A model generated the notes under the pieces. The model was given only the letters and a program-made list of their open reading frames with translations. It had not been told where the DNA came from and made no database searches. Made by a program: the position numbers and the translations under genes. DNA of 64,000 nucleotides from an uncultured Syntrophus sp. (GTDB taxonomy: Bacteria; Desulfobacterota; Syntrophia; Syntrophales; UBA8958): positions 42,859-106,858 of the forward strand of contig CAZNDG010000006.1 in NCBI GenBank assembly GCA_964571695.1. The letters are read 5' to 3'. Positions 1-64,000 of this stretch are shown here, piece by piece (position 1 is the stretch's first letter; the number at the start of each line of letters is the position of its first letter).

Positions 1-504
1 GCCACGGCGGAGGTGTTTACGGACAACTGGTTCCGGACGGGCGATGCCGGGGTCCTGGAAGACGGCTACCTAACCATTACCGACCGGATCAAGGACCTCA
101 TGAAGACCTCGGGCGGAAAATACATCGCCCCGCAGTTAATCGAGACGACCGTCGGCAAGGACCATTTCATCGAACAGATATCCATCATCGGCGACGAGCG
201 TAAATACGTCTCCGCCCTCATCGTCCCCGCCTTCGCGCCCCTGGAGGATTACGCCCGGAGCCGCAACATCGATTTTGCTTCTCACGAGGAACTGATCGGT
301 CATCCCGAGATCGTGCAGTTCTATCACGAACGGATCGAAACGAATCAGAAGGATTTGGCGGGGTTCGAAAAAATAAAGAAATTCAAGTTGATGGCCAAGC
401 CGTTCACCCAGGAGGACGGGGAAATGACCCCGACAATGAAGCTCAAGCGCAAGGTCATCAATGAGAAGTACCGCAACATTATCGACGGAATCTACCGGGA
501 GTAA
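1..504 (+). CDS. Long-chain fatty acid--CoA ligase, C-terminal part (truncated by window edge)
   Basis: WFRTGD...ITDRIKDLMKTSGGKYIAPQ and ELTPT-like EMTPTMKLKR motifs; frame is open to position 1. Confidence 0.9.
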   Translation, partial: ATAEVFTDNWFRTGDAGVLEDGYLTITDRIKDLMKTSGGKYIAPQLIETTVGKDHFIEQISIIGDERKYVSALIVPAFAPLEDYARSRNIDFASHEELIGHPEIVQFYHERIETNQKDLAGFEKIKKFKLMAKPFTQEDGEMTPTMKLKRKVINEKYRNIIDGIYRE

Positions 505-602
505 AGTGGAAAAGATCCGCTGCCTCTCCATACCCAGGTCAAGAGAAACACGGGGTCGGACAGGTCGGGACGGAAGCAGGACTTAGAGTCACTGAAGACA
601 CC

Positions 603-1049
603 ATGAAATACACAGAAGCAAGATTGGGCCGTGTATTCGTCATCCGCATAGAAGATGGCGAAATTGTTCATGAAGTCATTGAAGAATTCGCCCGGAACCA
701 CCAGATCAGCTCGGCGGCCCTGCTGATCCTCGGTGGCGCCGACGCCGGCAGCACCCTCGTCGTCGGCCCCCATGAAGATCGTATCCTCCCTGTCGTCCCC
801 CTTACCCATATCCTTGCCAACGCCCACGAAGCGACGGGGACCGGGACCATCTTCCCCGATGAACAGGGGGCACCCCTCCTCCATATGCACATGGCCTGCG
901 GCCGCGGGGAGGAAACCATCACCGGTTGCATAAGGAGCGGCATCAAGGTCTGGCGGGTCATGGAGGTTATCCTCTTTGAACTCCTAAATGCCAAAGCCGT
1001 TCGCCGCCCTGAGCCCCCTACGGGCTTTCAACTTCTCCAACCGGGATGA
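603..1049 (+). CDS. PPC/DUF296 domain putative DNA-binding protein
   Basis: GRVFVIRIEDGE, GTGTIF and LHMHMACG..TITGC motifs. Confidence 0.85.
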   Translation: MKYTEARLGRVFVIRIEDGEIVHEVIEEFARNHQISSAALLILGGADAGSTLVVGPHEDRILPVVPLTHILANAHEATGTGTIFPDEQGAPLLHMHMACGRGEETITGCIRSGIKVWRVMEVILFELLNAKAVRRPEPPTGFQLLQPG

Positions 1050-1159
1050 ACCCGTCTTGTCCTCTGATTAGGCTTGCGAATCCCCGGAGCCCCCGGAAGG
1101 GTAACCGCAACCCAACAGATCATCCCCACTGGGGAGGACATCCCGGTTGTTGATGCGCC

Positions 1160-1858
1160 TTATTTCAAATAACGGGGAACTAATGATTTGTCGATGGGAA
1201 AATCATCCGTAACGTAGCTTTTGACTGAACGTGCATAGAGGGCTTTGACCTTGCCGCCCAGGACCTCCATATCGACGTTCATGAAACCGGCCTTCCTTAT
1301 GAGGGAGGCCAACTGTCGGGGAGAATAGTTGCTCAGCCCTCCTGTGGGCGGCAAGCCAAATCTTTCGAAATATCTCTTTCCGATTTCAATCTTATCCAGG
1401 GCATCCGCGTGATAATCCGTGTAGGTAATGGCGATCAGGGTGCCACCGTATTTCAAGACCCGGTGGGCCTCGCAAAGGGCGGGAAGCGGTTCCGACAGGT
1501 TATTGAGGATATTGGCCATCAAAACGGTATCGAAACTTGTCGGCAGAAAGGCCAGTTGCCGGCAATCACCCCTAATGAAGGAGACATGAGGCCTTACTGC
1601 GAGTCGTGTTTTTGCCACGGCCAGCATCTCCCTGGAAAGATCCATGGCCACGATACGCTCCGATCGCGGGGCGACCGCCCGGGTATAATATCCCGTCCCG
1701 CAACCACATTCGAGGAGGACCCCCAGTTCCGTTTCCCGGTGCAAGCGGCCGTAAAGGGCATGCCGCAGTCCTCTCCCGACGACGTAATCCGTATCCCCGT
1801 CATACGTCCGGGCGTAGCGACCCCAATAGTTATCATCCGGACTTTTCATGGGCAACAA
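1160..1858 (-). CDS. Class I SAM-dependent methyltransferase
   Basis: LLECGCGTG motif I, MDLSREML, GDCRQL, FDTV; start may be ATG at 1849. Confidence 0.85.
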   Translation of the reverse strand: MLPMKSPDDNYWGRYARTYDGDTDYVVGRGLRHALYGRLHRETELGVLLECGCGTGYYTRAVAPRSERIVAMDLSREMLAVAKTRLAVRPHVSFIRGDCRQLAFLPTSFDTVLMANILNNLSEPLPALCEAHRVLKYGGTLIAITYTDYHADALDKIEIGKRYFERFGLPPTGGLSNYSPRQLASLIRKAGFMNVDMEVLGGKVKALYARSVKSYVTDDFPIDKSLVPRYLK

Positions 1859-2098
1859 TACTCCGAATTTGTATTTCGATCGCCCGAAAGGTTCTGCGAC
1901 GCGTTGGACATATGGGAGTGTTCCCGCTTCAACCTGATCACGATCCTGTCTTATATCAGGTAAACGGTGCTCCTCGTCAACAGTAAACCTTATTTCCGGG
2001 CTCCCGGAGACGGAAAACCTTCATTACTCCCCATCCGGCAAATAACGTTTGCCTTAATCGGCGCGGCTGGAGTATAAGGAGCGGCAAAGGAGGGCGTC

Positions 2099-2752
2099 AT
2101 GCAGAAGCGAAACGTATTGATGATCTCAGTTTTGCTGATTCTTTTCTTTTTCCCACTCCCGGCCGCAACCCAGGAGTTCAAGGAAATCCCTCTGGTCAAG
2201 CCTCAGATGGACAGCGGCCGGCTCCTCATGCATGTCCTGAAGGACCGCCGTTCATCCCGGGAATTCAGCAACCGTAAACTCCCCATCCGGGTCATCTCCA
2301 ACCTCCTCTGGAGCGCCTGCGGCGTCAATCGCCCGGAATCGGGAAAGCGGACCGTTCCTTCGGCAGGAAACTGGCAGGAAATCGACGTCTATGTGGCAAC
2401 GGCAAAGGGATTGTACGTTTATGATGCCCGCCGCCATCGCCTGCATCCCGTTCTGGATCGGGACATTCGTGCCCTGACGGGCTCGCAGTCCTATGTCAAA
2501 GATGCCCCCATCGATCTGATCTATGTGGCGGATTATGCGCGGATGGGAAACGCCGCCCCCGAGGTAAAGGACCTCTATGCGGCCATCGATACGGGCTTCA
2601 TAAGCCAGAATGTCTATCTTTACAGCGCCTCCGAAGGTCTGGCGACGGTGGCGCGGGGAACCATGGACCGAGCAGCCCTCGGTCAGGCCATGATGCTCCG
2701 TCCAGACCAGCGCATCATCCTTGCCCAAACGGTAGGCTATCCAAAGAAATAA
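2099..2752 (+). CDS. SagB/ThcOx-family (nitroreductase-fold) dehydrogenase with N-terminal signal-like segment
   Basis: RRSSREFS, RTVPSAGNWQEIDVY, GFISQNVYL motifs; GGAG RBS. Confidence 0.85.
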   Translation: MQKRNVLMISVLLILFFFPLPAATQEFKEIPLVKPQMDSGRLLMHVLKDRRSSREFSNRKLPIRVISNLLWSACGVNRPESGKRTVPSAGNWQEIDVYVATAKGLYVYDARRHRLHPVLDRDIRALTGSQSYVKDAPIDLIYVADYARMGNAAPEVKDLYAAIDTGFISQNVYLYSASEGLATVARGTMDRAALGQAMMLRPDQRIILAQTVGYPKK

Positions 2753-2766
2753 AGTGTTGAAGGATC

Positions 2767-3168
2767 ATGGCCTTTGCACTCCTCGCCGATTTTGTCGTCG
2801 TCGTTCATTTCCTTTTCATCCTCTTTGTCGTTGCGGGCGGATTTCTGGCCCTGAGGAACGTAAGGTGGACCTGTCTCCATGTCCCCGCCGCCGTCTGGGG
2901 CGTGCTAATGGAATGGACCGGCTGGATATGCCCCCTGACCCCCCTGGAAAACCGGCTGCGCCGCCTGGGCGGAGGGCCGGCTTACGGCTCCGATTTCGTC
3001 GAGCGATACATCGTCTCCCTGATCTACCCGGAGGCACTGACCCGCAACGAGCAGGTCTTACTTGGGCTGGCGGTCCTTGTAATCAACGGCGGGATCTACG
3101 GCTGGCTGGCGGTCCGGATGTGGAGTTCCCGGGGGAGGGATGGAAGGGAAGTGGCTTTGAAGAAATAG
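2767..3168 (+). CDS. DUF2784 family membrane protein
   Basis: ADFVVVVHFLFILF, LHVPA..WG, WICPLTPLEN.LR motifs. Confidence 0.85.
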   Translation: MAFALLADFVVVVHFLFILFVVAGGFLALRNVRWTCLHVPAAVWGVLMEWTGWICPLTPLENRLRRLGGGPAYGSDFVERYIVSLIYPEALTRNEQVLLGLAVLVINGGIYGWLAVRMWSSRGRDGREVALKK

Positions 3169-3211
3169 AAAAGGGAAAAGGAGTCTGTTTTTAGTGCCCC
3201 TTTTCCCTTTT
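3169..3211. terminator. Hairpin between convergent DUF2784 and atpE genes, probable bidirectional terminator
   Basis: AAAAGGGAAAAGG ... CCTTTTCCCTTTT 13-bp inverted repeat. Confidence 0.6.
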
Positions 3212-3241
3212 CGAAAATAACGATAAAGATATGAATGTCTG

Positions 3242-3616
3242 TTATCCGCCGATGCCCGCAAACTTAAGGAGCGGATTGGCGTACAGGATGACTAAGGAAA
3301 CGACGAGGGCATAGATCGCCACCGATTCCGTCATGGCCATACCGACCATCATGGTAAGCATGATTTTACCCTGGGCTTCGGGGTTTCTGCCTACGGCATT
3401 GTTGGCGCCGCTGGTTGCCTGACCAAGACCGAGGCCTGCTCCCACCGCCCCGATTCCCATCGCTAAACCGGCGGCCAGGACGCTGCAGCCAAGAATGATC
3501 GCCTTGGTGTAATCAACTGCTCCGCCGGGCGCCGCCGCTTCGGCCGCCATTGCCAGAGGAGCGACAACCAATACCAACGTTACTGCCAAAATACCCCTTA
3601 CCAAACCTTTTTTCAT
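3242..3616 (-). CDS. atpE: ATP synthase F0 subunit c (paralog 1) with N-terminal extension
   Basis: GAGLGLG glycine motif, RNPEA loop, AMTESVAIY carboxylate, LYANP; GGAGG RBS. Confidence 0.95.
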
Positions 3617-3862
3617 TTCTTGCCTCCTTTGATTGATTTTTTAATACCCGAAACTGCAACTAAACTAAGACTTTTTCTATCCCCCTTTGCACCCCCTTTC
3701 CGCTCACCGGTACGGGCAACGCTTCCCACCAGTGTAACATTTCTGCGGATCCCATATAAAACCGTGATCCGATTGTCAAGAAATATTTGGCGCCCGGCGG
3801 GGCAATTATGATATAGATCCGCTCCACAAAAACAGAGGAAGAGGAACAAACTAATCAGCGCC

Positions 3863-4327
3863 ATGTTATCAGATCGGGAAAAAGCTCTGGCCCGCCGCCT
3901 CCAAGGCGACATTCCCATCGTCAGCCGGCCCTTTGAGGAAATCGGGGCGGCGGCGGGACAGACGGAACAGGAGGTCCGGGCATTCATCGACCGGCTTATC
4001 ATTCAGGGGGTAATCCGTAGATTCGGGGCCGTCGTCCGGCATCGTGAGGTGGGATATACCCACAACGCCATCGTCGCCTGGTCGGCGCCGTCGAACCGCA
4101 TCGAGGAAGCGGGATGCTATCTGGCGGCGCAGCGGGAAGTCACCCACTGCTATGAAAGAACACCCCCCTTTCTCGGCCGGTACAATCTTTTCTCCATGAT
4201 CCACGGCCGGGGGGAGGATGCCGGCGCCATGATCGGACGTTTCGCCAGGGAGATGGAGATCGACGATTACCTGATCCTGAGGAGCGAAGAAGAACTGAAA
4301 AAGACGTCTATGGAGTATTTTACATGA
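3863..4327 (+). CDS. ahbB: Siroheme decarboxylase beta subunit (AhbB/NirH-like, Lrp/AsnC fold)
   Basis: LQGDIPIVSRPF, IRRFGAVVRHREVG, EVTHCYER, YNLFSMIH; overlaps hemL start. Confidence 0.8.
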   Translation: MLSDREKALARRLQGDIPIVSRPFEEIGAAAGQTEQEVRAFIDRLIIQGVIRRFGAVVRHREVGYTHNAIVAWSAPSNRIEEAGCYLAAQREVTHCYERTPPFLGRYNLFSMIHGRGEDAGAMIGRFAREMEIDDYLILRSEEELKKTSMEYFT

Positions 4328-5607
4328 AAGAAAGATCTCAAGCCCTATTTGCCCAGGCGGCAAAACTTATCCCCGGAGGGGTCAACAGTCCGGTGCGGGC
4401 CTTCAAGGCCGTGGGCGGGGCACCGGTCTTCATTAACGCCGGACGGGGCGCGCGGATATGCGACGTGGACGGCAATGAATACATCGATTATGTCATGTCC
4501 TGGGGTCCCCTGATTCTCGGTCACGCCCACCCGGCGGTCGTGGCGGCGATCTCGGCACAGGCTGAAAAGGGGAGCAGCTTCGGCGCCCCGACGCCCCTTG
4601 AAGTGGAACTGGCCGGGATGATTCTTGATGCCTTTCCCGCCCTGGAAATGCTCCGGATGATGAGTTCTGGAACGGAGGCGGTCATGACGGCCGTCCGCCT
4701 GGCCCGGGCCTTCACCGGCCGGGACAGGATCGTCAAGTTTGCCGGCTGTTATCACGGCCACAGCGATTCCCTCCTGGCCAGGGCCGGTTCCGGCGTGGCC
4801 ACCCTGGGCATTCCCGACAGTCCCGGTGTGCCGGGAAGCCTGGCCGAACTCACCATTACCCTCCCCTTCAACGATTCCGGGGCGGTCGCCGCCGTCTTTG
4901 CCAAGCATGGTCCGGAAATCGCCGCCGTCATCGTCGAACCCGCCGCCGGCAATATGGGGGTGGTCCCGCCCCAGCCGGGATTTCTTTCCCGACTGCGGGA
5001 GCTCACACGGGCGCACGGGAGCCTCCTCATCTTTGACGAAGTCATCACGGGCTTCCGCCTTGCCTGGGGAGGATACCCGGGGGGCGGCGGCATCGATCCG
5101 GACCTTGCCTGCCTGGGCAAGATCATCGGTGGAGGTCTCCCCGTGGGGGCCGTCGGGGGAAAACGGGCGGTCATGGAACAACTGGCGCCTCTGGGGCCGG
5201 TATATCAGGCGGGCACCCTTTCCGGGAACCCCCTGGCCATGGCGGCGGGGCTGGCGACCCTGACCATCCTCCGGGAAGGCATGGAATGTTATGAAGCAAT
5301 GAAGCGATACGCCTTCAGCCTCTGCGAAGAAATGCAGGGTCTGTTCAGACGCAAGGGCATTCCCGTGACGATCAACCGGCTCGGTTCCATGTTCACCATC
5401 TTTTTCACCGCCGGACCCGTCTGCGACCTGGAGACGGCCCGGCGCTCCGATACGGAGTTATTCGCCCGCTTCTTCCGAGGGATGATGAGCAACGGCGTCA
5501 ATCCACCTCCCTCCCAGTTTGAGGCCTGGTTCGTTTCTCTGGCCCATGATCTCCTGGATGCGGAAAAGACCCTGGAAGCGTGCGCCCGGACCCTGGAGAC
5601 AATGTGA
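4324..5607 (+). CDS. hemL: Glutamate-1-semialdehyde 2,1-aminomutase
   Basis: IPGGVNSPVRAF, SGTEA, GCYHGHSD, FDEVITGFR, GKIIGGGLPVGA. Confidence 0.97.
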   Translation: MKERSQALFAQAAKLIPGGVNSPVRAFKAVGGAPVFINAGRGARICDVDGNEYIDYVMSWGPLILGHAHPAVVAAISAQAEKGSSFGAPTPLEVELAGMILDAFPALEMLRMMSSGTEAVMTAVRLARAFTGRDRIVKFAGCYHGHSDSLLARAGSGVATLGIPDSPGVPGSLAELTITLPFNDSGAVAAVFAKHGPEIAAVIVEPAAGNMGVVPPQPGFLSRLRELTRAHGSLLIFDEVITGFRLAWGGYPGGGGIDPDLACLGKIIGGGLPVGAVGGKRAVMEQLAPLGPVYQAGTLSGNPLAMAAGLATLTILREGMECYEAMKRYAFSLCEEMQGLFRRKGIPVTINRLGSMFTIFFTAGPVCDLETARRSDTELFARFFRGMMSNGVNPPPSQFEAWFVSLAHDLLDAEKTLEACARTLETM

Positions 5608-5709
5608 AGAGCCGCCTCCAGGCTAAGGCCGTGACTACCTAACGCCCGCGATGAAAACCCGCGACATGGAATGGGACCATAAACAGCAGTCCGACGGGAG
5701 CAGACAATC

Positions 5710-6726
5710 ATGGAAAAAATATTAGTAACCGGGGCCGCCGGTTTCATCGGCTTTCACATGTGCCGGAAGCTCCTTGCCACCGGCCGGAACGTCGTGGGCA
5801 TCGACAACCTCAACCCCTACTACGAGGTCCGTCTGAAAGAAGACCGCCTGCGCCTTCTAAAAGAGGACCGGTCGTTTCGCTTCTTCCGTCTGGACATCGC
5901 CGACCGGGAGGCCCTGGCCGACCTCTTCGCCCGGGAGGAACCACCGGTGGTGGTGCATCTTGCCGCCCAGGCCGGTGTCCGTTACTCCCTGACGAATCCC
6001 TACGCCTATCTGGACAGCAACCTGACCGGTTTTTTGAACATCCTGGAAGGCTGCCGGCGTCACCGCGTCTCCCACCTTGTTTACGCCTCCTCCAGTTCCG
6101 TTTACGGAGGCAACACCCGCCTGCCCTTTTCGGTTCATCACAACGTGGACCATCCCGTCAGTCTCTATGCGGCCACAAAAAAGGCCAACGAACTCATGGC
6201 CCACTCCTATGCCGCCCTGTACGGGATCCCCTGCACGGGTCTGCGTTTCTTCACCGTTTACGGACCCTGGGGGCGGCCGGATATGGCCCTGTTCCTATTC
6301 ACCCGGGCCATTCTCGCCGGCAAGCCCATCGATGTTTACAACGAAGGGCGGATGGAGCGTGATTTCACCTACGTCGACGACATCATCGAGGGCGTCTTCC
6401 GGATCATGACGCGGCCTCCGGCCCCCGATCCGTCCTGGAACAGTGGCAATCCAGACCCCGCGGGGAGTTTCGCCCCGTACCGCTTATACAACATCGGCAA
6501 TCATCAGCCTGTCGCCCTCCTCGATTTCATCGCCGCCCTGGAGAAAAATCTGGGGAAGAAAGCGAAGATGCGTCTCCTCCCCATGCAGCCCGGCGACGTC
6601 CCGGCAACCTGCGCCGACGTGGAAGACCTAACGGCCGCCGTGGGATTCAGCCCCGCCACATCCATCGCCACGGGAATTGCGCGTTTTGTCGAGTGGTACA
6701 AGAAATACTACCTGGATAAAGAATAA
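5710..6726 (+). CDS. NAD-dependent epimerase, UDP-glucuronate 4-epimerase type
   Basis: TGAAGFIG, HLAAQAGVRYS, YAATKKANE, YGPWGRPDMA. Confidence 0.92.
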   Translation: MEKILVTGAAGFIGFHMCRKLLATGRNVVGIDNLNPYYEVRLKEDRLRLLKEDRSFRFFRLDIADREALADLFAREEPPVVVHLAAQAGVRYSLTNPYAYLDSNLTGFLNILEGCRRHRVSHLVYASSSSVYGGNTRLPFSVHHNVDHPVSLYAATKKANELMAHSYAALYGIPCTGLRFFTVYGPWGRPDMALFLFTRAILAGKPIDVYNEGRMERDFTYVDDIIEGVFRIMTRPPAPDPSWNSGNPDPAGSFAPYRLYNIGNHQPVALLDFIAALEKNLGKKAKMRLLPMQPGDVPATCADVEDLTAAVGFSPATSIATGIARFVEWYKKYYLDKE

Positions 6727-6842
6727 TGTGATAGGAAGACATCGTTCAAATCCCCAGGACCGGATTGGCTATCAAGGGAGTCGGTCATATCCGGCGGCCT
6801 GGAGATAATCTCGGTCAACATACAGGGAGACGATTTCTACTA

Positions 6843-7871
6843 ATGAAAAAGGCATTCATCACCGGCATAACCGGCCAGGACGGATCGTATCTGGCCGAAT
6901 TTCTCCTCGGCAAGGGTTATGAGATCCACGGGCTGATCCGTCGGGCCAGCACCTTCAATACGGACCGCATCGATCATCTGTACAAGGACTTCCACGATCC
7001 CGAGGCGCGGATCTACCTTCATTACGGCGATCTGGCTGTCTCCGGGCAGCTCACGGACCTTCTGAACGACATCAAGCCCGATGAGATCTATCACCTCGGC
7101 GCCCAGAGCCATGTGCGGGTGAGCTTCGACATGGCGGAGTACACCGGGGATGTTACGGGACTGGGGACGCTGCGGCTCCTCGAGGCGATCCGCAAGTCCG
7201 GAATCAACTCCCGATTCTATCAGGCCTCGTCCAGCGAGATGTTCGGCGCCGCCCCGCCGCCCCAGAGCGAAGCCACCCCCTTCCAGCCTCAGAGCCCCTA
7301 CGCCGCCGCCAAGGTTTACGCCTATTACATCGTGAAGAACTACCGCGAGGCCTACCGGATCTTCGCGGCCAACGGCATCCTTTTCAACCACGAATCACCG
7401 CGGCGCGGCGAGACCTTCGTCACCCGGAAGATCACCCGGGCGGCAACGCGGATCAAACTGGGCCTCCAGGAAAAACTGTTTCTCGGCAATCTGGAGGCGA
7501 AACGGGACTGGGGATTCGCCGGGGATTACGTGGAAGCCATGTGGCTCATGCTCCAGCAGGACCACCCCGACGATTTTGTCATCGCCACCGGAGAGACTCA
7601 CTCCGTGCGGGAATTCGCTCAAAGGGTCTTCGAGAAACTAAATCTGGACTATGAAAAATACGTCGCCATCGACCGGCGGTATTTCCGCCCCACGGAAGTG
7701 GACGTCCTGCTAGGGGACGCGTCCAAGGCCAGGAAACGCATGGACTGGCGGCCCCGGGTAAGCTTTGAAGGTCTCATCGACATGATGATCGCCGCCGACA
7801 TGGAGAGCGCCCGGAAAGAAAAGACCCTCTGCGAGGCGGGGTATGAAATCGGAAATCACAACCAACTCTGA
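6843..7871 (+). CDS. gmd: GDP-mannose 4,6-dehydratase
   Basis: [41 protein letters not shown]; start set at MKKAFIT. Confidence 0.97.
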
Positions 7872-7964
7872 ATCGCGACGCCGGGGGCCGATCGCGTGTC
7901 TTCTTGACGGCGCGGCCGGAGCGGTGGCGGCGATTCAGCAACCCAAGGGAGCGGAAGCGGCGGG

Positions 7965-8909
7965 ATGAAGAACAAGCGCATCACCATCACGGGCGGCAAG
8001 GGGTTTCTCGGCACCCACCTGGTCAAGGGGTTTCGGGACCGGGGCTACGAAAATATCCTCATCGCCGATTTACCGGACTATAATCTGGTTCGCGGGGAAG
8101 ATGTCCGGCGCCTGTATGCCGAAACGAAACCCGACATCATCATCCACCTGGCCGCCAAGGTAGGGGGTATCGGCTTCAACAGGGAGCATCCGGGGGCCCT
8201 CTTCTATGAAAACATCATGATGGGCACTCAGATGATCCACGAGGGATACCTGAGCGGGATCGAGAAATTCGTAGCCCTGGGCACGATCTGCGCCTATCCC
8301 AAATTCACTCCCGTACCCTTCCGGGAAGACGAACTCTGGAACGGCTATCCCGAGGAGACCAACGCCCCTTACGGCCTGGCGAAGAAGATGATGCTCGTCC
8401 AGTCGCAGGCGTACCGCCAGCAATACGGATTCAACGCCATATTTCTCCTGCCCGTTAATCTCTACGGACCGGGAGACAATTTCGATCCCCGTTCCTCCCA
8501 CGTCATCCCCGCCCTGATCAAGAAATGCGTGGATGCCAGAAGAGCGGGGGAGGAGAAAGTGACGGTCTGGGGAACAGGCAAGGCCACCCGGGAGTTCTTC
8601 TATGTGGAAGACGCCGCCGAAGCCATCATCTTGGCCACGGAAAGGTACCACAGACCCGAGCCGGTCAACATCGGCGCCGGGTTTGAGATCTCCATCCGCG
8701 AGCTGGCGGAACTGATCGTCGAGTTGACCGGCTATGCCGGCCGGATCGTCTGGGACACCAGCCAGCCCGACGGCCAGCCGCGGCGGATGCTCGATACGAC
8801 CCGGGCCTGGGAAGAAATAGGTTTTCGGTCCCGGACCGACTTCCGGGAGGGCCTCCGCCGGACAATCTCCTGGTACGAAAACGAAGGGATAAAGAGAAAG
8901 TATGAGTGA
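7965..8909 (+). CDS. fcl: GDP-L-fucose synthase
   Basis: [40 protein letters not shown]. Confidence 0.93.
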
Positions 8910-8968
8910 ACGGGGCCGTCATTTTTTGTTGACTTCCCCCCCCTATCGTGTTAAGAGGCGCTGCGTCA

Positions 8969-9253
8969 ATGGATAAAGAGGGCAAAAAAGCATACGTCCA
9001 GATGGCATACGCCAGCAGCATCGGCTTCGCCTTCGTCCTGTTGATCTTTGGAGGTCTCTTTCTCGGCAACTGGCTGGACAAGAAGATGGGCACATCCTTC
9101 TTCTTTACCGTCCTGCTCTTCATCATGGGCGTCATCGGCGGATTTAGGAACATTTACGTCCTGATCGGCAAATCATTTCAGGATGATAAAATAATTATCA
9201 AGAGTATAAAAAGTGAACCTCACCGGAAAAGACCCGCTCCAGCAAAGGCTTGA
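8969..9253 (+). CDS. atpZ: AtpZ/AtpI-family small membrane protein
   Basis: SSIG..G.FLGNWLDKKMGT two-helix pattern; first gene before atpI-atpB. Confidence 0.8.
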   Translation: MDKEGKKAYVQMAYASSIGFAFVLLIFGGLFLGNWLDKKMGTSFFFTVLLFIMGVIGGFRNIYVLIGKSFQDDKIIIKSIKSEPHRKRPAPAKA

Positions 9254-9608
9254 AATCGCCAACTGGGTCGTCCTCGTTGTATTCGTTCTCGCCGGCGCCT
9301 TGATATTCTCCCTGAAATTCACCCTGGGCGTTCTCCTGGGGGGCCTCATCAGCATCGTGAACTATCACTGGCTCTGCCGGGACGTCAAAAAGGTCTTCGC
9401 CCACCTTACAGACCGCGCCAAGTCCCGGATCATGTTCAAATACTACATACGCTTCGGGGTAACGGCCGTGGCGCTGTACTTTATCGTATCCAGCGGCATC
9501 GTCGATGTCGTCGGCCTGTTGATCGGCCTTTCCACGGTCATCGTCAATATCGTCATTACTGCCGTCATGGCTCTTTCAAAAAAAAATTGCGTTGAGGAGG
9601 TCAATTAG
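9213..9608 (+). CDS. atpI: ATP synthase subunit I
   Basis: Four hydrophobic segments, GVLLGGLISIVNY, KYYIRF; directly precedes atpB. Confidence 0.8.
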   Translation: MNLTGKDPLQQRLEIANWVVLVVFVLAGALIFSLKFTLGVLLGGLISIVNYHWLCRDVKKVFAHLTDRAKSRIMFKYYIRFGVTAVALYFIVSSGIVDVVGLLIGLSTVIVNIVITAVMALSKKNCVEEVN

Positions 9609-9611
9609 AAG

Positions 9612-10271
9612 ATGCACAGTCTGTCTTTCCTGCAATTAATATTACCGGGTGTCCCCACCTACATCACCTATACCTGGTTTGTCATGGCCCTGCTCGCCCT
9701 CTTTTCTTTTCTGGCGACCCGGCGTCTTTCCCTGACCCCGGGCGGGTTCCAGAACACCATGGAGGTCTTCATCAAAGCCATCGACAATCTCCTCATCGAC
9801 ACCATGGGCACCCATGGAAAAAGATTCTTTCCCCTGATCGCCACCCTGGGATTCTTCATCCTCACTTCCAACCTGATCGGGCTGATTCCCGGACTGGAAT
9901 CCCCCACGGCCAACCTGAATACGACCGTGGCCATGGCCCTGGTGGTCTTCTTCCTCACCCACATCGTCGGCGTGCAGATTCAGGGCATGAAATATTTCAA
10001 GCAGTTCCTGGGACCGGTATGGTGGCTCACACCCCTGATGCTGCCCATTGAACTGGTCAGCCACATCTCCCGTCCGGTTTCGCTGTCCATGCGTCTCTTC
10101 GGAAACATCGAAGGCGGCCACATCGTCCTTTTCGTCCTCTTCATCCTCGTGCCGCTGCTGGTACCCCTGCCCATCCTCGTCCTGAAGCTCCTGATCTCCT
10201 TCATCCAGACCCTGGTCTTCATGCTCCTGTCCATGATGTACATCGCCGGAGCCATGGAAGAGCATCACTGA
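9612..10271 (+). CDS. atpB: ATP synthase F0 subunit a
   Basis: [37 protein letters not shown] with conserved Arg, FIQTLVF. Confidence 0.96.
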
Positions 10272-10331
10272 TAAATTACGTATGCGGGCGCCGTCCGAAA
10301 GGGGGCGCCGAACCTTATCTTGAAATGACGG

Positions 10332-10363
10332 CGGGGTCCCTCAACGGGGGGACCCCGTTTTTT
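10332..10363 (+). terminator. Rho-independent terminator after atpB
   Basis: CGGGGTCCC...GGGACCCCG stem followed by TTTTTT. Confidence 0.85.
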
Positions 10364-10481
10364 GTCCCATCACCCCACTGTATCCTGGATTAGCTCATCC
10401 AGCGCCAGGGTTTTCCAGGCCGCCCGCCGGAGCCGGTCGGGTGCGTCCCACAGGCAGGTTGTCCGACGTATCTACCACCTC

Positions 10482-10509
10482 TTGACAAGCTCCATTTGGT
10501 GAATATATT
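10482..10509 (+). promoter_or_regulatory. Probable sigma-70 promoter of the Hsp20 cluster
   Basis: TTGACA-N16-TATATT. Confidence 0.5.
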
Positions 10510-10630
10510 AAGGCCGTAACAAATATAACCCTTTTATAACAAGATGTTAAGCTTGCGTAGACGGAATCGTGCACCCTTTGAAAAACTGATAAAAATAACA
10601 TTTCGATAAACGAGGAAAGGAGGAGAGATT

Positions 10631-11074
10631 ATGTTTGGAACAGGAGCATGGAGATTTGGTCGCTTATTGGATCCGTATGCAGAAATGTCCCGGTTACGGA
10701 ATGAGATGAACCGGCTTTTCTCCGTTTCAACCCATCCCTTCGTGCAGGTCTATCCGGCGGTTAACATCTGGGTTGGTGAACAGGAAGCGGTAATTACTGC
10801 GGAATTGCCCGGCGTGAATCCCGATAGAATCGATATTTCCGCACTGGGAGATAACATCACCATTTCCGGCGGCCGTGATCAGGAAGCACTGAAGGAAAAT
10901 GAAACCTATCATCGCAAGGAAAGAAACGGCAGCCGGTTCTCGAGAACCCTGCAGCTTCCCTTCCGCATTGACGCCGCGGGCATCGAAGCCCGATATGAAA
11001 AGGGGATTCTCAAAGTGACGGCGCCCCGGGCCGAGGAAGACAAGCCCAAGAAAATCGCAATCAAAGCGGCATAA
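10631..11074 (+). CDS. Small heat shock protein Hsp20
   Basis: YPAVNIW, AELPGV, RKER..RFSRTLQLP, ARYEKGILKV. Confidence 0.95.
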   Translation: MFGTGAWRFGRLLDPYAEMSRLRNEMNRLFSVSTHPFVQVYPAVNIWVGEQEAVITAELPGVNPDRIDISALGDNITISGGRDQEALKENETYHRKERNGSRFSRTLQLPFRIDAAGIEARYEKGILKVTAPRAEEDKPKKIAIKAA

Positions 11075-11092
11075 GGAAAGGAGGTTGGTGAT

Positions 11093-11500
11093 ATGGAAAA
11101 AGAAGCATTGGATCTGCAGAAACAGCAGGCGCAAAATCCACTGGAAACGGAACGGACCAGGAACCGAAAGGTCTATGTGCCAAAGGTCGATATTTATGAA
11201 ACGAAAGACGCCATGGTGTTGATTGCCGACATGCCAGGTGTAGACAATCAGTCGGTAGATATCACCCTGGAAAAGAATGTCCTGACGATAACGGGCAACG
11301 TGGAATCCACGTCCTATGAAGGCAAGACACTGGCCTATGCCGAGTACGACACGGGAGACTATCAGCGGGCCTTCACCATTTCCGACGAAGTGGATCAGGA
11401 CCGCATCGAGGCCATGGTGGAAAACGGCGTTCTCCGGCTGACGCTCCCCAAGATCGAAAAGGCCAAGATAAGAAAGATCGCCATCAAGGCCGAAAAGTAA
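11093..11500 (+). CDS. Small heat shock protein Hsp20
   Basis: PKVDIYET, ADMPGV, YQRAFTI, ENGVLRLTLPK. Confidence 0.95.
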   Translation: MEKEALDLQKQQAQNPLETERTRNRKVYVPKVDIYETKDAMVLIADMPGVDNQSVDITLEKNVLTITGNVESTSYEGKTLAYAEYDTGDYQRAFTISDEVDQDRIEAMVENGVLRLTLPKIEKAKIRKIAIKAEK

Positions 11501-11571
11501 ACGGTGTCCTGTTACCGTGCCGGTCGCGGTCAACGGCATACCGATAAAATATCAGGAAAGGAGGAACAGCT

Positions 11572-12075
11572 ATGATCGGAAGAAATCTTTTGCCGTCGCT
11601 CTGGAATTCCGCCGCCACCCCGGCCGCGGCGGCCGATGATCATCCCTTCCTCGGCGTCCAGAGAGAGATGAACCGAATCTTCGACGATTTCTTCAGGGGC
11701 ATGGAGGTAAGCCCCCGGCCTACCGGAGATCGCTTGAATCGTTTCGTCCCTTCCCTGGACATTCGGGAGAACGACAAGGAATTGACCATAAAGGCGGAAC
11801 TGCCCGGAATGGACGAAAAGGATGTGGAGGTGCTCCTGACGGAAAACACACTGACCCTCAAGGGTGAGAAAAAAGAGGAAAAGGAAGACAGGGGAAGGGA
11901 TTATTACCACATGGAGCGAACCTACGGGTCATTCCAGCGGGTAATTAACCTGCCGGAAGGGATCGACACGAAGAAGGCGGAGGCCAAATTCAAGAATGGC
12001 GTCCTCTCTATCAACCTGCCCAAAACGGAGACCACCAAGGTCAAAGGTAAAAAAATCCAAATCAAGGCGGCATAA
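11572..12075 (+). CDS. Small heat shock protein Hsp20
   Basis: PSLDIRE, AELPGM, ERTYGSFQR, FKNGVLSINLPK. Confidence 0.95.
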   Translation: MIGRNLLPSLWNSAATPAAAADDHPFLGVQREMNRIFDDFFRGMEVSPRPTGDRLNRFVPSLDIRENDKELTIKAELPGMDEKDVEVLLTENTLTLKGEKKEEKEDRGRDYYHMERTYGSFQRVINLPEGIDTKKAEAKFKNGVLSINLPKTETTKVKGKKIQIKAA

Positions 12076-12090
12076 CCCTCACCACCTTTC

Positions 12091-12118
12091 ATCCTCCCGG
12101 CAATCCCGCCGGGAGGAT
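12091..12118 (+). terminator. Stem-loop after the Hsp20 cluster (no clear U-tract)
   Basis: ATCCTCCCGGC-AATCCC-GCCGGGAGGAT 11-bp stem. Confidence 0.5.
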
Positions 12119-12200
12119 GAAAGATCCGCTTATTCCTCCCAGGCATCTGATTCTCCATAAAACCTCGTAGCGAGCGGTCCATCCTCGGATTGTCAAGCAA

Positions 12201-12291
12201 TGACAGCCTCGTAAAAAACGCGCATCATCCATTCTCCTCCTAAACTCCCCTTTGAAGTGATAGGAATATAATGACTTTTTACGAGTTCATT
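12201..12291. mobile_element. Short MITE-like element
   Basis: CTCGTAAAAA (12208-12217) and TTTTTACGAG (12276-12285) terminal inverted repeats; ends resemble the element at 14347. Confidence 0.5.
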
Positions 12292-12302
12292 AAACAATGG
12301 CA

Positions 12303-12331
12303 TTGACAACACCGCGATCTTTTCCTATCTT
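12303..12331 (+). promoter_or_regulatory. Sigma-70 promoter of the hydrolase gene
   Basis: TTGACA-N17-TATCTT. Confidence 0.65.
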
Positions 12332-12401
12332 CCCGTCAGGGAACACAAAGATTTCCCGGTGAGGCGGCCGGCGAGCGGCCCGGGACCCAAAAAAGGGAAT
12401 T

Positions 12402-13340
12402 ATGCTCAGAACAATCACAGATTACCAGAACAAGACCGGCAGTTCAGTTTTCCTCCTGATTGTCCTGGTCATGGTGGGAATTCTTTCCCTTCCCGACGCG
12501 GCGGCGGGGCAAAAACCGACCACGGCCCCAGCAACTCCCCGGCTACCCACCCTCGTGATGATTCACGGGATGTTCGTCGGTCCCTGGTGCTGGGACAACT
12601 ATCGTGATTACTTCGAACGGCGCGGATACCGAGTCATTACCCCGACTCTCCGGGGCCACGACACACCGCTGCGCGCGCCCCCGCCGCCGGAGCTGATGCA
12701 AACTGGGATCGGCGATTACATCGCCGAGGTGGAAAAGGAGCTCGGGTCAATAAATGAAAAGCCCATCATCATCGGCCATTCCATGGGGGGACTGATCGCC
12801 CAGCTCCTCGCCGCCAAAGGCCTGGCCCGGGCCGCCATCCTCATCGCCCCGGCGGTCCCCCGGGGGATCAACCCTGTCTCCTGGACGGGGATCAAGAGCG
12901 CCTGGATGAACCGGCAGCGTCTGGGCCACTGGGGGGAGCCCCTGCGTCCCACCTTTGCCGGCGCCGTTTATTCATCCCTCCACCTACTGCACCCGGAAGA
13001 CCGGGAAAAGGTCTTTGCCCGCTTCACCTATGAATCCCCCCGGGCAGCCGGGCAGATAAGCTTCTGGTTCTTCGACCCGAATAAAAGCACCGCCGTGGAC
13101 GCCGCCCGGGTGACCTGCCCGGTCCTTACCATTGCCGGCGGGCTGGATCGCCTTGTCCAGCCGGCGATCGTTCGTAAGATCCACGCCAAATATCAAACCG
13201 TTTCCACCCATCGGGAATTCCCCCGCCACTCCCATTTCCTCATCGCCGAGCCGGGGTGGGAGGAACCGGCCCGGGAAATCGAGCTCTGGATCCGGGATAA
13301 AGCTGGTTACTTCCCCGCTGCCACTTCCCGGAAAAATTGA
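12402..13340 (+). CDS. Alpha/beta hydrolase with N-terminal membrane or signal segment
   Basis: VMIHGM, GHSMGG nucleophile elbow, G..D acid and HSH catalytic His. Confidence 0.9.
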   Translation: MLRTITDYQNKTGSSVFLLIVLVMVGILSLPDAAAGQKPTTAPATPRLPTLVMIHGMFVGPWCWDNYRDYFERRGYRVITPTLRGHDTPLRAPPPPELMQTGIGDYIAEVEKELGSINEKPIIIGHSMGGLIAQLLAAKGLARAAILIAPAVPRGINPVSWTGIKSAWMNRQRLGHWGEPLRPTFAGAVYSSLHLLHPEDREKVFARFTYESPRAAGQISFWFFDPNKSTAVDAARVTCPVLTIAGGLDRLVQPAIVRKIHAKYQTVSTHREFPRHSHFLIAEPGWEEPAREIELWIRDKAGYFPAATSRKN

Positions 13341-13356
13341 AATTTAAGAAGGTTCG

Positions 13357-13578
13357 TCAAGGTCGGTCCTTGAATTTTCCGGCACAGACAATGTATCTCC
13401 CGCCGTCGCTGCCGGTGGCAAGTTGATAATAGGTGGTCCTGAAGTAGAGACCGCTTTGCCTGGGGCTGGTATAGATGTAGTCTTCCCAGCCGGTGCCTTT
13501 GTTTAGGGCCTTCTTTACGATTTCATCCCGAAAGGCCTTGCCTTTCCGCGTCCGTCTTCCTGGTGCTCCACTGGTCAT
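13357..13578 (-). pseudogene. C-terminal remnant of a Cache-type sensor domain protein
   Basis: GKAFRDEIVKKAL.KGTGWEDYIY..P...LYFRTTYY..ATGSDG.RYIVCAG resembles a Cache C-terminus; KTDAE lies in the adjacent frame just upstream. Confidence 0.55.
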
Positions 13579-13636
13579 GCGGGTTTTTTATGAATTCATT
13601 ATCAATAGGGGAAGCTTGCCTCATCCTCATATACTT

Positions 13637-14275
13637 TTACGTCAGAAAAAAAAGAAATCCAAGGAAGTGACAAGCGCTGCCGAAAAGGACGAAGATGTGC
13701 CACAGCACATGGTGATACCGCATCTGCTTACGGACATAGAAAACAACGCCGCCGGTGTAGAAGAGACCACCCGCCAGCAACCACCAGAGGAGGCCCCGGG
13801 GAACCATCGTGATCATTGGTTTTGACGCGATCAGGGCCAACCATCCCATCCCCAGATATATCGTTACGGTTATCCATCTATAACGGCCGAGAAACAGCAA
13901 CTCATAGACCATGCCGGCCACGGCGACGGCCCAGATAAGGCCGAAAAGCGTCCAACCCCATACTCCGCGCAGGCAGATGAGGATAACAGGCGTATAAGTC
14001 CCGGCAATAAGAAGAAAAATCGAGAGATGGTCGAGGTGGCGGAAAAAGAGCTTGATCTGCTCATCACGAAAACCGTGGTAAAGCGTCGAGGCCAAGTAGA
14101 GGAGGGTAAGAGATCCTCCATACACCGAAAAACTGATGACACGCCATGCGTCGTCCTGCCACAGGGCGGGAAGAACGAGCACGGCGAGCCCCACTATGGC
14201 GAGTACCGCACCAATGCCATGGGTGATGCCGTGTAATAATTCCTCGGTCAGTGTGTATTGTGTTGGCATCTGCAT
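13637..14275 (-). CDS. Hemolysin III / PAQR-family membrane protein
   Basis: EELLHGITHG, STLYH, DHLSIFLLIAGTYTP, HVLWHIFV. Confidence 0.93.
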   Translation of the reverse strand: MQMPTQYTLTEELLHGITHGIGAVLAIVGLAVLVLPALWQDDAWRVISFSVYGGSLTLLYLASTLYHGFRDEQIKLFFRHLDHLSIFLLIAGTYTPVILICLRGVWGWTLFGLIWAVAVAGMVYELLFLGRYRWITVTIYLGMGWLALIASKPMITMVPRGLLWWLLAGGLFYTGGVVFYVRKQMRYHHVLWHIFVLFGSACHFLGFLFFLT

Positions 14276-14346
14276 GTACGTGCCATATCACAAAAGCAAG
14301 TAGGAGAGCAAAACATCCGTGCAAGCTGAAAGATTTCATCCATATT

Positions 14347-14510
14347 TGACAACTTTGTAAAAAGTCCGGATGCGGCGTTGCGCTGCATCCTTCGTCACTG
14401 CGGCGTACGGCAAGTACGCCTCATTCCTCATGATTTGCGCGCCTTGCCCGCGGATATTTTTTCAAAGCCGTCGATTATGGCCTATTTTTAGACTTTTTAG
14501 GTGCTCATCA
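14347..14510. mobile_element. MITE-like non-autonomous element with internal hairpins
   Basis: Ends TGACAACTTTGTAAAAAGTC / GACTTTTTAGGTGCTCATCA, flanked by TATT on both sides; internal hairpins at 14368-14390 and 14402-14420. Confidence 0.65.
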
Positions 14511-14620
14511 TATTTATCTCGCCCCCGACCGCCACCACACCGCAATTTTTATAAAATATGTGTCGCTGCTTGCCGATGGAAAATCTTCGCCGGAGCGCCT
14601 GCATATGTTAAACTATTGAG

Positions 14621-14765
14621 ACAATGAAGGAACTAACGACATTGCTCGCCGTTTCTGTTTATTTATCCCGACCCGTGTCCGGGGGACGGCAGGCTTCTCC
14701 CGGACACGGGTGGAAAGCCAAGTATGCGTGGAAAAAACAGGGCGAGGTTCTCTGTCGTTGAAAAA
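14621..14765 (+). ncRNA. Candidate structured small RNA of unknown family
   Basis: Nested pairings AACGACA/TGTCGTT, CTCGCC/GGCGAG, CTGTTT/AAACAG and a 13-bp apical stem (14671-14711); TTCGCC-N17-TAAACT just upstream. Confidence 0.3.
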
Positions 14766-14870
14766 GAAGATTAGCGGGCCAACACATCCGAGCAAAAGGA
14801 AACGTGCCATTGCCGGCGGCGGAAATATACTACCTTAGCTCAAAATTGATCTTGCCTTCCCGCGGAGGGA

Positions 14871-16295
14871 TCAGAATTCCGGGTCATCTCCGGAAAGACG
14901 CCGGTGGATGGCCTGGGCGGCCTTGCGCCCTGCCCCCATGGCGAGGATCACCGTGGCGGAACCGGTGACGATATCACCCCCGGCATAGACACCGGTACGG
15001 CTCGTCTCTCCCGACTCACCCTTGGTGATGATGTAGCCCCGGCGGTTGGTTTCCAGCCCCGGCGTCGTGGCGGGGACGATTGGATTGGCCATGGTGCCCA
15101 CGGCGACCACTACGGTATCAACGGCGATGACAAATTCGGATCCGGAAACGGGAACGGGGCTGCGGCGACCCGAGGCGTCCGGTTCCCCCAGTTCCATCCG
15201 GAGACATTTGACGCCACTCACCCAACCGCCCTCGCCTAGATACTCCACGGGATTGGTCAACAGATGGAACTGCACCCCCTCCTCCTTGGCGTGATGAACC
15301 TCTTCCTTCCGGGCGGGCATCTCCACCTCGCTGCGCCGATAGATGATGTAGGCGTTTTCCGCCCCCAGGCGCAGGGCCGTCCGCACCGAGTCCATGGCCA
15401 CGTTGCCCCCGCCGATGACGGCCACGTTCCTACCCCGAACGATGGGCGTGTCGTATTCGGGAAACCGGTAGGCCTTCATTAGATTCGACCGGGTGAGATA
15501 TTCGTTGGCGGAATAAACGCCGCTCAAGTTTTCTCCGGGGATGTTCATGAACACCGGCGCCCCAGCGCCGACCGCCACATAGACGGCGTCGAATCCCGCG
15601 GCGAACAGCTCGTCGATGGTCTTCAGGCGGCCGACCACGGCGTTGACGACGATCTTGACCCCCAGCTTGCGCAGGTAGTCCACCTCGGCCTCCACGATGG
15701 CCTTAGGAAGGCGGAATTCAGGAATACCGTACACCAGGACGCCGCCCGCCTTGTGGAGGGCCTCAAAAACCGTGATATCATAACCCAGCTTGACGAGATC
15801 GCCGGCGATGGTGAGCCCCGAGGGACCCGCCCCGACCACCGCCACCTTCTTCCCATTGGGCGGGGCGATCTCCGGAATGGCGACGGCGCCGCTGTTCCGC
15901 TCGTAATCCGCGGCGAACCGCTCCAGGCGCCCGATGGCCACGGGCTCACCCTTCTTCCCGAGGATGCAGGTCTTTTCACACTGGTCCTCCTGGGGACAGA
16001 CACGACCACAAACCGCCGGGAGGCTGTTGGTTTTCTTCAGGGTCCGGGCCGCGCCCGGAAAATCGCCTTCCGCAATCTGCCTGATGAACTCGGGAATCTT
16101 TACATCCACGGGGCATCCCTCCACACAGCCCGGCTTCTTGCACTGGATGCAGCGTTTCGCCTCCAGGATCGCCGTCTCCGGTGTATATCCCCGGGGCACT
16201 TCCTCGAAATTTCTTATCCGTTCCTTGGGATCCTGCTCCGGCATGGCCTGGCGGGGGATCTTCTCTTTCCTGGATTTCTCTGTCTTTTCTTCCAT
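14871..16295 (-). CDS. nfnB: NfnB / GltA-like FAD and Fe-S NADPH oxidoreductase large subunit
   Basis: RCIQCKKPGCVEGCPV, GRVCPQEDQCE, GAGPSG, GGGNVAMD; follows nfnA. Confidence 0.9.
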   Translation of the reverse strand: MEEKTEKSRKEKIPRQAMPEQDPKERIRNFEEVPRGYTPETAILEAKRCIQCKKPGCVEGCPVDVKIPEFIRQIAEGDFPGAARTLKKTNSLPAVCGRVCPQEDQCEKTCILGKKGEPVAIGRLERFAADYERNSGAVAIPEIAPPNGKKVAVVGAGPSGLTIAGDLVKLGYDITVFEALHKAGGVLVYGIPEFRLPKAIVEAEVDYLRKLGVKIVVNAVVGRLKTIDELFAAGFDAVYVAVGAGAPVFMNIPGENLSGVYSANEYLTRSNLMKAYRFPEYDTPIVRGRNVAVIGGGNVAMDSVRTALRLGAENAYIIYRRSEVEMPARKEEVHHAKEEGVQFHLLTNPVEYLGEGGWVSGVKCLRMELGEPDASGRRSPVPVSGSEFVIAVDTVVVAVGTMANPIVPATTPGLETNRRGYIITKGESGETSRTGVYAGGDIVTGSATVILAMGAGRKAAQAIHRRLSGDDPEF

Positions 16296-16375
16296 TAGTT
16301 CCTCATATCGCCGCTGATAATTAGCGTCCCTTCCGGCGTAAGGCCAGGCGGGGGCAGTGAAAAAAGAGGCCGCTT

Positions 16376-16458
16376 GTCATGCCGGGGTTGAGCCGTCATC
16401 CTGAAAGCATTCGCAAACACCCGATTCCCGCCGGTGCGGGAAAGTCGGAAGGCATGAC
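16376..16458. repeat. REP/dRS3-like palindromic element between nfnA and nfnB
   Basis: GTCATGCC...GGCATGAC outer inverted repeat enclosing ATTCCC-N8-GGGAAA (16424-16443). Confidence 0.55.
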
Positions 16459-16514
16459 GCAAAGCAATAATCCAAACGTCACAGGTCCCAAAGGGGAACA
16501 TGGCGCCATCATTC

Positions 16515-17351
16515 TCAGTTGCCCTGCCAGCCGCACCGGTGCCGTTCGTAGGCCTCTCCCTCCTGCTCGCAGTACATCCGCAGTCGACTCGTCAGGAGAT
16601 CGAAGTCCACCTCATGGCCGTCGAACTCCGGCCCATCGACACAGGTGAATTTCGTCTTTCCCCCGATGGCGACCCGGCAGGCCCCGCACATCCCCGTGGC
16701 ATCCACCATGATAGCGTTGAGGCTTACGATGGTCTTGATCCCATAGGGCCGGGTGAGATTGGCAATGACCTTCATCATGGGCACGGGCCCGATGGCATAG
16801 ACTCGGTCGACCTTCTCCCCGGCATTGATGATACCCTGAAGGACATTGCTTACGAAGCCGTGAACCCCGTAACTGCCGTCGTCGGTGGCCACTACAAGTT
16901 TGTCGCTCGCCGCCCGCATCTCCTTTTCCAGGATGATCAGGGATTTGTTACGGGCACCGATGATGGATGTCACCCGGTTTCCCGCCTCCTGGAGGGCCTT
17001 GGTGATGGGATAGATGACCCCGACGCCCACGCCGCCGCCTATACAGACCACGTGGCCGTAGTTCTCGATCTCCGTGGGATTGCCCAGGGGACCCTGGACG
17101 TCCTGAATATCGTCCCCCACAGCGAGAGTGGCCATGAGTGCCGTTGTCTTTCCGACGATCTGGTAGATGATCGTCACGGTCCCCTTTCCCCCGTTGGAAT
17201 CCACGATGGTCAGGGGTATCCGCTCTCCCTGCTCGTTCACCTTTAGAACGAGAAACTGGCCCGCCCGGCGTTTCCGGGCGATCTCCGGGGCATCCAGATC
17301 CATCCGGACCACGCTTTCCGACAGTTGTTCCTTGTAAACGATCCTGCTCAA
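16515..17351 (-). CDS. nfnA: NfnA-like FAD/NAD-binding 2Fe-2S subunit
   Basis: RAGQF, ERIPLTI, GPLGNPT, GGGVG, MVDATGMCGACR, CVDGPEF; TTG start with GGAG RBS chosen (ORF track starts at 17387). Confidence 0.9.
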   Translation of the reverse strand: MSRIVYKEQLSESVVRMDLDAPEIARKRRAGQFLVLKVNEQGERIPLTIVDSNGGKGTVTIIYQIVGKTTALMATLAVGDDIQDVQGPLGNPTEIENYGHVVCIGGGVGVGVIYPITKALQEAGNRVTSIIGARNKSLIILEKEMRAASDKLVVATDDGSYGVHGFVSNVLQGIINAGEKVDRVYAIGPVPMMKVIANLTRPYGIKTIVSLNAIMVDATGMCGACRVAIGGKTKFTCVDGPEFDGHEVDFDLLTSRLRMYCEQEGEAYERHRCGWQGN

Positions 17352-17411
17352 GAATTTACTCCTTTTTCTGTGCTTAGGGTCGGTCATGAAATAAGTGTAA
17401 CATCTTGCATC

Positions 17412-17520
17412 TCATCTCCAGGCTATCTTTGCCCCGGCTTCAATTGCTAAATACTCAACGTAGCGCTGCTACGCTTTCGGTTTAGCTTAATCAGCCAAAA
17501 CAAATATAACCTAAATCTGA
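17412..17520. repeat. Long imperfect palindrome (MITE-like) upstream of nfnA
   Basis: AGGCTATCTTTGCCCCGGCT..GCTAAA versus TTTAGC..AGCCAAAACAAATATAACCT arms around CGTAGC-GCT-GCTACG. Confidence 0.55.
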
Positions 17521-17564
17521 TCGCCATTTTGCTACTCTTATTTCTTGACCGGCCCTTAGATGCG

Positions 17565-17591
17565 CAGAAGGAGCCGGCGTGGCTCCTTCTG
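17565..17591. other. Perfect 11-bp stem-loop downstream of flxA
   Basis: CAGAAGGAGCC-GGCGT-GGCTCCTTCTG; no U-tract on the coding strand. Confidence 0.55.
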
Positions 17592-17627
17592 ATCACTTAT
17601 GGGGCATTTAATCTGCTTACGAAGTCT

Positions 17628-18467
17628 TCAAAAGTCCCTCGTCAGTTTATCCAGTTCGGCAAAGGTAAACACGGGGCCGTCCTTGCAGACGTACTTACTC
17701 CCCACGTTGCAGCGACCACACTTGCCGATGCCGCATTTCATCCGCATCTCCAGGGAGGTGATGATGGTTTCCTTGGAAAAGCCCAGATCGAAGAAGACCG
17801 GGAGGGTGAAGCGGATCATGATGGGGGGGCCGCAGATGACCGTGACGGCGTTCTCCGGGCTGGGACCGACCTCCTTGCAGACCGTGGGCACAAAGCCTTC
17901 CCGGCCCTTCCAGCCGGTGTCGCCCTTGTCCACGGTGACGTTCAGATCGATGTCGTCCCGTTTGCTCCAGGCCTCCAGCTCGTCCTTGTAGATCAGGAGC
18001 CCCGGATTCCGGGCACCGTAAACTACCGTGATCTTGCCGAAGCGTTTCCGGTTGTCGCCGAAGATCATGTAGTTGATCAGGGAGCGCAGGGTGGTGAAGG
18101 CAAACCCGCCGCCCACGATAACTACATTCTTCCCTTCGAGGTACTCGATGGGCCAGGAGTTTCCCAAAGGACCCCGGAGGCCCATACGTGTCCCCACTTC
18201 CATCTCATGGAGGGCCGAGGTGACGACGCCCGCCTTCTGGACCGTAAACTCCACGTAGCCGGGCTGGGTGGGTGACGAGGCGATGCCGATGGGCGACTCT
18301 CCCTTGCCGAAGATAGACAACTCCGCAAACTGGCCGGGGATATACTTGAATTTCTCCTCGTCCTCCTTGTTCACGAATGCGAAACGGAAGGTCTTGATGT
18401 CCTTCGTGTCCACCTCGGTGACAATCTTTACTACCTCCACAGGATAGGGTATGTAAGGGTTTTGCAT
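17628..18467 (-). CDS. flxA: FlxA-like FAD/NAD(P)-binding 2Fe-2S subunit
   Basis: PGQFAELS, GESPI.IASSP, RGPLGN, MRMKCGIGKCGRC, CKDGPVF. Confidence 0.88.
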   Translation of the reverse strand: MQNPYIPYPVEVVKIVTEVDTKDIKTFRFAFVNKEDEEKFKYIPGQFAELSIFGKGESPIGIASSPTQPGYVEFTVQKAGVVTSALHEMEVGTRMGLRGPLGNSWPIEYLEGKNVVIVGGGFAFTTLRSLINYMIFGDNRKRFGKITVVYGARNPGLLIYKDELEAWSKRDDIDLNVTVDKGDTGWKGREGFVPTVCKEVGPSPENAVTVICGPPIMIRFTLPVFFDLGFSKETIITSLEMRMKCGIGKCGRCNVGSKYVCKDGPVFTFAELDKLTRDF

Positions 18468-18482
18468 GACTTTCTCCCAGCT

Positions 18483-19505
18483 CTATAGTTTCGATATATC
18501 GGTGATGATCTTCCGGATGTCGATATTGACGGGGCAGTACATGACACAACGGCCACAGCCCACGCAGGCGATGGCGTTGAAATTCTCCGGGTAGTAGCTG
18601 AACTTGTGCATGGCCCGCTGGCGCCACCGCTCTTTCTGGGTCGGACGGGGGTTGTGCCCCGAAGTCTCCTTGGTAAATATGGGGAACATGCAGGAATCCC
18701 AGTTCCGCAGGCGCCGGCCGTCGCTCTGTTTCATCTCGTCGGAGATGTCGAAACAGTGGCAGGTCGGGCAGAGGTAGGTGCAGGTCCCGCAGGCCAGGCA
18801 TCTCTGGTGGACGGTATTCCAGAAGGGGCTGTTGAAGTTGGCATCCATGATCGGTTTCACTTCCCGGCCGGGGATGTGGGATTTGATCTCCTTGGCCGCC
18901 TGTTCAGCCGCGGCATCCTTCTTCGCCTCGGCGGCGGCATCGGCCTTGAGGTCCCCGAAATGTTTGACAAGCTGCTCGCCTTTGGAGGTGATAAACTCCG
19001 CCAGGAACTGATCTCCCAGGTCGGTGAGGAGGATGTCCGCCCCTTCCGAAGAGACCGGATGTCCGTCCACGGAGGTACAGAAACAGGTCGCATAGGGGGG
19101 ATGGACGCAGGCCATAGCGACGATCGTGGTCTTTTGCCTTTTATCTATATAATAGGGATCCTTGTACTTTTCCTGATCGAAGAGAAGATCTAGAAGAACG
19201 AAGCTCCGTGCGTCGCAGGGCCGAACCCCGAACAGCACCGTCGCCTCCGCCTCCTTTTGCCCGCCTGTAAACTCCACCCCTTTGGTCGTACGGGTGTAGC
19301 GCAGCATGACCTCGGAGCGGGGGAAGAAGAAGTTCTTCGGGGCGTTTTTGCTGTTGGCATAAGTTAGGTAAGGTTCCTCCCCCTTCTCCAGCGCCTTGAA
19401 GAGGACATTGTCTTCCACTTTCACCGGGGCAAAAACTACTGCCTCTTGAGCGATCTTCCCGATGATCCCTGTCAGAGCATCTTTTTTGATCAACCGTTTT
19501 TCCAT
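18483..19505 (-). CDS. flxB: FlxB-like 4Fe-4S dicluster subunit
   Basis: GVRPCD, CTSVDG, CLACGTCTYLCPTCHCF, CVGCGRCVMYCP. Confidence 0.88.
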   Translation of the reverse strand: MEKRLIKKDALTGIIGKIAQEAVVFAPVKVEDNVLFKALEKGEEPYLTYANSKNAPKNFFFPRSEVMLRYTRTTKGVEFTGGQKEAEATVLFGVRPCDARSFVLLDLLFDQEKYKDPYYIDKRQKTTIVAMACVHPPYATCFCTSVDGHPVSSEGADILLTDLGDQFLAEFITSKGEQLVKHFGDLKADAAAEAKKDAAAEQAAKEIKSHIPGREVKPIMDANFNSPFWNTVHQRCLACGTCTYLCPTCHCFDISDEMKQSDGRRLRNWDSCMFPIFTKETSGHNPRPTQKERWRQRAMHKFSYYPENFNAIACVGCGRCVMYCPVNIDIRKIITDISKL

Positions 19506-19541
19506 ATCGTCCTTCAGTATCAGAAATATTGGATATTGTTG

Positions 19542-20396
19542 TTAAAGGAGCCCGAGGCTGCTGACCAGCGGCAGGGGATCCACATTGTGCAGTTTGAACC
19601 ACGTCGAGGTTCCGGGCAGGCCGAGGGCCAGGGCCACCAGCTCCGTAAAATAGAAGACGGGCAGGCGCAGGTTCTCGCTGGCCCGGGCGTCGAGATTGGC
19701 CATGCACACCGGACAGGCGGTGACCACGCAGTTCGCCCCGGCCTCCCGGGCCATGGTCATGAGCTTGTCCACCAGTTTTCCTACGATATCCGTCCGGCTG
19801 ATGGTGAGACTGCCGCCGCAGCAATCCGTCTTGTATGACCAGTTTTTCACGTCCGCCCCCAGAGTCGCCAGGATGCCGTCGAGCATGTAGGGATTTTCGT
19901 AATCCTCGAAATTGCAGACCTCCGGGGGACGGACCAGGAGACAGCCATAGTAGGACACGGGCCGCAACCCGGTAAGCTTCTTGACCACCTTGGCCTTCAG
20001 GGCGTCCAGGCCGATCTCGTTGTGAAGGATGTCGATGGGGCTCTTGACGTCCAATCCCGGCGTGTATTTCTGGCCAACAATCTCTTCCACTTCCTTTTTG
20101 AGGGCCTCGTCATGCTGGAGATGGTGCTGAGCCGATTTGAAGCGATTGAAACAGGCCGCGCAGGGCACCATCATCTCCTTGGCCTCCCCCTTGCCGGCGA
20201 TCATGAGATTCCGGGCGGGAAGGGCCACGGAAAGCTTGAAGTTCGTAGCGTGGCCCGAGGTGGCGCCACAGCAGGACCAATCTTCGATTTCCTTGAGTTC
20301 CACGCCCAAGGCGCGGCTCACCGTCTTGACGGACTGGTCGTATTCCTTCGCCGTCCCGTGGAGGGAACATCCCGGATAATAAGAAACTTTCAACAC
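19542..20396 (-). CDS. hdrB: Heterodisulfide reductase subunit B
   Basis: Two CCG domains: YYPGC, WSCCGA, PCAAC, YYGC, DCCGG, ACPVC. Confidence 0.93.
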   Translation of the reverse strand: MLKVSYYPGCSLHGTAKEYDQSVKTVSRALGVELKEIEDWSCCGATSGHATNFKLSVALPARNLMIAGKGEAKEMMVPCAACFNRFKSAQHHLQHDEALKKEVEEIVGQKYTPGLDVKSPIDILHNEIGLDALKAKVVKKLTGLRPVSYYGCLLVRPPEVCNFEDYENPYMLDGILATLGADVKNWSYKTDCCGGSLTISRTDIVGKLVDKLMTMAREAGANCVVTACPVCMANLDARASENLRLPVFYFTELVALALGLPGTSTWFKLHNVDPLPLVSSLGLL

Positions 20397-20422
20397 TTGC
20401 CTCCTTGCTGTCGCTTGCCGCG

Positions 20423-21031
20423 TTACGCGTGCTTCGTTTTATCGAATATCTTCCGGATCGTATTCATGTCCCGGGTCTTCGGAGAGACGAGGGACAATTT
20501 GCCCTTCATGAACATGGAGATGCCCATGCCCATATCGGAGAAGAGGTCCCCGGATTTGAGCTTGTAGTCCACCATCATGAACGGCTCGTTGATCCGGCCC
20601 CGGGATTTGATGCTGGCCAGGAACGCCTCGTGGAAGGAAAGGACATTCTTTTCCCTGGCCCCGATGCCGGCGGCAATGGCCATCTCCCGGAGAACGTCCA
20701 TCATCCGGGCGATGTCCACCTCGTTGGGACATCGGGTGATGCAGGTTTCGCAGGATGCACAGAGCCAGATGGTAGAACTACCCAGGACTTCCTTTTTCAT
20801 TCCCATCTGGATCATCCGAATGACCTTGTTGGGGTTGTGTTCCATGGCGAAGGCCAGGGGACAGCCGGCGGTGCACTTCCGGCAGTGATAGCACCGCTGC
20901 AGGGGCACGCCGTTTATTTTCTCGTTTACTTCTTCCAGAAAGGTCTTCATGTTGACTCCATTCACCGTCCGTTCATCCTCGGTTACAGGCAGACAGCCGT
21001 AGGATTTGACCAGAATCTTGTTGCCGGTCAT
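20423..21031 (-). CDS. hdrC: Heterodisulfide reductase subunit C
   Basis: CYHCRKCTAGCP and IWLCASCETCITRCP ferredoxin motifs. Confidence 0.92.
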   Translation of the reverse strand: MTGNKILVKSYGCLPVTEDERTVNGVNMKTFLEEVNEKINGVPLQRCYHCRKCTAGCPLAFAMEHNPNKVIRMIQMGMKKEVLGSSTIWLCASCETCITRCPNEVDIARMMDVLREMAIAAGIGAREKNVLSFHEAFLASIKSRGRINEPFMMVDYKLKSGDLFSDMGMGISMFMKGKLSLVSPKTRDMNTIRKIFDKTKHA

Positions 21032-21033
21032 AT

Positions 21034-22044
21034 TTAGGGGTTATAGATAAAATCTTCCTTGTCGTGTTCCTTGAAGGTGGAAAGGGGCGGAGGATCTTCC
21101 AGGGAGGCCCCCGCCCGGTTGCCGAAGAAATCAAAGGCATCCTTGTCGAGTTTCTTGAGGAATTTCCTCAGATCGACGCCCATGGGACATACGGAGACGC
21201 AGGAACCGCAGTCCACGCAGCGCCCCACCATGTGGAAGAGGCGCATCAACTGGAATACCTGGGTGTCCGTAGCGTCTTCTCCCAGACCCACCCACTGTGG
21301 CTGGCTCTGCTCGACAAAGCAGGTAGGACAGTAGCACGAGGGACAGGCCTGGCGGCAGGCATAGCAACGGATGCACTTGGACATCTCTTTGGTAAAATAC
21401 TCCCAGCGCTCCTCCGTGGATAGTTTCTCGAATTCCTCGACCTCTGCGTACTCCCGGGCCGCTCCAAGCATCTCCGGGGCCTTTTCGCCGATCATCACAT
21501 CGCAGATGATGGGATTGTTGAACTTGCAGGTCCGGCAATTGTCCGCCAAGACGTCCTGCACAGGAATCTCCCTTTCCCCACTCGCTGTCTGGATGGTAAT
21601 TCGGTCTCCCGCCAACGACCCCTCCTGGATATCCGCACCGTCCAGGGCCACCGTCAGGGCCTTGCGATCCACGTAGCCGGTGCAGGGCACGCCGATGATC
21701 ACCACCTCGTCCCTTCCGTACTGGCGCTCCTGAAGATGGAGCACGATGGAGCGGGTGGTGCAGCCCCGGGCCACGACACCGACCACCTTTTTTTTCCGGT
21801 CTTCCGGCTTGACCCGTTTCTGGGCATTACGATGCTGGGAGATCAGATCGTGGACGTATTTGGCCAGGTTCTGGGTACAAAAGGCGTTCCAGACAAGCCG
21901 GTCGGCCTCTTCCGAATTCGTGATGAAACAGGGCGTCGCCGTCAGGGGCAGGGTGCCCGCCTCGTAACCCACCAGGGCATCCACCCTTTTTTCTTCCAGA
22001 AGCCGTTTTGCCTCTTCCCTTAACTTTTTCTCGATGTTTTCCAC
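21034..22044 (-). CDS. flxC: FlxC-like 4Fe-4S protein
   Basis: CIRCYACRQACPSCYC..C and GRCVDCGSCVSVCP; GTG start with GAGGA RBS chosen. Confidence 0.85.
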   Translation of the reverse strand: MENIEKKLREEAKRLLEEKRVDALVGYEAGTLPLTATPCFITNSEEADRLVWNAFCTQNLAKYVHDLISQHRNAQKRVKPEDRKKKVVGVVARGCTTRSIVLHLQERQYGRDEVVIIGVPCTGYVDRKALTVALDGADIQEGSLAGDRITIQTASGEREIPVQDVLADNCRTCKFNNPIICDVMIGEKAPEMLGAAREYAEVEEFEKLSTEERWEYFTKEMSKCIRCYACRQACPSCYCPTCFVEQSQPQWVGLGEDATDTQVFQLMRLFHMVGRCVDCGSCVSVCPMGVDLRKFLKKLDKDAFDFFGNRAGASLEDPPPLSTFKEHDKEDFIYNP

Positions 22045-22130
22045 TTTATATGAATCCTCGAATTGATATTGTCTTAAGCAAAAGCAAATGCAGGGCTTTT
22101 CCGCCGCGCCCGGCACCCCCAAAACGGTCT

Positions 22131-22568
22131 TTACAGTTTCTTCACCAGCTTCGCCGCCGGACCGAGGGCCTGTACCTTCGCGGTCACGCCCTTGATGACA
22201 TTGGCAAACCGCTCCCCCTCCGATGCCGAGACCCAGGTAAAAATGGTCCGGTCACCTTCGATCCCGATGTAGTCCAGGAAACTTTTCAACGTCGCAAACT
22301 TGCGGCGCGCCACTAAATTTCCCGAAATATAGTGGCATTCACCGGGGTGTCAGCCGGAAACCAGAACGCCGTCGGCTCCCGTCTGCAGGGCCTTCACGAC
22401 GTAAAACGGGTTGATCCTTCCCGTGCAGGGCACGCGAATGATGCGCACGTTCGGCGGATACTGAATCCTGCTGATTCCGGCCAGATCGGCGCCCGCGTAA
22501 GTACACCAGTTACAGACAATGGCGACGATTTTTGGCACCCATTCCTTGTTTGCTGCATTTTCAGCCAT
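22131..22568 (-). CDS. flxD: FlxD/MvhD-like 2Fe-2S subunit, selenoprotein (in-frame UGA at 22352-22350)
   Basis: [34 protein letters not shown]; frame continues to WVSASEG; joins the two ORF-track pieces. Confidence 0.92.
22309..22336 (-). promoter_or_regulatory. Bacterial SECIS hairpin
   Basis: GCCACTA-T-ATTT-CGGG-AAAT-T-TAGTGGC starting 13 nt after UGA, G-containing apical loop 25 nt from UGA. Confidence 0.8.
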
Positions 22569-22616
22569 ATATTCTCCTTCCCGTGGCCATGCGCCTTATC
22601 GGCCGTTGACCTTAGT

Positions 22617-25600
22617 TTAGATATTAAATATCTGCTCCAGCTCTTCTTCGTTGGTGAAGCCGTTGAGATCCACGGCGTTCATCCGGCACGAGGCGGTACA
22701 GACCCCGCATCCCTTGCAGAGGATGGCGTTGACCTCGGCACATCCTTCCACCACATTCACCCGAATGGCGCCGAAGGGGCAGTTTTCCTCGCAGAGACCG
22801 CAGGCGGAGCACCGCTCCTTGTTAACAAAGGCCGTCTTACCTTCCGCCTCGATGAAATCCTTGGTAAGGATGGTGCCGGCCCGGGAAACCGCGGCATTGG
22901 CCTGGACGATGGCGTCCTCGCTGAGTTTCGGGGCGTGCGCCATGCCGCACATGAAGACGCCGTCGGTGGCAAAATCCACGGGGCGGAGCTTAACATGGGC
23001 CTCCAGGAAGAACCCGTCCTGGTTCGTCGGCACCTTGAGCATATTGCCGATGGCCACGTTCTCCGGATTGGGCACGGTACCCACGCTCAGAGCCAGCAGA
23101 TCCGTCTTGAATTCCACGGGACCGTTCATGATGGGATCGAAGACCCGGATGGAGAGTTTGTCGCCCTGCTGAATCACTTCCGGTTTCCGCTCTTCATCGT
23201 AGCGGATGAACCGTACGTTCAGTTCCCGGGCCTTTTTATAGTAATCCTCCTTCAGGCCGAAGGTGCGGATATCGCGGTAGATCACCGTGACTTCCCGAGC
23301 CGGGTCCATCTCCTTGAGCTTCAGGGCGTTCTTCATCGCCTCGGAACAGCAATAGCGGCTGCAATATGGCCGCTCGGGTATCCGGGAGCCAACGCATTGG
23401 ATCATGGTCACGCTCCCCGCCTGGAGAGCCTTGTCGTCCTTCTCGGCTATGAGTTTCTCCAACTCCCGCTGCGTAACGACCTGGGGGGACTGGCCATGGA
23501 GATATTCCGTCGTCTCCAGTTCATAACCGCCCGTGGCCACGATGACGACGCCGTGTTCGAACTGCTCATCTCCATCCCGCGTCGTGATGGTAGTCTTGTA
23601 ATTGCCGATGAAACCTTCTATTTTCGTGATCGCCGCCCCGGCATAGGCATGGATTAGTTTGCTGGCCTGCACCTTTTCCAGTAGCTCCTTCAGATGCTTG
23701 CGGGTATCCAGCCCCTCCAGGGTGTAATAGAGCTTCCGGTAATTGCCTCCCAGAACCGGCTCCTTTTCCACGATATAGGACTCAAAGCCCTGATCGGCCA
23801 GGGAGAGGGCGGCCGTAATTCCCGCCAGGCCTCCGCCGATGATGAGAGCGGCATGATTGACCGTCAACTGTCCCGGTTTCAGCGGTTTGAGGAACTGCGC
23901 CTTGGCGACGGCCATCCGCACGAGATCCTTGGCCTTTTCCGTGGCCGCATCAGGCTCGTGCATATGCACCCAAGAGTTCTGATCGCGAATGTTGGCCATC
24001 TCGAAAAGGTACCGATTGAGCCCCGCTTTTTCGCAGTTCTCCTGGAATAGTCCTTCGTGGGTCCGGGGGGAGCAGGAGGCGACGACGACCCGGGTCAGGT
24101 TCTGTTCCTTGATCACCTCGCCCATCTTCACTGCCGTATCTTGGGAGCAGGTAAAGAGGTTGTCCGTGGCAAAGACCACGTTGGGGAGGGTCTTGCAGTA
24201 TTCGACCACCTCGGGCACTTTGACGACGCCGCCGATGTTGATTCCGCAGTGACATACGAAAACGCCCGTGCGGGGGCCCAGCCCCCGGAGATCCGATTCC
24301 AGGGGGACTTCCTCCTCGGCGATCATGGTCCCCCGTCGGGAAGCCAGGATGCCCGACGCTCGGGCCGCAGCGCCGCTGGCCTCCATGACCGTCTCGGGGA
24401 TGTCCTTGGGGCCGCCGAAGGCGCCGCACACGAAGATGCCCGGCCGGGAAGTCTCCACGGGATTTTCCAGGGCGGTTTTACAGAAGCCGTGTTCTTCCAG
24501 CTCGATGCCCAGGGCCTTCGCCAGTTCCGCCGCCTCGGAAGGCGGGCAGAGGCCTACGGAGAGGACGACCATGTCGAATTCTTCCTCGATGAGACTTCCG
24601 TCTTCCTGGACGTATTTAAGCAACAGGTTCTTTGATTGCTGAAGTTCCTTGATCGTCGAGGGCATGGAGCGGATATAACGAATTCCGTATTCGTCCTTAG
24701 CCCGATTGACGAAGCGGTCGAAGTCCTTGCCGTGGGCGCGGATATCCATGAAGAAAATCGTCGGTTCCAATCCCTTGGCGTGTTCCTTGCCGATGATGGC
24801 CTCCTTGGTGGCATACATACAACACACGGACGAACACCAACTGTTGCCGCAGGAGGTGTCCCGGGAGCCCACGCACTGGATGAAGGCGATTTTATGCGGT
24901 TCACGACCATCGCTGATCCGCTGGACATGCCCGAAATAGGGGCCGGAGGCGGAGAGGATCCGCTCGAACTGGATGCTGGTGACGACGTTTTGATAGATAC
25001 CGTAGCCGTACTCGCCCCGGAGCCGTGCGTTAAAGACTTCGAAGCCCGGGGCGGCGATGACGGCCCCGACCTCGATGGTTTCTTCTTCAAAGGTGTCATC
25101 GTGGTTGATGGCGCCGGCGATGCAGGCATCGACGCACTGGTAGCATTCCGAGCAGATCCCGCAGGCCAGGCATCGCTTCGCCTCCGCCACGGCCTCTTCC
25201 TCGGTGAAGCCGATGCCCACTTCTCGGAAGTTCGTCCGCCGGTCTTCGGGTTTCATGTGGGGATATTTGACCCGGGAAACCTTGGTCACCTGGGAAACGT
25301 CGGCCTTGTCGGCCAGACCCTTGGTCCAGTCCTTCGCCCGACCCGCCGCGACATCCTCGCCTTTCAGATAGCGGTCGATGGACACCGCCGCCTCCTTGCC
25401 CGCATAAACGGCCTTGACGACGGTCTGGGGACCCGTAACGACATCGCCGCCGGCAAAGACGCCGGGAACATTCGAGGCGAAGGTTACGGGATCGACGTCG
25501 AAGTTTTTCCACTTGTTGACGGCAATGCCGCTTTCCTTGGGAACGAAATCGAGATCCGCCTCCTGACCGATGGCGGGAATCAGGGCGTCGCAGGGAACGA

Positions 25601-27050
25601 TGAATTCCGAACCCTTGATCTCCACGGGGCGGCGGCGGCCGCTGGCATCGGGCTCGCCGAGTTCCATGCGGGTGCACTCCACTCCCGTGACCTTCCCGTT
25701 CTCCCCGACGACGCGCTTGGGGGCCACGAGGAATTCCATCTTGATGCCCTCTTCCAGTGCCTCTTCGATCTCCTCGGGAGAGGCGGGCATTTCCGCCCGG
25801 GAACGGCGGTAGAGGATGAAGACGTCCTTGGAGCCCGTACGGATCGCCGTCCGGACGGCGTCCATGGCGACGTTGCCGCCGCCGACGACGGCGACCTTGT
25901 CGCCGAGGAAAACCTTTTCCCCGAGATTAACCCGTTTCAGATAATCGACGCCATGGATGACGCCCTGCATCTCTTCGCCGGGGATATTCAGCTTGCTGCT
26001 GTTGACTGTTCCGCAACCGATAAAGATCGCGTCATATTCCTTCTGGAGCTTATCGAAGGGAATATCCTTGCCGATGGCCTTGTTCAGATGAATCTTGACG
26101 CCGAGGTCCTCGATGACCTTGATCTCCGCCCGGAGGACGTCCTTGGGGAGGCGATATTCGGGGATGCCCACGGCAAGCCAGCCGCCCGCCACGGGGAGGG
26201 ATTCGAAGACCTCCACGTCATAGCCCTCGGCCGCCAGATAGTAGGCGCAGGTAAGACCGGCGGGACCGGCGCCGACGACGGCGATCTTCTTGCCCTTGCT
26301 TTCCTTCTTCTCGGGGATAAAGCGGGTCTCGTCCTTCAGATCCAGATCGGCTACGAAACGCTTCAGGTGCATGATATCAATGGGATCTTCCACTTTACCG
26401 CGCATACACGCCGACTCGCAGGGATGGTTGCACACCCGGCCGCAGACGATGGGGAAGGGATTGTCTTTCTTGATGAGCGCCAGTGCTTCCTTGTACTTAC
26501 CCGCGGCGATGAGGGCCACGTAGCCCTGAACGCTGATGTGGGTGGGACAGGCAGCCTTGCAGGGGGAGGTGCCAAGTTTGTCGATGGCGAAGCCGCTGGG
26601 AATCGCCTGGGGGAACTTGCGATAAGTCGCCTGACGTTCTGAGAGGCCCTCGTTGAAGTCCGAAGGGACATTGATGGGGCAGACCTTGGCACAGTCGCCG
26701 CAGCCGGTGCACTTGTCCAGATCGATGAACCGGGGGGCCTTGGTCATCCGGACCGTGAATTTTCCCGCCTCCCCATCCACGGCATTGACCGTGCGCCGGG
26801 TAAGGATCTCCACGTTGGGATGCCTGCCCACCTCCACCAGTTTGGGGGAGAGGATACAGGCGGAACAGTCGTTGGTGGGGAAGGTCTTGTCGAGCTGGGC
26901 CATGACGCCGCCGATGCTGATGTCCTTTTCCACCAGATAAACCTTCAAGCCGGAATTGGCCAGATCGAGGGAAGCCTGAATCCCTGCGATGCCGGAACCG
27001 ACAACCATCACCGAACCGATTTTTTCATTGTCATTGATCACGAGAGACAC
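22617..27050 (-). CDS. hdrA: Large HdrA-like flavoprotein with an inserted GltD/NfnB-like module
   Basis: PTNDCSACILSP, IQCVGSR, CSSVCC, CGINIG, SCSPRTH plus SPCKAACP..CGRVCNHPCESAC, GAGPAG, GGGNVAMD; start may be GTG at 27041. Confidence 0.92.
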   Translation of the reverse strand: MSLVINDNEKIGSVMVVGSGIAGIQASLDLANSGLKVYLVEKDISIGGVMAQLDKTFPTNDCSACILSPKLVEVGRHPNVEILTRRTVNAVDGEAGKFTVRMTKAPRFIDLDKCTGCGDCAKVCPINVPSDFNEGLSERQATYRKFPQAIPSGFAIDKLGTSPCKAACPTHISVQGYVALIAAGKYKEALALIKKDNPFPIVCGRVCNHPCESACMRGKVEDPIDIMHLKRFVADLDLKDETRFIPEKKESKGKKIAVVGAGPAGLTCAYYLAAEGYDVEVFESLPVAGGWLAVGIPEYRLPKDVLRAEIKVIEDLGVKIHLNKAIGKDIPFDKLQKEYDAIFIGCGTVNSSKLNIPGEEMQGVIHGVDYLKRVNLGEKVFLGDKVAVVGGGNVAMDAVRTAIRTGSKDVFILYRRSRAEMPASPEEIEEALEEGIKMEFLVAPKRVVGENGKVTGVECTRMELGEPDASGRRRPVEIKGSEFIVPCDALIPAIGQEADLDFVPKESGIAVNKWKNFDVDPVTFASNVPGVFAGGDVVTGPQTVVKAVYAGKEAAVSIDRYLKGEDVAAGRAKDWTKGLADKADVSQVTKVSRVKYPHMKPEDRRTNFREVGIGFTEEEAVAEAKRCLACGICSECYQCVDACIAGAINHDDTFEEETIEVGAVIAAPGFEVFNARLRGEYGYGIYQNVVTSIQFERILSASGPYFGHVQRISDGREPHKIAFIQCVGSRDTSCGNSWCSSVCCMYATKEAIIGKEHAKGLEPTIFFMDIRAHGKDFDRFVNRAKDEYGIRYIRSMPSTIKELQQSKNLLLKYVQEDGSLIEEEFDMVVLSVGLCPPSEAAELAKALGIELEEHGFCKTALENPVETSRPGIFVCGAFGGPKDIPETVMEASGAAARASGILASRRGTMIAEEEVPLESDLRGLGPRTGVFVCHCGINIGGVVKVPEVVEYCKTLPNVVFATDNLFTCSQDTAVKMGEVIKEQNLTRVVVASCSPRTHEGLFQENCEKAGLNRYLFEMANIRDQNSWVHMHEPDAATEKAKDLVRMAVAKAQFLKPLKPGQLTVNHAALIIGGGLAGITAALSLADQGFESYIVEKEPVLGGNYRKLYYTLEGLDTRKHLKELLEKVQASKLIHAYAGAAITKIEGFIGNYKTTITTRDGDEQFEHGVVIVATGGYELETTEYLHGQSPQVVTQRELEKLIAEKDDKALQAGSVTMIQCVGSRIPERPYCSRYCCSEAMKNALKLKEMDPAREVTVIYRDIRTFGLKEDYYKKARELNVRFIRYDEERKPEVIQQGDKLSIRVFDPIMNGPVEFKTDLLALSVGTVPNPENVAIGNMLKVPTNQDGFFLEAHVKLRPVDFATDGVFMCGMAHAPKLSEDAIVQANAAVSRAGTILTKDFIEAEGKTAFVNKERCSACGLCEENCPFGAIRVNVVEGCAEVNAILCKGCGVCTASCRMNAVDLNGFTNEEELEQIFNI

Positions 27051-27144
27051 CTCAAAAGATGGGTATATGCGGGTTTATATATTCTATAAGTCTTCAAGTA
27101 CGACCTTTTCCCTGATCGGATTTTGCGGACTACAACCGACGGTG

Positions 27145-27173
27145 CCGCTATCATGATTCAGCATCCCTGTCAA
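27145..27173 (-). promoter_or_regulatory. Sigma-70 promoter of the hdr-flx cluster
   Basis: TTGACA-N17-TAGCGG with TG extension. Confidence 0.5.
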
Positions 27174-27290
27174 GGGTAAAAGTTTCCGCCCAAGAGGTTA
27201 ACTCCTTTAAAGTTCCTTAGATATTCTGATCATTCCGGACTACGGTTTCTACGGCGGGCGATGTTTTCTTCGCCGCCGGCCGCGGGCGGT

Positions 27291-27881
27291 TCAAAGGGTC
27301 CTTGCCGCCTCTTCGATGGCCCGCCACAGCAGTTCCCGTCCCTGGCGCGTACGGGAGGAAAAGAGAATGGGTTCCCGGCGTCCGGCGCCGCCGGCCTGCG
27401 CTTCGATGAGGCGCTGGCTCGCCAGGGCCTGCCGGCGGGAAAGCTTGTCGGCCTTAGTCAGGACAAGCTGACAGGGACGGCCTTTTTCCTCCATCCACAG
27501 CAGGAAATTTCGGTCGTCATCCCGGAGTTCCCGGCGGATATCCAGGATCAGGACGATGAGGGCCAGGTTTTCCCTTCCCGCGAGATAGGCCTCCACCATG
27601 GGACCCCAGCTCTGCCTGACCTTTTCCGGCACCCGGGCGAAACCGTAGCCGGGCAGATCGACAAAAAAAAGCTCTTCATTTACCCAAAAGAAATTTATGG
27701 CCTGGGTCCGACCCGGCATCCGGCTGGTCTTGGCCAGATTGCCCCGGTTCGCAAGGGTGTTGATCAGGGTGGATTTCCCCACGTTGGAGCGGCCGGCAAA
27801 GGCAATTTCCGGAAATTGCGGCGGCGGATAATGGGCGGGAAGTAGCGCCGTCTTGACAAACTCCGCGGACCTGATCTTCAT
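27291..27881 (-). CDS. engB: Ribosome biogenesis GTPase YihA/YsxC
   Basis: AGRSNVGKSTLIN, DLPGYG, TKAD. Confidence 0.95.
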   Translation of the reverse strand: MKIRSAEFVKTALLPAHYPPPQFPEIAFAGRSNVGKSTLINTLANRGNLAKTSRMPGRTQAINFFWVNEELFFVDLPGYGFARVPEKVRQSWGPMVEAYLAGRENLALIVLILDIRRELRDDDRNFLLWMEEKGRPCQLVLTKADKLSRRQALASQRLIEAQAGGAGRREPILFSSRTRQGRELLWRAIEEAARTL

Positions 27882-27890
27882 GGAGAGGTC

Positions 27891-29270
27891 TCAATCCCGC
27901 TCGATGGTAAGGCCGTACTTCTCCAACTTGCGCTCGAAGGTAGGCCTTGAGATCCCCAGGATGTCGCACAGATCTCCTTTTGTGCGGTGGCTGTTCTCCT
28001 TGATCACCCTCCGGATGTACTGCTCCTCCACCGCTTCCAGGGTCAGGGGACGGCCGGCGGTGGTCTCAATAGCTTCCCCCCGCTTTTCGTCGTCGGCGGC
28101 CACGGCCTCTTCGGAAAGATCGGGAAAATCACTCCGGGTGAGCACCTGGCTTTTGGCCACCACCACGGCCCGGGTCAGCAGGTTTTCCAGTTCCCGGACA
28201 TTGCCGGGCCAGCGGTAGGACATGAACAGCTCCATCATTTCATCGGAGAGGCCGATGACCTTCTTGTGCAGTTCCCGGTTGATCTTGGCCAGGAGATAAT
28301 CCACCAGAGTCGCGATGTCCTCCCGCCGCTCCCGGAGGGGCGGGAGGCGGATCGCCACGATATTCAACCGGTAATAGAGGTCGTCGCGGAACTTCCCCTC
28401 CTTGACCATCAACTTGAGATCCTTGTTCGTCGCCGTGATGATCCGGGCGTTGACCTTGATGGTATCCTTACCGCCCACCCGCTCGAAATCCATCTCCTGG
28501 AGGACCCGCAGGAGTTTCGCCTGGAGGTTCAGGGACATCTCGCTGATCTCGTCGAGAAACACCGTCCCGTATCGGGCCAGTTCGAATTTACCCAGTTTGC
28601 GGGTGATGGCCCCGGTAAAGGAGCCCTTTTCGTGGCCGAAGAGTTCCGACTCCAGGAGGGTTTCCACAATCGCCGAGCAGTTGACGGCGATATACGGTTC
28701 CTCGGGAGACGTATTGTTATGGATAACCTTGGCGATCAGTTCCTTCCCGGTGCCGCTTTCCCCCTGGATTAGCACCGTGGTCCGGCTCTGGGAAACTACA
28801 CCGATGGTCTTGAAGATCTCCTTCATTTCCTTTGTGTTGCCGATGATGTCGCCGACTTTGAAACTCCGTGAAGGTTCGTTGAGCAAACCGCTGATCTTCT
28901 TTTCCATCTCCAGGGTCTTCAGGGCCTTCTTGATGGCCATGTCCAGCTCTTCCACGTTGATGGGCTTGTGAATATAATCGAAGGCCCCGCCTTTCATGGC
29001 TTTGATGGTGGAATCCATATCGTGATAAGCGGTGATCATGATCACCTTCACATTTTCTTCCTCCTCCCGCAGATCTTCCAGGACGGTGAATCCGTCGATG
29101 TCGGGGAGGCGGATATCGAGAACGACCAGGTCGGGGGCGTGCTTCACGAAGGCATTGAGGCCGTCGGTTCCCGTGGCGGCAGTGTAAACCGTATATCCTT
29201 CTTCCGTCAGGTAGAGGTCGAGGCTTTCCGCGATGGAACTATCGTCGTCAATGACCAGAATTTTTGCCAT
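27891..29270 (-). CDS. Sigma-54-dependent response regulator (NtrC family)
   Basis: Receiver (IDDD, LDIRLP), GESGTGKE, ELFGHEKGSFTGA, RDDLYYRL, C-terminal HTH. Confidence 0.95.
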   Translation of the reverse strand: MAKILVIDDDSSIAESLDLYLTEEGYTVYTAATGTDGLNAFVKHAPDLVVLDIRLPDIDGFTVLEDLREEEENVKVIMITAYHDMDSTIKAMKGGAFDYIHKPINVEELDMAIKKALKTLEMEKKISGLLNEPSRSFKVGDIIGNTKEMKEIFKTIGVVSQSRTTVLIQGESGTGKELIAKVIHNNTSPEEPYIAVNCSAIVETLLESELFGHEKGSFTGAITRKLGKFELARYGTVFLDEISEMSLNLQAKLLRVLQEMDFERVGGKDTIKVNARIITATNKDLKLMVKEGKFRDDLYYRLNIVAIRLPPLRERREDIATLVDYLLAKINRELHKKVIGLSDEMMELFMSYRWPGNVRELENLLTRAVVVAKSQVLTRSDFPDLSEEAVAADDEKRGEAIETTAGRPLTLEAVEEQYIRRVIKENSHRTKGDLCDILGISRPTFERKLEKYGLTIERD

Positions 29271-29294
29271 TAGGGGCTCCTGATATATGATTGC

Positions 29295-31328
29295 TCAGAC
29301 GTCCAGAGGCAGGGTGATCACAATCTTTGTGCCCTCGCCTTTTCTGCTTTCGACATCGATGTTGCCCTTGTGAAGGTCGATGATCTTTTTCACCTGGGTC
29401 ATACCCAATCCTGTTCCATATCGTTTCTGGGTGAAAAAGGGATTGAAGAGGTGGGAAAGGGCCTCCTCGTCCATGCCGCAACCGTTGTCGGCAATCTCCA
29501 AGGCAACGGCGTGGGGCTCGGCGCCGTTGTCCCGAACGGAGATCCGCAGTTGCCCGCCCTCCTCCATGGCATCCACGGCGTTCCGGAAGATGTTCTGGAA
29601 AACCTGCTCCATCATGGCGCCGTCGATGTTCGGATGGGGAAGTTCCTCCGCCATCGTGATCATGACGGCGATATGTTTGTCGGTAACGGACTTTTCCACC
29701 ATCTCCAGGGCGTTTTCTATGGTGCGCCTCAGATCCGTGGGCATGCGCTTCGGTTCCCCCGGTTTGGCGAAAATCAGGACATCGTTGACCAATTCCTCCA
29801 GATGTTCGACCTCCCGCTGGGCGATCCGGAATCGTTTCAGGTCGTTTCCCGTGGGTTGCAGGCGCTTTTCGAGAATTTGCAGACTCATCTTTATCGAGGA
29901 GAGGGGATTGCGGACCTCATGGGCGATCCCGGCGGAGAGCTGACCGATGGCCGCCAGCTTCCGGCTTTCATAATACTTCTTTTCCAACTCCTTGAATTCG
30001 GTAATCTCCCGGCGGACCATGACATACCGGTCCGCCGAACCCTTGAGGGGACAGGGAGTGATGAGGAGATACTGCCTGCTGCCGTCCCGGGCGGTCACTT
30101 CCATTTCAAAGGGCTTGAAAACGCCTTTTTTTATTTCCTGCCATTTTTCCAGGAGAAACTCTTTATGCGCCGGGGCGTACTCGGTAAAATGCTTCCCTTT
30201 GATCTGCGCCGCCTGCATGCCGTCATGGCTCCGGTCGCGACTGGCGAAGGTGATGATGCCCTCGCTGTTCAGTTCGAAAAGGGTGTCCGGAGAGCTTTCC
30301 AGGACCGCTTGCATGTAGTTGTACAGCCCCTCGATCTCCTGGCGGAGCCGGATGTTCTCCTTCAGTTCGTTCTCCAGGGTTTCGGCGTATTCCTTGAGGT
30401 GCATGGACATCTCCTCTTCCCGTGTGATGTCCTGCAAGGTCTCGACGGCGGCGATGATCTCCCCCCTGTCGTCGCGAATCGGTGCGGCAAGGAAATAGAG
30501 GTGCCGATTCCGGCCGCCGATGTTCGGGTAAAAATCCCAGGCTTCGTAAGCACCCTCGATGATCGGCGATTTTTGGACGTTTTTCTTTCCGTAGTACTTT
30601 TTCAGACTCTCTATATCGTCATCGACGATGAGGTCGGCGATTACCGGGCGTTTTTCCGGATAAAAGGGGACGTACTGGCGGTCCGTCCCGATGAAATACT
30701 TGCCCTCGTAACCGCTCAGTTCGGTAAAGGCCCGATTCCAGAACATGATATTGTGATCTTTGCCGATTACAAACATGGGGATGGGCGATCCCTCGATGAT
30801 ACCCTCGATGGTCTTGCGCAGGGTGATGTTCTTTTCCAGCTCCTCCCGGATATTCTCGGCGTATTCCTTGAGGCTGAGCTCCATGACCCTTTCCCGGGTT
30901 ACATCCTGAAGGGTCTCGACGGCGGCGATGATCTCCCCCTGCTCGTCGTAGATGGGGGCGGCAAGGAAATAGAGATGGCGGCTCTGCCCTCCCAGATCGA
31001 TGTAAAAATCCCGAGCCTCGTAAGCCCCTTCCACCTTCACGGATTTACGGACCCGTTTGGAACCGTAGAGCCTCTCCAGTGATATGATGTCCTGATCGAC
31101 GATCAGATCGGCAATCAGCGGCCTTTTGGTCCCATAAAAAGGCATGTAATGTCTGTCCGTACCGATCATATCGCCGGCGGCGAAGCCGGTGAGTTCCTCG
31201 CAGGCCCGGTTCCAGAAGATCACTTCGTGCTTCCGGTTGATGACAAAGGTCGGGATGGGAGAACCCTCGATAATGCCGACGATTACCTTCCGTTCCTGGA
31301 CAAGCTGTTCTTCGACGGCCTTAGTCAT
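29295..31328 (-). CDS. Soluble PAS-domain histidine kinase
   Basis: Two near-duplicate PAS modules plus a third PAS, AHEVRNPL H-box, DNGCGM, FFT, GTGLG; no transmembrane helix seen. Confidence 0.93.
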   Translation of the reverse strand: MTKAVEEQLVQERKVIVGIIEGSPIPTFVINRKHEVIFWNRACEELTGFAAGDMIGTDRHYMPFYGTKRPLIADLIVDQDIISLERLYGSKRVRKSVKVEGAYEARDFYIDLGGQSRHLYFLAAPIYDEQGEIIAAVETLQDVTRERVMELSLKEYAENIREELEKNITLRKTIEGIIEGSPIPMFVIGKDHNIMFWNRAFTELSGYEGKYFIGTDRQYVPFYPEKRPVIADLIVDDDIESLKKYYGKKNVQKSPIIEGAYEAWDFYPNIGGRNRHLYFLAAPIRDDRGEIIAAVETLQDITREEEMSMHLKEYAETLENELKENIRLRQEIEGLYNYMQAVLESSPDTLFELNSEGIITFASRDRSHDGMQAAQIKGKHFTEYAPAHKEFLLEKWQEIKKGVFKPFEMEVTARDGSRQYLLITPCPLKGSADRYVMVRREITEFKELEKKYYESRKLAAIGQLSAGIAHEVRNPLSSIKMSLQILEKRLQPTGNDLKRFRIAQREVEHLEELVNDVLIFAKPGEPKRMPTDLRRTIENALEMVEKSVTDKHIAVMITMAEELPHPNIDGAMMEQVFQNIFRNAVDAMEEGGQLRISVRDNGAEPHAVALEIADNGCGMDEEALSHLFNPFFTQKRYGTGLGMTQVKKIIDLHKGNIDVESRKGEGTKIVITLPLDV

Positions 31329-31503
31329 GCCGCTCTTCCCTCTTTTTCTTCTCCTTGTGCTCCTTGACAGCCATCAGGACGTAAACGCCCACGGCGGCGC
31401 TGAGCGAGATGATAAGATTGACCAGTCCGCTTTCTATTCCGATTACCCGCTGGCATATCAACCACACCACCAGATAGGTAACGGCCGTCAATATTTCTTG
31501 CAT
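31321..31503 (-). CDS. 60-aa hypothetical membrane protein, first gene of the kinase operon
   Basis: Two hydrophobic segments and a charged tail; GAAGGGG RBS; stop overlaps the kinase ATG by 8 nt. Confidence 0.6.
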   Translation of the reverse strand: MQEILTAVTYLVVWLICQRVIGIESGLVNLIISLSAAVGVYVLMAVKEHKEKKKREERHD

Positions 31504-31557
31504 TATCGAACCCCTTCAGGATATTGTGTTATGTTAGGATCAGGTTGCATTCTATTG

Positions 31558-31586
31558 ATCCTACTTGTGTCCGGGCAAAATTTCAA
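31558..31586 (-). promoter_or_regulatory. Sigma-70 promoter of the small protein-kinase-regulator operon
   Basis: TTGAAA-N17-TAGGAT. Confidence 0.6.
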
Positions 31587-31636
31587 TAAAAATGTGCTTA
31601 CGGCAAGAATCATGCGGGCGCCGGGGCCGGAATTTG

Positions 31637-31675
31637 ACATTTCATTCAATCGGCGCCGTCGATTGAATGAAATGT
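31637..31675. promoter_or_regulatory. Perfect 16-bp inverted repeat, candidate enhancer (UAS)
   Basis: ACATTTCATTCAATCG-N7-CGATTGAATGAAATGT, centred about 125 bp upstream of the sigma-54 -24 element. Confidence 0.6.
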
Positions 31676-31780
31676 TCAACGGCGGCAGGCCTGCTCCTAA
31701 AGCGTACGGGGGGGGACAGGAACAAATTTACTAAATGGTTGTCGATTCTTAAGGGGCGCCGGCGGTGGGGCCGCCGGCCA

Positions 31781-31796
31781 TGGCACGGCTGTTGCA
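31781..31796 (+). promoter_or_regulatory. Sigma-54 (-24/-12) promoter of atpE paralog 2
   Basis: TGGCAC-GGCTG-TTGCA matches TGGCAC-N5-TTGC(A/T). Confidence 0.85.
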
Positions 31797-31898
31797 GTTC
31801 CCGGCGCAGTTTGAAAAAATTTCCCTTCCCCAGGCATGTGAACTGTGTTAAGGAAGGGAAAAAAGATCATAAGTTAACACATGAAAGGAGAAGAAAAG

Positions 31899-32279
31899 AT
31901 GTTAGGGAAATTTGGAAAGAAGTTGTTAACGCTCATGACCACGATGGCAGCGGTACTTTTATCCTCACCGGTCGTATTCGCGGCGGGAGAGGCTTTACCG
32001 GGTGCGGGTGAGTCTTACGTGAAGGTCATTTATGCGGTCGGCGCTATGGTGGCCGCCGGGTTCGCCATCGGGCTGGGCGCGATTGGCGCCGGCGCCGGTA
32101 TCGGTAATGCCGCCAATGGGGCCTGTCAGGCCGTCGGAAGAAACCCCGGGGTGCAGGGAAAGATCATGACCGTGATGCTCGTCGGCATGGCCATGGCGGA
32201 ATCCGTTTGTATTTATGCCCTGGTTGTGGCGCTGGTTCTTCTCTATGCCAACCCCTACGTAAAGTACTTTTTGGGTTAA
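31899..32279 (+). CDS. atpE: ATP synthase F0 subunit c (paralog 2) with N-terminal extension
   Basis: GAGAGIG, RNPGV loop, AMAESVCIY, LYANP; AAAGGAG RBS. Confidence 0.95.
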   Translation: MLGKFGKKLLTLMTTMAAVLLSSPVVFAAGEALPGAGESYVKVIYAVGAMVAAGFAIGLGAIGAGAGIGNAANGACQAVGRNPGVQGKIMTVMLVGMAMAESVCIYALVVALVLLYANPYVKYFLG

Positions 32280-32330
32280 TCCGACCGATGAAATTAACTT
32301 CAAAATGAACTACAGTTAGGGGGAAAAAGA

Positions 32331-33644
32331 ATGTCAGAGAAGAAACAAGATAAGCAGTTTTTCACTGTCGCGAGGGTATTCTTCCTGCTTATCGTAATCC
32401 CCTTATCACTGATGGCGATCCTCATCGCCAATGGGATTTTCAAATTAGGGGTTACAGTAAAAGAGCGGGCTGTGACCGTTCTGGACCAGAAATCTCAGGA
32501 AGAAATCAAGATACGGGCCATGAACATCGCAGATGAAGTGGCAAGTTTCCTTACGGAACGAAAGAAAGACGTCCTCATCGCCACGATCATCCCGGCCACC
32601 GAATCTGCGTACAAACAGTTTGTCAGCGAGAACCGGCGGAACGTCTGGATCAAGGATGGCGACAAGTTGAAACAGATTTCCGTCCCCGTTTATACGGAGA
32701 TGGCCCTCATTGACAAAAGCGGCAACGAGGTCATCAAGATTACCAACGGAGAAATCGCCCCCAAATCCCGGCTTACCAATGTGGGCATTCCGGCCAACAC
32801 CACCTATAAATCGGAAACCTATTTCGCCTCGGCCAAGGCCTTGAACAAGGGTGACGTATTTGTCTCCCCGGTGACGGGCTGGTATGTTAACCGAGCCGAT
32901 TTCGAAAAAGGCAAGAGATTCTCAGGGGTTATTCGTTTCGCCACCCCGCTGTACGGCCGGGAAGGTCTTCAGGGTGTCGTTCAACTCGCCCTCGACTATC
33001 GCCATCTCGCCGCCTACACGGATCATGTGATTCCCACCCAGGCCACTCCGGTATTCGAAGCGGACGCCGCCACCGGGAATTACGCCTATATGGTGGACAA
33101 TCGGGGTTTGATGATTTCCCATCCCAACGATTATCACGTCGAAGGACTTTATCCCGACGGAAAGCCGGTACCGGCCCTGACGGAACAGAGCTCGGCGGAA
33201 CTTACGAAAAAGGGCGAAGAGGTGCTGAATCTGAACCTCATGGGTTTTGTCGATCCCAATCTGCCGTTGATCGCCAAGGACGCCGCTTCGGGAAAACCGG
33301 GGATCAAGACCTATAAGTTCGCTGGACATACCAAGTTCGTTGCGTATGCGCCGATCAAATTCTTTGCCCATGATTATCCAGCGCCGGGAGGATTCGGCTG
33401 GATCGGCATGGGAGTAGATGTGGAAAAATTCAACGAGTCTGCCACCCAGGCAACCCAGAACATCCAGAAGGAGGCGAAAGCCTGGTCCACCACGATCATC
33501 CTGATCCTGGTTATATCCATCATCCTTCTGTTTGCCATCGCCGGATTGCTCTCCCGGGGCATTACCCGCTCCATAGAGGCGGAAGTCCCGGCCGACTCCC
33601 AGGGTGAAGGCCCATTCTATGATGACGAGGAAGAAGATAAATAG
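32331..33644 (+). CDS. Two-TM membrane protein with Cache-like extracytoplasmic domain and no cytoplasmic output domain
   Basis: TM near N-terminus, YAYMVDNRGLMISHPN and KFVAYAPI..GWIGMG Cache-like motifs, second TM, short acidic tail. Confidence 0.8.
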   Translation: MSEKKQDKQFFTVARVFFLLIVIPLSLMAILIANGIFKLGVTVKERAVTVLDQKSQEEIKIRAMNIADEVASFLTERKKDVLIATIIPATESAYKQFVSENRRNVWIKDGDKLKQISVPVYTEMALIDKSGNEVIKITNGEIAPKSRLTNVGIPANTTYKSETYFASAKALNKGDVFVSPVTGWYVNRADFEKGKRFSGVIRFATPLYGREGLQGVVQLALDYRHLAAYTDHVIPTQATPVFEADAATGNYAYMVDNRGLMISHPNDYHVEGLYPDGKPVPALTEQSSAELTKKGEEVLNLNLMGFVDPNLPLIAKDAASGKPGIKTYKFAGHTKFVAYAPIKFFAHDYPAPGGFGWIGMGVDVEKFNESATQATQNIQKEAKAWSTTIILILVISIILLFAIAGLLSRGITRSIEAEVPADSQGEGPFYDDEEEDK

Positions 33645-33656
33645 AAACTCTTAACG

Positions 33657-33690
33657 AAAAAGGCCGGATTTGATCCGGCCTTTTTTTTTT
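33657..33690 (+). terminator. Rho-independent terminator
   Basis: AAAAA-GGCCGGAT-TTG-ATCCGGCC-T10. Confidence 0.92.
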
Positions 33691-33803
33691 CCCTCAACCA
33701 AGGGACCGAACATCTTTCCGTTTGACTTCATTATTCATTATTGATAAATGTCCCCGAGTATTTCTTAATGCCTCGACAAACATCTATACACAGGAGGAAT
33801 TAC

Positions 33804-36212
33804 ATGAGCGACAACAGATTGGTAATCTGGTTCGATGAATTGCAGCTTTCCGATATCCCCCAAGTAGGAGGGAAAAACGCGTCCCTGGGAGAAATGCGTC
33901 GCGAATTGATCCCCAAGGGGGTCAGCATTCCCGACGGATATGCGGTAACCGCGTACGCCTACCGCTATCTGCTCGAATCCGCAGGGATTATCGAGCAGAT
34001 CAAAACGGTTCTTTCGGACCTGGACACCCACAACATCGAAAATCTCAAAAAAAGAGGCCAAAAGGTGCGGGAACTCATCTACAACGCCCCCTTCCCCGAT
34101 GACCTGACCGCCGCCATCATCGCCGCCTACAGGAAGCTTTGCGAGGAATACGGGGAAAACACCGATGTGGCCGTCCGGAGCTCGGCAACGGCGGAGGATC
34201 TTCCCGATGCCAGTTTTGCCGGCCAGCAGGAAACCTATCTGAACATCACCGGTGACGAGGCCCTGCTCGAGGCCTGCAAACGCTGTTTCGCCTCCCTATT
34301 CACGGACCGGGCGATATCCTATCGCGTGGATAAAGGATTCGATCACCTTTCCATCGCCCTCTCCATCGGCGTCCAGAAGATGGTCCGTTCCGATCTCGCC
34401 GCCTCCGGCGTCATCTTCTCCATCGACACGGAATCGGGATTCAAGGAAGCGGTCCTGATCACCGGGGCCTACGGACTGGGAGAGACGGTGGTTCAAGGAA
34501 CGGTCAACCCCGATGAATTCTACGTCTTCAAACCGGCGCTGAAACAGGGCTACCGGCCCATCGTCCAGAAGAAACTGGGTACCAAGGAGATCAAGATGAT
34601 CTACGCGGAGCGCCGGGGCGGAGAGGCCACCGAGACGGTGTCGGTTCCCGTGGAGCAGCGGCGCAAGTTCTGTCTCGATGATGACGAGATTCTGCAACTG
34701 GCCCGGTGGACCACCATCATCGAGGATCATTACTCCCAGCAGGCCGGTTATTTCAAACCCATGGACATCGAATGGGGCAAAGACGGCCGGACGGGGGAGC
34801 TCTTCATCCTCCAGGCCCGGCCGGAAACGGTCCAGTCCCAGAAGGATGCCAACGTCCTGGAAAACTACATCCTCCTGGAACATAATAATCCCCTGGTTAC
34901 GGGCACCGCGGTAGGCTCCAAGATCGGCGCCGGACCGGCGAACATCATCGAATCCGTGGAACAGATCATGAATTTCAAGAAAGGCGAGGTGCTGGTGACG
35001 GACATGACGGATCCGGACTGGGAACCGGTCATGAAGATCGCCGCGGCCATAGTCACCAACAAAGGCGGCCGGACCTGTCATGCCGCCATCGTCAGCAGGG
35101 AACTCGGCGTACCCTGCATCGTCGGCACGGAAAACGGGACCACGGCCCTCAAGGGTGTCAAGGAAGCCACCGTGTCCTGCGCGGAAGGCGAGATCGGCAA
35201 CGTCTATGAGGGCATCCTGAAATTCGACGTCCAGCGGGTGGACGCTAAGAATCTTGAGCGCCCGAAGACGATGATCATGATGAACGTGGGCAATCCGGAA
35301 AACGCCTTCAACCTCGCCGCCATTCCCAACGACGGCGTCGGTCTGGCCCGGCTGGAGTTCATCATCAACCAGTTCATCAGCATCCACCCCATGGCGCTGA
35401 TCCAGTTCGATAAGGTCACCGATCCGGCCATCCGGGAAAAGATCGCCGCCCTCACCCACGGCTACGACAACCGGGCCGATTTCTTCGTGGACAAGCTGGC
35501 CCAAGGGGTGGCCAAGATCGCCGCCGCCTTTTATCCCAACGACGTCATCGTCCGGATGAGCGATTTCAAGAGCAACGAATACAAGAACCTCATCGGGGGC
35601 CAGTATTTTGAAATGGATGAGGAAAACCCCATGATCGGCTTCCGGGGGGCCTCCCGGTATTACGACGAGCGATACCGCGACGCCTTCGCCCTGGAATGCG
35701 AGGCGATGAAAAAGGTGCGCAACGAGATGGGCCTCGTCAACGCCAAACTGATGATCCCCTTCTGCCGTACCGTGGAAGAGGGGAAAAAGGTCGTGGCCCT
35801 CATGGCGGAAAAAGGGCTGGTCCAGGGCGAAAACAATCTGGAAATCTACATGATGGTGGAGATCCCCAGCAACGTCATCCTCATCGAGGAATTCGGCAAG
35901 ATCTTCGACGGCTTCTCCATCGGCTCCAACGACCTTACCCAGCTCACCCTGGGTCTCGACCGAGATTCCTTCCTCATTTCCCATATCTTCGATGAGCGCA
36001 ACCAGGCCGTCATGGATCTGATCCGGATCGCCATCACCAAAGCCAACAAGATGGGAAAGAAGATCGGCATCTGCGGCCAGGCCCCCAGCGATTATCCCGA
36101 ATTCGCCCGCTTCCTCGTGGAATGCGGGATCAGCAGCATCTCCCTGAACTCCGACACGGTCATCAAGACCACCATCGACATCAAGGAGACGGAGAAGACG
36201 CTGGGGAAATAA
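33804..36212 (+). CDS. ppsA: Phosphoenolpyruvate synthase (pyruvate, water dikinase)
   Basis: VGGKNASLGEM, VRSSATAEDLP, DIEW, RTCHAAIVSRELG, FSIGSNDLTQL; AGGAGG RBS. Confidence 0.97.
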   Translation: MSDNRLVIWFDELQLSDIPQVGGKNASLGEMRRELIPKGVSIPDGYAVTAYAYRYLLESAGIIEQIKTVLSDLDTHNIENLKKRGQKVRELIYNAPFPDDLTAAIIAAYRKLCEEYGENTDVAVRSSATAEDLPDASFAGQQETYLNITGDEALLEACKRCFASLFTDRAISYRVDKGFDHLSIALSIGVQKMVRSDLAASGVIFSIDTESGFKEAVLITGAYGLGETVVQGTVNPDEFYVFKPALKQGYRPIVQKKLGTKEIKMIYAERRGGEATETVSVPVEQRRKFCLDDDEILQLARWTTIIEDHYSQQAGYFKPMDIEWGKDGRTGELFILQARPETVQSQKDANVLENYILLEHNNPLVTGTAVGSKIGAGPANIIESVEQIMNFKKGEVLVTDMTDPDWEPVMKIAAAIVTNKGGRTCHAAIVSRELGVPCIVGTENGTTALKGVKEATVSCAEGEIGNVYEGILKFDVQRVDAKNLERPKTMIMMNVGNPENAFNLAAIPNDGVGLARLEFIINQFISIHPMALIQFDKVTDPAIREKIAALTHGYDNRADFFVDKLAQGVAKIAAAFYPNDVIVRMSDFKSNEYKNLIGGQYFEMDEENPMIGFRGASRYYDERYRDAFALECEAMKKVRNEMGLVNAKLMIPFCRTVEEGKKVVALMAEKGLVQGENNLEIYMMVEIPSNVILIEEFGKIFDGFSIGSNDLTQLTLGLDRDSFLISHIFDERNQAVMDLIRIAITKANKMGKKIGICGQAPSDYPEFARFLVECGISSISLNSDTVIKTTIDIKETEKTLGK

Positions 36213-36300
36213 GGCGCAATACGTTACCGTCCCCGGGTAAACGATTTTCAACAACGGAGGGAAATTGCCGGCGCGGATATGAACGATGTGGTCGAAAAAT

Positions 36301-36342
36301 ATAAACAACAAGGGGCGGTTGCCGTCAGACGGCAACCGCCCC
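36301..36342 (-). terminator. Terminator hairpin downstream of rnpB (converging with ppsA)
   Basis: GGGGCGGTTGCCGTC-A-GACGGCAACCGCCCC, followed by TTGTTGTTTAT on the minus strand. Confidence 0.75.
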
Positions 36343-36359
36343 TGCTTTATGAGATGTTT

Positions 36360-36743
36360 GAGGAGGCCGTAAGCCGAGTTCTGTTCCGGCTCCGGGTCAC
36401 CCCGGCCGCCGGCGATGATCATTCCTCTAGGGCGGCAGTTGCCTGCCGCCTCAAGCGACCTACCCGAGAACCTCGGGCGGGCCGCCCTCGGTCGTTCTCC
36501 TATTCGGTCTTGCTCCGGATGGGGTTTACCATGCCTCCCCTGTCGCCAGCGGAGCGGTGAGCTCTTACCTCGCCTTTTCACCCTTACCCGCCACGGAGCG
36601 GCGCTCCAGAACGCGGGCGGTATATTTTCTGTGGCACTTTCCTTGGGGTCGCCCCCAGTCGCCGTTAGCGACCATCCTGCCCTGCGGAGCTCGGACTTTC
36701 CTCCCGTCCGGACTTGCCGGACCAGCGATCATCTGTACTCCTC
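36360..36743 (-). ncRNA. rnpB: RNase P RNA, class A
   Basis: GAGGAAAGTCC, AAGTGCCACAGAAA and ACAGAACTCGGCTTA conserved regions; complementary GAGGAG/CTCCTC ends. Confidence 0.97.
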
Positions 36744-37467
36744 AAACATTTTCCTTGTTCTGGTCATACCAGTAGATAATCCGGCGGCAGTTGGGACACA
36801 CCATGAGATCTTCCGTATCTTCGAGCAATTCGTTGTAGAGTTGGGGAGGAATGCTCATGTGACAGCCGTCGCAGGTTTCCTTCCAAGCGGAAACCACCGC
36901 CAGGCCCTGATTTACGTTTTTGGTCATATCATATCTTTTCAATAAGTTCTTCGGAATTTTTTCCCGCAGGGACTCCCCTTGGCGCTGCCGTTCCTGAATC
37001 TGTGATTCTATGGAACCGATCCGATTTTCCAGCCTTTCCCTTTCCTCCTCGTATCGCCGCCCGGCCGACTGGAAGTCACCTTCCCGGATCGCCAGGGAGG
37101 TCTTCATGGCGTCGATCTCTTCCAGAATGGAGATGATCTTGTCTTCCACCACGCCGTGTTTCTGTTCCAGGGTCTCTATTTCTTTCAGCACCGCCTGATA
37201 CTCCTTGTTGGATTTCACCTCATGGATGCGGTCCCGGGTTTTCCGGAGTTGCTCCATACCTTTCTTTAGGGCCTCTTCCAGTTCCCGGTGGTTTTGGTTC
37301 TTCGCCTCCAACCGGTTTCTTTCCTCCTCCAGCGCCTCCCGGACGGCGGCAAAGTCCGCGTCGAGTCTGGCCAGACGCAGTGGGAGATCTTTCCTGCTCT
37401 GGAGGACTTTCTGCGTTTCCGTATCGATCTTTTGCAACGCGATGAGATGCATCAAATTTTCGTTCAA
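36742..37467 (-). CDS. C4-type zinc ribbon / coiled-coil protein (DUF164-like)
   Basis: LIALQKID, long coiled coil, C-terminal CDGCHM..CPNCRRI. Confidence 0.88.
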   Translation of the reverse strand: MNENLMHLIALQKIDTETQKVLQSRKDLPLRLARLDADFAAVREALEEERNRLEAKNQNHRELEEALKKGMEQLRKTRDRIHEVKSNKEYQAVLKEIETLEQKHGVVEDKIISILEEIDAMKTSLAIREGDFQSAGRRYEEERERLENRIGSIESQIQERQRQGESLREKIPKNLLKRYDMTKNVNQGLAVVSAWKETCDGCHMSIPPQLYNELLEDTEDLMVCPNCRRIIYWYDQNKENV

Positions 37468-37498
37468 TTATTTACCCCTTTCTCAAGAGAAACAAGAC

Positions 37499-37532
37499 AA
37501 AAAAAAGTGCACCTCCTGCAAGGTGCACTTTT
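37499..37532 (-). terminator. Terminator after the tRNA
   Basis: AAAAGTGCACCT-N6-AGGTGCACTTTT with T-run on the minus strand. Confidence 0.85.
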
Positions 37533-37612
37533 CTTTCCGGGAAGACGCCGCTTCCTGTCATCCCATTGTAAGCCTGTATCTGCAATTCTCTGTAACTGCT
37601 ATACATATATTA

Positions 37613-37688
37613 TGGTGGGCCCACCTGGGTTCGAACCAGGGACCTACCGGTTATGAGCCGGTGGCTCTACCAATTGAGCTATGGGCCC
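37613..37688 (-). tRNA. tRNA with CAU anticodon, most likely tRNA-Ile2 (lysidine)
   Basis: 76-nt cloverleaf GGGCCCATAGCTCAATTGGTAGAGC..CTCATAA..GGTTCGAACCC..CCA; G1-C72 pair, no initiator GGG/CCC stem; lies after rpoD. Confidence 0.9.
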
Positions 37689-37718
37689 GCAACTGTCTCC
37701 TTTCCACAATGACCTGTT

Positions 37719-37747
37719 TAGATATACTCAAGCCGATGGGATGTCAA
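37719..37747 (-). promoter_or_regulatory. Sigma-70 promoter of the tRNA
   Basis: TTGACA-N17-TATCTA. Confidence 0.6.
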
Positions 37748-37788
37748 TAACTTATTTGGCACAATGATTACGCACCCTATCCTCCTCC

Positions 37789-39540
<1,752 letters not shown>

Positions 39541-39554
39541 AAAAATCCTCCACC

Positions 39555-41342
39555 TTATCCATTCGACAGCATGGATTTCTCTTTTTCAATAAGCTCTGCC
39601 TTCTCCGCGAGCAGCGTCCGGCAGGATTCCATGTCCATGGCCTGTTGAGCCCTGACCAGGGACACGTTCAAAGACCGGCGCTTCTCCTTGAACCACTTGC
39701 GTTTTATCTGCCGGATCATGTCGCGGCATACCCGGTCCGCGGTTTCCCCCTCCCAGGACACGGAATCGACCAGCCGGCCCAAAATCGCCTCTCTCAGCGC
39801 TCCGGGGCCGAGGCGGGCGATGAAATCCTCCAGATCGATCCCCCCATGCCGCTCATATTGTGCCGCCGCCGCCGTTCCCAGTCTTTTCAGTTCGTCGTTT
39901 TGCAGGTAGCTCAAGGCATCGCCGGTAATAACGGCGGGCATCATGCGGGGATGATCGAGAAGCAGGGCGATGAAGCTCGCCTCGAGGGCATCCACGGCGA
40001 CGGTGGATAGGAAGGTTTTTCCCCCCGCTTCCGGCCCCGCAGTCTTCTTTCTCCGTCCCCGGTTCACTTCCGCCTTGAGGACATCCTCATCGACGCCCAG
40101 CCGCTGGGCCACGCGCTTGATGAAGAGATTTCTCTCCGCATCGCTCTCCATATTTCCAATAAAGGCCATGGCGGCGCGGAGGGCTTCCCTGCCGCCCTCC
40201 ATGGACTCGGGGTTGCCGATAAAGCTATCCACGTAATACTCCACCGCCGGGGGCGCCGCGGCCACCAGGGCCAGGAAGGCCTCCCTCCCCGAGCCGCGGA
40301 CATAGTCATCGGGATCCGCGGCCGCAGGGAGCATCACCGCCCGCATGGGGAGGTTGCCCTCGACAAACAGCGCCAGGCTCCGGGCCAGGGCCTTTTTCCC
40401 CGCCTCGTCGCCATCGAAGACGACGGCCGCTTCCGGGGCATATCGGCGCAGAAGATCCACATGATCCCGGGTAAGGGCGGTGCCCAGCGTGGCCACGACA
40501 TTCCTGATGTCGGCGTTCCAGAGGACAAGAAGATCGAAATAACCCTCCACCAGGACCGCGTAACCGCTTTTCCGTATCTCCTCCCGGGACTTGACAAGTC
40601 CGTAAAGGTTCTTCCCTTTGCTGAAGAGCGCCGACTCGGGGGAATTGAGATATTTGGGCATTCCCTCCCCCATGATGCGGCCGCCGAAGGCGATGATCTG
40701 GCCGGACTGATCTTCGATGGGAAAGACAAGGCGGCCCCGGAAACGGTCATAGAAGTCCCCCCGCTCGTTTTTCGCCAGGAGGCCCGCCTGCTCGGCAAGG
40801 TCAAGGGACATTCGCTTCCGTTCCAGATAATCCCGTAGGTGACGCCAACCCGGCGGGGAATAACCCAGGCGAAATTCCTTTACGACCGCCTCGCTTATGC
40901 CCCGCTCCCGCAGGTATTGCCGGGCCGCGAGACCTTCTTGCCCCTCCAGACGTTCGGAAAAAAACGCCGCGGCCAGTCCGTGCAGCCGGAGCATCTTTTC
41001 CCGAAGGGACAGCTCCCCCTTTTCCTTATCGCTCAGGGTCCGGGTGGGAAGGGAGACGCCCGTTTTCCGCGCCAGATACCTCATGGCCTCGGGAAAGGAG
41101 AGGCCGTTTTGCTTCATGATGAAGGTTACCGCGTTTCCCCCTTCCCCGCAGCCAAAGCAGTAAAAGATCTGTTTTTCCGGACTGACGGTAAAAGAAGGCG
41201 TCTTTTCCTGATGAAACGGGCACAGGCCGATAAAATTCCGCCCCGCCTGCTTCAGGTTCACGTAACCTGCCACCAGATCCACGATGTTGATCCGTCTTTT
41301 GATTTCATCGATCTTGTCTTCAGGAATCGAACCTTGCATCAT
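39555..41342 (-). CDS. dnaG: DNA primase
   Basis: [15 protein letters not shown] zinc finger, KYLNSPE, VEGYFD, FDGDEAG, DPDD. Confidence 0.97.
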
Positions 41343-41351
41343 GGGACGGCA

Positions 41352-41798
41352 TCAACCAGCCAGGCGCGACTTGACCTTCTCGCTTACCGCCTTGCCGTCG
41401 GCCCGGCCGCTGATCACGGGCATCAAAGCCTTCATGACCTTGCCCATATCCTTCGGTCCCGCCGCTCCGGTCTCCAGGATGGCTTTTTCGATGGCCGCGT
41501 CGAGATCCTCCTCGGAGAACTGCCGGGGCATGAACTCCTGGATCACCTTGAGTTCGGCGGTTTCCTTTTCGACCAGGTCGGTCCTTCCTCCCTTTTCGAA
41601 CTGTTCGATGGAATCCTTGCGCTGTTTCACCATGGAGGCGAGGGTCTGGAGGAATTCCGCCTCCGTAGTCTCCCGTTTGAGATCTATCTCCTTGTTGTGG
41701 ATGGCGTTTTTAATCAATCTGAGGGCAGACAGGCGAAGCTTTTCCCTGGCCTTGGCCGCCTTGACCATTTCCTCTTCCAGTTTGTTCCTGAGTTCCAT
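41352..41798 (-). CDS. GatB/YqeY domain protein
   Basis: KQRKDSIEQF..GGR.DL, KDMGKVM, RADGK. Confidence 0.93.
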   Translation of the reverse strand: MELRNKLEEEMVKAAKAREKLRLSALRLIKNAIHNKEIDLKRETTEAEFLQTLASMVKQRKDSIEQFEKGGRTDLVEKETAELKVIQEFMPRQFSEEDLDAAIEKAILETGAAGPKDMGKVMKALMPVISGRADGKAVSEKVKSRLAG

Positions 41799-41840
41799 CT
41801 CTTCTTATCCTCAAATATGGATTGTGGATTGCGTTGCTCT

Positions 41841-41868
41841 AAGTTATCCACCCTTCAGCGGTTGTCAA
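41841..41868 (-). promoter_or_regulatory. Sigma-70 promoter of yqeY-dnaG-rpoD
   Basis: TTGACA-N16-TAACTT. Confidence 0.55.
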
Positions 41869-41882
41869 CGAGAAACGCCATT

Positions 41883-42227
41883 TTATCCCAACTCGTCCGC
41901 CAGTTTTCTCCCCCCCAGCAGATGCATGTGGAGATGGAAGATGACCTGTCCCCCTTCTTCGTTGCAGTTGATCACCGTCCGGAATCCCCGCTTGTCTATG
42001 CCCTTCCTCCGGGCCGCTTCCTGAGCCGCCCTGATCATGGCGTCCACTATGGGTAGCGTGTCTTCCCCCACATCGAGAAGAGTGGCCAAGTGTCGCTTGG
42101 GGATGATCACCACATGGACGGGCGCCATGGGATGGATGTCATCGAATGCCAGCACCGCTTCATCTTCGTAAACCTTCCGACAGGGTATAACCCCTTTGAC
42201 AATTTTACAAAAGATACAGTCGTCCAT
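41883..42227 (-). CDS. hinT: Histidine triad nucleotide-binding protein
   Basis: DCIFCKI, GGQVIFHLHMHLLGGR. Confidence 0.95.
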   Translation of the reverse strand: MDDCIFCKIVKGVIPCRKVYEDEAVLAFDDIHPMAPVHVVIIPKRHLATLLDVGEDTLPIVDAMIRAAQEAARRKGIDKRGFRTVINCNEEGGQVIFHLHMHLLGGRKLADELG

Positions 42228-42309
42228 CGTTTCTCCCTCCTGTCGCGAGCTATTCAGCTATTGAATTCATTATAAAAACATCTAACGGGCCGTAAATGCG
42301 ATCCCGCTC

Positions 42310-43047
42310 TCAGCCGTTCATTCCGGCCTTCGTCCGGCGGACTGCCGCGGCCAGGGACAGGGCGCCGGTGTACAGGGCCCGCCCGGCAATCACGCCGATG
42401 ATTCCCGACGGTGCCGCCTCCATGAGCTTCTCGATGTCCGCCATGCCGCTCACACCCCCGGAGGCGATGACGGGCACGCCGGTCGCTTCTGCCAGGGCCT
42501 GCGTGGCCTCGACATTGACCCCCGTTTCCATGCCGTCCCGCTTTATGTCCGTATAAACCACCGCCGACACGCGGCAATCCCCATAAGACCGGATCAATTC
42601 AACCGCCGAGTGCGCGGTCGCTTCCGTCCAGCCCTGGACGGAAACCAGACCCTCCCGGGCATCGATGCCGAGGATGATCCGATCGGGAAAGGTCCGGCAG
42701 GCCTCCCGCACCAGCCCGGGGTTTCTAAGCGCCGCCGTGCCCAGGATGACCCAGCGGACGCCGATGTCGAGGTAATCGGCCACCGTCTCCAGATCACGGA
42801 TTCCGCCTCCTAATTCCACGGGGATTTCGATCGCGTCGATGATGGCGCGGATAGCATCCCGGTTACGGGGCGATCCGGCGAGGGAGCCGTCGAGATCGAC
42901 GACATGAAGGCGCTCCGCGCCCTGTTCCTGCCACTGCACCGCCACTGAGGCGGGGTGCTCCGCATAAACGGTCACCCGCTGGAAATCACCTTGAGCCAGA
43001 CGAACACACCGTCCGTCCTTGAGATCGATCGCAGGAATTACAATCAT
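42310..43047 (-). CDS. hisA: ProFAR isomerase
   Basis: IPAIDLKDGRCVRL.QG, LHVVDLDG, GGGIRD, YTDIKRDGM, IASGG. Confidence 0.95.
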   Translation of the reverse strand: MIVIPAIDLKDGRCVRLAQGDFQRVTVYAEHPASVAVQWQEQGAERLHVVDLDGSLAGSPRNRDAIRAIIDAIEIPVELGGGIRDLETVADYLDIGVRWVILGTAALRNPGLVREACRTFPDRIILGIDAREGLVSVQGWTEATAHSAVELIRSYGDCRVSAVVYTDIKRDGMETGVNVEATQALAEATGVPVIASGGVSGMADIEKLMEAAPSGIIGVIAGRALYTGALSLAAAVRRTKAGMNG

Positions 43048-43057
43048 TGCCACCCCG

Positions 43058-43092
43058 AAAAAAAATTTCGGAATTCCTCCGGGGAATTCCGA
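43058..43092 (-). terminator. Terminator-like hairpin immediately upstream of the hisA RBS
   Basis: TCGGAATTCC-N5-GGAATTCCGA then AA-T8 on the minus strand. Confidence 0.6.
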
Positions 43093-43200
43093 TCATTGGC
43101 CACGTCGGCGGGGCAAACGGTCATCAGGATATCCCTTCCTTCCCCGCGGCCACACGGTCTCCGATCAAGAAGGGACAACGGCCGCGGTTCCGGGTACCCG

Positions 43201-44031
43201 TCACTCCGGACGTGACTCCGCCTTCTTCTCTTCCTTCTTGACGACTCCCGGCCATCTGCCGACGATATCGGCCATTCCCTCCGCCGCCAACTCCTTCGCC
43301 GTCAGCCACCGCCCCCGATCCTTAACAAAATAGGAGGCACCCAGGACATTTTCCATAAGGGATTTCTGGGTCTTGTCGAAGACCCCCTTCCAGACCATCA
43401 TCCCATCCACGGTCCGGTACAACTGGATCTCAAAAAAAACCGAGGCCGGTTTTTCCACCGAATAATCGTAACCGCGCCGTTCCCTCCACCGGTAGAGATA
43501 ACCGACGACCAGGCCGTCGGCACCGAGTTCCATCCCTGCTTCTTTCAGGGCCTTAGGCAGGGTGGCCTTGAGGGAACCGGTGCTCACGCCTTCGTAGGTG
43601 CCGCCGACCCGGTCCGGGGAAACGAGATCGAACTGCGGATGTTTGGCCATCAATTCCATGAAGAGATCCTGGAGATACCGCTCCGGACTCCGGGGGTCGT
43701 TGTCCGTCTTCAGCACGGAGGCCGGAAGGGAACTGCGGGCGGAATAAGTCGCCACGATCTCCGGAGACACCTGCTGGAAGGGCATGACAGCCAGGCGTTT
43801 AAAGACGATGTCCCGGTCCCGCAACATTGATGTCGAGACCCCGCTGGCGCTCTGGCAGCCCGTGGTAGCCAAAAGCAGGGCACACAAGAGCAGGGGGAGA
43901 GCCGCCTTGACCACCCCGCACTGGTGATTCCGTCCCGGCACGGCGGCATGGTTTGCCGTAGATAAAGGGGATGGTTTCCGGAGATTCGAGATTTTATTCG
44001 CTGAAATGTAATTGTTCATGGGCCGATGCAA
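43201..44031 (-). CDS. Hypothetical lipoprotein within the his operon
   Basis: Hydrophobic stretch ending LATTG-C, LAVMPF, GADGLVVG, VWKG pattern; true start probably downstream of 44031. Confidence 0.7.
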   Translation of the reverse strand: MHRPMNNYISANKISNLRKPSPLSTANHAAVPGRNHQCGVVKAALPLLLCALLLATTGCQSASGVSTSMLRDRDIVFKRLAVMPFQQVSPEIVATYSARSSLPASVLKTDNDPRSPERYLQDLFMELMAKHPQFDLVSPDRVGGTYEGVSTGSLKATLPKALKEAGMELGADGLVVGYLYRWRERRGYDYSVEKPASVFFEIQLYRTVDGMMVWKGVFDKTQKSLMENVLGASYFVKDRGRWLTAKELAAEGMADIVGRWPGVVKKEEKKAESRPE

Positions 44032-44061
44032 GCTTAAAGAGAGGGGGTTTATAAAATAAGT

Positions 44062-44646
44062 TCAGAGCAGACCCTTCGTGGACATGACGCCCTGAATCCG
44101 TTCATCAAGCTGCACCGCGGAGCGCAGCGCCAAGGCAAAGGCCTTGAATACAGCCTCCGCCATGTGATGGTTATTCTTACCATAGAGGACATTGATGTGC
44201 AAGGTGATTCCGCCGTGATCGGAAAAGGCCTTGAAAAACTCCCGGAGCAGGGACGGGTCGAAGGCCCCTATCCGGGCCTCCCCCAACCCGGCATGATAGA
44301 CGAGGCAGGGTCGGCCCGAAATATCGAGGGCGACACTGGCCAGGCTCTCATCCATGGGGGCCAGGGCCGCTCCGTAGCGGGCGATCCCCTCCTTGTCGCC
44401 CAGGGCCTTTTTCACGGCGGTCCCCAGGCAGATGCCAAGATCTTCGACCAGATGGTGGTCATCCACTTCCCGGTCTCCCTGACCGGATATCTTGAGGTCA
44501 AAAAGACCATGCCGGGCCAGGAGATTCAACATATGATCCATGAACGGAATCTTCGTATCGATCTCACCCCGGCCGGCGCCGTCGAGTTCCATCTCTACGG
44601 AAATGTTGGTTTCCCGTGTCTTTCTCTTGATCTTGCCCTTGCGCAT
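44062..44646 (-). CDS. hisB: Imidazoleglycerol-phosphate dehydratase
   Basis: RKTRETNI, FMDHML, DDHHLVED, NNHHMAEA, STKG. Confidence 0.97.
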   Translation of the reverse strand: MRKGKIKRKTRETNISVEMELDGAGRGEIDTKIPFMDHMLNLLARHGLFDLKISGQGDREVDDHHLVEDLGICLGTAVKKALGDKEGIARYGAALAPMDESLASVALDISGRPCLVYHAGLGEARIGAFDPSLLREFFKAFSDHGGITLHINVLYGKNNHHMAEAVFKAFALALRSAVQLDERIQGVMSTKGLL

Positions 44647-44675
44647 CCTCCGTCCTCCCTGTGATTTGGAAAGGG

Positions 44676-45548
44676 TCAGATAACCTTGTTAAGGGCGTAC
44701 TCGATGATTCCTTCGGCCCCCGCCTCCTGGAGAATGGGAATCAAATCCCTGACTATGGCGCTGTCCACGATCGTCTCCACGGCATACCATTCTTCGGAAT
44801 AAAGGCTGGAAATCGTCGGCGCCTTCAAAGACGGCAGCACCAGGATCACCCGGCCCAAATTCTCCTTGGCGACATTGAGTTTCAGACCCACCTTCCCCAT
44901 CGCCTGGAGGGATCCTGTAAGGAGGGTCTTGATCTGATCGATCTTCTGCCTCTTCCAGGGGTCTTCCCAGGCGAGGCGATTGGCGATCAACTGCGTATTC
45001 GTTTTCATCAATTCATGAATGATCTTGAGTTTGTTGGCCCTGATCGTCGATCCTGTTTCCGTGACCTCGACGATTGCGTCCACCAGTCCCTCCACGACTT
45101 TGGCTTCCGTGGCCCCCCAGGAAAATTCCACGTGGACATCGATCCCCCGTTCCCGAAAATAATTTTTTGTGAAATTGACCAGTTCGGTGGAGATGCGCTT
45201 TCCCTCCATGTCCGCTATGGATTCGATCTCCGAATCCTGCCTGACCACCAGAACCCACCGGGATTGCCGCGCCGACACCTTCGAATAAATCAGGTCCGTC
45301 ACCGTCACCACATCGGAATCGTTCTCCACGATCCAGTCCCGGCCCGTCAGCCCCAGATCGAGGATGCCCTCTTCCACGTATCGCGACATCTCCTGGGCCC
45401 GCACGAGGATGCAGGTTATCTCCTCATCGTCGATATCCGGGAAATAGTTCCTGCTGTCATAAGTGATGCGCCAGCCCGCCCGCTTGAACAGGTCCACGGT
45501 GCTGGCCTCCAGAGAGCCCTTGGGTATTCCCAGCCGCAACGTATTCAT
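44676..45548 (-). CDS. hisG: ATP phosphoribosyltransferase (long form)
   Basis: [35 protein letters not shown]-terminal domain. Confidence 0.96.
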
Positions 45549-45919
45549 TTATAGACTTCCTCCGGATCGAATATCTTCTCGCCGCACACTTCCAGCCCGC
45601 CGGCGGCGATCCGGCGATAGAAGCAGGAGCGGTATCCCGTATGGCAGGCCGCCCCGCCCCGCTGCCGGACCTTGAGCAGCACGGCATCCAGATCGCAATC
45701 GATCCGGATTTCTTTGATCTCCTGAACGTTTCCCGAGGTTTCCCCCTTCACCCACAAGGTCTGCCGCGATCGGCTCCAAAAGGTCGCCAGACCCGTCGCC
45801 AGCGTCTTTTCCCATGACTGCCTGTTCATATAGGCCAGCATGAGCACCTCGCCCGTTTCATCATCCTGAACAACGGCCGGCACCAAGCCGCCAGCCCGAT
45901 CAAAATCCGGCGATATCAT
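45545..45919 (-). CDS. hisI: Phosphoribosyl-AMP cyclohydrolase
   Basis: [37 protein letters not shown]. Confidence 0.96.
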
Positions 45920-46111
45920 TATAATTATCTCCTCGTTTATCATAGTCGAACCGTTCCGGTTCTTCCTTGAATTGGGGGCGCATGGTAATAGAACACGCCT
46001 ATTTTATCAAGCTTTTTTTCTCAGACGCAATTTTCGCCTTGCCATGAGGTTCTTTTTTTGGTACTTTCCGTTCCATCCTCATTTCAATTGTTAGTCAAGG
46101 AGGCCCATTTT

Positions 46112-46423
46112 ATGCCCCTGCTCGTGGGCGGCGCCGTCGCCGCCATCTTAGGTCTGATCGGATTGGTCGTCTGGTGGCATCCCTTCGCCATCATCGTCAA
46201 AGGGGCGCTGCCGATCCTGATGATCCTCGGCGGCGGCCTGGCCATGTACGTGGGCTACGACGACATCCAGGAGAAGATCCGCGAGGAGAGAAAGCGACAG
46301 GATGACAAGCTGGAAAAGGCCCAGGAAGAGATCGATCAGATTCGAGCCAAGGCGGAGCTTTACCGGGAAGAGCTGGAACGCCTCCGGGTCGAAACGATGA
46401 AATCAAAGGAAAATAATCCTTGA
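46112..46423 (+). CDS. Small two-TM protein with C-terminal coiled coil
   Basis: LVGGAVAAILGLIGL..W and GALPILMILGGGLAMYVG helices; AGGAGG RBS. Confidence 0.75.
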   Translation: MPLLVGGAVAAILGLIGLVVWWHPFAIIVKGALPILMILGGGLAMYVGYDDIQEKIREERKRQDDKLEKAQEEIDQIRAKAELYREELERLRVETMKSKENNP

Positions 46424-46448
46424 CAGCCGAGGTGATTTACCCTATCAG
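46420..46448 (+). promoter_or_regulatory. Sigma-70 promoter upstream of the TRAP operon
   Basis: TTGACA-N17-TATCAG. Confidence 0.55.
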
Positions 46449-46762
46449 TTCCCCAGTTTTCCTTTGGAAAGAACCGTATATGCATTTAATGCCCAAGCAA
46501 ATATCCCCCGTTCGCATCCAAAGACACGCCTATATGTATTGATGCCTGCTTACCGTCGCAAGACGGGAAGGCAGGCCGCTCCCAATAATTTTTCCAGCCG
46601 AATCCCCATAAAGACAATAAGGAATCAAGAAGCGAGATGTTTTTTTCATCCATATATGCCCGGCGTCAGTTTAACCGTCATTTAACCCCATCGCCGACCT
46701 GCATCCGGTCGGCCGACGGGAAGGCAGGATCTTCCCGTCCAGGAAAAGAGAGGAGGAGGAGC

Positions 46763-47782
46763 ATGAAGAAGCAGTTCATCACAGCGTTATCAATCATTTC
46801 ATTAGTATGGACATTAAGTGCCGGCGTGGTGGAAGCCGCGACCTCGCTGACCTACAGCATCTTTTTCCCGCCCAGCCACGGGCAGGCAAAAGCGGGGGAA
46901 GCCTGGGCCAAGGAGATTGAAAAGCGCACCCAGGGACAGGTGAAGATAACCATTCTTGCCGGCGGTTCCCTGACCCCGGCGGATCAGGTCTATGACGGCG
47001 TGCTCAAGGGGATTTCCGATCTGGGGATGTCCTGCTTCGCTTATACCCGGGGGCGCTTTCCCGTCATGGAGGTCCTCGATCTTCCCATCGGCTACCCCAA
47101 CGGGCGCGTCGCCACCGCCGTGGCCAACGAGTATTTCCGGATCTTCAACCCCCAGGAACTCAAGGGAGTAAAGGTGCTATATCTTCATGCCCACGGCCCG
47201 GGTCTCCTCCACACCACCCGTCCCGTCGCCACCCTCGATCAACTCAAGGGGATGAAAATCCGTTCCACCGGTCTCAGCGCCAAGGTCGTTTCCTCGCTCG
47301 GGGCGGTTCCGGTCGCCATGCCCCAGGGTTCCACCTATGAATCCCTGCAAAAAGGGGTAGTCGAAGGGACGTTCGGTCCCATCGAGGTCCTCAAGGGATG
47401 GAAACAGGCGGAGGTCGTCAAATCCACCACCGACTGTCCGGAGATCGGCTACACCACCGCCATGTTTGTCGTCATGAATCTCAAGAAATGGAACGCCCTG
47501 CCCAAGCACATCCAGAAGGTTTTTGAAGATGTGAGCGGTCAGTGGATCGATGTCCACGGCAAGGCCTGGGATGACCTCGATCAGGAAGGCCGTCGCTATA
47601 CCCTGAGTCTGGGCAACAAGATCATCCCCTTGAGCAAGCAGGAGGGCGCCCGGTGGAAAAAGGCCGTCCGTCCCATGCTCAACGAATATATAAAAACCAC
47701 GACGGCCAAGGGCCTCCCCGGTCAGAAGGCGGTGACCGAAACGGAACGGCTGATCAAGAAATACGCGAAGACATACAAGTAG
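46763..47782 (+). CDS. dctP: TRAP transporter substrate-binding protein
   Basis: Signal peptide, LKGMKIR, GAVPVAMP, YESLQKGVVEG, MNLKKWNALP. Confidence 0.93.
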   Translation: MKKQFITALSIISLVWTLSAGVVEAATSLTYSIFFPPSHGQAKAGEAWAKEIEKRTQGQVKITILAGGSLTPADQVYDGVLKGISDLGMSCFAYTRGRFPVMEVLDLPIGYPNGRVATAVANEYFRIFNPQELKGVKVLYLHAHGPGLLHTTRPVATLDQLKGMKIRSTGLSAKVVSSLGAVPVAMPQGSTYESLQKGVVEGTFGPIEVLKGWKQAEVVKSTTDCPEIGYTTAMFVVMNLKKWNALPKHIQKVFEDVSGQWIDVHGKAWDDLDQEGRRYTLSLGNKIIPLSKQEGARWKKAVRPMLNEYIKTTTAKGLPGQKAVTETERLIKKYAKTYK

Positions 47783-47788
47783 GAAACG

Positions 47789-48271
47789 ATGCAGCGGATC
47801 GAAAGGTTCGTCAACAATCTGAGCAGGCAGGCAGGCCTCGCCGCCGGGACGGCGTTGATCTCGATGATGCTCCTTACCTGCGCCGACGTGGTGATGCGGT
47901 TTTTTGACCTGCCCATTCCGGGCACCTACGAGATCATCGGATTTCTCGGCGCCCTGGCCGTGGCCCTCGCCTTGGCCGCCACATCCCTGGGAAGGGGTCA
48001 TATCGCCGTGGACCTGCTGGTCAACCGCCTGCCCCAGCGGGGGCAAATCTTTCTGGACGCCATCAGTTCCCTGTTTGGATTGGCGCTCTTCGCCGCCCTG
48101 ACCTGGCAGAGCGCCCTGTACGCCCTGGATCTCCGGCAGAGCGGCGAAGTTTCCGCCACCCTCGGGATGCCCGTCTATCCCTTCGCCGCCGGAATAGCCG
48201 CGGGCTGCGCCCTGCTTTGCCTGGTCCTCGGAACCGAATTCGGCCGCTGTCTCCGGAGGATCGGTTCATGA
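47789..48271 (+). CDS. dctQ: TRAP transporter small permease
   Basis: ADVVMR, PIPGTYEI, GHIAVDLL; four TM segments. Confidence 0.9.
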   Translation: MQRIERFVNNLSRQAGLAAGTALISMMLLTCADVVMRFFDLPIPGTYEIIGFLGALAVALALAATSLGRGHIAVDLLVNRLPQRGQIFLDAISSLFGLALFAALTWQSALYALDLRQSGEVSATLGMPVYPFAAGIAAGCALLCLVLGTEFGRCLRRIGS

Positions 48272-49569
48272 CGCCCATCAGCGCCGGGATCGTCGGGTTC
48301 GCGTTGCTCATCGCACTCATGTTCCTCCGCATCCCCGTGGCCTTCGTCATGGCCATGGTGGGCTTCGTAGGCTTCGGGTGGCTCGTCTCCTGGCCGGCGG
48401 CGCTGAGCCTGCTGGCCAGGGATTTCTTCTCCGTTTTCAGCTCCTACAACCTCACCGTCATTCCCCTCTTCATCCTCATGGGTCAGGTGGCCCATTATTC
48501 GGGAATCAGCGGCCGCCTCTTCAACGCCGCCCATAAATTCATCGGTCACCTGCCCGGCGGCCTGGCCATGGCCACGATCGGCGCCTGTGCCTTTTTTGCC
48601 GCCATTTGCGGCTCCACCACCGCCACCTCCGCCACCATGGCCACGGTGGCCCTGCCCCAGATGAAGAAATACAACTACGACCCGGCGTTGGCCACGGGCG
48701 TCGTGGCCGCCGGGGGCACCCTCGGCATCCTCATACCCCCCAGCACCATTTTCATCATCTACGGGATCATGACGGAGCAGTCCGTGGGCAAGCTCTTCGT
48801 CGCCGGGGTCCTGCCCGGAATCCTCCTGGCCGTCCTTTTCGCCCTGGTCATCCTGGTCTGGAGCCGCCTCCAGCCCGGCCTGTGCGCCCTGGCCCCCAAA
48901 TCCACCTGGCGGGAAAAATTCGCCTCCCTGGCCGGGGTCACTGAGACCATCGCCCTGTTCTTTATCGTCATGGGCGGCCTCTTCATCGGCCTTTTCACCC
49001 CCACGGAGGCGGCGGGCATCGGCGCCCTGGGTACCTATGTCATCGCCCTGATCGGCCGCAATCTGACCTGGCGCTCCTTCGTCCGCTCCCTAAGCGAAAC
49101 GGTGCGCATCTCCTGCATGATCATGGCCATCGTGGCCGGGGCCACGGTCTTCGGCCATTTCCTGGCCGTGACGACCATCCCCACGGAAGTCGGCGCCTGG
49201 GTGGCCGGACTCCCCGTGCCCCCCGTGGCAATAATGGCCCTCATCATCGTCACGTATCTCTTTCTGGGCTGTCTCATGGACTCCCTCGCCATGATCATGC
49301 TGACGATCCCGGTCTTCTATCCCGTGGTCACCACCCTGGGCTACGATCCGATCTGGTTCGGGGTGATAATCGTCATGGTGGGCGGCATGGGGGTCATAAC
49401 CCCGCCGGTGGGAATAAACGCCTACGTGGTGGCGGGCATCGCCCGGGATGTGCCGCTGCATATCATCTTCAAGGGATCGGCCTACCTGATGAGTGCCATG
49501 ATCATCCTCACGGCGCTTCTTATCATATTTCCGCAAATCGCCCTCTGGCTGCCCGGTTTGATGGGATGA
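48268..49569 (+). CDS. dctM: TRAP transporter large permease
   Basis: IPLFILMG, GGLAMA, GTLGILIPPS, FTPTEAA, ITPPVG. Confidence 0.95.
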   Translation: MTPISAGIVGFALLIALMFLRIPVAFVMAMVGFVGFGWLVSWPAALSLLARDFFSVFSSYNLTVIPLFILMGQVAHYSGISGRLFNAAHKFIGHLPGGLAMATIGACAFFAAICGSTTATSATMATVALPQMKKYNYDPALATGVVAAGGTLGILIPPSTIFIIYGIMTEQSVGKLFVAGVLPGILLAVLFALVILVWSRLQPGLCALAPKSTWREKFASLAGVTETIALFFIVMGGLFIGLFTPTEAAGIGALGTYVIALIGRNLTWRSFVRSLSETVRISCMIMAIVAGATVFGHFLAVTTIPTEVGAWVAGLPVPPVAIMALIIVTYLFLGCLMDSLAMIMLTIPVFYPVVTTLGYDPIWFGVIIVMVGGMGVITPPVGINAYVVAGIARDVPLHIIFKGSAYLMSAMIILTALLIIFPQIALWLPGLMG

Positions 49570-49683
49570 GAAAACCCGGAGCGGGATCAAAAGAGGCCAT
49601 AACCAAAAGATCTTTTTGATTGACTTTTACGGGAACGGCATCCATAAAATCAATTTAAAACGACCCATTCGCAAGAATCGATT

Positions 49684-51351
49684 GTGAGCCCGCTTCCCAT
49701 GACCATCCGCACCAAACTTATTCTCGTTTACGGCGCTTTGGCCATATTTTTCTCGACCCTTTTCTCCTTCATCGGCGTAGTCCGTATCACCGAAAACGCC
49801 AAGGACAACGCGGTAAAGATGGAAACTGCCATTCGGAGGGGTCTGGAGACATTCCTTAGTGAAAAGGCCTACGCCCTGGCGGGACAGATCGAGATATATC
49901 TCCGGTACCACCCCCTTGACATCCGCGACCCGGAACTCAGGAAGATCGCCCTCCAGAAAATCCAGCAGACCGGCTACAGCGGTCTCCACGACGGGGTGGG
50001 TAAACAGGACGGGAAGTATCTCTTCCACCCCAATCCCGCCATCGAGGGGCAACCCCTGTCGGCCTTTCGCTACAAGCTCCCCGCCCTCTGGGAGGCCATC
50101 CGGGAGAACCTGAACGGGCGGCCCGTCAGCCGTTACTACCTCTGGGAGGAAAAGGAGGGCACCTTCCGGGAAAAATTCTTCGTCGGCATCCCGGTACGGG
50201 GGACCGATTGCATCCTTTTTGCCACGGTTTATGTCGATGAATTTTATCAACCCCTGTATCAGGCCCAGGAAACCATCAGCAGGGAAAAGGAGACATCTAT
50301 AAGGATCTTCCTCGGTTCCTCCTTCCTGGCCACGGTGGTCCTCATCCTCGTATCGGTGTTCATCGCCCGGAGCTTTTCCCGTCCCATCCATAAAGTCGCC
50401 CTTCACGCCCGCCGGATCGGCTCGGGAGATCTGGAGTCCCGGCTCCATATCCCCACGGGGGATGAGATGGAGGAGTTGGCGGAGGTCCTCAACAAGATGT
50501 CCGGCGATCTGAGCGCATACATTAAAAACCTTACGGAGACCACGGCAGTCAAGGAACGGATGGAGGGAGAGCTGCAACTGGCCCGGGAGATCCAGCGCTC
50601 CATCATACCCCATACCTTCCCGCCGTTCCCCGACGTCCGGGAGTTCGACATCTACGGAACGATGATCCCCGCCAAAGAGGTGGCGGGAGACTTTTTCGAC
50701 TTCTTCTTCATCGACCCGGACAAGCTGGGCATCGTTATCGGCGACGTCTCCGGCAAAGGGGTCCCCGCCGCCCTGTTCATGTCCATGACCCGGGCGCTAA
50801 TCAGGGTTTACGGACTGGCAGGGGAAGGTCCGGCCCTCACCCTGGGCAAGACCAACCGGATGCTCGCCGCCGACAATGACGCCTCGATGTTCGTCTCCGT
50901 CATTTACGCCGAATACGATCTCCGGACGGGGCGAATGGTCATGGCCAACGGCGGTCACAATCCGCCGCTTCTCTGCGCCGCCGGGGACTGCCGGCGCCTC
51001 GACACCCAGCCCGACCTGTTTCTCGGTCCTTTCCCCGACGCCGTCTTCCAGGAGTGGAGTTTCACCATGGCGCCGGGAGACGCCGTAATCTTTTATACCG
51101 ACGGCGTCACGGAGGCCCAGACCGCATCCGGAAGCCTATACGGTGACGAGCGGCTGCTGTGCCGTTATGACGGACGGCAAGACAGAGATCCCCAGGGGTT
51201 GTGCCGCGACCTCCTTGCGGACGTCCGGGAATTCTGCCGCGAAGCCCCACAGTATGACGACATCACTCTCCTTGCCTTCCGGGTCAACGAACTCCGGACA
51301 GGGAGCGGCAGCGAGCCCATAGAAATCCAAACCCCGGGCAACGGGGTTTAG
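49684..51351 (+). CDS. Membrane Cache-HAMP-PP2C (SpoIIE/RsbU-type) phosphatase
   Basis: Two TM, HAMP (SRPI..DEMEEL), EVAGDFFD, GDVSGKG, YTDGVTEA, DDITLL; start may be ATG at 49699. Confidence 0.9.
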   Translation: MSPLPMTIRTKLILVYGALAIFFSTLFSFIGVVRITENAKDNAVKMETAIRRGLETFLSEKAYALAGQIEIYLRYHPLDIRDPELRKIALQKIQQTGYSGLHDGVGKQDGKYLFHPNPAIEGQPLSAFRYKLPALWEAIRENLNGRPVSRYYLWEEKEGTFREKFFVGIPVRGTDCILFATVYVDEFYQPLYQAQETISREKETSIRIFLGSSFLATVVLILVSVFIARSFSRPIHKVALHARRIGSGDLESRLHIPTGDEMEELAEVLNKMSGDLSAYIKNLTETTAVKERMEGELQLAREIQRSIIPHTFPPFPDVREFDIYGTMIPAKEVAGDFFDFFFIDPDKLGIVIGDVSGKGVPAALFMSMTRALIRVYGLAGEGPALTLGKTNRMLAADNDASMFVSVIYAEYDLRTGRMVMANGGHNPPLLCAAGDCRRLDTQPDLFLGPFPDAVFQEWSFTMAPGDAVIFYTDGVTEAQTASGSLYGDERLLCRYDGRQDRDPQGLCRDLLADVREFCREAPQYDDITLLAFRVNELRTGSGSEPIEIQTPGNGV

Positions 51352-51352
51352 C

Positions 51353-51380
51353 TTGACAGAAAAATCTTTCCCTCTATAAT
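51353..51380 (+). promoter_or_regulatory. Consensus sigma-70 promoter
   Basis: TTGACA-N16-TATAAT. Confidence 0.75.
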
Positions 51381-51415
51381 GACGGAACACGTCATGAAAA
51401 CTGGGGGGAAAGATC

Positions 51416-52390
51416 ATGACCACCTTGCCCAACATGAAACTGCCGGATCTCCTGACGCAGTATCTGCGGAAAGATCGGGCGCCCAATCCGGGGAGCGAAA
51501 AGACCTACGAACCAATTCAACCCGGAAACGGGAAGAAGGACTTCCATCCGATTCAGCCGAAGGGAGGATCGGCCCGGACCTGGCCGTTCATGCTGGTATT
51601 CGTCGCCCTGGCCGCCGTTTTCGCCCTCCATGAATTTGTCAGGGATTCGGAACCTTTCAAGATCGCCTCCTCCTTCGTAAAGGAAAATCAGTCGATCCGG
51701 GAGGACCTGGGAGAGATAAAGGAAATCTTCCCCTGGTTTCCTGTCTCCATCAAAGCGGCCGGAAACACCGCCCATGTCAAGCTGACCCTGCGCATCAAAG
51801 GCCAAAACGGGACGGGCAAGGCAAATGTGACCCTCGTCTATGTCAACAACTGGCAAATCGCCGCGGCCATATACGAAAACCGCCAGGGGAGGCTGATCAA
51901 CCTGACCCCGGGAAAAGCGCGGGGAGAGCCCCTCCGCCCCGCCCCGGCCGCCGGCGGCGACAGCCTGGCCGCCGGGCACCGCTTCTTCCGTCAGAACGAT
52001 TTTCCCCGCGCCCTCGCCGCCTACACCCAGACCCTCGCCGCCGATCCGAACAACGGCGCCGCTTATTACTGGCGGGGCCGGACCTACTACAAGATGAACC
52101 TTCCCGACAAGGCGGCGGCGGACTTCACCAAGACCACGGCCCTGGAACCGAATCACGTCGAGGCCCACAACTGGCTGGGATGGCTCTCCGAACAAGAGAA
52201 GCGCTACGATGAATGCGTCGTCCATCTCACCAGGGCCGTTACCTTGAAAGCCGACAACGCTTGGGGTTACTATCACCGGGGCCGGTGCTATTATCAGCAG
52301 GGCAAAAAAAATGAATCCCGCCAGGACGCGGAGCGGTCCTGCCGCCTCGGCTATGATCAGGCCTGCAAGACACTGAAACAATTACCATAA
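51416..52390 (+). CDS. Single-TM protein with a small beta-rich domain and C-terminal TPR repeats
   Basis: TM WPFMLVFVALAAVF; TPR patterns AYYWRGRTY, AHNWLGW, GYYHRG. Confidence 0.85.
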   Translation: MTTLPNMKLPDLLTQYLRKDRAPNPGSEKTYEPIQPGNGKKDFHPIQPKGGSARTWPFMLVFVALAAVFALHEFVRDSEPFKIASSFVKENQSIREDLGEIKEIFPWFPVSIKAAGNTAHVKLTLRIKGQNGTGKANVTLVYVNNWQIAAAIYENRQGRLINLTPGKARGEPLRPAPAAGGDSLAAGHRFFRQNDFPRALAAYTQTLAADPNNGAAYYWRGRTYYKMNLPDKAAADFTKTTALEPNHVEAHNWLGWLSEQEKRYDECVVHLTRAVTLKADNAWGYYHRGRCYYQQGKKNESRQDAERSCRLGYDQACKTLKQLP

Positions 52391-52399
52391 AGGAGCGCC

Positions 52400-52768
52400 A
52401 TGAGATTCGCCGCCGCCAAGATCGCCGTCCTGTTAATTTCCAGCGCCGTTTTGTTGTTCCTGGGGTTCAATCCGCCCTGGAAATGCTCCCTCCATATCGG
52501 CAACACCATCATCAGCAAGCACTGGGGACTCCACACCATCATGCAACCGCCCAATGTGTTCGACTACTTCTACAATCTGGGCGACAAGTTCAATCTCCCC
52601 CTGGTAGATGCGGGCCGTTACGATCCCCGGATCCTCAACGCCTTCGAATTCCAGATCGACTATCCGCTGACAGCCATATTCATGGCCTTGACCGCCGTCA
52701 TCACCCTGTGGACGCTGTGGATACTTAAACTTGCCGGGGAGATGACAGCGCAGGAAAAGGGGTTTTGA
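52400..52768 (+). CDS. Hypothetical two-TM protein
   Basis: AGGAG RBS, N- and C-terminal hydrophobic helices, FNPPW and PP motifs. Confidence 0.65.
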   Translation: MRFAAAKIAVLLISSAVLLFLGFNPPWKCSLHIGNTIISKHWGLHTIMQPPNVFDYFYNLGDKFNLPLVDAGRYDPRILNAFEFQIDYPLTAIFMALTAVITLWTLWILKLAGEMTAQEKGF

Positions 52769-52815
52769 AGCGGTATTCCGCAAACTATAATTGAAATCTG
52801 AAAGGGGTCGGCCAG

Positions 52816-53004
52816 GTGAAAAGATTCTTGTTGTTGATGCTCGTTATCCTCATGGGCGCTACGTCTCTATCCGTTGCGGGGTGCGCGGGAGGGCGGGACG
52901 TCGCCCGCGACAAGGCATCCAGTGAAGAGACATACCGGAACGAGGCCAATTTCGAACGGGCCCAGGACCGGCAAAGACTGGATCACGGCGGCAGCGGCTT
53001 TTGA
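52816..53004 (+). CDS. Small hypothetical lipoprotein (62 aa)
   Basis: MKRFLLL signal with SVAG-C lipobox; overlaps the azlC start. Confidence 0.6.
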   Translation: MKRFLLLMLVILMGATSLSVAGCAGGRDVARDKASSEETYRNEANFERAQDRQRLDHGGSGF

Positions 53005-53738
53005 TCGCCCCACCGGGACCCTCGTCAACTGAGGGCCAGCCGGGCGCTATTCGGCCGGGGCTAGCCGCCGCCTGGCCGATCTGCCTGGGGTACATTCCCA
53101 TCGGCGCGGCCCTGGGGGTCCTGGCCCAGAAAGCGGGCCTGCACCCCCTCGACGTGGGGGTCATGTCCCTGCTGGTGTTCGCCGGCAGCGCCCAGTTCAT
53201 CGGGATCTCCATGCTCTCCGCCGGCGCCGGGCCCCTGGCTGTCATCATGACGACCTTCGTGGTCAACCTCCGCCACCTCCTCATGAGCGCCGCCCTCTCC
53301 GTCCACCTCCGGGGGCTCCCAAAGGGTGTCCTGGCCTTCTACGCCTACGGCGTCACCGACGAGAGTTTCGCCGTGAACATGACCCGCTTCCGCACCCGCA
53401 GCTGGGACTGGCGACGGGCTCTGGTCGTAAATACCGTCTCCAACCTCACCTGGATCGCCGCCACGATCGCCGGCTGCTATGCCGGGGAGCTCATCCCCGC
53501 CGGGGCCTTCGGCATCGATTACGCCCTGACGGCGATGTTCATCTGCCTCCTCATCATGCAAACGCGAACCCGCCTCCATATCATGGCCGCGGCCGTCGCC
53601 GGTGTCCTGGCCGTCGGCCTCTCCCTGATCATGGAAGGGAACCTCTACGTCGTCATCGCCTCCCTGGTCGCCGCCACTGTCTGTCTCCCCCTGGCGGGCG
53701 GAAAGAAAAGTCCGACCACGGAAAGGAACGGGCCATGA
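53001..53738 (+). CDS. azlC: AzlC-family branched-chain amino acid exporter
   Basis: GYIPIG, VFAGSAQF, VNLRHLLMS, VTDESFA, GIDYAL..MFI. Confidence 0.93.
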   Translation: MIAPPGPSSTEGQPGAIRPGLAAAWPICLGYIPIGAALGVLAQKAGLHPLDVGVMSLLVFAGSAQFIGISMLSAGAGPLAVIMTTFVVNLRHLLMSAALSVHLRGLPKGVLAFYAYGVTDESFAVNMTRFRTRSWDWRRALVVNTVSNLTWIAATIAGCYAGELIPAGAFGIDYALTAMFICLLIMQTRTRLHIMAAAVAGVLAVGLSLIMEGNLYVVIASLVAATVCLPLAGGKKSPTTERNGP

Positions 53739-54064
53739 TGGACGAAGGCCTACTCCTGCTCACCTTTGCCGGCATGGGTGCCGTGACCTACATCCCCCGG
53801 TGGCTCCCTCTGCACTGCCTGGCGGAAAAGAAGCTCCCGGCATGGTTCGAGGCCTGGCTCGATTTCATCCCCGCCTCGATCCTGAGCGCCCTGCTGCTCC
53901 CTTCGCTGATCACGGGGGGCCATCCCCGCATCATCGATCTCACCCGCCCGGAGCTGATTGTCGCCGTTCCCACCTTCCTCTTTGCCGTGAAGACAAAGTC
54001 TCTGGGCGGCACGGTGCTCGTAGGCATGGCCCTTTTCTGGCTGGCCGGACGGTTTTTCGGATGA
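53735..54064 (+). CDS. azlD: AzlD-family protein
   Basis: GMGAVTYIPR.LP, LDFIP..ILSALL, TVLVGM; overlaps azlC. Confidence 0.9.
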   Translation: MMDEGLLLLTFAGMGAVTYIPRWLPLHCLAEKKLPAWFEAWLDFIPASILSALLLPSLITGGHPRIIDLTRPELIVAVPTFLFAVKTKSLGGTVLVGMALFWLAGRFFG

Positions 54065-54096
54065 AGTGATGGATTCCGGGATTGTGAAGAGGGGGG

Positions 54097-54813
54097 CTAC
54101 ATCCCCAGGTAGGCCTTGCGGACCGTTTCGGAGTCCAGAAGGTCCCGGGCGGCGCCGGACTGGACGATCCGGCCGTTTTGGATCACGTAGCCCCGGTTGG
54201 CTATCTCCAGGGTCTCCTGGACCATCTGCTCCACCAACAGGACGGTGGTGCCGGCCTGATTGACGGCGACGACGGTCTCCATCATCTTCTCCGCCAAACT
54301 TGGCATTAGTCCCAGGGACATTTCATCGAGCATGAGGAGACGCGGGCGGGACATGAGGCCCCGGGCGATGGCCAGCATCTGCTGTTCCCCGCCGCTCAGG
54401 GTTTCGGCGGTCTGACGGGCCCGCTCCCGGAGGATGGGAAAGATCTCCATGATCTCCTCCTGCCGGCGCTTTATCTCCGCGGGAGAATTCTCGGCGTAGG
54501 CCCCCAGGGCGAGGTTCTTTTCCACCGACAGCTTGGCGAAGAGCCGGCGGCCTTCGGGGACATAGCTGATCCCGAGCTTCAGAATCCGGTGGGCCGGCAG
54601 CCCGGAGATGTCCGTGCCGGCAAAGACGATCCGCCCCTGGAGGGGATGGGCGAGGCCGCAAATGGTGCGCATCGTCGTGGTCTTCCCCGCACCGTTGGCG
54701 CCGACGATGGCCACCAGCTCCCCCGGCATGACATCCAGGGAAACGCCGAAGACGACGGGAATCCCGTCGTAGCCCGCATGGAGGTCCTCGACCTTCAGAA
54801 TCGGTTCAGCCAA
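54097..54813 (-). CDS. livF: LivF-type ABC ATPase
   Basis: GANGAGKTT, VPEGRRLF, LSGGEQQML; TTG start with GGAG RBS. Confidence 0.93.
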   Translation of the reverse strand: MAEPILKVEDLHAGYDGIPVVFGVSLDVMPGELVAIVGANGAGKTTTMRTICGLAHPLQGRIVFAGTDISGLPAHRILKLGISYVPEGRRLFAKLSVEKNLALGAYAENSPAEIKRRQEEIMEIFPILRERARQTAETLSGGEQQMLAIARGLMSRPRLLMLDEMSLGLMPSLAEKMMETVVAVNQAGTTVLLVEQMVQETLEIANRGYVIQNGRIVQSGAARDLLDSETVRKAYLGM

Positions 54814-55564
54814 GGTCTCCGCCCTCCTTCCGCGCCTTGAAGCGCTGGCTGTATTTGGCGCCCAGGTAGGCCTCGATGACCCGCTCGTCGTTGACGATGT
54901 TGCCGGGGGCGTCTTCGGCGATCTTGATCCCGCCGTCGAGGACCACCACCTTGTCGGCAATGGGCATGATCCCCTCCATGACATGCTCCACAATCATGAG
55001 GGTAATGCCGCCCTCCCGGAGCCGGAGGATGACCTCCACGGAGGCCTTTATCTCGGTGGAGGTCATGCCGGCCATGACCTCGTCCAGCATGAGGAGTTTG
55101 GGTTGGGTCGCCAGGGCCCGGGCCATCTCCAGACGTTTTTTGCCGCCGATGGGAAGCCCGCCGGCGGGACGGTCCCGAAAGGGCTCCAGGTTGCAGATCC
55201 GGAGGCATTCCTCCGCCCGGGCGGCGGCCGCGCGTCTGTCGCCGGTCTTGAGAAACGCGCCGACCAGGACATTGTCGAAGACCGTCATTTCCTTGAGAGG
55301 CCGCACCACCTGGAAGGTTCGCACCGCCCCCCGGCGGGCGATCTCGTAAGGTTTGAGCGACGTGATCTCCCGGCCGTCGAAGTGGATGGCGCCGCCGTCC
55401 GCCGGATAGAGGCCGGTGATGCAGTTGAAGAGGGTGGTCTTCCCCGCGCCGTTGGGACCGATCAACCCCACGATCGTCCCTGTCTCCACGGTGAAGCTCA
55501 CCCGGTCATTGGCCACCAGTTCGCCAAATTTCTTCGTCACCTCCCGCACCTCAAGGAGCGCCAT
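54806..55564 (-). CDS. livG: LivG-type ABC ATPase
   Basis: GPNGAGKTTLFN, RTFQ, LLMLDE..AG, VEHVM, AYLG. Confidence 0.93.
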   Translation of the reverse strand: MALLEVREVTKKFGELVANDRVSFTVETGTIVGLIGPNGAGKTTLFNCITGLYPADGGAIHFDGREITSLKPYEIARRGAVRTFQVVRPLKEMTVFDNVLVGAFLKTGDRRAAAARAEECLRICNLEPFRDRPAGGLPIGGKKRLEMARALATQPKLLMLDEVMAGMTSTEIKASVEVILRLREGGITLMIVEHVMEGIMPIADKVVVLDGGIKIAEDAPGNIVNDERVIEAYLGAKYSQRFKARKEGGDLG

Positions 55565-56582
55565 GGTCCGCCTCCTTTTTACCGGCCGGCCGCCGCCGGG
55601 CGGCATACTTCCGGATGTCGCGGATTATGCCGATTATCCCGGCGGGCTGCTTGACCACGATGATGATGATCAGGAGCCCGAAGATGATGAGATCGACACC
55701 GCCCCCCAGGCCGCCCCAGAGCGCCCGGGAATACTCTTGCAGGGGAATCAGCACCGCCGCCCCGAGGAGGGGACCCACCAGGGTCCCGGAACCGCCCAGG
55801 ACGGTGATGAGGACGAACTTCATGGACATGTCGAGGGACATGACCATGGGCGGATCGACGCGGAGATTGTACTGCACGAAGAAGGAGCCGCACAGCGCGG
55901 CCAAGGCCGCCGAAAGGGCCATGGCGGTCAATTTCACGGCGGTGCTGTTCACCCCCAGGGATTCGGCGGTTTCCTGGCCTTCCCGCACCGCCCGCAGGTA
56001 ATAGCCAAAGCGATGACCTTCCAGCCAGCGCACCAGCCCGAAGGTGATCAGGAACAGGGCGAGGGCACAGTAGTAGTAACCGGTCTTGGAATCATGCCAC
56101 ATGAGGTTCCACAGGCCTTCTTCGACCAGGGGATAATCCAGTCCCAAAGCGCCGCCAACCCAGTCCCAGACCAGAAAGCCGCGGTTGAAAATCTCCACGA
56201 TGGCGAAGGTGGCAATGGCGAAATAGTGGCCGCTCAGTTTGAAGCAGGGCCAACTGATGACCACGGCCACCACCGCCGCGACGACCATGCCGATGAGGAT
56301 CCCCGGCCAGGGGGGGGCGCCGTAGGCGACCACCGCCATCCCGGCGCCGTAGGCCCCGATTCCGAAGAACACCGAATGTCCGAAGGACACCTGCCCGCAA
56401 TAGCCGCCAATGATGTTCCACGCCTGAGACATGGCGGCGAAAAGGAGGATGAGGATCATGATGTGCATGCGGAAGGAGTTGTCCCCCCAAAACGGCACTA
56501 AAGGCAGCAAGACGAGAAGGGCGGTGAAGAAGAGCCAGGCCCCGTCTTTTTTGAGCACGCTATTTCCCAGCCCGGAGTTCAC
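55551..56582 (-). CDS. livM: LivM-type ABC permease
   Basis: WNIIGGYCGQVSFGH..FFGIGAY, GHYFAIAT, VLGGSGT..GP. Confidence 0.92.
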   Translation of the reverse strand: MNSGLGNSVLKKDGAWLFFTALLVLLPLVPFWGDNSFRMHIMILILLFAAMSQAWNIIGGYCGQVSFGHSVFFGIGAYGAGMAVVAYGAPPWPGILIGMVVAAVVAVVISWPCFKLSGHYFAIATFAIVEIFNRGFLVWDWVGGALGLDYPLVEEGLWNLMWHDSKTGYYYCALALFLITFGLVRWLEGHRFGYYLRAVREGQETAESLGVNSTAVKLTAMALSAALAALCGSFFVQYNLRVDPPMVMSLDMSMKFVLITVLGGSGTLVGPLLGAAVLIPLQEYSRALWGGLGGGVDLIIFGLLIIIIVVKQPAGIIGIIRDIRKYAARRRPAGKKEADHGAP

Positions 56583-57439
56583 CAGCCGAAGATTCCTTTC
56601 GGCCGCAGGAATACCACGGCAAGGTAGAGACCGAAGACGGCGATGTATTTGAATACCGGGGCGATGTAGAAACCCGCCAAGGCCTCTACGACCCCCACCA
56701 GCAGTCCGGCGAGAAAGGCCCCGGGAATGCTCCCGAAGCCACCCATGGCGACACAGACGAAGGCGATGAGCCCGAACATGGAACCCACCTCCGGATGCAC
56801 GGCCAGATAGGAGGGCATGATGCCGCCGGCGAAGCCGACGCAGGCCCCGCCGATGCCGAAGATCAGGACGTAGATCCGCTCCGTGTTAATGCCCATGAGT
56901 TCCGCCGCCTCGCGGTCCATGGCGGTGGCCTGGACGGCCCAGCCGAACCGGGTGGCGTTGATGATGGCGTAGACCAGCCCGATCACGACGAGGGAGAGGA
57001 CTCCCGCCGCCAACTGGGGAACGGGAAAGATGATGTTGCCGATCATGAAGGTCTTGCCCCCCAGCCAGGTATCGGAAAGGATGAGGAAATTCGGGGAAAA
57101 ACGGTTCATGCAGAGGTTTTTGAGGAACATGGCGAGGCCGAAGGTTGCCAGCAGGGCCACCAGACCGGGACGGCCGATGGTGTAACGGATGATCAGCTTG
57201 TAGGTCAGCGCCCCGAGGAGGAAGACGAAGGCCCCGGCGGCGAATACCGAGACCACGGGATCGACCTGGGCGAGAAACCCGAGCCAGTAGCTGACGTACA
57301 TGCCCACCATGAGATATTCGCCGTGGGCAAAATTAATGACGTCCATGACGCCCCAGATGAGGCAGAGTCCGGCCGCCACCAGGGCGTAGACCATGCCGCT
57401 CAGAAGGCCGTCGATCAGGACCTGAATCAGTGTCTCCAT
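56579..57439 (-). CDS. livH: LivH-type ABC permease
   Basis: YALVAAGL.LIWGVM.VINFAHG, GGFGSIPGA, RPKGIFG. Confidence 0.92.
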   Translation of the reverse strand: METLIQVLIDGLLSGMVYALVAAGLCLIWGVMDVINFAHGEYLMVGMYVSYWLGFLAQVDPVVSVFAAGAFVFLLGALTYKLIIRYTIGRPGLVALLATFGLAMFLKNLCMNRFSPNFLILSDTWLGGKTFMIGNIIFPVPQLAAGVLSLVVIGLVYAIINATRFGWAVQATAMDREAAELMGINTERIYVLIFGIGGACVGFAGGIMPSYLAVHPEVGSMFGLIAFVCVAMGGFGSIPGAFLAGLLVGVVEALAGFYIAPVFKYIAVFGLYLAVVFLRPKGIFGW

Positions 57440-57515
57440 AAACTACCGCGTTCGGCGACCTCCCCCTGAACGGGGGAGGTACGCACGCCCTTGTCCTTAC
57501 CGGCACACCGGTTTG

Positions 57516-58796
57516 TTACCGCTTGTCCCACGGTTTCATGGGGAAGAAGATTTTGGCGTCCGCCATTTTCTCCGGATAGATCCGCTTGTACTGCCCGCCC
57601 TGAAGCTGGGTGACGATGCTCTTCGCCATGACGTTCTGGCCGCCCTTGACGAATTTCACCTTCCCGCCCAAGGAGAGGGGAGAATCCCAGGTGTTTGCGT
57701 AGAGGGTCTTGACGACCTTTTCGGTATCCAGACCGCCGGCCTTTTCGATGGCCTGGGCCAGGACCAGCATGGCCACCGCTTCCTGGATGCTGTTCCCGTC
57801 AAAGGGCACGCCGTTCGTCTTGGTCTTGAAGATCTTCTCCACCGCCGCCACCTCGGGCATCAGACTGGCGAACTGGGGGGAGTAGCCCGAGGAGCCCAGG
57901 AAGTAATTCGCGTCGTCGCCAAGCTGCTTGGTGATAACGGGATCCTGGTAGCCCGAGCAGTAGTTGATGACGATCCGGGGCAGGAAGTTGGCCTGTTTCA
58001 TCGTCCGGACCCACAGGGAGTAGTCGGCCCCGAGGACGGCTCCGAACACCGCATCGGGATTGGCCTTTTTCAGGGTCTGGACCTCGCTGTTGAGATTGGT
58101 GGCCCCGGGGGTGAAGGGCACGTCGGTAATGACCTTGAAGCCGCCGGCGGCGGCCGCCTTCTTGGCTTCCTCGGCGGCGTGCTTGCCGAATTCGCTGTTC
58201 TCGTAAATGACGCCCAGGGTCCTGATGTTGGCCTTGTTCTTCTTGTTGGCCCACTTCAAGACCTCGACGAAGTCCACCGATTCGGTGGCGTCCGTGGGGG
58301 CCAAGCGGAAGAAATATTTCATGTCCCGCTGCGTGAGGGCTGCCGAGCTGGACGAACCACACATGAAGATCTTCTTCATCCGCTCCGCCACGAAGCTGGC
58401 GGGTTTGCTCACCGAGCTGTTGTAGGAGCCGATAAGTGCCCAGACGCCCTCCTGGTTCAGGAGCCGCTCGGCTTCCGCCTTGCCCACGTCCGGTTTGCCT
58501 TGGCTGTCCGCATGGACCAGGACGATCTTATAGCCCTTCAGGAGCCCCTCCTGCTTGGCCAGGGGGACCTTGATTTCCGGATGCTTGTTGTTGATAATTT
58601 CCACCGCGGTCTGTACGGCCGCCTGGCAGCGCTGGCCGGCGGTGGCTACCGGGCCGGTGAGAGGAAAGATGGTGCCGATCTTGATCACCTTTTCCGCAGC
58701 CAGAACTGATCCTGCCTGCGGGCCAAAACCCAGCAGCAGGGCCAGGACGGCCAGGCATACAATCCAACGGTTCAAGCGGAACACTCGATGAGACAT
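57516..58796 (-). CDS. LivK/LivJ-family ABC substrate-binding protein
   Basis: Signal peptide, IKIG.IFPLTG, ADSQGKP, IGSYNSSV, YFFRLAP. Confidence 0.9.
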   Translation of the reverse strand: MSHRVFRLNRWIVCLAVLALLLGFGPQAGSVLAAEKVIKIGTIFPLTGPVATAGQRCQAAVQTAVEIINNKHPEIKVPLAKQEGLLKGYKIVLVHADSQGKPDVGKAEAERLLNQEGVWALIGSYNSSVSKPASFVAERMKKIFMCGSSSSAALTQRDMKYFFRLAPTDATESVDFVEVLKWANKKNKANIRTLGVIYENSEFGKHAAEEAKKAAAAGGFKVITDVPFTPGATNLNSEVQTLKKANPDAVFGAVLGADYSLWVRTMKQANFLPRIVINYCSGYQDPVITKQLGDDANYFLGSSGYSPQFASLMPEVAAVEKIFKTKTNGVPFDGNSIQEAVAMLVLAQAIEKAGGLDTEKVVKTLYANTWDSPLSLGGKVKFVKGGQNVMAKSIVTQLQGGQYKRIYPEKMADAKIFFPMKPWDKR

Positions 58797-58866
58797 AGAC
58801 TTACCTCCTTTTCTGTAGTGGTTGTTATGGTTTGATACCGAAGCGGGTCTTGCTTTTTCCGGGAAG

Positions 58867-58895
58867 GGACTATCTGAAAATCATCCGGATGTCAA
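58867..58895 (-). promoter_or_regulatory. Sigma-70 promoter of the liv operon
   Basis: TTGACA-N17-TAGTCC. Confidence 0.5.
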
Positions 58896-58930
58896 TGGAA
58901 AAAGGCGGCGGCGGCCGTGACGCCGCGCTT

Positions 58931-59797
58931 CTATTTCTCCGTACTCGCCGCCCCGAACCATTTCCTCGCGGCGGCATCGGCGGCGCCGTCCCGCTTCATC
59001 TCCGATAGGACCCGGTCCATGGCGTCGCGCAGCGCCCGGTCGTTTTTCCTGAATCCCACGGCGTACTCCTCCCGCCCGAAATCATCGGCAAGGATGGCAA
59101 AGGACCTCGGTTTCCGGGCGGCTAGGTAGCGTCCCATGACTTCGTCGATGATCACCGCGTCGAGACGCCCCGCATCCAGATCGCCCACGGCGTCGGCATT
59201 GTTGCGGTAGCGCTTGATTTCCGTGATGCTCATGGCGATCCTTCGGTCGGCATGGAGGGCCGCATCGCTGGAGGAGCCAAGTTGGAGACCCACCCTTTTT
59301 CCTTTCAGATCGGCCTTGCAGCCGATGGAAGTGCCGCTTCGTACCATAACGATCTGGCGGTTGAGGAGATAGGGCCGGGAAAAGATGATCCGCTCCCGGC
59401 GCTCCGGGGTGACGGAAAGGCCGCTCCAGATCATGTCGATCTCCCCTTTTTCGAGGCTCTCGATTATACCGTCCCAGGGAACCGGCTGGAAAATCACCCG
59501 CAGGCCCAACTTTTCCGCCGCCTTCTTCGCCAGGTCGATATCGAAACCCACCAGTTCATCGCCGGCGGCGATCTTTTCCACGGCTTTTTTCTCCAGATTC
59601 AGCTCGTAGAGGACGGTCCGGTCGGCGCTCGGCCGGCGGAAACTCAGGGGCGGAAAGCGGTCGTCGAGGCCGACGACGATATGGCCCCGCAGGCGGACGA
59701 TCTCAAAAGACCGGTCCCCCCCGCCCGGTCCGGAACAACCGGCGGCTGAAACCACTCCCGCAAGCAGCGTCGCCAGTAGCAAAAGCCTTTTGATCAT
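58931..59797 (-). CDS. Polar amino acid ABC transporter substrate-binding lipoprotein
   Basis: VSAAG-C lipobox, VGLDDRFPP, VGFDIDLA, GLSVTPER, FSRPY, VGFRK. Confidence 0.9.
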   Translation of the reverse strand: MIKRLLLLATLLAGVVSAAGCSGPGGGDRSFEIVRLRGHIVVGLDDRFPPLSFRRPSADRTVLYELNLEKKAVEKIAAGDELVGFDIDLAKKAAEKLGLRVIFQPVPWDGIIESLEKGEIDMIWSGLSVTPERRERIIFSRPYLLNRQIVMVRSGTSIGCKADLKGKRVGLQLGSSSDAALHADRRIAMSITEIKRYRNNADAVGDLDAGRLDAVIIDEVMGRYLAARKPRSFAILADDFGREEYAVGFRKNDRALRDAMDRVLSEMKRDGAADAAARKWFGAASTEK

Positions 59798-59810
59798 ATG
59801 CCAGCCGCCT

Positions 59811-61226
59811 TTATCCCCCCTGGAAATAGCGGGGCTTGATCATGTTTTCCGGCGCCATGATGTCGTCCATCTCCTGCCGGGAAAGGAAGCCCTTTTCCAG
59901 GACGATCTCATAGACGGACCGGCCCGTCTCCAGGGCTTCGTGCGCCACCTCCGTGGCTTTTTCGTAGCCGATATAAGGATTGAGGGCGGTGACCAGTCCG
60001 ATGCTCCTTTCGATGTTGAGTCGGCATTGCTCCCGATTGGCCGTGATCCCTTTGATGCAGCGGTCCGCCAGGGTGAGACAGGCATTGTTCAAAAAGGTGA
60101 TGGAATTGAAGAGGCTGAAGGCGATAATGGGTTCCATGGCGTTCAACTGGAGCTGCCCCGCCTCGGCGGCGAAGGTTACGGTAACGTCGTTGCCGATTAC
60201 GTGAAAGGCCACCTGATTCACCACCTCAGGGATGACGGGATTTACCTTGCCGGGCATGATCGTGGAGCCGGGGGCCATGGCGGGCAGGTGGATCTCGTTG
60301 AAGCCGCAGCGCGGACCCGAGGAAAGGAGGCGCAAATCGTTGCAAATCTTGGAGAGTTTAACCGCCACCCGCTTCAGCACCCCGGAGAGCTGCACATAAA
60401 CCCCCGTGTCCTGGGTGGCCTCCACGAGGTTCACCGACGTCTCCACCTCGATCCCGGTAAACTTGCGGAGATTGAGGACCGCCAGGGGAGCATACTCCGG
60501 ATGGGCGTTCAGTCCCGTGCCGATGGCCGTCGCCCCTAAATTTATCTCCCTCAGGAGCTTCTTCGTTTCCTTTACCCGCTCGATATCTTCCGCCACCATG
60601 ACGGCAAAGGCCGAGAATTCCTGCCGCAGGCTCATGGGCACGGCATCCTGCAGTTGGGTCCGCCCCATCTTGATGACGTCCCGAAACTCGATGGATTTAT
60701 CCTCGAGGGCGTCATAGAGATACTGCATCGATTCGAGAAGCTCCCGGATCTTGAAGATCAGGGCCAAGCGGATCGCCGTGGGATAGACGTCGTTGGTGGA
60801 CTGGCACATGTTGACGTGATTGTTCGGATGGATGATGTCGTAGCGCCCCCTTTCGTAACCGAGCTTTTCCAGGGCGATGTTGGCGATCACCTCGTTGGCA
60901 TTCATGTTGGAAGATGTCCCCGCCCCACCCTGGATCATATCGACGACAAACTGATCCTCGTATTTTCCCGCCAGCAGCTCATCGCAGGCATGGGAGACAG
61001 CCCGGGCGACATCTTCCGGCAGGAGTCCGAGCTTGGCGTTGGCCCGGGCGGCGGCCTTCTTGATATAGGCCAGGGACCGGATCATGAACCGGTACCGCCC
61101 CAGTCTTATGCCGCTGATCTGAAAGTTTTCCACCGCCCGCAGGGTCTGCACGCCATAGTAGCAGTCGGCCGGAACCTCCTTTTCACCCAGTAGATCGTGT
61201 TCGATGCGAAATCCTTTCGCATTCAT
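59811..61226 (-). CDS. aspA: Aspartate ammonia-lyase
   Basis: YYGVQTLRA..NF, QGGAGTS.NMNANEV, KMGRTQLQDA, GSTIMPGKVNP. Confidence 0.93.
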   Translation of the reverse strand: MNAKGFRIEHDLLGEKEVPADCYYGVQTLRAVENFQISGIRLGRYRFMIRSLAYIKKAAARANAKLGLLPEDVARAVSHACDELLAGKYEDQFVVDMIQGGAGTSSNMNANEVIANIALEKLGYERGRYDIIHPNNHVNMCQSTNDVYPTAIRLALIFKIRELLESMQYLYDALEDKSIEFRDVIKMGRTQLQDAVPMSLRQEFSAFAVMVAEDIERVKETKKLLREINLGATAIGTGLNAHPEYAPLAVLNLRKFTGIEVETSVNLVEATQDTGVYVQLSGVLKRVAVKLSKICNDLRLLSSGPRCGFNEIHLPAMAPGSTIMPGKVNPVIPEVVNQVAFHVIGNDVTVTFAAEAGQLQLNAMEPIIAFSLFNSITFLNNACLTLADRCIKGITANREQCRLNIERSIGLVTALNPYIGYEKATEVAHEALETGRSVYEIVLEKGFLSRQEMDDIMAPENMIKPRYFQGG

Positions 61227-61245
61227 GGTACCCTCCTTAAATAAG

Positions 61246-61410
61246 CTCCCTCCCCTTCCAGGGACGGGGTGGGCAATATACGGCTTGAGTTTCCTGCAAC
61301 TCCCTCCCCTTCAAGGGGAGGGCCGGGGTGGGGATGGGTTTAGGTCCCCCCGTCATCACGTGTTTTTAGACCATCCCCCTCCTTGCCTCACCCTTGAAGG
61401 GGGAGGAGGG
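61246..61410. repeat. Cluster of three REP-like palindromic units (BIME-like)
   Basis: CTCCCTCCCCTT(C)CAGGG.. (61246), CTCCCTCCCCTTCAAGGGGAGGG..GGGGTGGGGATGG (61300) and an inverted copy CCATCCCCC..CCCTTGAAGGGGGAGG (61371-61407). Confidence 0.7.
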
Positions 61411-61535
61411 AAACCGCTTGTCTTACTATACGGCGGCGTCCGCGGTGATTTACGAAACGCCGATTTTCTTTTTCCTGACGTAACCATTCCGTGCGCCAGT
61501 GGTCAACCGCACGCAGCCATGCTGCGCGCAAGCGG

Positions 61536-62768
61536 TCAAGCCTCGCTTGGCGCCGCCGTCTCCCCGGCTCCCTCCCCCGGCGTGAGCGGCAGGCCCTCCC
61601 ACTTGGCCACAACCGCGGAGGCGAGGCAGTTGCCGATGACGTTCACCGTCGTTCTCCCCATGTCGGCGATGGCGTCGATGGAAAGGAGCACCGCCACGGC
61701 GGATACCGGCAGGCCGAAGGTGGGAAGAAGCCCGGCGAGAATGACCATGGAGCCCCGGGAGATCCCCGCCACCCCCTTGCTGGCCAGCATGATGGTGAGT
61801 CCCATGAAGAACTGCTGACCGATACTCATCTCGATCCCCGAGGCCTGGGCCACAAATACGGCCGCCATGGGGAGATAGAGGGTCGTGCCGTCAAGATTGA
61901 AGCTGTATCCCACCGGAATAACGAAGGAAACAATGCGCCTGGGGACGCCGAAGGCCTCCATGGCCTCCATGGCCTTGGGCAAAGCGGCCTCGGAGCTCGT
62001 GGTGGAAAAGGCGATGACGGCCGGCTCCTTGACGGCGGCAAAGAACTTCCGGAGGGGAATCCGGAGCAGAAGCATGACGGGCACTAGGATCATGATGATG
62101 AATACCGTGAGGGAGAGGAAGAGGCAGGCAATCAATCCCAGCAGGTGCACTACTACTGATATTCCCTTGCTTCCCACGACGACGGCCAGCGCCGCTCCCA
62201 CGCCGATGGGGGCGAAGCGCATGACGATGTTCGTGTATTTGAACATCACCTCCGTGACGGCCTCGCAAAGTTCGATGATCGGCTTTTTCTTCTCTCCGAT
62301 CATGATCAGGGCCGCGGAGAAAATCACCGTGAATACAACTATCTGGAGGAGATCGCCCCGGGCCGCCGATTCGAGCACGTTTTCCGGAAACATGTGTACC
62401 AGGAGATCCGAAAAGCCGTGGACCTTGCCGGCCACTACCGCCTCCCGGCCGCCGCCGATGTCCACGCCGTCGCCGGGGCGCAACAGGTTCACGGCCAACA
62501 GGCCGATACCCAAAGCGAATGTGGTGATGATCTCGAAATAGACGATGGCTTTGAGTCCCATCCGGCCCACGGCCTTCATGTCGCCGTGTCCGGCGATCCC
62601 CACGATAAGGGATACGAAGATGATGGGGACGACAATGGTCTTGACGAGGCGGATGAAGATGGCGGAGAGCGGTTCGAGGTAAGGGGCGAGGTGAGGAAAG
62701 AGCAGTCCGATCACCAGGCCGAGGGCCATACCGATAAAGATCTTCTGCGAGGGTGATATCTTTTTCAT
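61536..62768 (-). CDS. Dicarboxylate/amino acid:cation symporter (GltP/DctA family)
   Basis: IFIRLVK, AFSTTSSEAALP, VGYSFNLDG, DMGRT..NV.GN. Confidence 0.93.
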   Translation of the reverse strand: MKKISPSQKIFIGMALGLVIGLLFPHLAPYLEPLSAIFIRLVKTIVVPIIFVSLIVGIAGHGDMKAVGRMGLKAIVYFEIITTFALGIGLLAVNLLRPGDGVDIGGGREAVVAGKVHGFSDLLVHMFPENVLESAARGDLLQIVVFTVIFSAALIMIGEKKKPIIELCEAVTEVMFKYTNIVMRFAPIGVGAALAVVVGSKGISVVVHLLGLIACLFLSLTVFIIMILVPVMLLLRIPLRKFFAAVKEPAVIAFSTTSSEAALPKAMEAMEAFGVPRRIVSFVIPVGYSFNLDGTTLYLPMAAVFVAQASGIEMSIGQQFFMGLTIMLASKGVAGISRGSMVILAGLLPTFGLPVSAVAVLLSIDAIADMGRTTVNVIGNCLASAVVAKWEGLPLTPGEGAGETAAPSEA

Positions 62769-62775
62769 CGCCGAT

Positions 62776-63999
62776 TCAGAACAGGGAAAATTCGTGGACG
62801 TCACGGGCCAGGCCGGTCCTCACGGCTACCTCCCGCACCGCTGCGGCGACTTTTTCCTGAACCTTGAGGTTGAAGACGCTGGGGATGATGTAGTCCTCCA
62901 TCAACTGCTCCGGCTCGACGCTGGCGGCGATGGCCCGGGCGGCGGCCAGGAGCATCTCCCGGCTGATCTCCCGGGCATGGCAGTCCAGGACCCCCCGGAA
63001 GAGACCGGGAAAGCAAAGGACGTTGTTGATCTGATTGGGATAATCCGAGCGGCCCGTGGCCATGATCCGCACATATTTCTGGGCTTCCTCCGGCATGATC
63101 TCCGGGGTGGGATTGGCCATGGCGAAGACGATGGGGTCTTTTGCCATCTTTTTGATGTGGGCGGCGTGGAGGAGATTGCCTTCCGAAACGCCGAGGAACA
63201 GGTCCGCTCCTTTGAGGGCCCGGAAGACGTCGCCTTTGAGCTGCTCCTCGTTGGTCTCCAGGGCGAGCTTTTCCTTGACGGGGTTCATGTTTTCCTTCCG
63301 GCCGCGGTACAGGATGCCCTTGCGGTCGCAGCCGATGAAACGCCGGACCCCGGCGGCCCGGAGAAGATTGATGGCGGCCACTCCCGCTGCGCCCAGGCCG
63401 TTCACCACCACGAGGATCTCACCGATGTCCTTGCCGGTGATCTTCAGTGCGTTGAGAAGCCCCGCCAGGATCACCACCGCCGTGCCGTGCTGGTCGTCAT
63501 GGAAGACGGGTATCTCCAGGCTCTCCTTCAGGCGCGCCTCGATCTCGAAACACCGGGGGGCGGAGATGTCTTCCAGATTGATACCACCGAAGCCGGGGGC
63601 GATACGGCGCACCGTCTCCACGATCTCGTCGGAGATTTTCGTATCCAGGCAGATGGGGAAGGCGTCCACACCGCCGAAGTTCTTGAAGAGCAGGGCCTTG
63701 CCCTCCATCACCGGCATGGCGGCCTTCGGCCCGATATCGCCCAGCCCCAGGACGGCGGTGCCGTCGCTGACGATGGCGATACAGTTCTTTTTGATTGTCA
63801 GGTCGTGGGCCCGCTCCGGATCGGCATGGATGGCCTCGCAGACCCGGGCGACCCCGGGTGTGTAAGCCATGGCCAGGTCATCGCGGCTGTTCAGGGGAAT
63901 CTTGCTTTTTACCTCTATTTTTCCACCCATGTGGGCCATGAAGGTGCGGTCGGCGAAGTCGATGACGGCGGCGCCGGCAATCCGCCGGACGGCGGCGAG
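62776..63999 (-). CDS. NAD(P)-dependent malic enzyme, probably with N-terminal ACT extension (truncated by window edge)
   Basis: AYTPGVARVC, DGTAVLGLG, MEGKA, INLEDI, DDQHGTA, SDYPNQINN; frame open to the edge with ..DRTF.AH.GGKIEV. Confidence 0.92.
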   Translation of the reverse strand, partial: LAAVRRIAGAAVIDFADRTFMAHMGGKIEVKSKIPLNSRDDLAMAYTPGVARVCEAIHADPERAHDLTIKKNCIAIVSDGTAVLGLGDIGPKAAMPVMEGKALLFKNFGGVDAFPICLDTKISDEIVETVRRIAPGFGGINLEDISAPRCFEIEARLKESLEIPVFHDDQHGTAVVILAGLLNALKITGKDIGEILVVVNGLGAAGVAAINLLRAAGVRRFIGCDRKGILYRGRKENMNPVKEKLALETNEEQLKGDVFRALKGADLFLGVSEGNLLHAAHIKKMAKDPIVFAMANPTPEIMPEEAQKYVRIMATGRSDYPNQINNVLCFPGLFRGVLDCHAREISREMLLAAARAIAASVEPEQLMEDYIIPSVFNLKVQEKVAAAVREVAVRTGLARDVHEFSLF

Positions 64000-64000
64000 G

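Follow-up and report, generated by a model that had tools for sequence, protein, structure and literature searches.

A candidate sigma-54 circuit for conditional expression of a second F-type c subunit across Syntrophales

Divergently encoded NtrC-family systems, in which a palindromic enhancer lies some 100-150 bp upstream of a -24/-12 promoter, are the nearest described regulatory arrangement to the locus reported here, AtoS/AtoC with its catabolic operon atoDAEB in E. coli being one example. Several subunit c genes expressed under different conditions are familiar from eukaryotes, in mammals (ATP5MC1-3) and in Podospora anserina (Atp9-5 and Atp9-7), and in the F1Fo of Acetobacterium woodii, with c1 plus c2/c3, a bacterial F-type rotor already combines different kinds of c subunit. 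A second F-type ATPase operon, the N-ATPase operon atpDCQRBEFAG, has been noted for Syntrophus aciditrophicus (Dibrova et al., 2010; PMC2881411), and AtpR and AtpI have been proposed as membrane partners that interact with the c subunit (PMC2881411), AtpI/UncI being a small membrane protein that is encoded with the Fo genes and interacts with c subunits (as cited in PMC2881411).

In the window, by which we mean the whole 64-kb stretch of DNA analysed, a leftward operon for a 60-aa membrane protein (p60), a soluble PAS kinase and a GSFTGA regulator lies back-to-back with a sigma-54 promoter followed by a second c-subunit gene (c2, or atpE paralog 2), the gene of a Cache membrane protein with two transmembrane (TM) helices and a terminator; every one of these parts is present where the initial annotation had placed it. 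We propose, with a probability of roughly one half, that this is a dedicated Syntrophales-wide sigma-54 circuit for the conditional expression of a second F-type c subunit, and we found no description of a sigma-54-controlled c2-Cache system in the literature searched. The features are as follows.

3242-3616, minus strand: c1, the other c-subunit gene, lone (tblastn, ORF)
8948-9253, plus strand: atpZ (Pfam ATPase_gene1, 59.1 bits)
9213-9608, plus strand: atpI (Pfam ATP-synt_I, 60.3 bits)
9612-10271, plus strand: atpB (Pfam ATP-synt_A, 191.3 bits)
27291-27881, minus strand: engB/yihA-type GTPase (MMR_HSR1, 75.3 bits)
27891-29270, minus strand: NtrC-family response regulator, a sigma-54 enhancer-binding protein (Pfam)
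29295-31328, minus strand: soluble histidine kinase (Pfam; PAS x3, HisKA, HATPase_c)
31321-31503, minus strand: p60, 60 aa, two predicted TM helices (ORF)
31637-31675, no strand: palindromic upstream activator sequence, putative regulator site (inverted repeat)
31781-31796, plus strand: sigma-54 (-24/-12) promoter TGGCACGGCTGTTGCA (exact consensus)
31807-31898, plus strand: 5' untranslated leader of about 92 nt, from the predicted start
31899-32279, plus strand: c2 (AtpE2), F-type ATP synthase c-subunit paralog (PF00137)
32331-33644, plus strand: stand-alone dCache sensor protein (dCache_1, AF2 model, Foldseek)
33656-33696, plus strand: intrinsic terminator, end of the c2-Cache operon (14-bp stem with 6 GC pairs at 33656-33686, loop of 3, then a T-run)

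The promoter is the sole exact match to TGGCAC-N5-TTGCW in 64 kb, where 0.01 is expected and a match was reached in 1 of 100 shuffles, which bears out the consensus site first proposed there, and transcription of the c2-Cache operon is predicted to start near 31806-31807. The 39-bp palindrome ACATTTCATTCAATCG-N7-CGATTGAATGAAATGT, centred about 126 bp upstream of the -24 GG, likewise has a single match in the window, with 0 expected, and the window that holds this one sigma-54 site and this one palindrome also holds c1 and the atpZ-atpI-atpB cluster (atpZIB). Using a relaxed -24/-12 motif in the zone from -150 to -85 upstream of c2 (background 0.0016 per zone), we found the element in 70 of 71 orthologous loci, at a distance of 91-145 nt from c2 and with its GG and GC invariant. 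The strict pattern TTTCrTTCAA-N13-TTGAAyGAAA stands 116-141 nt upstream of the promoter in 32 of 70 loci and is virtually absent elsewhere in 1.68 Mb, degenerate versions occurring in further loci, and we presume the palindrome to be the regulator's binding site. The leader carries a conserved TGTGTTA motif and a CU-rich/GA-rich hairpin (31820-31829 pairing with 31852-31861); at z = -1.29 and with no RNAalifold consensus the hairpin is a structure without statistical footing, and the leader gave no match in Rfam.

Every DNA and protein element of the locus is conserved. The c2 gene lies directly upstream of the Cache gene in all 72 loci compared, from about 70 Syntrophales species, p60 is divergent within 1.5 kb of c2 in 59 of 69, and the kinase and regulator are divergent neighbours in 50 of 60, the regulator orthologs being 72-93% identical; even the most divergent in-family clade (63% identity) retains the layout. 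An adjacent two-component system is absent from 8 of 60 loci; loci that have lost it still retain the promoter and the palindrome. The synteny check for which the initial annotation had called therefore supports conservation of the regulatory circuit across Syntrophaceae/Smithellaceae-type genomes. Its further claim, that the two-component system switches on c2, holds as far as the conserved circuit of divergent system, enhancer, promoter and operon goes, and activation by the regulator is what this arrangement suggests. The engB/yihA-type GTPase gene starts 9 nt 3' of the regulator gene and is kept downstream of it in most loci; it probably closes the leftward operon, a neighbour for which we claim no functional link.

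The regulator contains Response_reg (106.5 bits), Sigma54_activat (224.8), AAA_lid_14 (90.1) and HTH_8 (22.8) domains, all above their Pfam cut-offs, and its translation shows GSFTGA and the receiver Asp in DLVVLDIRLPD, so that it has the receiver, the AAA+ domain with a GAFTGA-type loop and the C-terminal HTH of the NtrC class, and a putative activator site for it lies upstream of the target promoter. In NCBIfam the regulator and the kinase score best with AtoC and AtoS, and both equivalog assignments were rejected (475.4 bits against a cut-off of 714, and 263.2 against 646). The kinase has two tandem copies of an unusual PAS type of about 135 aa, a third PAS, HisKA and HATPase_c (Pfam), with no hydrophobic N-terminal segment in its translation. 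The end of the p60 ORF overlaps the kinase start by 8 nt, its stop lying over the kinase start codon; p60 matched no family in Pfam or NCBIfam, has a charged, mostly basic tail and is kept in 60 related loci with an invariant-like core, MQE(I/L)LTA.TY...WL.C......IESGL..L..SL. In the circuit that we propose, the soluble PAS kinase, made together with p60, would phosphorylate the NtrC-type regulator, which would then bind the palindrome some 140 bp upstream of the promoter and activate sigma-54 RNA polymerase, producing a bicistronic mRNA for c2 and the stand-alone dCache membrane protein.

The Cache protein runs from TM1 through a stalk helix and a double Cache fold to TM2, past which only an acidic tail of 25 residues (…YDDEEEDK) remains, with no transmitter domain. 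Its dCache_1 score of 29.6 bits is below the Pfam cut-off of 45, and its AF2 model (pLDDT 70.5) matches the sensor domains of HK1S-Z8, Mlp24 and PctA/B/C with a Foldseek probability of 1.0 and E-values down to 1.9e-11; as modelled, it has the double PAS-like periplasmic fold between two TM helices that defines dCache_1. Relatives 60-98% identical occur in 80 species, and the nearest ones outside this family are sensor modules of kinases, MCPs and GAF proteins, all with transmitter domains. The closest, the fused kinase P0362, is 54% identical to the Cache protein, with a near-identical TM1; its TM2 is followed by a PAS with 47% identity to PAS1/PAS2 of the window kinase, and this PAS begins where that kinase begins. 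The PAS type was found in only 3 of 150 relatives. Judged by these relatives, the Cache protein is a sensor module that has become detached, tied by a Rosetta-stone link to the kinase's PAS type, and not the passenger for which it had been taken. As a detached periplasmic input module it would most likely relay to the PAS kinase a signal from the periplasm, perhaps by way of p60, whose tail is of opposite charge, an arrangement that would give positive feedback.

A different partner for the Cache protein is suggested by a second lineage, in which a stand-alone Cache protein, 40% identical and bearing the same acidic tail, is encoded between a c1-type c gene on its upstream side and rnf-nfn, with no two-component system within 10 kb and with promoters that are sigma-70-like. 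The pairing of c and Cache genes is thus older and wider than that of Cache and kinase, which favours a direct relationship between the c subunit and the Cache protein and counts, too, against the passenger view. The protein could accordingly act on the rotor and not on the kinase, as a c-ring-specific accessory (either a factor for ring assembly in the manner of AtpI/UncI, or a regulator that depends on a ligand and binds the periplasmic crown built from the conserved N-terminal tails of c subunits that carry signal peptides), with the two-component system merely setting the amount of the pair. A c1-type gene also adjoins a Cache gene in four Syntrophales loci, the mature periplasmic N-terminal segments of c1 and c2 are conserved and family-specific, and the DDEEED tail is conserved in both stand-alone Cache lineages; the loop of c2, for its part, has lost its acidic residue. 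We nevertheless regard this explanation as rather unlikely, since the highly conserved TM1 is common to P0362 and hence not specific to c-ring binding, all other relatives of the Cache protein are signalling proteins and the Rosetta-stone link points toward the kinase; no dCache protein is known to regulate an ATP synthase, and none was found in the literature searched.

Within the circuit that we favour, the Cache protein may also contact the c-ring. A stronger form of this idea, which we consider improbable, is that it binds the ring directly, by way of the acidic tail, the TM helices or the crown that the c N-termini form in the periplasm, so that the rotor would respond to a periplasmic ligand and c2 would be an isoform tuned for such control. 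If so, syntrophs could swap subunits of the rotor and also gate or re-gear the enzyme on an external chemical cue, for example pH, a cation or a metabolite supplied by the partner, and the repeated occurrence of one sensor module beside c-subunit, Rnf and Mrp genes would mean one sensory input governing ion-motive machinery.

The window holds two c genes only, c1 and c2, both lone. No atpE and no c-like ORF follows atpB there, and a locus of a second genome (L088) repeats the layout, with c1 divergent from an ahbAB-like/hemL/atpZIB set that likewise lacks atpE. Preceded by a sigma-70-like promoter (TTGACA…TATATG), c1 exceeds the TIGR01260 cut-off at 48.3 bits and has 2604 homologs; judged from these 64 kb, in a genome that may also carry an N-ATPase operon, it is probably the housekeeping rotor subunit. 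Because c1, too, is lone and far from the atp genes, genomic isolation appears normal for c genes in this group.

The c2 gene, a paralog of c1 (61% identity), starts at ATG 31899 with GGAG 8 nt upstream; an in-frame ATG at 31881 lacks a Shine-Dalgarno sequence and was rejected as the start. Its product scores 62.5 bits against PF00137 (cut-off 24), has 120 orthologs that are each at least 71% identical, and carries what looks like a cleavable signal peptide; its periplasmic N-terminal tail is conserved. It shows the two-helix hairpin, glycine-rich helix 1, R-(Q/N)-P loop and helix-2 carboxylate of a c subunit, and GxGxGxG, the RNP loop and the ion-site Glu/Ser/Tyr are invariant in 120 of 120 orthologs, a conservation that would be difficult to account for if c2 did not work against subunit a and F1. 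Its closest solved structures are A. woodii c1, Spirulina c15, chloroplast c14 and I. tartaricus c11, and it aligns gap-free with the Spirulina and chloroplast subunits. Of the residues of the Na+ site (Gln32, Glu65, Ser66, Thr67 and Tyr70 in I. tartaricus numbering, consistent with the PDB alignment), Glu, Ser and Tyr are retained, position 32 is Ile in c2 and Leu/Met in c1, and position 67 is Val/Ile; a Na+-binding c2 was rejected, both ion sites being of the H+ type. An N-ATPase c subunit was rejected as well (TIGR03322 61.3 bits against 130.85, no helix-1 Glu, no atpDCQRBEFAG context).

The initial annotation's proposal of a second c subunit is plausible, because atpZIB lacks atpE, both c genes are lone and the rotor hallmarks are kept, and the absence of an atpE beside atpB gives contextual support for its putative assembly into Fo. 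Exported by way of its signal peptide, c2 would join or replace the c-ring of the organism's single F-type Fo, whose atpZIB cluster, lacking a c gene of its own, would normally use the separately encoded c1. The fixed differences between c1 and c2 lie in the F1-facing cytoplasmic loop, beside the carboxylate and at the periplasmic ends: in c2 RNP-EA is replaced by RNP-GV, the Glu is preceded by Ala and helix 1 contains a Cys, the loop G and V, the Ala and the Cys all being fixed in 120 of 120 sequences. The loop beside RNP contacts gamma/epsilon in known enzymes, and the change from EA to GV could mean altered coupling to F1, or none. On this basis c2 would give the rotor a different loop toward F1 and a different setting around the proton-binding Glu, leaving the glycine packing motif without visible alteration. 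The glycine positions of c1 and c2 are in fact identical, and a change of stoichiometry is therefore not arguable from sequence; the earlier step to c-ring size and the ions-per-ATP ratio finds no support in the sequence. If our reading is correct, the locus represents a means, so far undescribed, by which bacteria at the energetic limit could modify their ATP synthase.

We think it very unlikely that c2 and the Cache protein instead form an autonomous membrane complex outside F1Fo, for example with a c-ring as scaffold or ion-conducting element of a sensor. Such a complex would fit a c2 gene that never adjoins other atp genes and is always in a predicted operon with the Cache gene, an F1-facing loop altered in all orthologs and a TIGR01260 (ATP_synt_c) score marginally under the cut-off (43.1 against 43.95), but the strictly conserved Glu/Ser/Tyr and RNP would be expected only of a subunit in contact with subunit a and F1, and c1, the presumed housekeeping subunit, stands equally alone. 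Nor does it seem at all probable that c2 is functionally equal to c1, the circuit only raising c-subunit dosage beside an unrelated co-regulated sensor: the two share a glycine motif and an H+-type site (Ile/Leu at the Gln32 position, Glu-Ser…Tyr), and mammalian c isoform genes with identical mature products differ in regulation only, yet 10 alignment columns separate the families (each residue in >80% of sequences, some fixed in 120/120 c2), and paralogs kept apart since before the radiation of the order argue for distinct functions.

Compared with known systems, the regulatory half of the locus resembles AtoS/AtoC in its regulator with REC, AAA+ with GAFTGA and HTH_8 and in the cognate kinase next door, and it shares the enhancer spacing of divergent NtrC-family systems; in contrast to AtoS/AtoC, it has a soluble kinase with three PAS domains, whose translation is coupled to that of the 60-aa p60, and it serves a rotor subunit and an orphan sensor where AtoS/AtoC serves a catabolic operon. 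The Cache protein shares fold and topology (TM, stalk, two PAS-like modules, TM) with dCache_1 sensors such as HK1S-Z8, Mlp24, PctA/B/C and TlpC, although it is only 9-16% identical to solved dCache_1 domains, has its acidic tail instead of a transmitter and is paired with a c-subunit gene. From AtpI, which the window encodes separately, it differs in having no sequence or fold relation and a 340-aa periplasmic domain of ligand-binding type. The N-ATPase offers a second c subunit in the same kind of organism, whereas c2 lies outside such an operon and lacks the helix-1 Glu typical of its c subunits. Eukaryotic isoforms are nuclear genes with no co-encoded sensor system or partner, and in mammals they yield one and the same mature protein. 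Among solved structures c2 is matched best by 4bem_J, from the hetero-oligomeric c-ring of A. woodii (PDB 4bem); in that organism, however, the atp operon contains all the c genes, and c1 is a duplicated form with four helices and a single ion site, whereas c1 and c2 here are single hairpins encoded by lone genes, with c2 under a separate sigma-54 promoter.

The gene for c2 (AtpE2, a paralog of the ATP synthase c subunit) and the Cache gene directly 3' of it, which encodes a stand-alone dCache protein, are preceded by a palindrome and a -24/-12 promoter, both conserved, and are bounded by a terminator. ORF listing, Pfam and NCBIfam confirmed the anatomy described in the initial annotation, in which a leftward operon faces away from a sigma-54 promoter, c2, the Cache gene and a terminator. 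The regulator of the leftward operon carries all features of a sigma-54 activator, its sigma-54 interaction domain scoring 224.8 bits in Pfam and including the GSFTGA loop, and the ORF listing places the 3' end of p60, the gene for a small membrane protein, 8 nt over the start of the kinase gene.

Features of the c2-Cache locus and of the c1 and Fo genes
3242-3616, minus: c1, the other c-subunit gene, a lone gene with a sigma-70-like promoter upstream and a signal-peptide-like N-terminus
8948-10271, plus: atpZ, atpI and atpB, with no atpE 3' of atpB
27891-29270, minus: NtrC-class regulator, 459 aa, with receiver, sigma-54 interaction domain, AAA lid and Fis-type HTH
9 nt beyond the regulator gene, minus: engB-type GTPase gene (ORF listing, Pfam/NCBIfam)
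29295-31328, minus: histidine kinase, 677 aa, with three PAS domains, HisKA and HATPase_c and no membrane segment (ORF listing, Pfam, NCBIfam)
31321-31503, minus: p60, 60 aa, with two hydrophobic helices plus a charged tail
31637-31675, no strand: palindrome ACATTTCATTCAATCG-N7-CGATTGAATGAAATGT, 39 bp, between the divergent units and unique in the window
31781-31796, plus: sigma-54 promoter TGGCACGGCTGTTGCA, the sole exact consensus in 64 kb (expected 0.01)
31807-31898, plus: c2 leader, about 92 nt from promoter to c2
31899-32279, plus: c2, 126 aa, with a good SD (PF00137, 62.5 bits)
32331-33644, plus: Cache protein, 437 aa, with two TM segments and a periplasmic Cache-type domain
33656-33686 and following T-run, plus: strong intrinsic terminator closing the c2-Cache unit

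The synteny that the initial annotation had asked for across Syntrophales, and whose absence would have counted against the circuit, is present. A Cache-protein profile recovered 80 loci from different species at 60-98% identity, titled Syntrophus, Syntrophaceae, Smithella, Smithellaceae or Syntrophales, and sequences were compared over flanks of 6-10 kb around each locus. The c2 gene lies immediately 5' of the Cache gene in all 72 loci with sequence there, and a -24/-12 element with invariant GG and GC is found 91-145 nt 5' of the c2 start in 70 of 71, against a background of 0.0016 per zone; the single locus without it has a variant with a 6-nt spacer. Divergent from this unit are p60, within 1.5 kb, in 59/69 loci and the kinase and regulator in 50/60, while the two-component system is not adjacent in 8 loci. 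The palindrome, in the strict pattern TTTCrTTCAA-N13-TTGAAyGAAA, occurs 116-141 nt 5' of the promoter in 32 of 70 loci and is practically absent from the rest of the 1.68 Mb of locus sequence; further clades show degenerate forms. Promoter and palindrome are kept where the two-component system has given way to unrelated genes (mnmG, a GntR/TRAP cluster), and a clade at 63% identity has the identical layout. From these sequence comparisons, the regulatory wiring from kinase and regulator through palindrome and promoter to c2-Cache is very probably as drawn here.

The c2 leader is not a known riboswitch, as no Rfam family matched at E <= 1 over 31300-32400. RNAalifold found no consensus structure among 33 orthologous leaders, and the window leader folds only 1.3 standard deviations better than shuffles (z = -1.29), so that its hairpin is a lead only. 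Most orthologous leaders have a CU-rich stretch able to pair with a GA-rich stretch, with an almost invariant TGTG(Y)TA/ATGTTA motif between the two arms; GGA motifs lie in the 3' arm of the hairpin and in the SD and could reflect CsrA-type or other translational control. A consensus search revealed no IHF site between palindrome and promoter, the window total being at chance level.

The surroundings hold several other genes of note. Past the terminator lies a PEP synthase / pyruvate, water dikinase gene (33741-36212, plus strand), a neighbourhood shared by 30 of 57 loci. On the minus strand, a 1477-aa protein (22617-27050) with four pyridine-nucleotide-disulphide oxidoreductase stretches and several 4Fe-4S domains resembles a fused HdrA/NfnB-like protein, and its gene adjoins engB in relatives too, the 63% clade included. 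A CT398/HP0958-family coiled-coil zinc-ribbon gene (36742-37467, minus strand) lies upstream of rpoD (37789-39540) and dnaG (39555-41342); sigma-54 binding has been reported for members of this family. Within the kinase, PAS1 (about residues 9-148) and PAS2 (about 166-308) are tandem duplicates of an unusually long PAS type that weakly matches an MmyB-like ligand-binding domain (25.8 bits, cut-off 26.3).

By tblastn, the window contains two c genes and no more, c1 and c2, whose products are 61% identical. Three tandem Hsp20 genes (10631-11074, 11093-11500 and 11572-12075) lie immediately 3' of atpB. In another genome (L088), ahbAB-like, hemL, atpZ, atpI and atpB genes are arranged divergently from the c1 ortholog, and atpB again lacks an atpE after it, and in a third genome c1 is likewise a lone gene. 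Four Syntrophales species (L035, at 7598-7975, L036, L048 and L050) carry a c1-type gene convergent with and immediately 3' of the Cache gene, which is thus flanked by both c paralogs. The c1 protein starts with what looks like a cleavable signal peptide and has a conserved N-terminal tail on the periplasmic side; its homologs of similar length (about 120-129 aa) number 2604, and in this group signal-peptide-bearing c subunits appear to be the norm. We infer that c1 serves the F-type enzyme as housekeeping rotor subunit, c2 being a conserved paralog. Syntrophus aciditrophicus has an H+-specific F-type enzyme and an N-ATPase (Dibrova et al., PMC2881411); we rejected c2 as an N-ATPase subunit given its TIGR03322 score (61 vs 130.85), the lack of a helix-1 Glu and the wrong operon context.

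Comparison of 120 orthologs of each paralog showed that c1 and c2 share the helix-1 glycine spacing, the R-N-P loop and the helix-2 Glu-Ser…Tyr signature. Both have a hydrophobic residue at the position of the Na+-binding Gln32 and thus look proton-specific; Na+ specificity, or an ion switch between the two, was rejected, as Gln32 and Thr67 are absent from both. The paralogs differ after RNP, where c1 has E/D-A and c2 has G-V (120/120); before the Glu, which follows Ala in c2 and Thr/Ile in c1; and in helix 1 near the ion site, where c2 has Asn/Thr/Ser, c1 has Gln and a Cys is invariant in c2. The two also differ at the C-terminal end and in the periplasmic N-terminal tail of the mature protein, and mature c1 and c2 have different masses. 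The strictly kept ion site and RNP loop argue that c2 works against the a subunit and F1, and its entry into F1Fo appears moderately probable; the loop change suggests that its coupling to gamma/epsilon may differ from that of c1. The initial annotation, noting that c-ring size sets the ions-per-ATP ratio, had proposed regulated c-ring exchange or mixing; a change of ring size, though conceivable, is unsupported: nothing in the c2 sequence predicts a different ring size, and an argument from the glycine motif fails because the Gly positions of c1 and c2 are identical.

The Cache protein is unusually conserved within Syntrophales (mean column identity 78-80%), with a nearly invariant TM1 and invariant His and Asp residues in the pocket region. 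In its periplasmic domain (about residues 45-385), conserved D222, H225, H232, D245, D256 and H264 are candidates for sensing a ligand or protons. Its AF2 model (pLDDT 70.5, moderate confidence) runs from TM1 through a long stalk helix and a pair of PAS-like modules to TM2, and Foldseek matched it with probability 1.0 to dCache sensor domains of kinases and chemoreceptors; past TM2 the protein itself has only 25 more residues, an acidic tail ending …YDDEEEDK. When 1.84 billion representatives were searched exhaustively with HMMER, its nearest relatives outside the family proved to be N-terminal sensor modules of histidine kinases, one MCP and GAF/HAMP proteins. One such relative, P0362, is 54% identical to the Cache protein over residues 8-416, with an almost identical TM1, and continues after TM2 as PAS, GAF, PAS and kinase core. 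In an alignment starting at kinase residue 11, the first of these PAS domains shares 47% identity with PAS1 and PAS2 of the window kinase, and this PAS type occurs in only 3 of 150 relatives. The P0362 fusion links the Cache protein to the neighbouring kinase by the Rosetta-stone criterion. The P0362 gene stands with two Usp genes and with genes for a hybrid response-regulator kinase and a response regulator of one domain, the group sitting inside a multisubunit antiporter cluster of Mrp/Mnh (or Mbh-like) type (L089, 6424-19417).

We propose that the kinase would act through the regulator and the palindrome to yield a sigma-54 open complex and c2-Cache mRNA, that c2, after export and processing, would join AtpB and F1 in place of c1 or alongside it, and that the Cache protein would provide periplasmic input to the PAS kinase, resulting in positive autoregulation. 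This signal might pass via p60, whose tail is mostly basic whereas the Cache tail is acidic. We regard the feed from Cache protein to kinase as tentative and assign the circuit as a whole a probability of roughly 0.5. The main rival, in which the c-ring is the direct target of the Cache protein, is compatible with its serving as kinase input and is favoured by a c-Cache-rnf lineage: P0363, a stand-alone relative with 40% identity and the same acidic tail, has a c1-type c-subunit gene as its 5' neighbour and rnfA/E-B-C-D-G-E/A and nfnAB-like genes 3'; the promoters at this locus are sigma-70-like, and a two-component system is lacking within 10 kb. In this second deltaproteobacterial lineage (L091 and L097, the latter at 9414-18706), the c-subunit, stand-alone Cache, rnf and nfnAB-like genes and a DRTGG protein gene share one orientation in a compact ion-motive and electron-bifurcation cluster. 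The near-invariant TM1 with Arg15 as a specific c-ring contact, as proposed for AtpR, is weakened by the same TM1 in the fused kinase P0362, and Arg15 is absent in P0363. No c gene adjoins the other stand-alone or short relatives, which are ordinary sensor proteins: P0365 (a 2-kb contig of no usable context, whose upstream fragment is not a c subunit), P0368 (a Cache-HAMP protein adjoining an ABC transporter) and P0392 (a split Cache-HAMP kinase accompanied by a sigma-54 regulator of its own and a CitMHS-type transporter), indicating that c pairing is specific to the acidic-tail stand-alone type. Together, the P0362 fusion and the c-Cache pair in two lineages tie the Cache protein to the kinase and to c subunits, respectively. 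Since copies of the sensor module are found next to c-subunit, Rnf and Mrp genes, and the His and Asp of its pocket are invariant, we speculate that the signal is ion- or pH-related.

The composition of bacterial c-rings, which determines the ion-to-ATP ratio and F1 coupling, is usually regarded as species-constant, and Syntrophales live on energy yields of fractions of an ATP, often with the ATP synthase reversed to drive reverse electron transfer. Whether conditions retune bacterial ATP synthases is a long-standing question, which a putatively sensor-controlled c2, conserved in some 70 species with fixed differences at the F1-contact loop and the proton site, now makes directly testable. The circuit offers a well-defined regulatory unit (kinase, regulator, palindrome and promoter) with one predicted local target, and an orphan dCache protein that experiments could assign to the kinase or to the c-ring as its partner; c-subunit, Rnf and Mrp gene clusters may share a sensory input.

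Each component is of a standard kind: the two-component system is NtrC-class, the promoter sigma-54, the c subunit F-type and the sensor dCache. Their predicted arrangement is not standard: a lone c paralog has a two-component system and a sigma-54 promoter of its own and shares its transcript with a dCache protein devoid of a transmitter, in organisms whose atpB lacks an atpE. Searches of open-access full-text literature for a lone regulated atpE paralog, a sigma-54-controlled ATP synthase and the Syntrophus ATP synthase returned no description of such a system. The nearest precedents are the differentially expressed c isoform genes of eukaryotes, the second, N-type ATPase operon (PMC2881411) and the A. 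woodii hybrid c-ring, whose structure (PDB 4bem) matches c2 best.
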